Shown: positions 1-32,000 of the stretch, one piece after another
Layout of the letters: the number at the start of each line of letters is the position of its first letter
Numbering within the stretch: the stretch's first letter is position 1
From: Chitinimonas arctica
Lineage (GTDB): Bacteria; Pseudomonadota; Gammaproteobacteria; Burkholderiales; Chitinimonadaceae
Length of the DNA stretch: 32,000 bases
Reading direction: 5' to 3'
Assembly: GCF_007431345.1 (NCBI RefSeq)
Contig: NZ_CP041730.1
Span: 163,651 to 195,650, forward strand
Translations under genes and position numbers: made by a program
The notes under the pieces: generated by a model
Seen by the model: the letters and a program-made list of their open reading frames with translations, nothing else
Told to the model about the DNA's origin: nothing
Databases searched by the model: none

Positions 1-1
1 A

Positions 2-181
2 CCCATCCTGGTGGTCACCGAATCGGCCGGTGCGCTCAACCTGGGCAGCGTGATCAATTTCGTGCAGGTGGATAACCGGATCCGCTTCGAAATATCGCGC
101 GGTATGGCGGAAAAGAACAGCCTGAAGCTGAGCGCGAGATTGCTGGCGGTGGCGCAGCAGATCCGGAACGAGGCGCCATAA
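2..181 (+). CDS. C-terminal end of a YfiR-like (DUF4154) periplasmic protein, 5'-truncated by the window edge
   Basis: The frame is open from the window edge. It translates to PILVVTESAGALNLGSVINFVQVDNRIRFEISRGMAEKNSLKLSARLLAVAQQIRNEAP*, which resembles the conserved C-terminal signature of YfiR/DUF4154 proteins (recalled, not searched). Stop TAA 179-181 overlaps the next ATG (TAATG). Confidence 0.6.
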   Translation, partial: PILVVTESAGALNLGSVINFVQVDNRIRFEISRGMAEKNSLKLSARLLAVAQQIRNEAP

Positions 182-2079
182 TGATGGATTTCGGGCGGAG
201 CTCCATCCGTTTCAAATTCCTCCTGACCGTGCTGGCCACCAATCTGGGTACGCTGATCGTGGCCGGCTCGGCGCTGGTCTATAACGATGCCCGCGAATAC
301 CGGCAGGGGCTGGTCAACGAGCTGACCACCCAGGCCGATATTCTCGGCCAGGCCAGTGCCTCGGCCCTGGAGTTCAACGACCCGAAGTTCGCCAACGAAA
401 ACCTTGCACTGCTACGCGCCAAGCCGGAAATCGTCGCCGCCGGCATCTATGCCGCCAAGGGCTCGCTATTCGCCAGCTATGCGCGTACCGGTGCCGGCGG
501 ATTCCCCGCCCTGCCGGAGCAGGATGGCATACGCATACACGACAAGGAGCTGCTACTGTTCAAGCGCATCGTGACCCAGCGCGAGATCATCGGCACCGTC
601 TACCTGCGCGCCCGCTATGACGTCCTGCAACGGATCATCGACTACTTCGGCATTCTCGGCGCGGTCACCCTGGTCAGCCTGATGGCGGGCATGCTGATCT
701 CGACCCGGCTGCAGACCTATATCAGCGCGCCCATCCTGTCGATCAGCAATGTTGCCAAGCAGGTGATGGAAAAGCGCGATTTCACCCTGAGGGCGAGCAA
801 GACGACGGATGACGAAATCGGCTACCTGGTCGATGCCTTCAACGATATGTTGGCCGAGATCGGCCGGCGGGCCGAAGCGATCGAGGTATCGCGGCAAGCG
901 CTGGAGCACGAAATCAACGAGCGTCGCGACGTGCAGAAAGCCTTGCATACCAGTGAACGGCGCAATCGCTCGCTGGTCGAGGCCGCTTCTTCGGTGATTT
1001 GGGTCAGCGACATCATGGGTAATTTCGTCGAGCCGCAACCCACCTGGGCCACCTATACCGGCCAGCAGGCGGGCGAGTATCACGAGCTGGGCTGGCGCTC
1101 CGCCTTCCACGCGGCCGACCAGGGCATGGTGGATCGCGCCTGGGCACTGGCAATCAATACACCGGCGCCGTTCGAGCTGGACGCACGGCTCTGGCATGCA
1201 CAATCCGAACGCTATCGGCAGGTATGCCTGCGCGCGGTCCCGCTGTTCGGTTCGGATGATGAAGTGATCGAATGGATAGGTACCGTCACCGATGTCGATG
1301 ACCGCCGTGCCGCCGAACAGGAGGTCAGGCAGCTGAATGCCCAGTTGGAGCAGCGCGTGGGTGACCGGACCAGGCAACTGGAGGAGGTCAATAAGGACCT
1401 GGAAAGTTTCAGCTACTCGGTTTCGCACGATCTGCGCGCGCCGGTGCGTGCGATAGGCGGTTTTTCCGCCATGCTGTGGCAGCACCATGCCGAAAACCTG
1501 AGCGATGAGGGACGGCGCCTGCTGGGCATCGTCCGCTCCGAAGCCAGCCGGATGGGCACGCTGATAGACGATCTGTTGGCCTTTTCGCGATTGGGCCGGC
1601 AGGCCATGCAGCTCGCGCCGCTGAATATGAAAGCCCTGGCCGGCGCGACTTTCGAGCGCTTGTGCGCGCAGCAGCAAGAGTCCCAGCCGAAGTTCCAGCT
1701 GGGTTCGCTGCCCGAATGCCGGGGCGATCGGGCCTTGATCACCCAGGTATGGGTCAACCTGTTGTCCAACGCGATCAAGTTCAGCTCCAAGCGGCCGCAA
1801 GCGTTGATCGAAGTGGGCGCGATCAGCGACGACGAGAAGCACACTTTTTTCGTCCGGGACAACGGAACCGGTTTCGACCCGGTCTACAAGGCCAAGCTAT
1901 TCGGCGTATTCCAGCGCCTGCACGACGCCGGCGACTTCCCCGGCACCGGTGTCGGGCTGGCGCTGGTGCAACGAATCATCAACCGACATGGCGGCGTGGT
2001 CTGGGCGGATAGTCAGCCCGACGAAGGCGCGACCTTCTATTTCACGCTGCCCAAGGAGGCATCCGATGGAAGAGTTTGA
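181..2079 (+). CDS. Sensor histidine kinase: TM, CHASE8-like periplasmic domain, TM, HAMP, PAS, HisKA, HATPase_c
   Basis: 632-aa ORF. Two hydrophobic segments (FKFLLTVLATNLGTLIVAGSALVY and YFGILGAVTLVSLMAGMLISTRL) flank a ~130-aa region with the CHASE8-like pattern SASALEFNDPKFANENLALLRAKPEIVAAGIYAAKGSLFASY. HAMP is indicated by DEIGYLVDAFNDMLAEI. The H-box is FSYSVSHDLRAPV. The ATPase boxes are N (LLSNAIKF), G1 (DNGTGF) and G2 (GTGVGLALV). Confidence 0.9.
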   Translation: MMDFGRSSIRFKFLLTVLATNLGTLIVAGSALVYNDAREYRQGLVNELTTQADILGQASASALEFNDPKFANENLALLRAKPEIVAAGIYAAKGSLFASYARTGAGGFPALPEQDGIRIHDKELLLFKRIVTQREIIGTVYLRARYDVLQRIIDYFGILGAVTLVSLMAGMLISTRLQTYISAPILSISNVAKQVMEKRDFTLRASKTTDDEIGYLVDAFNDMLAEIGRRAEAIEVSRQALEHEINERRDVQKALHTSERRNRSLVEAASSVIWVSDIMGNFVEPQPTWATYTGQQAGEYHELGWRSAFHAADQGMVDRAWALAINTPAPFELDARLWHAQSERYRQVCLRAVPLFGSDDEVIEWIGTVTDVDDRRAAEQEVRQLNAQLEQRVGDRTRQLEEVNKDLESFSYSVSHDLRAPVRAIGGFSAMLWQHHAENLSDEGRRLLGIVRSEASRMGTLIDDLLAFSRLGRQAMQLAPLNMKALAGATFERLCAQQQESQPKFQLGSLPECRGDRALITQVWVNLLSNAIKFSSKRPQALIEVGAISDDEKHTFFVRDNGTGFDPVYKAKLFGVFQRLHDAGDFPGTGVGLALVQRIINRHGGVVWADSQPDEGATFYFTLPKEASDGRV

Positions 2080-2512
2080 ACAGATCCATATTCTGTTGGT
2101 GGAAGACAACCCACTGGATGCCGAATTGACGATGTATGGCCTGCGCGGCGGCAATATCTCGAACATGATTACCTGGGTGAAGGACGGCAAGGAGGCGCTG
2201 GACTACATTTTTCGTCGCGGCACCTATAGCGACCGCGAGTTGGCGCCCCCCGGGCTGATCCTGCTGGATCTGAAGATGCCCCATGTGGACGGTACAGAAG
2301 TACTGGCGGCGGTGAAGTCGGACGAAACCACCCGGCGCATCCCGGTCGTGGTGATGACTTCCTCGCGCGAGGAGTGCGACATGGTCAAGAGCTATGACCT
2401 CGGCGCCAACAGCTACGTGGTCAAGCCGGTGGATTTCGATGGCATCAGCGATATCGCGAAACAGGCCGGTTTTTATTGGCTAGTCGTCAACCGTACACCG
2501 CACAGCACCTGA
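2066..2512 (+). CDS. Single-domain response regulator (CheY-like receiver)
   Basis: ATG at 2066 is preceded by AAGGAGG (2053-2059). The protein MEEFEQIHILLVEDNPLDAELT...LILLDLKMPHVDG...SYVVKP carries the receiver DD/D/K signature. It overlaps the kinase stop by 14 nt. The track ORF start at 1949 lies inside the kinase gene and was rejected. Confidence 0.9.
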   Translation: MEEFEQIHILLVEDNPLDAELTMYGLRGGNISNMITWVKDGKEALDYIFRRGTYSDRELAPPGLILLDLKMPHVDGTEVLAAVKSDETTRRIPVVVMTSSREECDMVKSYDLGANSYVVKPVDFDGISDIAKQAGFYWLVVNRTPHST

Positions 2513-2521
2513 TCGAGCGAA

Positions 2522-5014
2522 ATGGAACAATTTCCCATCAAGATCCTTCTGCTAGAGGACGTCCAGCTGGACGTCGAGATGGCCTGTGACGCGCTGACGG
2601 TGGCTGGCTTGGTCTTCGAAACCCGCCACGTCATGCTGGAAGGGGATTTCCGTGCCGCCCTGCTGGAAAAATGGCCGGATATCATCATCGCCGACTATTC
2701 GCTGCCCCATTTCGACGGCTATACCGCCCTGCTGCTGCGGCGGGAATTGGCGCCGGATGTGCCCTTCGTCTATTTCACTGGCTCGCTGGGAGAAGAGCGC
2801 GCCGTCGAGACCTTGCGCGCGGGCGCGACCGACTATGTGCTCAAGCATAGCCTGCAGCGCCTGCCCATGGCCGTCCTGCGCGCCCTGGCCGAAGCCGACG
2901 CCATGCGCGACCAGGCCCGCGCGCGGCGCGAGCTGGACAACGAACGACAGCTGCTGGGCGCGGTTCTGGCCACCGCCGGCGCCCTGATCGTCGTACTGGA
3001 TCGCAATGGCCGCATCATGCAGATCAATCCCTCGGCGGAGCGCAGCATAGGCCAGAGCAAGGTGGATGCGATAGGCAAGGAATTCCGCCAGCTGTTCGCC
3101 TCGGTGGGCGAGAGCGAATGGGTCGGCAGCCAGCTGGACCGGCTGGAAGAACATGAGCGCAGCGATAGCAACTATGTCTCCTGGCGCAGCACCGTCGGCC
3201 ATCTATCGGTACAGTGGTCGGCCGGCCGCTTGCCGGGCAGCCAGGCGGAGTACGCGGTACTGGCCGGCATCGATGTGACCGAACAGGAAATCGCCGAACA
3301 GCAGGCCTACTTCCTCCGCCACTACGACAGCCTCACCGGCCTGCCCAACCGGGCCTTGCTGGAACGCCGGCTGGATCAATTCCAGCCTACCGAAGGTGGC
3401 AATCTGCTGGCCCTGATCCTGATCGGCGTCGAGCGCCTGGCCGACGTGCGCGATAGCCTGGGCGTGGCCACCGGCGACCTGCTGCTGCGCGAGATATCGC
3501 GCCGGCTGGGCAGCTGGCAGCAGGCCGGCGATTGGCTAGCGCGGGTGGGCGACAATAACTTCGCCTTGATGCTGGAAGTCAGCGACGAAGTGGAACTGAT
3601 CAATCAATTGCGCCACCTGCTGGAGCAGCTACGCAAACCCCATCGCCTGGATGACCGCGAGTTCTTCCTGCCGGCTTATCTGGGCGTGGTGGTGCACAAC
3701 AACGAGGAACACGATCCGGCCGGGTCCTTGCAAGCCGCCGAGGCAGCCCTGCATCGCGCCATCCTCGACCAGGGCGAGGGGTATCAGCTCTACCAATCCA
3801 CCTTGTCGAACGAAGCGGCCGAGAGGCTGATACTGGAAGGCGAATTGCGCCTGGCCTTGCAGGGCGAAGGCCAGCTGGTCCTGCACTACCAGCCGCAGGC
3901 GGACCTCGGCAGCGGCAAGGTGGTTGGCCTGGAAGCCCTGGTACGCTGGAACCATCCGCGCCTGGGCCTGGTCCCGCCGGCCCAGTTCATTCCCCTGGCC
4001 GAATCGTGCGGCTTGATCATCAAGTTGGGCGAGCAGGTTTTGCGCATGGCCTGCCACCAGGCGGCTGCCTGGCAACGGGCCGGCCTGCCGCCCGTCACGG
4101 TGGCCGTCAACCTCGCCGCAGCCCAATGGTCGCAAAGCAATCTGCTGGCCATCGTCAAATCCGCCCTGGCGGAAAGCGGACTCGATCCGCAATGGCTGGA
4201 GTTGGAACTGACCGAATCCACCTCCATGCACGACCCCAGCGCGACCATCAAGGTGATGGCGAATCTGCGCGCCATGGGCGTGCATATGTCGATCGACGAT
4301 TTCGGCACCGGCTACTGCAATCTGAACTACCTGAAGCGCTTCCCGGTGGACAAGCTGAAGATCGACCGCAGCTTTGTCATGGAGATCACCACCGACCCGG
4401 ATGATCTGGCCATTTCCCGCACCGTGGTCGCCATCGCTCACCAGCTTCGGCTGGAAGTGGTGGCCGAAGGCGTGGAAACCGAAGGACAACTGGCCTTGCT
4501 GGCCGACGCGGGGTGCGATCTGATTCAAGGTTACTTCTTCAGCCGGCCGCTTGCCGTGGAGGCTTGCACCGCCTTGCTGAGCGCCGGCACCACCCTGTCC
4601 GCCGGGCGGCGCCAGCGCTACAACCGCACCCTGCTGATGGTGGACGACGAGAGCAATATCCTGGCCTCGCTCCGTCGCCTGCTGCGCGGTAGCGGCTACC
4701 AGCTGTTGACCACCAACAGCCCGTTGGAAGCCTTTGAATTGCTGGCAACCCACGAGGTTGGCGTGATCGTGGCGGACCAGCGCATGCCGGAACTGAATGG
4801 CACCGAGTTGTTGAACCGGGTCAAGGATATGTATCCGGGCACGGTGCGCATGATCCTGTCGGGCTACACCGACCTGCAAACCGTGACCGACGCCGTCAAT
4901 CGCGGCGCGATCTACAAGTTCCTGACCAAGCCCTGGGAGGACGATGCCCTGCTGGCTGTGCTGGAGGAAGCGTTCAGCAAGTACGAGCTGGATCGGAATG
5001 TCGCGGTCAGATAG
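2522..5014 (+). CDS. Dual-receiver c-di-GMP protein: REC-PAS-GGDEF(degenerate)-EAL-REC, predicted phosphodiesterase
   Basis: 830-aa ORF. The N-terminal receiver is KILLLEDVQLD...IIIADYSLPHFDG...DYVLK. A PAS-like segment (VVLDRNGRIMQINPSAERSIG) follows. The GGDEF-fold region has GDNNF (3548-3562) in place of GGDEF. The EAL domain has EALVRW, ELELTES, DDFGTGY, KIDRSF, EGVET and QGYFFSRP intact. The C-terminal receiver is LLMVDDESN...IVADQRMPELNG...YKFLTKPW. Confidence 0.9.
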   Translation: MEQFPIKILLLEDVQLDVEMACDALTVAGLVFETRHVMLEGDFRAALLEKWPDIIIADYSLPHFDGYTALLLRRELAPDVPFVYFTGSLGEERAVETLRAGATDYVLKHSLQRLPMAVLRALAEADAMRDQARARRELDNERQLLGAVLATAGALIVVLDRNGRIMQINPSAERSIGQSKVDAIGKEFRQLFASVGESEWVGSQLDRLEEHERSDSNYVSWRSTVGHLSVQWSAGRLPGSQAEYAVLAGIDVTEQEIAEQQAYFLRHYDSLTGLPNRALLERRLDQFQPTEGGNLLALILIGVERLADVRDSLGVATGDLLLREISRRLGSWQQAGDWLARVGDNNFALMLEVSDEVELINQLRHLLEQLRKPHRLDDREFFLPAYLGVVVHNNEEHDPAGSLQAAEAALHRAILDQGEGYQLYQSTLSNEAAERLILEGELRLALQGEGQLVLHYQPQADLGSGKVVGLEALVRWNHPRLGLVPPAQFIPLAESCGLIIKLGEQVLRMACHQAAAWQRAGLPPVTVAVNLAAAQWSQSNLLAIVKSALAESGLDPQWLELELTESTSMHDPSATIKVMANLRAMGVHMSIDDFGTGYCNLNYLKRFPVDKLKIDRSFVMEITTDPDDLAISRTVVAIAHQLRLEVVAEGVETEGQLALLADAGCDLIQGYFFSRPLAVEACTALLSAGTTLSAGRRQRYNRTLLMVDDESNILASLRRLLRGSGYQLLTTNSPLEAFELLATHEVGVIVADQRMPELNGTELLNRVKDMYPGTVRMILSGYTDLQTVTDAVNRGAIYKFLTKPWEDDALLAVLEEAFSKYELDRNVAVR

Positions 5015-5834
5015 CCGCAGGGTGTGACGGGTTCAGCAAGCGCCCTATCATCGCCTTCACGGCTTCCGCGGCCTTGGCGGGCTGCTCGAACGGAAAGTGA
5101 TGTCCGCCCGCGAACTGCTCCAGCACGATGCCGAAATGCTGCCGCATATGCTTGAGGTCCGACGACCGCACATAATTCGAATCGCTGCCGCCGATAAAGC
5201 CGGTCGGTACCCGTAGCCGGCCGCGCTGGGCCGGAAAGGTATGGGGGATGGCGCAGTAGATGTCGTATTCCACTTGCGGACGGAATTTCAGGCTGACGCC
5301 CGCGCCGCTCGGTTCCGTACCGGCCTCCACGTAGTCGCGCAGGCAGCTGGGATCGAAGCCGCGGAACATGCCCCGCTCATGGAAGTGCCGGTAGGCCTCT
5401 TCCACATCGGCCCAGTCCCGGCGGCGGTTCAATGTGCCCCGTCCTGGCGTCAGGCGTTCGATGTAGCCCAGCCGCTTGCCCAGCCACAGCATGCTCGATA
5501 CCGGCCGGCCGAAGATGGGTGAATCGAGCAGCACCACCGCGCGGAACAGCTCGGGCCGTTCCAGTGCGCACATAAAGGACAGGAATCCGCCCAGCGAGTG
5601 CCCCACCGCGATGACCGGCTCGGTGTAGCGCTGCTCGATATACGCCAGCGACTCCGCCACCAGATTGGGCCAACCGTCGCTTACCGGATAGCGCGGGTCG
5701 TGTCCCAGCATATTTACGTAGCCGACATCGTAGTCGGCTTGAAAATGGCCAAGAAATTGCCGGTAGCTTTCAGCGGTGAAGCTGTTGGCATGGGAGAAAT
5801 GCAGGGCGGCTTTTTGTGTAGGCATGACTACCAA
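5007..5834 (-). CDS. Alpha/beta-fold hydrolase
   Basis: 275-aa ORF with the nucleophile elbow VGHSLGG and a C-terminal GGHHFPFEQP histidine region. It is convergent with the upstream gene, and the two overlap by 8 nt (5007-5014). Confidence 0.8.
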   Translation of the reverse strand: MVVMPTQKAALHFSHANSFTAESYRQFLGHFQADYDVGYVNMLGHDPRYPVSDGWPNLVAESLAYIEQRYTEPVIAVGHSLGGFLSFMCALERPELFRAVVLLDSPIFGRPVSSMLWLGKRLGYIERLTPGRGTLNRRRDWADVEEAYRHFHERGMFRGFDPSCLRDYVEAGTEPSGAGVSLKFRPQVEYDIYCAIPHTFPAQRGRLRVPTGFIGGSDSNYVRSSDLKHMRQHFGIVLEQFAGGHHFPFEQPAKAAEAVKAMIGRLLNPSHPAAI

Positions 5835-5967
5835 GCGATTGCTCGAATTTATGCTGCATCATAGTCCTTTTATATGCGGGAATCCAAGGGCGCCAAGTCT
5901 TTATCGTCCACCCGTCTGCTATACATAGTGCTGGGTAAGCTCTGAAAACGTCACCGAACCCACCGCC

Positions 5968-8376
5968 TTGACGACGCTACTTCGACGTATACCGATCAGC
6001 CTTTACTACATCGTGGTCGCGACGGCCTGGATCGGCTTGTCCGATCGTCTGCTGCTGACTTGGATCAGCTCCCCCGACTGGCTTGCCCACTGGCAGACCG
6101 TAAAAGGCGTGATCTTCGTGCTGGCCACGGGCGCCGCCTTGCATATGGTGTTGCGGCATAGCCAGCGCAGGCAGACCTTGGCGCGCCGTCGCATCCAGAA
6201 TCTGAACGGCTTCTACAACGCCATCTCCAAGGTGGCGGATGCGGCCATGCGGGCAGACCAAAGCGGGCCGCTGTACAAGGCGGTTTGCGAGGCGGTCGTC
6301 GATAATCCCGGCATCCTCGTCAGCGCGGTCGCGCTGATCGAACCGGACGGAATGAGTATTCGCAGCCACTATGCGCTGGGTCCCGCCGCCGATCTTTACG
6401 ACCAGCCCTTGTCCCTGGATCCGACCCACGAGAATGCCGCTTCGGTGTCCTTGCGCGCGATCCAGACACGCAAGCCCTGCATCTGCAACGATATCCGGCA
6501 CGAGCCCGGTTTCGAGATCTGGCATGCGCAATACCTTTCGCGCCATATCAATGCCTTCGCCGCCTTCCCCGTCTTCGAGGAAGGCCAGCTGGTGGGGACC
6601 TTGACGGTCGCGAGCCGCCACCGCGACTATTTCAATATCGAGCTGGTGGAGCTATTGGAACGCCTGGCCGATGTCGTGTCCTTCGGCCAGGGCCATCTGC
6701 GCCGGCTCAAACGGCTGCGCTTGATGGATAGGCTGATCGAACGGGCCAACGATGGGGTGATCGTTACCGATCGCGAAGGCGTGATCCTGGCGGTCAATGC
6801 ACGTTTCTGCCAGGTCAGCGGCTATGAATCGCACGAACTGCTGGGGCAAACCACCCGCTTGCTGCATTCGGCGCGGCAAGGTCCCAATTTTTTCCGCGAT
6901 ATGTGGCAGCGTCTGCTCCAGCAAGGCCATTGGCGCGGGCAGATCTGGAACCGGCGCAAGGGTGGCGATATCCATCCCGAATGGCTGACCATCTCCGCCG
7001 TACTGGATGAACAGGGCCAAACCGAACATTACCTGGCGGTCTATAGCGATCTCAGCGAGCGGATGGAGGCCGAGTTGCGCATACGCGAACTCAGCTCGCT
7101 CGATACCTTGACCGGCGTACTGAACGCGGAAGTCTTTCGCGCCAGGCTGGCCGAACACCTGCAAAAAACCCGCAAGAACCGGCGGCGCGCCCTGGTGGCG
7201 GTATTGAACCTGAACCGCTTGCGCGTCATCAACCAGGCCTACGGGCGGGAAAAGGGCGACCGCATTCTCAGCGAAATCGGCGAACGCCTGCGCGCACTCA
7301 ATCTACCGGATGCCTTGATCGGGCGTTTGGGTGGCGATGAGTTCGGTATCGCCGTGGGCGGCCTGAATACGCTGGAGGACGTGATGCGCCACGCCCGGCG
7401 CATCGGCAGCAGCTTCAACGCCCTGTTTGCCCTGGATGCCGATACCCTGCTGATACGCCCCAGCATCGGCGCCGTCTGCTTTCCCGAACATGGCGACGAC
7501 ACGGTCACCGTATTGGCGAACGCCACCGCCGCCGTGCAGCGCTGCAAGCGCGAGGGCCTGGATACGGTGCGGCTTTACACGCCGGATCTGTCGCATGAAG
7601 TCAGCGCCCCTTTCGAACTGGAGCAGGATCTGCGCCGCGCCATCGATAATGGCGAACTATGGCTGGCCTTCCAGCCCCAGCTACGCATCAGCGACGGCAC
7701 GCCGATCGGCATGGAAACCCTGCTGCGCTGGGATCATCCCACCCTGGGCGCCATATCGCCGGCCAAGTTCATCCCCGTCGCCGAAGAGTCCGGCCTGATC
7801 CTGCCCATCGGTGAGTGGATACTGTTCGAGGCCTGTCGCCATGCCGCCAAGTGGAACCGCGGCCGGGAACAGGCGCTGCGGGTGGCGGTCAATGTCTCCG
7901 CCGTGCAATTCCAGCGCCAGAATTGGCCACGGCTGGTGGAAAAGGCCTTGCTCGCCAGCGAGCTGGCGCCGGGCTGCCTGGAGCTGGAAGTGACCGAAAG
8001 CGTGGTGATGCAGCATATCGACGCGGTGGCCATGCGCTTGCGCGCGCTCAAGGCCCTGGGGGTGCAGCTGGCCATCGATGACTTCGGTACCGGCTACTCC
8101 TCCCTGGCCTACCTGAAGCGGCTGCCCATCGACCGGCTGAAGATCGACCAGAGCTTCGTGCGTGGCCTGCCGGGCGATGCCGGCGACGCGGCGATCGCCC
8201 GTGCCATCTGCGGCCTGGCCGTCAGCCTGGATTTCGAGACCATCGCGGAAGGGGTGGAAACCGCCGAACAGGCCGCCGCCCTCCTGGCCATGGGCTGTCC
8301 GGAAGCACAGGGCTGGCACTACGCCCGCGCCATGCCGGCGGCCGAATTCGAGCAGTGGTTGCACAAACACGGTTGA
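5968..8376 (+). CDS. Membrane-anchored GAF-PAS-GGDEF-EAL signalling protein
   Basis: 802-aa ORF with a TTG start at 5968, as given in the track. There are two N-terminal hydrophobic helices, a GAF-like block (ending FPVFEEGQLVGTLTVASRH) and a PAS (GVIVTDREGVILAVNARFCQVSGY). The GGDEF motif is intact (RLGGDEFGIAV). The EAL domain has ETLLRW, ELEVTES, DDFGTGY, KIDQSF, EGVET and QGWHYARP. Confidence 0.85.
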   Translation: MTTLLRRIPISLYYIVVATAWIGLSDRLLLTWISSPDWLAHWQTVKGVIFVLATGAALHMVLRHSQRRQTLARRRIQNLNGFYNAISKVADAAMRADQSGPLYKAVCEAVVDNPGILVSAVALIEPDGMSIRSHYALGPAADLYDQPLSLDPTHENAASVSLRAIQTRKPCICNDIRHEPGFEIWHAQYLSRHINAFAAFPVFEEGQLVGTLTVASRHRDYFNIELVELLERLADVVSFGQGHLRRLKRLRLMDRLIERANDGVIVTDREGVILAVNARFCQVSGYESHELLGQTTRLLHSARQGPNFFRDMWQRLLQQGHWRGQIWNRRKGGDIHPEWLTISAVLDEQGQTEHYLAVYSDLSERMEAELRIRELSSLDTLTGVLNAEVFRARLAEHLQKTRKNRRRALVAVLNLNRLRVINQAYGREKGDRILSEIGERLRALNLPDALIGRLGGDEFGIAVGGLNTLEDVMRHARRIGSSFNALFALDADTLLIRPSIGAVCFPEHGDDTVTVLANATAAVQRCKREGLDTVRLYTPDLSHEVSAPFELEQDLRRAIDNGELWLAFQPQLRISDGTPIGMETLLRWDHPTLGAISPAKFIPVAEESGLILPIGEWILFEACRHAAKWNRGREQALRVAVNVSAVQFQRQNWPRLVEKALLASELAPGCLELEVTESVVMQHIDAVAMRLRALKALGVQLAIDDFGTGYSSLAYLKRLPIDRLKIDQSFVRGLPGDAGDAAIARAICGLAVSLDFETIAEGVETAEQAAALLAMGCPEAQGWHYARAMPAAEFEQWLHKHG

Positions 8377-8392
8377 GTGATCCACCGGGCGT

Positions 8393-8398
8393 ATAATC
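8393..8398 (+). promoter_or_regulatory. Candidate -10 hexamer upstream of mfd
   Basis: A perfect TATAAT sits 35 nt upstream of the mfd ATG. The only -35-like hexamer (TTGAGT 8373-8378) gives a 14-nt spacer, which is suboptimal. Confidence 0.3.
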
Positions 8399-8432
8399 GG
8401 CGGCCTCGCAAGCTCCTGCCAGCCAAAAGATC

Positions 8433-11400
8433 ATGCCGTCGCTGCTGCCACTTCCTCCTCTTCCCGCTCCGTCCCACCGTAGCCGCCTGGCGCTGCCGGC
8501 CGGCTCGGCCGATGCCAACCTGCTGGCCGCGCTGACTTCCCAGTGCCGCCCGCTGGTGGTGCTGACCGCCGACGCCCAGACCGCCAGCCGCTTGAAGGAT
8601 GAAATCGCCTGGTTCGCGCCGGACAAGCTGGTGGTACTGCTGCCCGACTGGGAAACGCTGCCCTACGACAGCTTTTCGCCCCACCACGACCTGATTTCCG
8701 AGCGCTTGGCCACCCTCTGGCAAATTCGCCAGCAGCAAGCCGACGTGGTGATCGTCCCGGTGCAGACGGCGCTGATGCCCTTGCCGCCGGTGGAGTACCT
8801 CACCGCCTACAGCTTCTTTCTGAAGGCCAAGACGCGGCTGGACGTGGAAAAGCTGCGCAGCGACCTGGCCTTCGCCGGCTACAACCACGTCACCCAGGTC
8901 TATGGCCCCGGCGAATTTTCCATCCGCGGCGGCCTGATCGACCTGTTTCCCATGGGCTCGACCCTGCCCTACCGGCTCGACTTGTTCGATTCCGATATCG
9001 AAACCATCCGCACCTTCGATGTCGATACCCAGCGCAGCATCTATCCGGTCCCGGAGATCCGCCTGCTGCCGGCGCGCGAATTCCCGCTGGACGAGAACGG
9101 CCGTGCCAAGTTCCGTTCGCGCTTTCGCGAAGTGTTCGAGGGCGATCCGAGCAAATCGCGGGTATACAAGGATATTTCCAACGGCCTGATCCCGCCCGGG
9201 GTGGAGTACTACCTGCCCTTGTTCTTCGACCAGACCGCCACCTTGTTCGACTATTTGCCGGACGATGCCCTGCTGGTGCAGCACGGCGACCTGATGCAGG
9301 CCTGCGAACGCTTTTGGGTGGACACCCAAAGCCGCTACAAGATGCTGGCCGGCGACAAGGACAAGCCCTTGCTGCCGCCGAATGAACTGTTCGTGGGCGT
9401 CGACCAATTTTTCGCGCGGATGAAAGCCTATCGGCGGCTGGAACTGAGTGCGGCCGGCCCCTCGGTGGAGAATGCGGCGGAACAGGCCTGGCGCGAAGCC
9501 AGCGCACCCCTGCCCGATCTACGGGTGGACAGGCGGGCCGACAATCCCATCCAGAAACTGAGCGATTTTGTCGCCCGCTTCGACGGCCGCATCCTCTTGC
9601 TGGCCGAATCCCTGGGACGCCGGGAAACGCTGCACCAGTACTTCACCGAATACGGCCTGCCGGTCGCCGTTGCCGAGAACTGGCAGGCCTGCGAAAGCAG
9701 CGATGCACCGGTCCTGCTCAGCGCCTCGCCGCTCAGCAGCGGCTTTATCGCCGGCCGCCTGGCCCTGATCACCGAAGCCGATCTATACGGCCAGACCAGC
9801 ACCTTGAGCCGGCGCAAGGCACAAAAGCGCAGCAACGCCGAAGGCATGCTGCGCGATCTGTCCGAACTCAAGATCGGCGACGCAGTGGTGCATGAGCAGC
9901 ACGGTATCGGCCGCTATAAAGGGCTGATCAGCATGGACCTGGGCGAAGGCGCCTCGGAGATGCTGCACCTGGAGTATGCCGGCGGCGACACCCTCTATGT
10001 CCCGGTCGCGCAGCTGCATGTAATCAGCCGCTATGCCGGCGGTGCGGAAGATAGCGCGCCGCTGCACAAGCTGGGTTCCGGCCATTGGGAAAAGGCCAAG
10101 CGCAAGGCAGCCGAGCAGGTGCGCGATACCGCCGCCGAACTGCTCAATCTCTATGCCCGCCGTGCGGCACGAGAAGGCTATGCCTTTGGCTTCAACCCGC
10201 ACGACTACGAAGCCTTCGCCGCCGGCTTCGGCTTCGATGAAACGGCCGACCAGGCCGGCGCCATCGAAGCGGTGGTGGCGGATATGACCAGCGGCAAGCC
10301 GATGGACCGCCTGATCTGCGGCGATGTCGGCTTCGGCAAGACCGAAGTGGCCCTGCGCGCCGCCTTTGTCGCGGTATCCGACGGCAAGCAGGTCGCGGTG
10401 CTGGTACCGACCACTCTGTTGGCCGAACAGCATTTCCAGAATTTCTCCGACCGATTCTCCGACCTGCCGGTGCGGGTAGCCGAGCTGAGTCGCTTCCGCT
10501 CCAAGAAGGAAGTGGATGCCGCCATCGCCGGCATGGAAGCCGGCACCATCGATATCGTGATCGGCACCCATAAGCTGGTGCAGGACGGCGTGAAGTTCAA
10601 GAACCTCGGCCTGGTCATCATCGATGAAGAACACCGCTTCGGCGTGCGGCATAAGGAGCAGCTCAAGGCCCTGCGCAGCGAAGTCGATGTGCTGACCCTC
10701 ACGGCCACCCCGATACCGCGCACCCTGGCGATGTCGCTGGAAGGCCTGCGCGACTTTTCCATTATCGCCACCGCGCCCAATCGACGCCTGGCGATCAAGA
10801 CCTTCGCCGCCAACTGGAGCGACGGCGTCATACGCGAAGCGGTGCTGCGCGAGCTGAAGCGCGGCGGCCAGGTGTTCTTCCTGCATAACGAGGTGGATAC
10901 CATCGTCAATATGCAGGAGAAGCTGGCGGCGCTGCTGCCGGAAGCCCGTATCGGCGTGGCCCATGGCCAGATGCGCGAGCGGGATCTGGAACAGGTAATG
11001 CGCGATTTCAACCAGCAGCGCTTCAATCTGCTGCTGTGTACCACCATCATCGAGACCGGCATCGACATCCCCAATGCCAACACCATCATCATGAACCGGG
11101 CCGATAAATTCGGCCTGGCGCAGCTGCACCAACTACGCGGCCGGGTGGGCCGTTCGCATCACCAAGCCTATGCCTACCTGCTGGTGCCCGACCTGAAGAC
11201 GCTGACGCCCTCGGCCAGCAAACGGCTGGAAGCGATCCAGCAGATGGAGGAGCTGGGTTCCGGCTTCTACCTGGCCATGCACGACCTGGAAATTCGCGGT
11301 GCCGGCGAAGTGCTGGGCGACGACCAGTCGGGCGAAATGCAGGAAATCGGCTTTTCGCTTTATTCGGCCATGCTCAATGAAGCGGTCAAGGCGCTCAAGA

Positions 11401-11867
11401 AGGGCATAGAACCGGATCTGAACGCACCGCTGGGCGTCGCCACCGAGATCAATCTGCATAGCCCGGCACTGCTGCCCGGCGATTACTGCCCCGATGTGCA
11501 CGAACGCTTGGTGCTTTACAAGCGCCTGGCCAATTGCGAAAGCTCGGACGAGCTGGACGATATGCAGCAGGAATTGATCGACCGCTTCGGCCTGCTGCCG
11601 CCGCCGGCCAAGATCCTGCTGGACTGCCATCGCCTGCGCCTGCTGGCCAAGCCCCTGGGCGTGCTCAAGCTGGATGCGTCGGACAGCGCGATCTCGGTGC
11701 AATTCGCCAAGCAGAACAGCATCGATCCGATCAAGGTCCTCAAGCTGATCCAGACCAAGCGCAATTACAAGCTGGCCGGCCAAGACAAATTACGGGTGGA
11801 AAGCGCCCTGCCCGACCCGGCCTTGCGGGCGGCGCGGGTGAAGGAATTGCTGCAGGAACTGCGTTGA
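8433..11867 (+). CDS. mfd: Transcription-repair coupling factor Mfd
   Basis: 1144-aa ORF. It has a CarD/RNAP-interaction-like block (VHEQHGIGRYKGL), helicase motif I (GDVGFGKTEVA), motif II (IIDEEHRFGV), TATPIPRTL, and motif VI (LHQLRGRVGRS). The length and domain order are typical of Mfd. Confidence 0.95.
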   Translation: MPSLLPLPPLPAPSHRSRLALPAGSADANLLAALTSQCRPLVVLTADAQTASRLKDEIAWFAPDKLVVLLPDWETLPYDSFSPHHDLISERLATLWQIRQQQADVVIVPVQTALMPLPPVEYLTAYSFFLKAKTRLDVEKLRSDLAFAGYNHVTQVYGPGEFSIRGGLIDLFPMGSTLPYRLDLFDSDIETIRTFDVDTQRSIYPVPEIRLLPAREFPLDENGRAKFRSRFREVFEGDPSKSRVYKDISNGLIPPGVEYYLPLFFDQTATLFDYLPDDALLVQHGDLMQACERFWVDTQSRYKMLAGDKDKPLLPPNELFVGVDQFFARMKAYRRLELSAAGPSVENAAEQAWREASAPLPDLRVDRRADNPIQKLSDFVARFDGRILLLAESLGRRETLHQYFTEYGLPVAVAENWQACESSDAPVLLSASPLSSGFIAGRLALITEADLYGQTSTLSRRKAQKRSNAEGMLRDLSELKIGDAVVHEQHGIGRYKGLISMDLGEGASEMLHLEYAGGDTLYVPVAQLHVISRYAGGAEDSAPLHKLGSGHWEKAKRKAAEQVRDTAAELLNLYARRAAREGYAFGFNPHDYEAFAAGFGFDETADQAGAIEAVVADMTSGKPMDRLICGDVGFGKTEVALRAAFVAVSDGKQVAVLVPTTLLAEQHFQNFSDRFSDLPVRVAELSRFRSKKEVDAAIAGMEAGTIDIVIGTHKLVQDGVKFKNLGLVIIDEEHRFGVRHKEQLKALRSEVDVLTLTATPIPRTLAMSLEGLRDFSIIATAPNRRLAIKTFAANWSDGVIREAVLRELKRGGQVFFLHNEVDTIVNMQEKLAALLPEARIGVAHGQMRERDLEQVMRDFNQQRFNLLLCTTIIETGIDIPNANTIIMNRADKFGLAQLHQLRGRVGRSHHQAYAYLLVPDLKTLTPSASKRLEAIQQMEELGSGFYLAMHDLEIRGAGEVLGDDQSGEMQEIGFSLYSAMLNEAVKALKKGIEPDLNAPLGVATEINLHSPALLPGDYCPDVHERLVLYKRLANCESSDELDDMQQELIDRFGLLPPPAKILLDCHRLRLLAKPLGVLKLDASDSAISVQFAKQNSIDPIKVLKLIQTKRNYKLAGQDKLRVESALPDPALRAARVKELLQELR

Positions 11868-12039
11868 TGACGCGGTCGCGGGCTAGTCGCACAAATTGCA
11901 ACAAATCCGCGCCACCATGAATACATCAATAAACAAGCACTTCGGTGCGGGTCGCGGCGCGAGGCCGATCCATGCGCTTGTCTAGCCTTGTAGCGCCGAC
12001 GGATTTTTCCGACAATCAAACCAACACCGGAGGACCTTG

Positions 12040-12492
12040 ATGACCGTGGTACCCGACCTCGAACTGCCGATGACCGGCGATCAGGCATTCAATACCGCCG
12101 CGCTGCGCGGCACGCCCTACGTACTGTTTTTCTATCCCAAGGACAACACGCCCGGCTGTACCACCGAAAGCGGCGACTTCCGCGATCGGCATGAAGCCTT
12201 TTTGGCGGCCGGCTGCCGGCTCTACGGTGTCAGCCGCGACGGAATGAAGTCGCACGAGAACTTCAAGGCCAAGCTGGCCATGCCTTTCGAGCTGGTATCG
12301 GACCCGGATGAAACGCTGTGCAACGCTTTCGGCGTCATGAAGATGAAGAATATGTACGGCAAGCAGGTGCGCGGCGTGGAGCGCAGCACCTTCGTGGTGG
12401 ATGGCGAAGGCCAGGTGGTGAAGGAATGGCGCGGCTTGAAGGTGCCGGGCCATGTCGATGACGTACTGGCTTTTGTACAGACGATGAAATAA
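12040..12492 (+). CDS. bcp: Thiol peroxidase / peroxiredoxin Bcp
   Basis: GGAGGA (12029-12034) lies 5 nt before ATG 12040. The protein has FFYPKDNTPGCTTE with the peroxidatic Cys, is ~150 aa, and has the AhpC/TSA fold pattern. The TTG at 12037 in the track is less likely. Confidence 0.9.
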   Translation: MTVVPDLELPMTGDQAFNTAALRGTPYVLFFYPKDNTPGCTTESGDFRDRHEAFLAAGCRLYGVSRDGMKSHENFKAKLAMPFELVSDPDETLCNAFGVMKMKNMYGKQVRGVERSTFVVDGEGQVVKEWRGLKVPGHVDDVLAFVQTMK

Positions 12493-12496
12493 GCGA

Positions 12497-12524
12497 AACG
12501 CCCGTTCCCGTGACGGGCGTTTTG
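12497..12524 (+). terminator. Rho-independent terminator after bcp
   Basis: Stem AACGCCCG (12497-12504) pairs with CGGGCGTT (12514-12521) across a 9-nt loop and runs into TTTTG. It starts 5 nt after the bcp stop. Confidence 0.6.
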
Positions 12525-12633
12525 CATGGTGCCCGCCCACCGGCCGAGATTCGGCCCGGGGTGGGCAGACAGGGGGGCCGGCACGGCAGATCGCCCGGCC
12601 CCGACGATATCCGGGAACAACGCGAGGAACCGT

Positions 12634-14037
12634 ATGGCCGCCGTCCGTAAAGCCAAAACCACCAAGCTCTTTGTGCTGGATACCAACGTGCTGATGCACG
12701 ACCCCACCAGCTTGTTTCGCTTCGAAGAACACGATATCTGCCTACCCATGGTCACCCTCGAGGAGCTGGACGACCATAAGAAGGGCATGAGCGAAGTCGC
12801 CCGCAATGCGCGCCAGGCCAGCCGCTTCCTGGACGATATCGTCCGCGGCAAGGAAAGCCAGATCGAAAAAGGCGTGGCCCTGGAAACCGCCTCCAAGGGC
12901 ATGGCGTCCGGCCATCTGTTCCTGCAGACCTTGGCCGCCAAGGTCGATCTGCCGGTCGACCTGCCGGTCGGCAAGGCCGACAACCAGATCCTCACCGTGG
13001 TGATGCACCTGGCGCAGCTGCATCCGAAGCGCGAGGTGGTATTGGTGTCCAAGGACATCAATATGCGCATCAAGGCCCGCGCACTGGGCCTGCCGGCCGA
13101 AGACTACTTCAACGACCAGGTGCTGGAAGACACCGACCTGCTGTATTCCGGCATACGCGAAATCGACCAGGCCTTCTGGGAAAAAAACGGCAAGGATATG
13201 AAAAGCTGGCAAGAAGGCGGCCGCGCCTTCTACCAGCTCAATGGCAGCGACTGCGCCAGCCTGCTGCTGAACCAGATGATCTGGCAGGAAGCGGAAAAAC
13301 CCTTCCTGGCCATGGTAAAGACGGTCGAAGGCAAGACGGCGGTGCTGGAGTCGGTCAAGGACTACAGTCACCCCAAGAACGCCATTTGGGGCATCACCGC
13401 CCGCAATCGCGAGCAGAATTTCGCCATCAATCTGCTGATGAACCCCGATATCGACTTCGTCACCCTGCTGGGCCAGGCCGGTACCGGCAAGACCCTGCTG
13501 ACGCTGGCGTCCGCCTTGATGATGACCCTGGAGGAAAAGCGCTACAGCGAGATCATCATGACCCGGGTCACCGTCCCGGTCGGCGAGGACATCGGCTTCC
13601 TGCCCGGCACCGAGGAAGAAAAGATGGCGCCGTGGATGGGCGCGCTGGACGACAACCTCGATGTGCTCAACCAGACCGACGGCGAATCGGGCGAATGGGG
13701 CCGCGCCGCCACCCGCGACCTGATCCGCTCGCGCATCAAGATCAAGTCGCTCAACTTTATGCGGGGCCGCACCTTCCTCAACAAGTTCCTGATCATCGAC
13801 GAGGCGCAGAATCTTACCCCCAAGCAGATGAAGACCCTGATCACCCGTGCCGGCCCGGGCACCAAGGTGGTCTGCCTGGGCAATATCGCCCAGATCGACA
13901 CCCCCTACCTGACCGAGGGCTCGTCCGGGCTGACCTATGTGGTGGACCGCTTCAAGGGCTGGGGCCACTCCGGCCACGTCACCTTGCAACGCGGCGAGCG
14001 TTCGCGGCTGGCGGACCACGCGGCCGAGGTGCTGTAG
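12634..14037 (+). CDS. PIN-domain / PhoH-like ATPase fusion (PhoH2-type)
   Basis: ATG 12634 follows GAGGA (12623-12627). The N-terminal PIN signature is LFVLDTNVLMHDP...LEELD. The C-terminal PhoH ATPase has Walker A GQAGTGKTLL and Walker B FLIIDEAQN. The track start at 12526 would overlap the bcp terminator and was rejected. Confidence 0.85.
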   Translation: MAAVRKAKTTKLFVLDTNVLMHDPTSLFRFEEHDICLPMVTLEELDDHKKGMSEVARNARQASRFLDDIVRGKESQIEKGVALETASKGMASGHLFLQTLAAKVDLPVDLPVGKADNQILTVVMHLAQLHPKREVVLVSKDINMRIKARALGLPAEDYFNDQVLEDTDLLYSGIREIDQAFWEKNGKDMKSWQEGGRAFYQLNGSDCASLLLNQMIWQEAEKPFLAMVKTVEGKTAVLESVKDYSHPKNAIWGITARNREQNFAINLLMNPDIDFVTLLGQAGTGKTLLTLASALMMTLEEKRYSEIIMTRVTVPVGEDIGFLPGTEEEKMAPWMGALDDNLDVLNQTDGESGEWGRAATRDLIRSRIKIKSLNFMRGRTFLNKFLIIDEAQNLTPKQMKTLITRAGPGTKVVCLGNIAQIDTPYLTEGSSGLTYVVDRFKGWGHSGHVTLQRGERSRLADHAAEVL

Positions 14038-14065
14038 CGGCGCCCGCTCAAGGTGTTGCGGGGAT

Positions 14066-14100
14066 GGGGGCCGTCCTTGCAAGCGGCCCCCTTGCGTTTA
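14066..14100 (+). terminator. Possible terminator after the PhoH-like gene
   Basis: GGGGGCCG (14066-14073) pairs with CGGCCCCC (14084-14091) and is followed by TTGCGTTTATT. The T-tract is imperfect. Confidence 0.4.
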
Positions 14101-14160
14101 TTGCAGGTTTAACTTGAACGCACCCCGTCTAAACTTAGGTACACCTTAAAGGGGCGTTTA

Positions 14161-14931
14161 ATGACGATTATTGCCGTATTCAACCAGAAGGGCGGCGTAG
14201 GCAAGACCACCACCACCGCCAATCTGGCCGCCGCCATGGCCAAGAACGGACTGACGCCGCTCGCAATCGATCTGGACCCGCAGGCGCATCTCACCGCCTT
14301 ATCCGGATTGAACCCAAAGGTGGAAAGAACGGTCTATAGCTTTTTCAACCAGCAGACGCCGCTTTCCGACCTGGTTACCCAGCTACCCAACCAGGTCAAT
14401 CTGATCCCCTCCCATATGGAACTGGCCCGGGTGGATATGATGCTCAGCCAGAACCGGCACGACCTGCGCCGCCTCAAGAAAGCCATGGCGGAAGAAATGC
14501 TGTCCAGCAGCGATACGCCGGTCCTGATCGACTGCTGTCCCATGCTGGGCGTGCTATCCCTATCGGCCCTGATGGCGGCCGACGTGGTACTGGTACCGGT
14601 CACCGCCGAATACCTGGCCATGAATGGCGCCCAACAACTGGACCAGACCTTGAAGGGCCTTGCCACCAAGGGTCTTTATCGTCCCCGCAAGGTGTTTATC
14701 AACCGCTATCAACGCGGCCACACCACCTCGGAGAAGGTCGCCCATGAACTGACGCGACGGTATGGGAAGGATTTTTGCAATACTCGCGTGTTCGAAAGCC
14801 AAAGCGTGCTGGAGAGCGTCGGGCAAAATAAGGATGTCTTCAGCTTTGCGCCAGACTCCGAAGGCGCTGAGGACTTCAGCTATCTCCTGGACGAATTGAT
14901 AGAATCGGGTTTTATTAAGGTGAATATGTGA
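14161..14931 (+). CDS. ParA/Soj/MinD-family ATPase (orphan; no parB seen)
   Basis: 256-aa ORF with the deviant Walker A NQKGGVGKTTTTANLA, an IDLDPQ motif, and a DCCP Walker B-like region. Confidence 0.85.
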   Translation: MTIIAVFNQKGGVGKTTTTANLAAAMAKNGLTPLAIDLDPQAHLTALSGLNPKVERTVYSFFNQQTPLSDLVTQLPNQVNLIPSHMELARVDMMLSQNRHDLRRLKKAMAEEMLSSSDTPVLIDCCPMLGVLSLSALMAADVVLVPVTAEYLAMNGAQQLDQTLKGLATKGLYRPRKVFINRYQRGHTTSEKVAHELTRRYGKDFCNTRVFESQSVLESVGQNKDVFSFAPDSEGAEDFSYLLDELIESGFIKVNM

Positions 14932-15833
14932 TTTTTCGCGTTTTACTTGCCCTCTTACTGGCCCTGTCGGCCCACGCGGCCGATATCGACAGCCTGTGGG
15001 ACTACGACAAGCCCGCCGTTTCGGAAGCACGTTTTCGGGCTGCCCTGGCCAAGGCGAAAGCCGCCGGCAATACCGAACAGGCGGCGGAACTACTGACCCA
15101 GATCGCCCGCGCCCAAGGCCTGCAAGGCCGCCTGCCGGAAGCCAATACCACCCTGGACGCCCTCTTGCCCGAGCTGGGCCAGTTGCCGCCGGCCGTCAGC
15201 GTGCGCTACCTGTTGGAGCGCGGCCGCCTGATCAATACGGCCGGCGAACCGAAAAAAGCCTGGCGCTGGTTCCGCACGGCCCTGCTGCAAGCGCAGAAGC
15301 ACCAGTTGGACCTGTATCTGATCGATGCCATGCATATGCTGGGCATCGTCGATAACGGCAAGGCCACCATCGAATGGAATAGCCAAGCCATCGCCCTGGC
15401 CGAGCAAAGCAAGGCGCCCCACGCGCAAGACTGGCTGGGCTCCCTGTACAACAACCTCGGCTGGGCCTATCACGACCAGAAGGACTACGCCAAGGCGCTG
15501 GATTATCTGCGCCGGGCCCAGCGCTGGCACGAACAGCGCGGCACGGGTCGGCCGCTGCTGGTGGCCCGCTGGAGCGTGGCCAAGGTACTGCGCGAAACCG
15601 GCGAACATGAAAAAGCCCTGGCCATCCAGACCGATATCGAACGGGCCTGGGTGCGCCTGGGCGAACAGGATGGCTACGTCTACGAGGAAATCGCCGAGAA
15701 CTTGCTGGCCCTGGGCGAGCGCCAGCAGGCGCGCGTTTATTTCGGACGTACCTTGGCGGTGCTCAGCAAGGATGAATGGCTGGTCAAGACCGAGCCGGCA
15801 AGGCTGGCGAGGATACGGGAGTTGGCGGAATAG
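14928..15833 (+). CDS. Secreted TPR-like repeat protein
   Basis: GTG 14928 overlaps the parA-like stop (ATGTGA). The signal peptide is MIFRVLLALLLALSAHA|AD. The rest is helical and repeat-rich in A/L/W/Y (e.g. LGWAYHDQKDYAKALDYLRRA). Confidence 0.7.
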   Translation: MIFRVLLALLLALSAHAADIDSLWDYDKPAVSEARFRAALAKAKAAGNTEQAAELLTQIARAQGLQGRLPEANTTLDALLPELGQLPPAVSVRYLLERGRLINTAGEPKKAWRWFRTALLQAQKHQLDLYLIDAMHMLGIVDNGKATIEWNSQAIALAEQSKAPHAQDWLGSLYNNLGWAYHDQKDYAKALDYLRRAQRWHEQRGTGRPLLVARWSVAKVLRETGEHEKALAIQTDIERAWVRLGEQDGYVYEEIAENLLALGERQQARVYFGRTLAVLSKDEWLVKTEPARLARIRELAE

Positions 15834-15913
15834 GTGCGTGTCGAACGGCATTGACCGGTAGCATCGGCTCCTCAAACAAACGCCCCGCATAAGTGGGGTG
15901 AATACAGGGCGGT

Positions 15914-15938
15914 GGCTCGGCTCACATTACGCCGAGCC
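15914..15938. terminator. Hairpin between convergent genes (possible bidirectional terminator)
   Basis: GGCTCGGC (15914-15921) pairs with GCCGAGCC (15931-15938) across a 9-nt loop. It lies between the TPR gene end (15833) and the protease gene end (15979). There is no clear U-tract. Confidence 0.3.
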
Positions 15939-15978
15939 GAGTCCTATTGCATCGTCTAGAAATAGAAGATAACCGTGC

Positions 15979-17283
15979 TTAACGAAATGTAATGCGCAAT
16001 GCTGCAACTGCATCATCTATCGGCACGAAGAAGTTCAGGTTCTGACTTGCGCGACCAATCATATAACCTTGGACAGCAATACCAACTACGCGGCCATCTG
16101 CGGCAACCAACGGCCCACCTGAATTCCCGGGATGAACCTGCGCATCGCTTTGCAGGAATTTTTGTCCGCGATCATCACGGTAAGCCGATACAATCCCGCG
16201 AGTGACGGTAATGTCAAGCTCGTCGCGGAGCGGGGTTCCAATAGCAAAAACGTCTGTGCCAACCGCCGGCTGAGTCGAGCGCGCCAAGGTCGCTGCGGGC
16301 AAATTTTCCTCGCGTAGTTTTAGAAGTGCGACGTCGCGAGCGCTATCGGCGCGAACCACATCGGCAACAATCTTACGACCGTTCGCCAAGCGCACAGTCA
16401 CAAAGCGTGCCTCCCGAACCACATGTTCGTTCGTGATTGCATATCCTTCTGGGGATATGATGAATCCGCTCCCATGTCCGCTTCCAGCATATACGGTCAG
16501 TGTGGCATTGCGTGCAGCCTCTAACGAAACACCCAATGGACTCGCCGATTTCAAATTAAGTGTAACTGAGTCCTCTGCTATGCTATTTATTCCACCGGTA
16601 GCTACCGATTTACCTCCTAGTTCGCGCCGCGTAACAAGGTCGTTGAACTTCCGATCTGCTAAGAGGTTTTGAACGGACAAACCAAATGCATTTGCGAGGT
16701 TCTTCTCGATTCCCATTGGTGCGCTACTGTCGCTTTGGTATGACCCTTCCGTTGTAACTTCGTAAACAACCTTGCGCTCTAACTGTCCATATACCTGCCA
16801 AGCAACTTGAACATAAGCACCGCCCTTGGAATCTCGATAGTTGCCAAAGCCTGCCAACGGGTAGCATGCACTAAGTTCGAGCTTGTTCACCTGGCCTGCC
16901 ACGAGTAGCTCTGCCTTCCATGTCGACGGATCGTCAAACAGCGCGTTTGGGTCGCCGACTACTGGATAGTTGTACTTCTGCAATTCTTCGCGGAAGGTTT
17001 CGGTTAGCTCATCATCCGTTATATTGATCCTTCCACCTCGCCACTCCACAGTACCGGAGGGGACACAGGCGAAACCAATATAGTTCTTGCCGACTTCCTC
17101 TCCGCGCCGGAGTTTGACGACGACCTTCTTGAGCTGGATGGGCTTGGCGTCGACTCCCCGCGGCACCTCCAGTGCACTATGCACTTGGGCCTGTCGAACA
17201 GGTGTGGCGCACCCGCTAAGTAAAGCCAGCCCAGCCACGACTACAAATAAGCCCCGACGCGAGGTTGTTTGCCAGCAATACAT
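15979..17283 (-). CDS. Lipoprotein with C-terminal trypsin-like (S1/DegP-type, no PDZ) serine protease domain
   Basis: ATG 17283 is preceded by GGAGG with 5-nt spacing. The lipobox is LALLSG|C. The C-terminal ~176 aa carry the His (AITNEHV), Asp (RDVALLKL) and Ser (GNSGGPL) triad contexts of Trypsin_2/HtrA-type proteases. The ~230 aa between the lipobox and the protease are unassigned. Confidence 0.8.
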   Translation of the reverse strand: MYCWQTTSRRGLFVVVAGLALLSGCATPVRQAQVHSALEVPRGVDAKPIQLKKVVVKLRRGEEVGKNYIGFACVPSGTVEWRGGRINITDDELTETFREELQKYNYPVVGDPNALFDDPSTWKAELLVAGQVNKLELSACYPLAGFGNYRDSKGGAYVQVAWQVYGQLERKVVYEVTTEGSYQSDSSAPMGIEKNLANAFGLSVQNLLADRKFNDLVTRRELGGKSVATGGINSIAEDSVTLNLKSASPLGVSLEAARNATLTVYAGSGHGSGFIISPEGYAITNEHVVREARFVTVRLANGRKIVADVVRADSARDVALLKLREENLPAATLARSTQPAVGTDVFAIGTPLRDELDITVTRGIVSAYRDDRGQKFLQSDAQVHPGNSGGPLVAADGRVVGIAVQGYMIGRASQNLNFFVPIDDAVAALRITFR

Positions 17284-17631
17284 CCTACCCTCCCACATAT
17301 TGGGCCAGGATAACGGCTAGCCTGGCGATTTGGTTTCTCCAGAGAAGCACAGCATCTATATGGTCTTTCAACTCACCAAGCCCACTAAGCGCAATTATGT
17401 ATAGCCTATATGACCTGTTGCCTACAGTGTTTTGTCTCAGATCGACAGGCAAGGGCGCTATTGTATGTGCTGTGGAAATTGGCAACGACAAGGCCCGTGC
17501 CAGCACTTTCCCACCTGCCGGTCCGCATTCGTCTATCGGCGTAAAAACCGCCAGCCTGTACTGCTAAATTTGCACGTGCCATTCACCCTGCATGAAAAAC
17601 CGACAATGACGCTTCGTGCGAGCGTTAACGT

Positions 17632-18693
17632 CTAATCGCGAGCCACTGCTGCACTTTCTTTTGCTATCCGGTCGAGATTTTTCTGCGCGTCAGCGTGCCC
17701 TTGAGCAGCAGATTTTCGGTACAGGTCGAGTGCTTGCCGATCATCCCGAGTCAACCCTAGGCCGTGTTCGTACAGATGACCGAGTTTGTTCTGCGCAAAA
17801 GCATCCCCTTGTGCTGCGGCCTTGCGATACCAGGCAGCGGCTTGGGCATAATCTTGCTGCACCCCACGGCCAGCCTCATACAATGTCGCCATGCTCGCTT
17901 CCGCAGTGGCCAGCCTCTGTTCGGCACTTTTTCGATACCACATCATCGCTTGCGCGTAGTCCTGCGGCACACCATGGCCCTGTTCGAACATATCCCCAAC
18001 ATTGCACTGGGCAGCGGGATGTCCTTGATCCGCAGCCTTGCGATACCAGGCCATTGCTTGTGCATGATCCCGCGGCACATCGGAGCCTTTCATATAGATC
18101 ATGCCGAGATTGAACTGAGCGCGGGAGAAACCCTTCTCGGCGGCCTTTCGAAGCCAGAAAAACGCTTGCGGAAAATCTCGCGACACGCTTTTGCCATCTA
18201 AAAAGAGCACGCCCAACGCGTTCTGAGCAACTGGCAGCCCCTGTTTGGCTGCCCTTCGGTACCAGGCGATAGCCTGTTCATCATCCTGCGGCACGCCGAG
18301 CCCCTGCTGGTACATCCATCCGAGGTTGGTCTGAGCAGTCGCACGCCCCTGCTCAGCGGCTTTGCCGCACCAGCTCAGTGCCTGCTAATTATCTTGCGGC
18401 ACGCCAAGGCCACCAAGGTACAGCGTACAAAGATTGGTCTGCGCATCCGCATTGCCCTGCTGCGCGCTCTTGCGATACCAAGCCAAAGCTTGCAGGTGGT
18501 CCTGCGCAACTTCCTGACCTAGCTGATACATTGCGCCCAGCTTGTTTTGGGCGGCGGCATGGCCGCTTTCCGCCAACGCACGCACCCCATCGAGTGTCGC
18601 CTGCTGAAGGTCCGTTTTATGTCCATTCAATCCCGCCCAGGCCATACCGGACAATCCCACTGCCATGGTAAGCAGCCAAATACGTACTTTCAT
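17632..18693 (-). pseudogene. Sel1-like repeat (SLR) protein interrupted by one in-frame TAG (18385-18387)
   Basis: Track ORFs 18385..18693 and 17632..18315 are in the same frame. Translating across the gap gives ...GGLGVPQDN*QALSWCGKAAEQGRATAQTNLGWMYQQGLGVPQDDEQAIAWYRRAA..., a continuous series of about eight 36-aa Sel1 repeats (consensus AQxxLGxxYxxGxGVxQDxxQAxxWYRKAAxQG). The N-terminal signal peptide is MKVRIWLLTMAVGLSGMAWA. Confidence 0.8.
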
Positions 18694-18727
18694 TTCAATT
18701 CCCTTTGCTTACTGCGCATCAGCGATT

Positions 18728-18849
18728 TTAGCTGGGCCCCACCACCCCCGCCCTGATCTCGAATTCAACCGTCTCCAAACGCTCGCGCAGCACCGTCTGC
18801 TGGTGGCTGAGATGCACCCGGTTCACACGGCCTGTCGCGCCAGCGCATC
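18728..18849 (-). pseudogene. Relic of the 3' end of a pilN-like gene (diverged copy of 19616-19723)
   Basis: The - strand reads DALARQAV, then a 1-nt deletion, then NRVHLSHQQTVLRERLETVEFEIRAGVVGPS*. The intact gene reads DALAGQAVLSRVHLSHQQTVLRERLETVEFEVRAGV.... There is no upstream coding continuation. Confidence 0.6.
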
Positions 18850-18896
18850 AAGGTGGCCCGTCTCGTCGCACCCCAATTTTTGAGTAAATTCAACTT

Positions 18897-19502
18897 TCAG
18901 GGAAGATCTAAGTTGCTCTTAGCATTGTTCCACGATGCTTTTTGTTGGACAAAAAATCCCACATTTAATAGGGCGGTCTTCTCGATAGCTTTCAAATCCT
19001 CTTGCTGCTGAGTAAGCTCTCTTTGCATAAGGGGATGTACTAATATTTTATTATCCAACAGAAGGTCACTGGGGGCCAGCCCCTCTATTTCTTGTATATA
19101 TAAATCCACGGAATCAGTTGCATAGGTCGCAGCTTGTACAATTCTGCCCACATTATTTTCACGTAAATGATCCAAAAGACTGCACACTGAAAAACACGCA
19201 TCTTGTGCCGATGACACATATAGAGAAGCAAAGTCATCTGAACTGGGTGCCGCCAGCTCACAAGCTTGGGTCGCATTTTTTATTTCCTGGACGCTCACCG
19301 ATTCACCGGAAAGAAACTTCCAAACAATGTCCAAGGCCTTTCGCAAGGAAGAAAAATCTCCCCAGTCCGTATCTTGCTGGAAGGCAATATAATTCGGCAC
19401 TAGCCTTTCACAGCAAAAAGCACCAAATGCCAGTTGACGATTGCCATCAAGCTTAGTTAGGCGCGCCTTTAAGGTCGCGCCATCAAATGCAGGCATAACC
19501 AT
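18897..19502 (-). CDS. DUF416 (YjaG-like) family protein
   Basis: 201-aa ORF. The blocks FGAFCCERLVPNYIAF, ALDIVWKFL and APSSDDFASLYVSSAQDAC mirror the conserved blocks I recall from E. coli YjaG (CLCERMYPNY, ILDLIWETL, IPSADDF...AIDAC). The gene is markedly AT-rich; a hand count of 19081-19140 gives 24/60 GC. Confidence 0.7.
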   Translation of the reverse strand: MVMPAFDGATLKARLTKLDGNRQLAFGAFCCERLVPNYIAFQQDTDWGDFSSLRKALDIVWKFLSGESVSVQEIKNATQACELAAPSSDDFASLYVSSAQDACFSVCSLLDHLRENNVGRIVQAATYATDSVDLYIQEIEGLAPSDLLLDNKILVHPLMQRELTQQQEDLKAIEKTALLNVGFFVQQKASWNNAKSNLDLP

Positions 19503-19586
19503 TTCTTTATTATTCCTTCAATGGACTTAGTACATTGATGCCCTGTTGTTGCAAAGTGCTTGCACACCGCATTGGTGAATCCGCGT

Positions 19587-20132
19587 TCACACGCCTGATG
19601 AAGGATTCTGGCCTGTCACCCCCGCCCTGACCTCAAATTCGACTGTCTCCAAACGCTCGCGCAGCACTGTCTGCTGGTGGCTGAGATGCACCCGGCTCAA
19701 TACAGCCTGCCCCGCCAGCGCATCCAGATAAGCCTCCAGGGCGCGGCGATCGCGCGCCTCGCCGCGCAGGATCAGTTGGCGGCTGGTCTTGTCGGGTTGG
19801 AATTCGAGTAACTCCACATCGGCTTTGCCTGCCCGTTCGATGGCCAGGAAGACCTCCGGCCACGGGTATTCGCGCTCGGCCTGCAGTGCCGCCCATTGTT
19901 TTTGCGTACGTTGCAATGCCTTGTCGTCCACCGGCTTGGCAGCGCGGCGCTGCTGGACTTGCAGCCTTTCGCTCCGGGCGGCGAGCTGTTCGGTGCGCGC
20001 AGCGGTTTGATAGGCGTCCTGCGCCAGCCAGGCCGCGCCGATCAGCAGCACGGCGACCAGCAGCCACAGCCAGCCGGCATGGCGCAGCGGCGGACGAAGA
20101 TAAGGGCTAAGCGGGTCCATATTCATTGCCAT
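19587..20132 (-). CDS. PilN/GspM-like bitopic assembly protein
   Basis: 181-aa ORF with a single TM (WLWLLVAVLLIGAAWLA), then a coiled-coil, then a ferredoxin-like periplasmic region (VELLEFQPDKTSRQLILRGEARDRRALEAYLDAL). It overlaps the upstream gene stop (ATGGCAATGA). Its position after the GspE and PilM-like genes fits this role. Confidence 0.6.
   Translation of the reverse strand: MAMNMDPLSPYLRPPLRHAGWLWLLVAVLLIGAAWLAQDAYQTAARTEQLAARSERLQVQQRRAAKPVDDKALQRTQKQWAALQAEREYPWPEVFLAIERAGKADVELLEFQPDKTSRQLILRGEARDRRALEAYLDALAGQAVLSRVHLSHQQTVLRERLETVEFEVRAGVTGQNPSSGV
19616..19723 (-). repeat. Copy B of a ~107-nt direct repeat (copy A = 18743-18849)
   Basis: I aligned the two copies by eye. There are long identical runs (e.g. 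GTCTCCAAACGCTCGCGCAGCAC and GTCTGCTGGTGGCTGAGATGCACCCGG), scattered substitutions and one 1-nt indel. Confidence 0.8.
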
Positions 20133-20893
20133 TCGCTGGGGGTAAGGGCTTGCACCACTGCGCCGGGCAGGTTGGCGACGATCTGTTCGGCACGGCTGCT
20201 CGCGTCATCGGTTGCGGCCGACCAGGCGGCGACCTGTTCGATCGCACCGTGCAGGGCAGCCAAACGGCGTAGCAGGCGGGTAGTGGCGGCTTGCGCGTCG
20301 CCGGCTGCGGGTTCCACGTCATAGCCGATCAGGCCGGCGTGGTCGTACAGCAAGGCGGTGCTGCGGCTGGCATCGCCCAGTAGCAGCAGGCGCTTGCCTT
20401 CTCCCGGTGCGCAAGCCGCGCGGTGGTAGATGGCGGCGGACAGTGGCAAGACAGTGCGCAGGCGCAGACCGTGCGCCTGGCACAAGGCCGGCAGTTCGGT
20501 CAGGCAGCCGCGCCGCAACGCATACGCCAGACCCAGCCGACCATGATGACGGAAATCGCTGTGTTGCACCCACTCCCGATCCAGCGGCTGGCCTTGCTGT
20601 TCAAAGCAGGCTTGCGCATAGGCTTCGACCTCGGCCGGCGTCTGTAGCGCCGGCTGCCAGGCGAGCGGCGCCAGGGCCGCCAGGCTGTCCGAGACAGTCA
20701 GCACCAAGCGGCTGCCCGGCCGCCATTGCCCGGTGTGTTCGGTCAACAGCGCGATTAGTTCAGCCAGCAGATCAAGCGGTGCGGGGCTCGGTGCATATTC
20801 GCTCCAGCGCGGCGCGGCGGACCGGCCAAGCTGCAGGCCGCGCCGGCCCGGAAACAGACTGGCGTAGACGGTACTAGGCCACAAAGGTGACAC
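20123..20893 (-). CDS. Putative PilM / GspL-cytoplasmic-domain-like assembly protein (weak call)
   Basis: The frame is continuous with coding-like composition. GTG 20893 (or TTG 20884) overlaps the gspE end. No TM segment is present. Loose PilM/GspL-like blocks are present (RLVLTVSDSLAAL, GLRLRTVLPLSAAIY, KRLLLLGDASRSTALLYDHAGL). The gene sits between GspE and the PilN-like gene. The track start at 21013 lies inside gspE and was rejected. Confidence 0.45.
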   Translation of the reverse strand: MSPLWPSTVYASLFPGRRGLQLGRSAAPRWSEYAPSPAPLDLLAELIALLTEHTGQWRPGSRLVLTVSDSLAALAPLAWQPALQTPAEVEAYAQACFEQQGQPLDREWVQHSDFRHHGRLGLAYALRRGCLTELPALCQAHGLRLRTVLPLSAAIYHRAACAPGEGKRLLLLGDASRSTALLYDHAGLIGYDVEPAAGDAQAATTRLLRRLAALHGAIEQVAAWSAATDDASSRAEQIVANLPGAVVQALTPSEWQ

Positions 20894-22541
20894 GATTGAC
20901 CTCCTGCAATGTGGTCTGGCCGTCGCGCACCCCTTGCAGGGCGACCTCGCGCAACAAGCGGGTGCCTTCGCGGCGGGCCTGCTCCTTGAGGGTGCGCAGC
21001 GAGGCGCGGTCAATGATCATTTCGCGCAGCTCGTCGCTGAGGCACATGACTTCGGCCACTGCCCGGCGGCCTTTATAGCCGCTGCCGCGGCATTGCGGGC
21101 AACCGCGGCCGGCACGGAAGCGGTAGTTCTCCGGATCGGGGATGCCGGAGTCGGCTAATAAGGCGGCATCGAGCTGCTGGTCGGTCACGCAGTGCGGGCA
21201 GTTCTGCCGCACCAGCCGCTGCGCCACCACGCCCGTCAGGGCCGAGACCAGGTGATACGGGTCCACGCCCATATGCATAAAGCGGCCGATAACGTCGAAA
21301 CTGTTGTTGGCATGCACCGAGGTAAACACCAAATGGCCGGTCAGCGCCGACTGCACCGCGATCTGGGCGGTTTCCGCATCGCGGATCTCGCCGACCAGGA
21401 TCTTGTCCGGATCATGCCGCAGGATGGAACGCAGGCCAACGGCAAAGCTGAGGCCCTTCTTTTCGTTGACCGGAATCTGCAGCACGCCGGGCAGCTGGTA
21501 TTCGACCGGATCTTCGATGGTAATGAACTTATCTTCGCCCTGGTTGATCTCGGTCAAGGCCGCATACAGGGTAGTGGTCTTACCGCTGCCGGTCGGACCG
21601 GTGGCCAGCAGCATGCCGTAGGGCGCGGCCGCCAGCCGGCGCAGCACGCGCACGGTATCGGCATCGAATCCCAGCGAATCCAGCGTCAGGCGCTGCACCT
21701 GGTCGATCAGGGCTTGCTTGTCCAAAATCCGCAGCACGGCATCTTCGCCGTGGATGCTGGGCATGATGGAGACGCGGATATCGATATCGCGGCCCTTGGC
21801 GGCAATGCGGAAGCGGCCGTCCTGCGGGATGCGCTTTTCGGCGATATCGAGTTCGGCCAGCACCTTGATACGGGCGATGGCCTGTTCGGCCAGCGCGGTT
21901 TTGTTGACGGTGGCGATGCGGTTCAGCACGCCGTCGATACGGAACTTGATCACCAGGCCTTGCGGGATCGATTCGAGGTGGATATCGCTGGCTTCGCAGC
22001 GCAAGGCATCGAACACGGTCGAGTTGATCAAGCGCACGGCCGGACTGGCCTCGCCCTGGATCGATGCCAGGGTCAGGTCGGCGCTGGCATCGCGCGCCAG
22101 TTCGATGGATTGGTCCAGGCCGACCGCATCGGCCACGGCGCTGAAACCGGCCTCGTGCCGTTCCAGCTCGGCGCGCAGCAGGGCGGGGTCGGCCAGGTAA
22201 AGCGCCGTCAGCGGCAAGGCTTGAGCGGCCAGCCACGGGCCCAGCCGGCTATCCAGCGGCTGGCCGATCGCGGCGCAGAGCCGGCCGGCGGCGTCGTGCC
22301 CCACCAGCAGCACTCTTTCGGCCATGTCGGTGTAGGCCACTTGCGCGAAGTCCGGCTGGAGCGGCCAGCCGGTGGCGCAGTCTAGCGGCGGGTAGGCCAG
22401 CAGGGTGGCGGCCTCGGCCAGCAACGCCTCGCGCGATTGCGGGGAACGCTCGGCCAGCCAGCTCAGCCAGTCGCCGCCGAGGCCGGCGGCTTGGCAGGCC
22501 TGCGTCAGCTCGGCCAGGGTCAGGGGGGCATCAAAGTGCAT
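20874..22541 (-). CDS. gspE: GspE/PilB-family secretion ATPase
   Basis: 555-aa ORF with Walker A (ATGPTGSGKTTT), Asp box and Walker B (KILVGEIRD), His box (TGHLVFTSVHAN), and the tetracysteine CPHC...CPQC motif. Confidence 0.95.
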   Translation of the reverse strand: MHFDAPLTLAELTQACQAAGLGGDWLSWLAERSPQSREALLAEAATLLAYPPLDCATGWPLQPDFAQVAYTDMAERVLLVGHDAAGRLCAAIGQPLDSRLGPWLAAQALPLTALYLADPALLRAELERHEAGFSAVADAVGLDQSIELARDASADLTLASIQGEASPAVRLINSTVFDALRCEASDIHLESIPQGLVIKFRIDGVLNRIATVNKTALAEQAIARIKVLAELDIAEKRIPQDGRFRIAAKGRDIDIRVSIMPSIHGEDAVLRILDKQALIDQVQRLTLDSLGFDADTVRVLRRLAAAPYGMLLATGPTGSGKTTTLYAALTEINQGEDKFITIEDPVEYQLPGVLQIPVNEKKGLSFAVGLRSILRHDPDKILVGEIRDAETAQIAVQSALTGHLVFTSVHANNSFDVIGRFMHMGVDPYHLVSALTGVVAQRLVRQNCPHCVTDQQLDAALLADSGIPDPENYRFRAGRGCPQCRGSGYKGRRAVAEVMCLSDELREMIIDRASLRTLKEQARREGTRLLREVALQGVRDGQTTLQEVNRVTFVA

Positions 22542-23712
22542 TGGCCATCTCGAAAATCGGGGTATACAGCATCAATACAATGGCGCCGATGACCAGGCCG
22601 ATGCCGACCATCAGCACCGGTTCGATCAGCCGGCCAGCCACATCGAGCCAGGCAGCCACTTCCTGGTCGTAGAAATCGGCGATCCGTTCCAGCATCTCGT
22701 CCAGCTGGCCGGACGATTCGCCGGCCAACAGCAAGCGGTCGGCCACTTCGGTACTGAGGCCTTGCTCCGCCATCACCCGCGACAAAGGGTGCCCCTCGCT
22801 GACCGCCCTGCCCGCTTGCTGCAAGCGCGCCTGCATGGCCAAGGGCAAGGCGGCCTCGCTCATCCTCATGGCAGCGAGGACGCTGACGCCGCTGCGCAGC
22901 AGCATCCCCAGGGTGCGGTAAAGGCGGGCCAATTGCAGGGTCCAGACCTTGTCCCCCAGCCAGGGCGTGCGCAACACGCGGCGGAACACGCCGGCGCGGA
23001 CAGCCGGTTGCAGCGCCACGAGCAAGCCGCCCAGGGGCAGCGCCAGGCACAGCCCCCAGGCCAGCCAGGGATACCCGTTGACCAGGCTGCCCCAAGCCTG
23101 CACCAGGCGCGACATATCCGTCTGCCTGGGCACATCCTCGAATACCGCGCTGAAACGCGGCACCACATACAGCAACAAAAAGGTCACCACCAGATAGCCG
23201 ACCCCGACCAGGATCGCCGGATAGACGGCGGCCGCCAGCAGTTGGCCGCGAATGGCATCGACCTGGCGCTGGTAGTGCATAAAGCGCTGGATGGCGGCGC
23301 GCACGCTGCCGGTGGTTTCGCTGGCGCGCAGCATGGCCAGGTAAAGCGCCGGAAAGACCGAGGGCAAGGCCGCCATCGCTTCCGACAGCTGTTTGCCGTG
23401 CCGTAGGCCTTGCAACAGGCTGTCGTAGACGGCCCGGTGCCGCCCGGTCCGGTCGTTGCGGCCAAGGATCTCGATCGCATCGACGATAGGCTGGCCGGCT
23501 TCCAGCAAGGCGTGCAATTGCTGGTTGAACACCAGCAGCTTGAAGGCCGCGGCGCCCTTGAGACGCGGCAGGCCGTGCCGGACCGGTCGCAGCGTCAGCA
23601 ATCGACCGCCGCTTGCTGCCAGCACGCGACGCGCTTCTGCTTCATCGGCGGCTTCCAGCTCAACCTGCCTCACTTGGGCGTCGGCTTGTAGCACCTTGGC
23701 GCGGTAGCGCAT
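22531..23712 (-). CDS. gspF: GspF/PilC-family platform protein
   Basis: ~393 aa with two T2SS-F repeats and hydrophobic segments (AAAVYPAILVGVGYLVVTFLLLYVVP; LIEPVLMVGIGLVIGAIVLMLYTPIF). ATG at 23712 is preferred; TTG at 23715 is the alternative. The 3' end overlaps the gspE start. Confidence 0.9.
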   Translation of the reverse strand: MRYRAKVLQADAQVRQVELEAADEAEARRVLAASGGRLLTLRPVRHGLPRLKGAAAFKLLVFNQQLHALLEAGQPIVDAIEILGRNDRTGRHRAVYDSLLQGLRHGKQLSEAMAALPSVFPALYLAMLRASETTGSVRAAIQRFMHYQRQVDAIRGQLLAAAVYPAILVGVGYLVVTFLLLYVVPRFSAVFEDVPRQTDMSRLVQAWGSLVNGYPWLAWGLCLALPLGGLLVALQPAVRAGVFRRVLRTPWLGDKVWTLQLARLYRTLGMLLRSGVSVLAAMRMSEAALPLAMQARLQQAGRAVSEGHPLSRVMAEQGLSTEVADRLLLAGESSGQLDEMLERIADFYDQEVAAWLDVAGRLIEPVLMVGIGLVIGAIVLMLYTPIFEMANAL

Positions 23713-23936
23713 CAATTAATCTCGCAGCTTGCCACAAAGGCATTGAATGCGTACGTGTAGTCCGCCGAGGAAAGCAGCAGATGTTCTGGGATAGTCATGC
23801 TGCATTTTATGGAATAGATCATTGCCGCACTAAGGACACTTGCCCCTATCGAGCCGAGCCGAGATGTTCCGTGACAAGTCATCCTCGCAGAGTGCAGCCG
23901 CAATCCTATTGGGGTAAATTCGCTTCATTCCCCAAG

Positions 23937-24488
23937 CTATTCGCCCAGAGGCGAACAGTCCTCCGGTGGATCCGCCCATTCGCCCAACGGATCTTTGGGC
24001 GGAAGCGGTTGCGCGCGGGCAGCACAGATGTACCCGCCTTTGGGGAGGGGAATCAGTTCCAGAAATTCGTTTTCGCATACCGTCGAAATGCTCACCCCCC
24101 ACTCGGCCTTACCCGGCTCCGGCATTTCGTCCATGCAACCTTTCGAAGTTGCTGTAATAGTTTCGATTACGATACACCCTTGTAGGCCTGTGACCTTATC
24201 TGCGGGGGTCACGCGCGTAGCGTAAGTGCTGAGAAAGGCTGCTCCAGTCATGTTCAATGCATTGCACTCTCCAACGCGCGGCGTACTTTCCGTTCTGCTG
24301 GGAATGGACAAACCCCCACAGGCTGCCCCCACGGTACTTCCCCGCGAGGTATAGACGCCGCTGACGACCGTGTCGATTCTAGCCTCATACACGGGTGTTT
24401 CAAGAGAGGCCGATTGACTAACAATCGATGAAGTTACCAGCGCGAATATGCTAAAGCGGCGCCAGCCGCTTTTAAAATAGTTACGCAT
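23937..24488 (-). CDS. Hypothetical secreted protein (signal peptide, several Cys)
   Basis: ATG 24488 lies 2 nt after the upstream TGA (24491-24493). The N-terminus MRNYFKSGWRRFSIFALVTSSIVSQSAS is signal-peptide-like. ~183 aa; no recognisable family. Confidence 0.55.
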   Translation of the reverse strand: MRNYFKSGWRRFSIFALVTSSIVSQSASLETPVYEARIDTVVSGVYTSRGSTVGAACGGLSIPSRTESTPRVGECNALNMTGAAFLSTYATRVTPADKVTGLQGCIVIETITATSKGCMDEMPEPGKAEWGVSISTVCENEFLELIPLPKGGYICAARAQPLPPKDPLGEWADPPEDCSPLGE

Positions 24489-24490
24489 TT

Positions 24491-24892
24491 TCAAGGCCTT
24501 ACTTCCTGAGCTTGTTTTGTTTTACTAATAAGCAGATCTATTCTTGCACGCAAATATTTTCCGAGAAAATAAGCCGTCACTCCGACGAGCAGCATGGCCG
24601 GTGTCACACCATGTGTAATCATTTCACTCAGCGAGGAAAGATGGCTAAAGAAATAGTTCACATTCATCATCATTAAAACGAAAATGTTCCATACCACTTC
24701 CATCAAGAATAAGACAATGACGGCCTCGGGCCACTTCACCCGTCCAGAAACTCCCATCAAGCTCATCGGAATGGCCACAGCCAAAGTCATGCTAAGCGTG
24801 CCATGCTCCAAGCAGGCAAGGACCATCGTCTCGCAGATCTTATAGCTAAGTAGCAGCACAAAAAGACGAAACACCAGCTTAATGATTTTCAT
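24491..24892 (-). CDS. Small polytopic membrane protein (~4 TM), candidate Rhs-tip immunity protein
   Basis: ATG 24892 is preceded by AAAGGA. The 133-aa protein MKIIKLVFRLFVLLLSYKI...LSMTLAVAIPMSLMGV...AVIVLFLMEVVWNIFVLMMM...AMLLVGVTAYFLG is very AT-rich. It begins 36 nt after the Rhs stop. The longer track start (24949) overlaps the Rhs gene. Confidence 0.6.
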   Translation of the reverse strand: MKIIKLVFRLFVLLLSYKICETMVLACLEHGTLSMTLAVAIPMSLMGVSGRVKWPEAVIVLFLMEVVWNIFVLMMMNVNYFFSHLSSLSEMITHGVTPAMLLVGVTAYFLGKYLRARIDLLISKTKQAQEVRP

Positions 24893-24927
24893 GCAATTTC
24901 CTTTAGAAATCCCCAAGTACTGCCGAT

Positions 24928-27900
24928 CTAAAAACTTTTCGTCATGCACTTGTTGTAGTTAGTCTCGCACGTCGTCATGGCATCCGTATCCACGGAACCA
25001 TCTGGTGCGTTTGCCTTTCCATAACAGGCTGTTCTATCCTGATGACAGCAGAGTGTCGGAGTACGCGCGCAGGCACCCCTTACATTAACCTTGCATTGCT
25101 GTTGAAGCTTCCCATTTAGCCATGCCCAGCCACAATAATCGCGTTTGCATTCTTGATAGCGCGGGGCATCATCACCCGGGTCATAAGGTTTTTTCGGCTC
25201 CCTCGGTAAATCAAAATGCGCACCCGGCTCCATGGATTTACATCCAATACCACCACGCGTGCATTGAATTTCCAGACCAAACGGATCGACAAACAACAGC
25301 GGGTTTGCACCGACATAAAGGTAAGTGTTGCTCCCTCCAGCCAAGCCAATCGGATCGGACTGGATATAGCGTCCAGAAGCCGGATCATAGTCCCGGAAGT
25401 AGTTATAGTGCAGACCGCTTTCGACGTCATAGTACTGCCCGTCGAAGCGGAGGTTGTAGACAAACTTACTGCCAGTCTTCGCGGGGTCTTGGTTGGGTTG
25501 AACCGTGCCGAATCCGTCACTATCCCAACGCCACACGACCTTGTTGGCGGTATCTGTTACCACCCGTGGCGAGCCAAGCTCATCCGGCTGCACATAAAAG
25601 ACGGTTACACCTGCGCCATTCGGTCGCAGCGTTGCAACCGGCAGGTTCTCCAGCCAAACCGTTTCTTGTACCAACTTGCCCGCCGCATCATATTCGCCCA
25701 ATAGATGACCTTGCAGATCGTAGACAAACAGACCGCCGGTTTTGCTAAACCGCTGACCTAGGCCGTTGTATTGATAGTTGGTCGTAACGCTGCCCTTCTT
25801 GACGGACACCATGCGTCCGCGGCTGTCGTAAGTGAAGGTGCGTGTCGCATCCTTCACGATGCTGCCGGCAGCATCGACGCTGATCGGAGAGACGACGCCG
25901 GTAGCGACGTTGGTGATGGCATTCAGCTTGTTGCCGCTGTAGTCATAGGTGTTACCGCTGCTACCGCTCTCGTCCGGCGCCCAGCTCAGTCGATTGCTAT
26001 TGCCATCGTACGCATAAGTGAAGTTACGCCCCGCATTGCTTTTTTCCCAGACCAAGCGGTCCAATTCATCGTACGCGAATGTTTGGTTGCGCTTGCCATC
26101 GAGCACATCAACAATGCCGGTTAGATTACCGACGGCATCGCGTTCCAGTTTGCGCGTCAAGGCGCCCTCGGAGCTGATATTGACCAATTGTCCAGCCAAA
26201 TCGAACAAACGCTGATGGCGCTTTCCATTGGCCCAAGACCAAGCCATCGGTATTTTACTCAGGGGCAGCCAACTGAGATCACTGATGATGGCAGTGCCAT
26301 TCACGCTCACACCATTTGGCTGGCTTTGATTCGAAGCATAATTGAAGCCAATGACTTGACCGGAGGGGGTAGTGAGACTGTTTAGCCTACCCGCCGCATC
26401 CCGATTATAACGGGTAGTTAGATTAATACTCCCTACCGTTTGCGTCAGCAAATTGATTTGCCCAAGCCCATCGTAGCCAAAACCAACCGTGGCGCCACCA
26501 CCGACAATGCTGCTTAGCGCACCAATACGCGCCGAGTCGTAAGTATAATTTATGAGGGGACCACCAGCGTAACTGATGCTCGCCACACGTCCGATCACAT
26601 CGTAGGTGTAAGTGCTGACTTTACCACGGGCATCGGTCCGAGTTTTGATCAAACCGTTTGGTAGGTAAGTATATTGCTCAATACCCGTATCGGGACTTTG
26701 TCTTTTTAGCGTCTGGCCCAGGCCATTGACCGTATAATTTGTGCTCTGCCCATCTGGCGTAATGACGCTGGCTATCTGGCCAAGAACGTTATAGCCAGAG
26801 AGGATGGAATTCCCATCGGGACGTGTCGAACTAATTAGTGAATTCAATCCATCATAAGCGTATGTATTGCTTCGACCAAGCGCATCGACCTGATCAATGA
26901 GATTACCGTTGGCATCATAGCTGAAGCGGGTGACCTTCCCCAGTCCATTGCTGATTGAGTCGAGCTTTCCCGTCAATGGATCGTAAGTGAAGATTTGTTT
27001 CGTGACGACGCCCAAAGCATTAGTTCGACTTTCGGTCAATGGCCGACCTGCGTTATCCAAGGTGTAGGCGATACGCCCTCCGGTGGCATCTTGGATAGTA
27101 GTTAGTCGATCTGCGCTGTCATAAGTAAAGCTAGCGCTTCCGCCATTTGGCCGCGAAACCGAAGCCAATTGTCCATGTAACGTGTATGTGTAAGTCGTGC
27201 GGCTACCATTGGTGGTCAGCTCAATGAGACGACCAAGGTCGTCGTAAACATAGCTCGTCACCTCGCCGGTGGGGGCCGTGATACGGAGAGGACGGCCATG
27301 CGCATCGTTCTCGTTAATCGTCCAGGTATGATCCAGGGCATTAGCAACGCTAATCAACGCACCGCTGTTGTCATAGCTGTAACGCGTCTTGCCGGTGCGG
27401 GGGTCGGTGACGCTCGTCACCCGACCGGCCGCATCGTGGGTATAGGTCCACGTCTGGCTTTGTCCACCCGCAGTCATCGTTTTCGTCAGCGAATTGCCTT
27501 GACCGTCATAGGTATACGTCACTTTGTTGAGTGGCGTGTTCAGTTCCAGCAATTTGCTCTGCGTACTGTCGGTCCGTTCGGTGCTCACCAAACCGTTTGG
27601 ATAGGTCGTGGTAACCAGCGTGCCGGTACTGTCATATTTGCGGCTGGTGGTATTGCCATTGAAATCCGCGTAAGTATTCGGCCGGCCGATATTGTCGTAC
27701 CCGATGGTCCGCGCGGATCCATCGCTTCGCGCAATGGTTGTCGGTTGTAGCGCGCCCTTTTTTGCGAAGGTGAAGCTGCGCGCAACCCCGCGTGCATCGG
27801 TCAAGACACGGCTGCCGTCACCGCTATCCACCAACGTGGTCGTACCAAGTCCATCGGGGCCGCTGACCGTACTGACCAACTTAGCCGGGGTATAGCTAAT

Positions 27901-28842
27901 CTTTTCAATCAGCGCCCCAGCTGCGTCGTCAACCTGAGTTAGCAGCTGCGGTGCACCTTCATGATGATACTGATATCGCTCGCCGCTCCCCGCCGGACCG
28001 TAAACGGCGGCCAAGTTGCCTATCGTATCGTAGCTATAATTGAGTACATAGCCGCCAGGTCCAGCGATCTGGCGCAGCGCCCCATTGGCTTGGTAATAAA
28101 ACGAAAGTACCCGCCCGCCCATCGACGTGACCGTAGCGAGATTGCCGGCCGGATCATAATCGAGGTTGGCGCTCCAGCCGTTCGCCTGGGTAAAGGCGCT
28201 CAACTTATACACGTTGCCGGGTCCCGTCGGCTTGAATGTCTGCACCCTGCCATCGCGCCACGTCACTGTATAAGCCGCACAATTGCTGACCACTTGATTA
28301 ATCGCCGTCAAGTTTTCAGGATTGGGGGCTGGGGTAGAATCGCTGTTGGTCTCGGTCGGCGCGATGCACTCGACCGACGCCTTGCGATCACTCATGACTC
28401 TCCACGGGCCGGTGGCAGTATCGCTGCTAAGCATCAATTGCTCGCCCTGCGCCCCAAAGATCACGGCTCGGCCCGGCCAATTGAAGGTCCGCGTTTCGTA
28501 ATAAGTGGTCGGCTGGCCGTCCGACTCCCGAATCTTGTAGAACGGCCCATAGGTATGCGTAAAACGCGTATATGGTCGGATCAGGAACAACTGCTCGGTG
28601 AGGAATGGCAAAGTCCAGCCGGGATTCCCCAATGCACCAGCGGGTACCTGGAAGGCGGCGTGTGCATTTGCACTACTATAAGTTCTAACCAAGGAAAGCT
28701 CGGGTTCGGCTACATTCTCGTAATCGACGACGGAATGACTGTAGCTCGCGTTGGCGGGATGAATGGCCGCAAAAGTGGAGACTGGCAACGCGGCAACGGC
28801 AAATACTTTCGCCACAGCGAAAGCAGGAAAATTCAACTTCAC
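24928..28842 (-). CDS. Rhs / YD-repeat toxin with N-terminal Sec signal peptide and a variable C-terminal tip
   Basis: GTG 28842 follows AGGAAG. The signal peptide is MKLNFPAFAVAKVFAVAALPVSTFAAIHPANA. There are dozens of YD-type repeats (e.g. YTYDxxGRxxS, YxYDxxGNL). The Rhs core end is FDGQYYDVESGLHYNYFRDYDPASGRYIQSDPIGLAGGSNTYLYVGANPLLFVDPFGL, followed by a 114-aa tip. No PAAR or VgrG-like region was seen. Confidence 0.9.
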   Translation of the reverse strand: MKLNFPAFAVAKVFAVAALPVSTFAAIHPANASYSHSVVDYENVAEPELSLVRTYSSANAHAAFQVPAGALGNPGWTLPFLTEQLFLIRPYTRFTHTYGPFYKIRESDGQPTTYYETRTFNWPGRAVIFGAQGEQLMLSSDTATGPWRVMSDRKASVECIAPTETNSDSTPAPNPENLTAINQVVSNCAAYTVTWRDGRVQTFKPTGPGNVYKLSAFTQANGWSANLDYDPAGNLATVTSMGGRVLSFYYQANGALRQIAGPGGYVLNYSYDTIGNLAAVYGPAGSGERYQYHHEGAPQLLTQVDDAAGALIEKISYTPAKLVSTVSGPDGLGTTTLVDSGDGSRVLTDARGVARSFTFAKKGALQPTTIARSDGSARTIGYDNIGRPNTYADFNGNTTSRKYDSTGTLVTTTYPNGLVSTERTDSTQSKLLELNTPLNKVTYTYDGQGNSLTKTMTAGGQSQTWTYTHDAAGRVTSVTDPRTGKTRYSYDNSGALISVANALDHTWTINENDAHGRPLRITAPTGEVTSYVYDDLGRLIELTTNGSRTTYTYTLHGQLASVSRPNGGSASFTYDSADRLTTIQDATGGRIAYTLDNAGRPLTESRTNALGVVTKQIFTYDPLTGKLDSISNGLGKVTRFSYDANGNLIDQVDALGRSNTYAYDGLNSLISSTRPDGNSILSGYNVLGQIASVITPDGQSTNYTVNGLGQTLKRQSPDTGIEQYTYLPNGLIKTRTDARGKVSTYTYDVIGRVASISYAGGPLINYTYDSARIGALSSIVGGGATVGFGYDGLGQINLLTQTVGSINLTTRYNRDAAGRLNSLTTPSGQVIGFNYASNQSQPNGVSVNGTAIISDLSWLPLSKIPMAWSWANGKRHQRLFDLAGQLVNISSEGALTRKLERDAVGNLTGIVDVLDGKRNQTFAYDELDRLVWEKSNAGRNFTYAYDGNSNRLSWAPDESGSSGNTYDYSGNKLNAITNVATGVVSPISVDAAGSIVKDATRTFTYDSRGRMVSVKKGSVTTNYQYNGLGQRFSKTGGLFVYDLQGHLLGEYDAAGKLVQETVWLENLPVATLRPNGAGVTVFYVQPDELGSPRVVTDTANKVVWRWDSDGFGTVQPNQDPAKTGSKFVYNLRFDGQYYDVESGLHYNYFRDYDPASGRYIQSDPIGLAGGSNTYLYVGANPLLFVDPFGLEIQCTRGGIGCKSMEPGAHFDLPREPKKPYDPGDDAPRYQECKRDYCGWAWLNGKLQQQCKVNVRGACARTPTLCCHQDRTACYGKANAPDGSVDTDAMTTCETNYNKCMTKSF

Positions 28843-29376
28843 TATTTCTTCCTTGGAATATTTCGAACACGCCAGTACCGCATTACAAAGATTGCAATGT
28901 ATTAGCTAGTAAAGACATCTAACGCTTTACCGAAAAACAACCCCATCCGCTCATTGCCCATAAACGAGCGCAACAAGGTACCTGGCTGGGCACACGCACC
29001 AACCAGAGAGCAATCGAAAAAGGGAACAGCCGACTCGCCTACCCAGAGCGGCCGGTACTTTACCATAAAACAAAAAATATGCAAGTATTTCAATACCTTG
29101 CAAGCGAGCAACAGGCATTGAAATCTCTTGAAAAGTCGCCTACACAAGGCCTCTGCCGGGTTTGGGGTCCAGTAAAAAGCGAGGCCTGCAACACGCTTGA
29201 TCCAGGAGGGGGAGGGATGAATGTCCTATGCGACGCGCTCAACTTGGGGGTTAGGAATTTCCCTGGCCCATGCCGCTGGGCCCCTCCCTCGCTGACACAT
29301 GCCCACAAGTACCAGCAGGACAAATAAGCGGATTTTTAAAATTGCAGAGATAAATAAGCCACTTTGAATTGTCTTG

Positions 29377-29421
29377 AAAAAACATCCCCTGCGTTGACAA
29401 GGCTAGCGCTCGCCTCAACGC
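29377..29421 (-). terminator. Possible terminator after the gspG-like gene
   Basis: On the - strand, GCGTTGA pairs with TCAACGC (29391-29397 / 29415-29421 on +). A TTTTTT run (29377-29382 on +) follows 8 nt later. The geometry is not canonical. Confidence 0.3.
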
Positions 29422-29454
29422 ATATAGACGAACCCAGACGTCCCAACGCTTTAT

Positions 29455-29886
29455 TCACTTAGCCTCGACGCTGTCCCAATTGGTCACATCGGCATCGTCG
29501 CCGCTACCGCCAGGCTTACCATCCTTGCCATAAGCGACAATATCGGCATCGCGCCCTTGGTCGCCGGGCGACTTGTAGACATAGGCATGACCCCAGGGGT
29601 CGGCCGGTACGCGCTTCTTCAGGTACGGACCGCGCCAGTTGCCTTCATTGGCTGGTGCCGCCACCAGCGCAGCCAGGCCTTGCGCGGTGGTCGGGTAGCT
29701 GCCGACATCGACCCGGTATTGGTCGAGCGCCTTGTCGAAACCGTCGATTTGCGCACGGGCGACCTGGGTTTGCGATTTGCCGATCTGCGAGAAGTACTTG
29801 GGACCGACGAAACCGGCCAGCAGGCCGATGATCAGCAGGACGACCAGCAGTTCAAGTAAGGTAAAACCAGCGTGTTTGGCTCTCAT
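29455..29886 (-). CDS. gspG: Major pseudopilin GspG-like
   Basis: ATG 29886 forms an ATGA overlap with the upstream gene. The prepilin leader and cleavage motif are MRAKHAG|FTLLELLVVLLIIGLLA with Glu+5. GspG-like blocks are QIDGFDKALDQYRVDVGSYPT, GNWRGPYL and DPWGHAYVYKSPG. The track start at 29952 was rejected. Confidence 0.9.
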   Translation of the reverse strand: MRAKHAGFTLLELLVVLLIIGLLAGFVGPKYFSQIGKSQTQVARAQIDGFDKALDQYRVDVGSYPTTAQGLAALVAAPANEGNWRGPYLKKRVPADPWGHAYVYKSPGDQGRDADIVAYGKDGKPGGSGDDADVTNWDSVEAK

Positions 29887-30377
29887 TTTCGGCTTTTTTC
29901 CGGTTCGGTCGGGGCATCCGGCCCCGTATCGGGTTGATAGATAAACTGCCAATCTCGGTAGTGCTTGGCGCCCTTGAAACTTGCCAGCTCAGTTGGAAAG
30001 CCATCGATCTTCTGCGGCGCCTGCATGGAGAGGGAGTACACCCCCATGATGCCGCCACTGGGGGCCGGTACCAGGCCCCACTCCTGCGTGGCGCGGATCG
30101 GGTCACGGTACAAGCGGCGCAATGGCCGCTGCGGCCGAAGTGGGCGCTGGTCCAACAACAATACGTCCAGCGTGGGCGGATAGCGCACGCTGCCGCTGCC
30201 ATTGCGGTAATAGGCACGGATAGCAGCTTGGTAGGCCTGGCCGACATAGAGCAGCTCGGCTTCACGTTCACGCAGCTCGGCCGTACGGCTATTCTCCAGC
30301 GCGCGCGTGGTCAGCACCGCCAGGATGGCGACCAGGAACAACGCAACCAAGTAGCTGAAGCCCTGCTGGCGCCGCAT
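29883..30377 (-). CDS. Minor pseudopilin-like protein lacking Glu+5
   Basis: ATG 30377 forms a TGATG overlap. MRRQQG|FSYLVALFLVAILAVL has the prepilin-type G|F motif, but Val sits at +5. In classical T2SS that is the hallmark of the GspK-type tip subunit, although this protein is only ~164 aa. Confidence 0.65.
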   Translation of the reverse strand: MRRQQGFSYLVALFLVAILAVLTTRALENSRTAELREREAELLYVGQAYQAAIRAYYRNGSGSVRYPPTLDVLLLDQRPLRPQRPLRRLYRDPIRATQEWGLVPAPSGGIMGVYSLSMQAPQKIDGFPTELASFKGAKHYRDWQFIYQPDTGPDAPTEPEKSRK

Positions 30378-30748
30378 CACCAGTCCTTGAACCAGCTTTT
30401 GTCACGTGCTTGGCCGGGCGCCGCACTGCGAACGTCGGCGATAGCGCCGGTACCGCTCTCGGTCGGTGCAATCGGCAGCCAGCTCTCCTTGCTCTGCGTC
30501 AGCGGGTCGATCGGGATGCGGCGCAGGTATTTATGGTCGACCAAGTCTTGCAGCGTTTCAGGGTATTTGCCCTTGTCGGCGTAAAACTTATCGATGGCAT
30601 CGCGCAGCAGGTACAGATCCTCGCGCAGCACATCCTCCTTGGCCCGGTCCAGATTGCCGAAATAGCGTGGCGCGGCCAGCGACAGCAGCGTGGCGATGAT
30701 GGCCAAGGTGACCAGCAATTCGATCAGGGTAAAGCCCTTGGTGCGCAT
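30377..30748 (-). CDS. GspG-like pseudopilin paralogue
   Basis: ATG 30748 lies 2 nt after the upstream TAA. MRTKG|FTLIELLVTLAIIATLLSLAAP has Glu+5. A GspG-like LRDAIDKFYADKGKYPETL block is present. Confidence 0.75.
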   Translation of the reverse strand: MRTKGFTLIELLVTLAIIATLLSLAAPRYFGNLDRAKEDVLREDLYLLRDAIDKFYADKGKYPETLQDLVDHKYLRRIPIDPLTQSKESWLPIAPTESGTGAIADVRSAAPGQARDKSWFKDW

Positions 30749-30750
30749 GC

Positions 30751-31251
30751 TTACCACTCCCTGTAGGCCACGCCGTTCAGGCCGGTCTGCGTGGAGAGCG
30801 AGTAGACGTCGAACACATCGTCGCCGGCCAACGGCTGGTCCGGCGGCGAGTCGAATCGGCGCATGCCCCAGGTCTGTTCGGCGGGCGTACTGGCGGTCGG
30901 ATAGAAGGGATCGCGCGGCAGGCGGCGCAGGAAATACAGCCGCGCGCCGCCCGGCGCCTTGGCATTCGGCACCCCGGCTGCCAAGGCGACGAGCGTGGGT
31001 GGATAGCCATTCTGGCTGCCGGAGGCATCTACCGGGACAATGCGCCCATCAGCCGTGGCGGCTTTATAGGCATCGATTGCCTGACGGATATCCCGCAGCG
31101 CGCGGCGCAGCTCGTGTTCCTTGTGCCGCTTGAGCGTGGTCTGCGCTAAAGGCATGGCCATGGCCGCCAGCGTGGCGATAATGGCCAGCGTGGCCAGCAG
31201 CTCGATAAAGCTGAAACCGCCCGCACGGCTGGAAGAAAGTCGGCGCGGCAT
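30751..31251 (-). CDS. GspG-like pseudopilin paralogue
   Basis: ATG 31251 lies 2 nt after the upstream TGA. MPRRLSSSRAGG|FSFIELLATLAIIATLAAMA has Glu+5. An LRDIRQAIDAYKAA block is present. Confidence 0.7.
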   Translation of the reverse strand: MPRRLSSSRAGGFSFIELLATLAIIATLAAMAMPLAQTTLKRHKEHELRRALRDIRQAIDAYKAATADGRIVPVDASGSQNGYPPTLVALAAGVPNAKAPGGARLYFLRRLPRDPFYPTASTPAEQTWGMRRFDSPPDQPLAGDDVFDVYSLSTQTGLNGVAYREW

Positions 31252-31253
31252 GA

Positions 31254-32000
<747 letters not shown>

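Follow-up and report, generated by a model that had tools for sequence, protein, structure and literature searches.

A recombination scar with a DUF416 gene and a toxin gene remnant at the 3' end of a PilN-like gene in Chitinimonas arctica

Results

Gene organization of the locus

The window, i.e. the whole 32,000-nucleotide stretch of Chitinimonas arctica DNA analysed here (contig NZ_CP041730.1, positions 163,651 to 195,650), is part of a T2SS-like unit of which the same genome has three paralogous copies, about 25-30 kb each. All genes of the region are located on the minus strand. The features are listed below in the direction of transcription, with window coordinates for the locus and genome coordinates for the two paralogous units, denoted P2 and P3.

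29455-29952, minus strand: gspG, which follows three pseudopilin-like genes
between gspG and gspF: Rhs cassette of 5.7 kb, present only in the window copy of the unit
22531-23715, minus strand: gspF
20874-22541, minus strand: gspE
between gspE and the PilN-like gene, minus strand: gene for a 296-aa protein
19587-20132, minus strand: PilN/GspM-like gene, 181 aa, final structural gene in the T2SS-like operon
19617-19727, minus strand: copy B of the repeat, within the intact PilN-like gene, where it forms the 3' part of the conserved core
19587-19616, minus strand: insert-encoded new end of the working PilN-like gene, 9 tail codons and a stop
19507-19566, minus strand: toxin gene remnant, 18 terminal codons (...CASTLQQQGINVLSPLKE) followed by two stop codons
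18897-19502, minus strand: DUF416 (PF04222) gene, 201 aa, 44% GC, intact
18853-18896, minus strand: 44-nt 3' flank of the insert, where homology to P2 and P3 ends
18743-18852, minus strand: copy A of the repeat, displaced relic that corresponds to the final 110 nt of conserved PilN-like coding sequence, contiguous with Sel1 as in P2 and P3
18719-18742, minus strand: original tail codons of the PilN-like gene, 3' of the relic
18426-18852, minus strand: tract of 427 bp with low divergence to P2 and P3, abutting junction J2
17632-18693, minus strand: Sel1-repeat gene, a single gene in which TCG at 18385-18387 has become TAG; 345 aa in P2 and P3
15979-17298, minus strand: gene for a trypsin-like protease
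genome 990249-1014303: paralogous unit P2
genome 1430380-1450399: paralogous unit P3

The PilN domain (PF05137) scored 21.5 bits in the window protein, just below the cut-off of 22.8, and 28 bits, above the cut-off, in the orthologue from genome G007. The order gspG-gspF-gspE-(296 aa)-pilN-like is kept in five other loci. Downstream of the relic, a reading as two separate Sel1 genes was rejected, there being a single Sel1 gene that is cut by the TAG nonsense codon and is intact in P2 and P3. The protease gene is absent from P2 and P3 and from the operons of all relatives, and no full-length counterpart was found in nine other Chitinimonas genomes searched, which contained domain-level relatives only. 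The link between the protease and this class of operon that had been proposed in a preliminary description of the window is thus not borne out.

A repeat derived from the 3' end of the PilN-like gene

The two copies of the repeat, A at 18743-18852 and B at 19617-19727, share 89.2% identity over 111 alignment columns, with an E-value of about 1e-33 to 1e-34 in the whole 5.29-Mb genome, and a chance repeat was rejected. The pair had been reported before with coordinates that are only a few bases off. The copies differ by 11 substitutions and by one 1-nt deletion in A, located between 18825 and 18826. In the PilN-like frame, the substitutions are distributed 2/1/8 over the first, second and third codon positions, and the third-position excess that had been described before is upheld by this count (at least 8 of 11, binomial P=0.009). 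Exactly four copies of the repeat are present genome-wide, namely A, B, one in P2 and one in P3, and all four are 3' ends of pilN-like genes. A REP-like dispersed intergenic repeat, or a widespread intergenic element of another kind, was rejected on these grounds.

From the alignment it is clear that copy A is a relic of a pilN-like 3' end, as originally suggested. It carries the frameshift, a codon doublet change at 18835/18837 and, in the tail that follows it, a change from TCA, the codon kept in the paralogues, to TAA at 18728-18730. The latter triplet had been taken as the relic's own stop; a TAA is indeed present there, but the ancestral stop of the PilN-like gene is the TGA at 18719-18721, 25 nt ahead of the Sel1 ATG (18693).

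Comparison with P2 and P3 delimits an insertion

In P2 and P3, the counterparts of window segments 17642-18852 and 19617-23715 adjoin each other directly and are 94-96% identical to the window. At the site, P2 and P3 have a single repeat and lack the DUF416 gene. Since both paralogues are contiguous across the site, 18853-19616 is an insertion, flanked by a 110-nt duplication. In P2 and P3 the PilN-like gene encodes 179 aa and its stop is located 25 nt ahead of one 345-aa Sel1 gene, and the comparison shows that the window unit was once arranged in the same way (PilN-like gene, 25 nt, Sel1 gene). An uninterrupted arrangement with the Sel1 gene directly behind a homologous operon, as had been surmised for a donor, is therefore found in two paralogues of the same genome. 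The breakpoint that had been placed at 18850 is likewise real, with homology to P2 and P3 stopping at 18852/18853 (junction J2).

The insert comprises 764 bp with 44.8% GC, compared to 60.8% for the genome. Its other junction, J1 (19616/19617), falls at the point where, in six other loci, the conserved core ...EFE[IV][KR]A stops. The tail and stop of the PilN-like gene are kept in P2, P3 and the relic and are replaced in the working gene. New and old tail have G..PSS in common, yet only 11 of 24 nt are identical, and the similarity was treated as chance. Neither terminal inverted repeats nor a gene for a transposase, integrase or other recombinase were found in the insert. A target-site duplication by a transposon or insertion sequence was rejected, given the lack of inverted repeats and recombinase and a duplication of 110 nt that is 11% diverged. 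At the site no promoter-like sequences were found, and terminator-like matches were on the wrong strand or within genes.

The three units have also exchanged sequence with each other. P2 and P3 form a mosaic, one stretch of 600 bp having 0 differences between them and others 10 per 100 bp, and several 100-bp bins show 0 differences between the window and P2. Gene conversion among the three units is evident from this mosaic identity.

Polarity of the changes in the two copies

The differences between A and B were polarised with P2 and P3. Eight substitutions are unique to B (6 synonymous, 2 nonsynonymous), and A agrees with P2 and P3 at all eight sites. Unique to A are three substitutions, i.e. 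the nonsynonymous codon doublet and one synonymous change, in addition to the frameshift. A and B together differ from P2 and P3 by two common substitutions, one of them derived as judged by outgroups: AGG (Arg) in A and B, AAG in P2, P3 and the outgroups. Over its 110 neutral sites copy A has thus 3 substitutions, compared with 6 synonymous ones in the 28 synonymous sites of B (P=0.0035), and a simple in-place decay of an identical duplicate is unlikely, in line with the preliminary description. A plain relative-rate test over the 110 nt (8 vs 3) was not significant with these small numbers (P=0.13-0.23).

Synonymous distances to P2 and P3 are 0.12-0.14 for Sel1 and 0.06-0.25 for the rest of the unit. 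Since the distance for Sel1 equals that of the operon, Sel1 is an original part of the unit, and the earlier notion that the relic and Sel1 side of the breakpoint is foreign does not hold. For copy B the synonymous distance is 0.25, compared to 0.17-0.24 for the remaining window pilN. Copy B has 10 nucleotide differences in 111 positions against 21 in 405 in the rest of pilN (P=0.17) and against 13 in 552 in the immediate flanks (P=0.002, a post hoc comparison). Within the left-hand (Sel1) segment, the 427 bp beside the breakpoint are most like P2 and P3; relative to P2, this tract (18426-18852) has 10 differing sites, whereas the remainder of Sel1 has 64 in 780 bp (Fisher P=2.5e-5, with the breakpoint of the tract chosen post hoc).

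The third-position changes are located on the branch of B, the working gene, and therefore constitute no evidence that the relic evolved elsewhere under purifying selection, as had been concluded from them. When a relic and its intact twin differ mostly at third positions, this does not tell which copy is foreign; polarising with the paralogues reversed the previous assignment. Copy A is contiguous with the resident Sel1 gene and copy B with the insert. As judged from these alignments, copy A is the displaced resident 3' end, and the foreign piece is the DUF416 module.

The DUF416 gene and the toxin remnant

The insert-encoded protein matches the DUF416 profile with 95.7 bits (cut-off 23.7) over profile positions 3-177 of 188, and PDB entry 2Q9R with E=1.4e-12. 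The DUF416/YjaG family (PF04222; structures 2Q9R and 3F7C), to whose model the window protein thus conforms, is annotated as of unknown function. The gene is the sole DUF416 copy in the genome. Its closest relatives in a large protein database are 67% identical, and the best match among metagenome contigs is 51% identical.

Directly upstream of the DUF416 gene are the last codons of a toxin gene. The 18 toxin codons occupy 19513-19566, and the remnant ends 4 nt ahead of the DUF416 ATG. A 24-frame search with a profile of four intact toxin ends gave E=0.0025 and 8 bits for the remnant, which is weak alone; its position and orientation match those in homologous loci. In 10 of 10 genomic contexts, a DUF416 homologue was found 3' of this toxin domain or of what is left of it, with a full toxin domain in L018, L019, L039, L041, L038, L040, L054, L055 and L056 and a 45-aa toxin remnant in L017; G007 has an orphan toxin ORF. 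The gap from toxin to DUF416 gene in the homologues is mostly 12 to about 20 bases and at most about 50. The cognate toxin domain has about 100 aa, and the toxins in the homologous loci are of the Rhs/YD-shell class. No intact toxin domain was found in the C. arctica genome at E<=0.1 by a search that finds the domain in two other genomes. The insert is therefore read as an orphan module, given the toxin stub, the contexts of the homologues and the lack of an intact toxin in the genome.

Two motifs of the toxin domain, HAE and PICxxC, are invariant and 23 residues apart. The zinc ligands of the deaminase fold lie in a pattern of H[AC]E followed by PCxxC, and the deaminase likeness of the toxin is regarded as a lead only. 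The toxin domain had no match in Pfam (E<=10) or in two sequence searches of the PDB, and an AlphaFold model from an alignment of five sequences had a pLDDT of 40 and was unusable.

Related loci

Other Chitinimonas species and one Oxalobacteraceae MAG share the conserved series gspG-gspF-gspE-(about 270 aa)-pilN-like, and PilN in those loci ends 1-4 codons past ...EFEI[KR]A. In G007, pilN is followed by the gene for a 3253-aa Big_7/SpvB/FG-GAP protein with an RHS repeat, and in C. prasina by the gene for a giant Big_7/SpvB/FG-GAP protein. The last members of the array past the giant protein in G007 are an orphan ORF for this toxin domain and a DUF416-like gene of 45% GC, the product of which is 33% identical to the window DUF416 protein. 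As far as can be read from gene order, the site just after pilN is a boundary in the genus between machine genes and toxin/immunity cargo, and low GC is a property of the module family.

A donor search of genome contigs by PilN-like alignment gave six loci, none of them with Sel1, DUF416 or the protease, and a row of pilN-like, Sel1 and protease genes was not found among these six. No allele of the B-type pilN variants was present in the genomes or metagenomes searched.

Discussion

Origin of the insertion

The recombination scar at the end of the PilN-like gene is real and has a clear anatomy, in which a known process is met in a new setting. We consider it probable (roughly 0.6) that a module consisting of a toxin stub and an intact DUF416 gene was inserted in the 3' end of pilN by homology-facilitated illegitimate recombination, displacing the old end. 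The donor would have been a related operon in which pilN was followed by toxin and immunity cargo. Donor DNA would have paired with the resident pilN as homology anchor, and the joint of its non-homologous end at 18852/18853 would lie 110 nt upstream of where the homology stops. Copy B would then be the donor allele and copy A the resident allele, and a single event would yield the duplication and the divergence of its copies as well as the insert and the new tail. The former 3' end of the gene, made up of copy A and the original tail, has been pushed downstream, where it is decaying. The toxin body must have been lost, in the donor or later, which is an extra step. The mechanism is supported by the position of J1 exactly at the end of the conserved pilN core of the six other loci, by the agreement of A with P2 and P3 at the eight sites unique to B, by the smaller change of A at neutral sites and by an age of Sel1 equal to that of the rest of the unit. 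Against it, the searches gave no donor, the relative-rate test is not significant, and the divergence of B is not significantly above that of the rest of the window's pilN, so that B could be the native allele.

An alternative that we regard as unlikely is an in-place insertion by two illegitimate joints that duplicated 110 nt into two identical copies, after which gene conversion by P2 or P3 would have overwritten the relic and, as far as J2, the 5' part of Sel1, with copy B keeping the window-type allele. It is in agreement with the evident gene conversion among the units, with a 427-bp low-divergence tract that ends exactly at J2, with a divergence of copy B that is typical of the window's pilN, and with the derived AGG in both copies. 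However, it takes at least two separate events and a 110-nt duplication for which no mechanism or element is known, and the conversion tract would leave two window-type sites (18747 and 18753) unconverted. The displacement by a related operon is preferred over insertion plus gene conversion because it needs fewer events and fits the genus-wide arrangement. That arrangement also allows for a vertical remnant, the ancestral units having had pilN and a toxin/immunity array as in G007, which P2 and P3 then lost cleanly by recombination between the A and B repeats and of which the window unit would retain a decayed form. Congeners do have pilN followed by a giant Rhs protein, G007 has a DUF416-like gene, direct 110-nt repeats permit clean excision, and the divergence between A and B (10%) is at least as large as that between the window and P2 or P3. 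This history would still need an event that placed a second pilN end and Sel1 behind DUF416, the relic is neutral and has too few changes for so old an event, and identity to the G007 protein is only 33%; we find it improbable.

The model of the preliminary description, in which a xenologous secretion operon supplied the relic together with Sel1 and the protease, 18850 is the breakpoint and DUF416 is bracketed by donor and resident pilN ends, appears very unlikely. A and B differ mainly at third codon positions, the GC content of 15.9-19.6 kb is below that of the operon, and the protease is unique to this genome among the genus genomes searched, all of which the model would account for. Several findings speak against it: the Sel1 gene is directly behind pilN in both and was included in the segmental triplication, its low GC is common to P2 and P3, where Sel1 is about 94% identical, its synonymous distance is that of the operon, the relic is nearer to P2 and P3 than copy B is, and the protease is missing from both units as well as from all relatives' operons.

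Relation to known displacement systems

In Vibrio cholerae, displacement of T6SS effectors leads to arrays of orphan immunity genes, and homology-facilitated illegitimate recombination is the mechanism proposed for those arrays (Kirchberger et al. 2017, PMC5361080). On the favoured model, the C. arctica site is similar in that a conserved secretion-cluster gene is the homologous anchor, the module enters at its 3' side, older sequence is moved downstream, and an orphan putative immunity gene and the 3' stub of an effector are left. The anchor here is, however, a PilN/GspM-like gene of a T2SS-like operon and not a T6SS gene, the displaced part is the end of a structural gene and the Sel1 gene rather than an older effector, and the incoming module was already an orphan with toxin stub and putative immunity gene. 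Displacement of rhs C-terminal ends, with orphan rhs-CT/immunity modules, is another known case, to which the favoured mechanism is akin (Jackson et al. 2009, PMC2935791; Poole et al. 2011, PMC3150448). It has in common with the present locus a partial duplicate of conserved upstream sequence ahead of the displaced piece, a low-GC module, and a toxin that is of the Rhs/YD-shell class in the homologous loci. In contrast, the sequence duplicated here belongs to a secretion-machine gene instead of an rhs core, and there is no rhs core fragment at the site. Homology-facilitated illegitimate recombination in transformable bacteria, in the account of de Vries and Wackernagel 2002, Prudhomme et al. 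2002 and Meier and Wackernagel 2003 as they are cited in PMC5361080 (also PMC3240628), involves a one-sided homology anchor with a non-homologous joint a short distance away and leaves foreign DNA beside a diverged copy of the anchor, as seen here; for C. arctica the process is deduced from a single genome.

The displacement process known from rhs loci and T6SS clusters would thereby extend to the end of a T2SS-like operon, and the locus would add to the evidence that these Chitinimonas operons travel with Rhs toxins.

A possible immunity function of DUF416 proteins

A by-product of the analysis, and its more novel part, is that DUF416 is found paired with an Rhs toxin domain that is as yet unclassified. 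From its gene neighbourhood we infer that the DUF416 gene may be an orphan immunity gene of an Rhs-delivered toxin, and it might have been kept for protection against neighbours armed with the cognate toxin. On a wider and more tentative view, which we hold to be possible rather than probable, some DUF416/YjaG proteins could be dedicated immunity partners of an unclassified deaminase-like Rhs toxin, and the 3' boundary of the PilN-like gene could serve as an anchor for cargo swaps as at T6SS clusters. If this is true, the present class of T2SS-like machine would be a dedicated Rhs toxin exporter, and members of a family of unknown function would have a testable function, toxin immunity, paired with a new toxin domain. 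In the literature searched, DUF416/YjaG was nowhere described as an immunity protein or linked to Rhs toxins. One of the DUF416 homologues is fused to an Imm10 domain.

The T2SS-like unit and its paralogues

The T2SS-like operon lies in a segment of about 25-30 kb that has been triplicated (loci L029, L030 and L031), the other two copies being the paralogous units P2 and P3 of the same genome. Every copy carries an RHS-repeat ORF of about 2900 aa and extra Sel1-like genes. Identity between the copies is a mosaic, with 0 to 10 differences in each 100 bp, and this indicates repeated gene conversion.

Window 17642-32000 and beyond (genome 181292-210889): window copy of the triplicated unit
Window 23716-29454: Rhs cassette, bounded exactly by the gspG stop and the gspF start, in the window copy only

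The Rhs gene of the window is followed by a 152-aa gene. At the same gspG-gspF site P2 holds a homologue of this gene with 50% identity (genome 995451-995870), and nothing is present at the intergenic site in P3. The P2 homologue may represent another orphan immunity gene.

The Sel1 gene is a single uninterrupted ORF of 345 aa in both paralogues, and in the window it is cut in two by a TCG to TAG change (18385-18387). Besides this stop, its codons differ from those of P2 by 32 nonsynonymous and 27 synonymous changes. Together, the TAG codon and these substitutions suggest that constraint on Sel1 has been relaxed downstream of the insertion of the DUF416 module.

Just beyond the left boundary of the paralogous unit lies a protease gene:

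Window 15979-17298: lipoprotein-like trypsin-fold protease, 53% GC

A search of 9 other genomes of the genus gave no full-length relative of this protease; matches there covered only the C-terminal protease domain (41-48%).

Toxin and immunity genes in related loci

The Rhs C-terminal toxin domain (L019 4656-4985 and homologues, alignment A3) is about 100 aa long, and its HAE and PICxxC motifs are invariant. Since the domain in these sequences had no match in Pfam or PDB, it may constitute an unclassified family of deaminase-like toxins. On a metagenomic contig (L018 580-7379), an Rhs gene, an Rhs C-terminal fragment that carries the HAE...PCxxC toxin domain, and a DUF416 gene are located immediately upstream of gspG and gspF, which are 60% and 42% identical, respectively, to those of the window. 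This contig is another link of the toxin/DUF416 immunity pair to the window's class of T2SS-like operon.

In two other Chitinimonas species a giant Big_7/SpvB/FG-GAP protein is encoded directly after the pilN-like gene:

L045 (genome G007) 2966-15679: locus in the first species
L034 5001-10507: locus in the second species

The giant protein of G007 contains RHS repeats, and its gene is followed by a gene for 255 aa, by the HAE...PCxxC toxin domain as an orphan copy of 203 aa, and by a DUF416-like gene. In a further congener (G008; L046 4367-6804) an Imm11-family gene is located close to a DUF416-like gene, a neighbourhood that would fit an immunity-gene array.

What the first reader, a model, noticed from the sequence alone, without database searches (positions are those of the whole stretch)
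24931..25272. Rhs C-terminal tip is a 114-aa domain with 11 cysteines that I cannot assign to any toxin family
After the canonical Rhs core end (...NPLLFVDPFGL), the protein continues as EIQCTRGGIGCKSMEPGAHFDLPREPKKPYDPGDDAPRYQECKRDYCGWAWLNGKLQQQCKVNVRGACARTPTLCCHQDRTACYGKANAPDGSVDTDAMTTCETNYNKCMTKSF. It contains 11 Cys, including a CC pair.

Rhs tips are usually cytoplasm-acting nucleases, deaminases or ADP-ribosyltransferases with few cysteines. A tip this rich in cysteine suggests a disulfide-stabilised domain. Such a domain would be expected to act in an oxidising compartment (periplasm, envelope or extracellular space), or against a eukaryotic target.

No catalytic motif is evident by eye.
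Basis: partly seen in the sequence, partly recalled or inferred. Interest (0 to 1): 0.7.

Follow-up and report, generated by a model that had tools for sequence, protein, structure and literature searches.

The report
Cysteine-rich toxin tip on secreted Rhs
The last 114 residues of a signal-peptide-bearing Rhs protein of Chitinimonas arctica are a real, conserved, cysteine-rich toxin cargo with a single known relative; it most likely acts on the cell envelope of rival bacteria and is neutralised by a small membrane protein encoded next to it.

Summary
Window 24931-25272 (minus strand) encodes 114 residues with 11 Cys, directly after an intact Rhs cleavage motif (PLLFVDPFGL).

No profile library, PDB sequence search or fold search assigns it. 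An exhaustive scan of 1.84 billion representative proteins found one relative, an orphan Rhs C-terminal cassette. That relative keeps all 11 Cys, so the tip is not decayed.

Both tips are followed by a tightly coupled small membrane ORF with 3-4 hydrophobic segments. The Rhs has a Sec-type signal peptide and no T6SS domain. It lies in a 5.7-kb low-GC island inserted between gspG and gspF of a T2SS-like operon. In 10 of 18 related genomes that operon lies next to Rhs/TcdB-type giant genes.

In the same Rhs clade (77 metagenomic tips), Cys-rich tips are common. They are preferentially followed by membrane ORFs. The largest Cys-rich family is sPLA2-like.

The window tip shares the sPLA2 cysteine frame and a Ca-loop-like motif. 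It lacks the His-Asp dyad and has no significant profile match.

Best reading: a disulfide-bonded, envelope-acting toxin, possibly on a degenerate PLA2 scaffold. This is a new variant of a known kind.

Also seen: 76 of 77 clade tips carry an odd number of cysteines, which is unexplained.

The parts
23716..29454 (-). 5.7-kb island (rhs, membrane ORF, orf3 and flanking intergenic DNA) inserted between gspG and gspF
   Evidence: In 17 of 18 orthologous operons of Chitinimonas, Duganella, Massilia and others, gspG is directly followed by gspF. None holds a homologue of rhs, imm or orf3 at this position. GC is 0.445-0.558 in the island against 0.60-0.66 in gspG and gspF.
28747..28842 (-). Predicted Sec signal peptide of the Rhs protein (about residues 1-32; candidate cleavage sites TFA|A or ANA|S)
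   Evidence: Read directly from the sequence: MKLNFPAFAVAKVFAVAALPVSTFAAIHPANA|SY. Maximum 12-residue hydropathy is 2.26. An AAGGAAG Shine-Dalgarno sequence lies 5 nt before the GTG start. No SignalP run was possible.
25273..28842 (-). Rhs body (residues 1-1190): YD-repeat shell and Rhs-associated core
   Evidence: PF05593 RHS_repeat, E 4e-66, 18 stretches. TIGR01643. TIGR03696 covers residues 1119-1190. No PAAR, VgrG-binding or TcdB domain was found.
25273..25302 (-). PLLFVDPFGL, the aspartyl autoproteolysis motif. Predicted cleavage lies between L1190 and E1191.
   Evidence: The sequence shows it directly. The motif class PxxxxD(P)xGL is kept in 77 of 77 related cores. Cleavage itself is inferred from the Rhs literature (PMC13018210, PMC8636562).
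24931..25272 (-). The finding: a 114-aa tip with 11 Cys, the cleavable cargo
25144..25272 (-). Tip residues 1-43, the most conserved segment (EIQCTxGxGCKSME...YDPGDxAxRY). Predicted non-helical.
   Evidence: 23 of the first 40 residues are identical to P0002, against about 30% identity in the rest of the tip. AF2 predicts no helices before residue 37.
24931..25143 (-). Tip residues 44-114, a predicted helical, disulfide-stapled part with an sPLA2-like cysteine frame
   Evidence: AF2 helices at 54-70, 72-87 and 96-113, at low confidence. The Cys-frame regex hits 10 of 11 PLA2-like tips, 0 of 66 other tips, and both members of this family. Among 68 non-family tips, both members are the top scorers against the PLA2-like HMM when composition correction is off.
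25111..25137 (-). YCGWAWLNG (tip residues 46-54), which resembles the Ca2+-loop motif WCGxNWSGG of clade PLA2-like tips
   Evidence: The motif has 6 hits in 1.84 M residues of six-frame ORFs, 4 of them PLA2-like tips. It matches 13 of 20000 shuffles of the tip. It is absent from P0002.
25021..25050 (-). CCHQDRTACY (tip residues 75-84), in the position of the sPLA2 CCxxHDxCY helix but without His-Asp in register
   Evidence: P0002 has CCEEDFKSCM at this position.
24491..24892 (-). 133-aa ORF with 3-4 hydrophobic segments: candidate inner-membrane immunity protein
   Evidence: An AAAGGAAA ribosome-binding site lies 5 nt upstream, 35 nt after the tip stop. Hydropathy segments were computed. The analogous 126-aa membrane ORF overlaps the P0002 stop codon (ATGA) in L001. 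Global alignment of the two gives z = 3.3 against shuffles; BLASTP is not significant.
23937..24488 (-). 183-aa ORF with a signal-peptide-like N-terminus and 7 Cys. It is part of the island and its role is unknown (accessory protein or second immunity protein).
   Evidence: Its start lies 2 nt after the imm stop codon. No hit in Pfam, NCBIfam, PADLOC, PHROGs, plasmids or the related loci.
29455..32000 (-). Upstream half of the T2SS-like operon: C-terminal end of a secretin::cohesin fusion (31254-32000, cut by the window end), three pseudopilins, and GspG
19587..23715 (-). Downstream half of the T2SS-like operon: GspF, GspE, PilM-like and PilN-like genes

Best explanation
**What it is.** The tip is the cleavable cargo of a Sec-exported Rhs polymorphic toxin.

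**Proposed steps**
1. The signal peptide takes the protein to the periplasm.
2. The YD shell folds there and cuts itself after DPFGL.
3. The 114-residue cargo becomes a small, polar, disulfide-cross-linked protein: a short N-terminal loop region plus a bundle of helices stapled by cysteines.
4. It is released from the producer. The most plausible route is the T2SS-like pseudopilus/secretin system in whose operon the gene sits.
5. It acts on the envelope of competing bacteria from the periplasmic side, at or in the inner membrane.
6. The producer is protected by the 133-aa polytopic membrane protein encoded immediately downstream.

**Biochemical guess.** My most specific guess is a diverged secreted-phospholipase-A2-type scaffold. 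The predicted stapling is C47-C75, C76-C109 and C83-C102. The scaffold has lost the canonical His-Asp dyad. It would therefore damage or bind membrane lipid by a non-canonical or non-catalytic route.

**Shown versus inferred**
- Shown: the sequence anatomy, the conservation of the cysteines, the tip/membrane-ORF pairing, the island insertion, and the clade statistics.
- Inferred: disulfide formation, the site of action, the immunity role, the export route, and the PLA2 relationship.

**Sub-confidences**
- Disulfide-bonded: 0.75.
- Envelope-acting with membrane immunity: 0.65.
- T2SS-like export: 0.45.
- PLA2-derived scaffold: 0.35-0.4.
For: 1. **Genuine Rhs cargo.** YD repeats, the Rhs core and PLLFVDPFGL are present. 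77 related cores carry unrelated tips after the same motif.
2. **Conserved domain.** The only relative among 1.84 billion representatives is another Rhs tip (E 1.9e-8, 41% identity). All 11 Cys are aligned and it is collinear to the stop codon.
3. **Oxidising compartment.**
   - Sec-type signal peptide; no PAAR or VgrG domain and no T6SS gene in 32 kb.
   - No CxxC pairs.
   - The tip is hydrophilic (maximum 15-residue hydropathy 0.49) with near-neutral charge.
4. **Membrane immunity.**
   - A translationally coupled ORF with 3-4 hydrophobic segments follows the tip in both loci.
   - Across 54 tip clusters of the clade that have a called downstream ORF (of 58 clusters), Cys-rich tips go with ORFs of >=2 hydrophobic segments: 8/5 against 5/36, Fisher p = 9e-4.
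5. **Functional landscape of the clade.**
   - The largest Cys-rich tip family is sPLA2-like: CCxxHDxCY; PLA2G12 E 7.7e-11; Phospholip_A2_3 E 1.2e-5; Phospholip_A2_1 E 1.8e-4. Its downstream ORFs are 87-130 aa with 3-4 hydrophobic segments.
   - One tip is SAA/lipocone type (E 1.6e-34). Lipocone toxin tips are predicted to act on lipid head groups outside the cytoplasm (PMC12419801).
6. **PLA2-like frame.**
   - YCGWAWLNG, then CC 28 residues later (27-28 in the L116 type), then C-Y, then C-x6-C.
   - The frame regex hits 10 of 11 PLA2-like tips, 0 of 66 others, and both family members.
   - The full motif matched 0 of 20000 shuffles.
   - The two members rank 1st and 2nd of 68 non-family tips against the PLA2-like HMM without null2 correction.
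   - The AF2 secondary structure is helix, short hairpin, helix in the matching place.
7. **Export.**
   - The island sits inside a T2SS-like operon.
   - In 10 of 18 related loci that operon is flanked by Rhs/TcdB-type giant ORFs; the three downstream ones inspected begin with signal-peptide-like N-termini.
   - Activity of the Rhs bacteriocin Bcn-A of Xanthomonas perforans is found in the supernatant and is lost in an xpsD (T2SS) mutant (PMC7259588).
8. **Precedents.**
   - Periplasm-acting effectors that depend on DsbA (PMC5792426 abstract).
   - A cargo-to-plug disulfide inside a Sec-type YD shell (PMC13018210).
Against: - No experiment supports any step.
- The structure models are poor (pLDDT 44.7 and 50.8), so the fold is not known. 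Foldseek against the PDB found nothing.
- Profile comparison with the clade's PLA2-like tips is not significant: HMM E 0.05-0.13 for two sequences; hhalign probability 0.6%; with default composition correction the tips do not stand out.
- The frame regex was written after seeing the sequence.
- Neither member has His-Asp in register. P0002 also lacks the CG of the loop and the acidic residue after the helix-3 Cys.
- The two candidate immunity proteins are only marginally similar (z = 3.3).
- The operon position is unique to C. arctica and could be a chance insertion. The 80 metagenomic relatives show no T2SS genes within 4 kb.
- Many signal-peptide Rhs proteins in the literature carry nuclease tips (PMC3482391). 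A signal peptide alone therefore does not fix the site of action.
- Eleven is an odd number, so at least one Cys is not in an intradomain disulfide.
Confidence: 0.5

Rival explanations
1. The tip is an envelope-acting toxin with a fold of its own and no PLA2 ancestry. It is a small disulfide-rich ligand. Like class II microcins or lipid II-binding peptides, it binds an inner-membrane protein or lipid carrier from the periplasm. The membrane ORF shields that target.
For: - No significant profile or fold match to anything.
- The best-conserved part is the N-terminal 43 residues, which lie outside the PLA2-like frame.
- The residues conserved between the two members are not PLA2 active-site residues.
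- The membrane ORF has only short predicted loops. This fits action within or at the membrane.
Against: The collinear Cys frame and Ca-loop-like motif are shared only with the PLA2-like tips among 77 clade tips. A 114-residue cargo is larger than typical receptor-binding microcins.
Confidence: 0.27
2. The tip is a cytoplasm-acting toxin whose cysteines bind zinc or iron-sulfur clusters. After delivery, the cargo crosses the target's inner membrane like other Rhs or CDI tips.
For: Most characterised Rhs tips act in the cytoplasm. Signal-peptide ('T2SS') Rhs proteins with nuclease tips are listed in PMC3482391.
Against: - No CxxC or CxxH knuckles and only two His, neither conserved.
- No nuclease, deaminase or ART profile hit.
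- The candidate immunity protein is a polytopic membrane protein, not a soluble binder.
- Low-Cys tips of the clade are the ones followed by soluble ORFs.
Confidence: 0.08
3. The tip is a toxin aimed at eukaryotes (fungi or amoebae met by a chitin-degrading soil bacterium). The downstream membrane ORF is not an immunity protein.
For: Secreted, disulfide-rich mini-proteins and sPLA2s are typical anti-eukaryotic weapons. The host genus is chitinolytic (own knowledge).
Against: The tip and membrane ORF travel together in two unrelated loci. One of these is an orphan cassette downstream of another toxin/immunity pair, which is the hallmark of interbacterial polymorphic toxins. Anti-eukaryotic effectors usually lack immunity genes (PMC12419801).
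Confidence: 0.08
4. The tip is non-functional or not a toxin: a decaying or structural C-terminal extension.
For: Only two family members are known. P0002 is an orphan cassette that may not be expressed.
Against: Both ORFs are intact. All 11 Cys are conserved at 41% overall identity. The downstream genes are translationally coupled and the cleavage motif is intact.
Confidence: 0.05

Closest known systems
Rhs / YD-repeat polymorphic toxin-immunity modules (Koskiniemi 2013; Zhang et al. 2012, PMC3482391)
   Same: A YD shell, the Rhs-associated core, a PxxxxDPxGL self-cleavage site, a short variable C-terminal cargo, a small gene immediately downstream, and an orphan cassette of the same tip elsewhere.
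   Different: It has a Sec signal peptide instead of a PAAR, VgrG-linked or TcB-type N-terminus. The cargo has no detectable relatives beyond one sequence. The candidate immunity protein is a polytopic membrane protein.
Bcn-A of Xanthomonas perforans, an Rhs-family bacteriocin (PMC7259588)
   Same: It is an Rhs-family protein of a Gram-negative bacterium. Its killing activity is in the culture supernatant and is lost in a T2SS (xpsD) mutant. Several small downstream ORFs include an immunity gene and a signal-peptide protein.
   Different: I could not compare the sequences because Bcn-A is not in the searchable sets. Bcn-A uses the housekeeping Xps system. Here the gene lies inside a separate T2SS-like operon with a secretin::cohesin fusion.
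Secreted phospholipase A2 domains, including Tox-PLA2 tips of polymorphic toxins (Pfam PF00068, PF06951, PF09056; PMC3482391)
   Same: Size; high Cys content; a predicted pair of antiparallel helices each carrying Cys at i and i+7; a CC doublet; an aromatic-C-G-x-x-W-x-x-G loop about 28 residues before the CC; and membrane ORFs downstream, as for the clade's PLA2-like tips.
   Different: - No His-Asp dyad in register (CCHQDRTAC and CCEEDFKSC against CCxxHDxC).
- One residue more between the CC and the next Cys.
- No significant HMM or HH match.
- An extra conserved 43-residue N-terminal segment.
- P0002 lacks the loop motif.
Bacterial teneurin-like YD-shell toxins (BiTLP; PMC13018210)
   Same: A YD shell that encloses a cleaved cargo of about 15 kDa or less and is paired with an adjacent immunity gene. 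In BiTLP a cargo Cys is disulfide-linked to the plug. This is a precedent for an 'extra' cysteine in the cargo.
   Different: No FN-plug, NHL or teneurin-specific domains were detected here. The window Rhs body has only two Cys (159 and 188), and their role is unknown.
DsbA-dependent periplasm-acting T6SS effectors of Serratia (PMC5792426)
   Same: The concept: antibacterial effectors that act in the target periplasm and depend on disulfide formation there.
   Different: Those effectors are delivered by the T6SS, are unrelated in sequence, and are not Rhs cargo.

Membership tests
Rhs/YD polymorphic toxin | YD repeats and the Rhs-associated core domain | tested here: met
   PF05593 E 4e-66; TIGR01643 E 1.6e-54; TIGR03696 E 2.6e-21, ending at residue 1190
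Rhs/YD polymorphic toxin | PxxxxDPxGL autoproteolysis motif directly before the variable tip | tested here: met
   PLLFVDPFGL at residues 1181-1190, with DPIGL 23 residues upstream. Cleavage itself was not tested.
Rhs/YD polymorphic toxin | Related cores carry unrelated tips (C-terminal displacement) | tested here: met
   77 cores at 35-59% identity carry tips that fall into 58 sequence clusters. None is related to this tip.
Rhs/YD polymorphic toxin | Cognate immunity gene immediately downstream | tested here: inconclusive
   A coupled small membrane ORF follows the tip in both loci. Similarity between the two is marginal. Protection was not tested.
Rhs/YD polymorphic toxin | The tip is toxic | not testable with these tools
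   Needs expression assays.
T6SS-delivered Rhs effector | PAAR, prePAAR or VgrG-interacting N-terminus, or neighbouring vgrG, chaperone or T6SS genes | tested here: not met
   No such Pfam or NCBIfam domain is present, and the N-terminus is a signal peptide. There are no T6SS genes in the 32-kb window.
Secreted phospholipase A2 | Catalytic CCxxHDxC motif (His48-Asp49) | tested here: not met
   CCHQDRTAC in the window and CCEEDFKSC in P0002. The regex CC..HD.C hits 10 of 11 clade PLA2-like tips and neither member.
Secreted phospholipase A2 | Ca2+-binding loop (x-C-G-x-G-G or Y-C-G-x-x-W/Y-x-G type) | tested here: inconclusive
   The window tip has YCGWAWLNG, against WCGxNWSGG in four clade tips. 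P0002 has SSCKKSDFL.
Secreted phospholipase A2 | Significant profile similarity to PLA2 families | tested here: not met
Secreted phospholipase A2 | Core disulfide frame (loop Cys, CC, C in helix 2; C-x6-C in helix 3) | tested here: met
   The frame regex matches both members and 10 of 11 PLA2-like tips, 0 of 66 other tips, and 1.1% of shuffles. The pattern was written post hoc, and the CC-to-C spacing is 7 rather than 6.
T2SS substrate | Sec (or Tat) signal peptide | tested here: met
   The N-terminal sequence shows n-, h- and c-regions with AxA-type sites. This is by inspection only; no predictor was available.
T2SS substrate | Secretion depends on the T2SS machinery | not testable with these tools
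   Only genomic linkage is available: the gene lies between gspG and gspF, and 10 of 18 related operons adjoin Rhs/TcdB-type genes.
Pore-forming colicin-type toxin | Hydrophobic helical hairpin | tested here: not met
   Maximum 15-residue hydropathy of the tip is 0.49. There is no colicin or other pore-former profile hit.
Zinc-ribbon / zinc-knuckle domain | Paired CxxC or CxxH ligands | tested here: not met
   Cys spacings are x6, x30, x4, x12, x7, x6, x0, x6, x18 and x6. There is no CxxC.

The most novel reading that the evidence does not exclude
The cargo is a catalytically remodelled or non-catalytic PLA2-scaffold membrane toxin. It is exported by a previously undescribed T2SS-like apparatus (secretin::cohesin plus pseudopilins) that is dedicated to signal-peptide Rhs/Tc-type toxins. 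The single 'extra' cysteine, found in essentially every tip of this Rhs clade (76 of 77 have an odd count), would be a general redox handle. It could work through thiol-disulfide exchange that tethers the cargo in the shell, or captures it in the target periplasm via the Dsb system. It would be needed for delivery of Sec-type Rhs toxins.
Probability: 0.12. Interest if true: 0.85.

Novelty: new variant of a known kind. Interest (0 to 1): 0.55.

Why it matters
Nearly all experimental work on Rhs toxins concerns T6SS-delivered cargo that acts in the cytoplasm. This locus is a clean entry point to a different, poorly studied branch. These are Rhs proteins exported by Sec, carrying small disulfide-rich cargo and neutralised by membrane proteins.

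If the reading is right, it would give four things:
- a new envelope-targeting toxin/immunity pair with no relatives;
- a test case for whether a PLA2 scaffold can kill without its catalytic dyad;
- a candidate dedicated export system for Rhs toxins;
- a simple, testable rule (an odd number of cysteines) that hints at a redox step in delivery.

If it is wrong, the locus is just one more unannotated Rhs tip.

Tried and rejected
**Searches of the tip that found nothing**
- Pfam, NCBIfam, PADLOC and PHROGs scans of the tip (and Pfam of its homologue) up to E = 10.
- PDB sequence search with the single sequence and with the 2-sequence profile.
- The word-indexed 5.8-billion-protein search, with the tip and with the profile. 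It did not even return the parent protein, so this negative is weak.
- Back-translated pattern scans of metagenome and genome contigs with the tip profile.
- tblastn of the tip and of orf3 against plasmids.
- HMM of the two tips against the 77 clade tips.

**Structure**
- AlphaFold2 with the single sequence and with the 2-sequence alignment gave pLDDT 44.7 and 50.8.
- Foldseek against the PDB had a best E of 5, which is meaningless.

**Other searches that found nothing**
- The Rhs N-terminal 219 residues had no word-index homologue. No clade member shares residues 1-176.
- phmmer of the membrane ORFs against the clade's downstream ORFs.
- Direct or inverted repeats flanking the island.
- The promoter and terminator scan was not above chance.

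**Ideas rejected**
- Canonical PLA2 enzyme: the dyad is absent.
- Zinc finger: there are no knuckles.
- Colicin-type pore former: there is no hydrophobic hairpin.
- The odd cysteine pairs with a shell cysteine: several clade Rhs proteins have no Cys at all in the body.
Full report
**1. The observation**

The minus-strand ORF 24928..28842 encodes 1304 residues. It is identical to the 'RHS repeat protein' WP_143855948.1 of Chitinimonas arctica.

Pfam and NCBIfam see 18 RHS/YD repeat stretches and the Rhs-associated core, which ends at residue 1190. The sequence there is PLLFVDPFGL, with a first DPIGL 23 residues upstream. This is the two-aspartate self-cleavage site of Rhs shells.

They hold 11 Cys. 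The 1190-residue body has two Cys, and 20 other ORFs in the window average 0.85% Cys. That gives P = 4.7e-9 for 11 or more Cys in 114 residues.

**2. Is it a real domain?**

No library recognises it:
- Pfam, NCBIfam, PADLOC and PHROGs found nothing.
- PDB sequences searched by phmmer or by profile found nothing.
- Foldseek with the model found nothing.
- Both AlphaFold2 models are poor, at pLDDT 44.7 and 50.8.

An exhaustive phmmer scan of 1.84 billion cluster representatives found two proteins: the parent itself and P0002 (E 1.9e-8, 41% identity).

P0002 is a 213-residue orphan Rhs C-terminal fragment on a 2.8-kb metagenomic contig (L001). It starts at the ...DHLGSPRVVTD region and sits downstream of another toxin-end/immunity pair.

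The two tips are collinear to the stop codon. All 11 Cys align, and P0002 has a twelfth. The first 40 residues are the best conserved (EIQCTxGxGCKSME...YDPGDxAxRY). The tip is therefore a conserved domain family with two known members, not a decayed remnant.

**3. The neighbours**

A 133-residue ORF with 3-4 hydrophobic segments starts 35 nt after the tip stop codon and has its own ribosome-binding site. A 183-residue ORF with a signal-peptide-like start and 7 Cys follows 2 nt later.

In L001 a 126-residue membrane ORF overlaps the P0002 stop codon (ATGA). BLASTP does not find the two membrane ORFs significantly similar. They do align end to end with z = 3.3 against shuffles. The pairing of tip and small polytopic membrane protein is thus conserved. 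This is what a toxin/immunity cassette looks like.

**4. How the protein leaves the cytoplasm**

The N-terminus (MKLNFPAFAVAKVFAVAALPVSTFAAIHPANA|S) is a Sec-type signal peptide by inspection. There is no PAAR, VgrG-linked or TcB-type domain. The 32-kb window has no T6SS gene.

The gene lies between gspG and gspF of a T2SS-like operon. The operon order is secretin::cohesin, three pseudopilins, GspG | rhs, imm, orf3 | GspF, GspE, PilM-like, PilN-like.

In 17 of 18 orthologous operons of other Chitinimonas, Duganella, Massilia, Undibacterium and related genomes, gspG abuts gspF. None has rhs, imm or orf3 at this position. So 23716-29454 is a C. arctica-specific island, and its GC content is lower than that of the flanking genes.

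The position may not be an accident. In 10 of the 18 related loci, a giant ORF with RHS repeats and a TcdB mid/N domain lies directly upstream of the secretin or just downstream of PilN, on the same strand. The three downstream ones inspected begin with signal-peptide-like N-termini. The one inspected in L004 ends in its own PxxxxDPxGF site and tip.

The literature offers one precedent. Activity of the Rhs-family bacteriocin Bcn-A of Xanthomonas perforans is found in the supernatant and is lost in an xpsD mutant (PMC7259588).

**5. What the clade tells us**

A metagenome scan with the C-terminal 376 residues of the core returned 80 loci with cores 35-59% identical. Of the 54 whose 5' end is present, many begin with signal peptides.

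I cut 77 complete tips at the aligned core end. They fall into 58 sequence clusters. None is related to the window tip.

- **Cys content.** 35 of 77 tips have at least 5% Cys, 23 have at least 7%, and the maximum is 13%.
- **Downstream ORFs.** Among the 54 clusters that have a called downstream ORF, Cys-rich tips are followed by ORFs with two or more hydrophobic segments far more often than Cys-poor tips are (8/5 against 5/36, Fisher p = 9e-4).
- **Families present.** The largest Cys-rich family (11 tips) is sPLA2-like. It has CCxxHDxCY, and Pfam gives PLA2G12 E 7.7e-11, Phospholip_A2_3 E 1.2e-5 and Phospholip_A2_1 E 1.8e-4. Its downstream ORFs are 87-130 residues with 3-4 hydrophobic segments. 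Another tip is a serum-amyloid-A/lipocone domain (E 1.6e-34). Lipocone toxin tips are predicted to attack lipid head groups outside the cytoplasm, with immunity proteins that are membrane-spanning or lipoproteins (PMC12419801).

The comparative picture is that Cys-rich cargo of Sec-type Rhs proteins works on the envelope and is countered in the membrane.

**6. A lead on the fold**

Aligning the window tip to the HMM of the clade's PLA2-like tips gives a collinear but statistically insignificant match. The matching elements are:
- YCGWAWLNG (tip 46-54) against the Ca-loop WCGxNWSGG;
- a CC doublet 28 residues later (27-28 in the L116 type);
- a C-Y pair after it;
- C-x6-C (102-109) against the CDxxFxxC of helix 3.

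In sPLA2 these six cysteines staple the loop and the two long antiparallel helices (own knowledge of the family). By analogy I predict C47-C75, C76-C109 and C83-C102.

Checks on this lead:
- A regular expression for the frame hits 10 of 11 PLA2-like tips, none of the 66 other tips, both members of this family, and 1.1% of shuffles.
- The loop motif occurs 6 times in 1.84 million residues of six-frame ORFs. Four of those are PLA2-like tips and one is this tip.
- The combined pattern matched 0 of 20000 shuffles.
- With composition correction switched off, the two members are the best of the 68 non-family tips against the PLA2-like HMM (12.5 and 11.7 bits; other 11-Cys tips score 5-6). With the default correction they do not stand out.
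- AF2 secondary structure puts helices at 72-87 and 96-113 with a short hairpin between them.

Against membership:
- The patterns were written after seeing the sequence.
- hhalign gives 0.6% probability.
- Neither member has His-Asp in register.
- P0002 lacks the loop glycine and the acidic residue of helix 3.

I therefore do not file the tip as a PLA2. I treat 'PLA2-derived scaffold without the canonical active site' as the leading structural hypothesis, at about 0.35-0.4.

**7. Mechanism I commit to**

The steps are:
1. Sec export.
2. Shell folding and self-cleavage in the periplasm.
3. Oxidative folding of the cargo.
4. Release, probably through the T2SS-like system.
5. Action at the inner membrane of competitors from the periplasmic side.
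6. Protection of the producer by the 133-residue membrane protein.

The tip is polar and near neutral in charge, so it is not a colicin-type pore former. It has no zinc knuckles.

Rivals, in order of likelihood:
- an unrelated fold that binds a membrane target;
- a cytoplasmic metal-binding toxin;
- an anti-eukaryotic toxin;
- a dead tip.

**8. Comparison with what is known, and novelty**

The system is an Rhs polymorphic toxin module. Tests for repeats, core, cleavage motif and tip displacement were all met. The immunity role is inconclusive and toxicity is untested.

It is not a T6SS Rhs. Its closest functional relatives are:
- the T2SS-dependent Rhs bacteriocin Bcn-A;
- the uncharacterised PLA2-like and lipocone tips of signal-peptide Rhs proteins;
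- the Sec-type teneurin-like shells, in which a cargo cysteine bonds to the plug (PMC13018210).

What is new is the cargo family itself, its membrane partner and its position inside a secretion operon. I rate it a new variant of a known kind, of moderate interest.

**9. An unexplained regularity**

76 of the 77 clade tips, and 57 of 58 clusters, have an odd number of cysteines: 1, 3, 5, 7, 9, 11 or 13. The binomial p is 4e-16.

Controls:
- Parity of W, H, M, Y, F, Q and N in the same tips is about 50%.
- Parity of Cys in the downstream ORFs is 31 of 69 odd.

The window tip (11 Cys) obeys the rule. The orphan P0002 (12 Cys) does not.

Several short Rhs proteins of the clade have no Cys at all in the body. 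The odd cysteine therefore cannot always pair with the shell.

In a small independent sample from plasmids and viral contigs:
- Tips of Rhs proteins whose N-termini look like signal peptides, or whose 5' end is unclear, had 1, 5, 3, 1, 5, 1, 3, 11, 1, 5 and 1 Cys; one had 4.
- Tips of Rhs proteins without a signal peptide (Burkholderia, Paraburkholderia, Ralstonia T6SS-linked, Streptomyces T7SS) had 4, 2, 4, 1, 1 and 3.

I have no tested explanation. A free thiol used for tethering or for thiol-disulfide exchange during delivery is the obvious idea.

Noticed in passing
L082-L161 (metagenomic relatives of the Rhs core); window tip 24931-25272: 76 of 77 tips (57 of 58 sequence clusters) of this signal-peptide Rhs clade have an odd number of cysteines. 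Other residues, and Cys in the downstream ORFs, show about 50% parity. Several of these Rhs proteins have no Cys in the body, so the odd Cys is not simply paired with the shell. A small control set of plasmid and viral Rhs tips fits: nearly all signal-peptide-type tips are odd, and tips of Rhs without a signal peptide are mixed.
   Followed up: partly
L004 23-4342; L005, L011, L016 from about 14.2-15.5 kb onward; L006, L008, L012, L015, L017, L049: The T2SS-like operon is o190, o193, secretin::cohesin, 3 pseudopilins, GspG, GspF, GspE, PilM, PilN. In 10 of 18 related genomes it is flanked on the same strand by giant RHS/TcdB_midN-type ORFs; the three downstream ones inspected have signal-peptide-like starts. 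This suggests a secretion system dedicated to Rhs/Tc-type cargo. The full-text searches I ran turned up no description of it.
   Followed up: partly
window 31254-32000 (minus strand, runs off the window end): The 'cohesin-domain' ORF is the C-terminal end of a secretin fused to a cohesin domain. The orthologue is 791 aa with TPR, STN, Secretin_N, Secretin and Cohesin domains. A cohesin domain on a secretin is unusual.
   Followed up: partly
L086, L100, L102, L104, L111, L115, L116, L118, L136, L144, L152: A family of sPLA2-like Rhs tips (CCxxHDxCY, 9-13 Cys). Most are followed by an 87-130-aa ORF with 3-4 hydrophobic segments. Known phospholipase-effector immunity proteins are periplasmic lipoproteins, so these would be a different kind of immunity protein.
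   Followed up: partly
L083 tip (3771-4154): An Rhs tip that matches serum amyloid A strongly (PF00277, E 1.6e-34). It is an example of the prok-SAA 'lipocone' toxin tips described in PMC12419801.
   Followed up: no
L091, L131, L160, L124 tips: Tips with an HExxH metallopeptidase motif and a single Cys about 30 residues from the cleavage site. This is reminiscent of a cysteine-switch latency mechanism.
   Followed up: no
L001 1033-1135 and 2190-2290: The orphan cassette (P0002 plus its membrane ORF) is bracketed by two copies of a sequence of about 90 nt. The sequence consists of the 3' end of a resolvase gene and a hairpin. The intact resolvase lies at 2363-2746 (minus strand). This suggests site-specific insertion or duplication of the cassette.
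   Followed up: no
window 15979-19502: A second low-GC stretch (0.50-0.57) lies just downstream of the operon. It encodes a trypsin-like protease, a Sel1-repeat protein and a DUF416 protein. None is present in the related loci. It is probably another acquired segment.
   Followed up: partly
window 23937-24488: orf3 is 183 aa with a signal-peptide-like start and 7 Cys. It is translationally coupled to the membrane ORF and has no homologue anywhere I searched. It could be an accessory factor, like the extra ORFs needed for Bcn-A activity, or a second immunity protein.
   Followed up: partly
window 29387-29402 (minus strand): A terminator-like hairpin with a T-run lies about 50 nt after the gspG stop codon, at the edge of the island. 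The 610-bp AT-rich spacer before rhs may carry its own promoter. The scan as a whole was not above chance.
   Followed up: no
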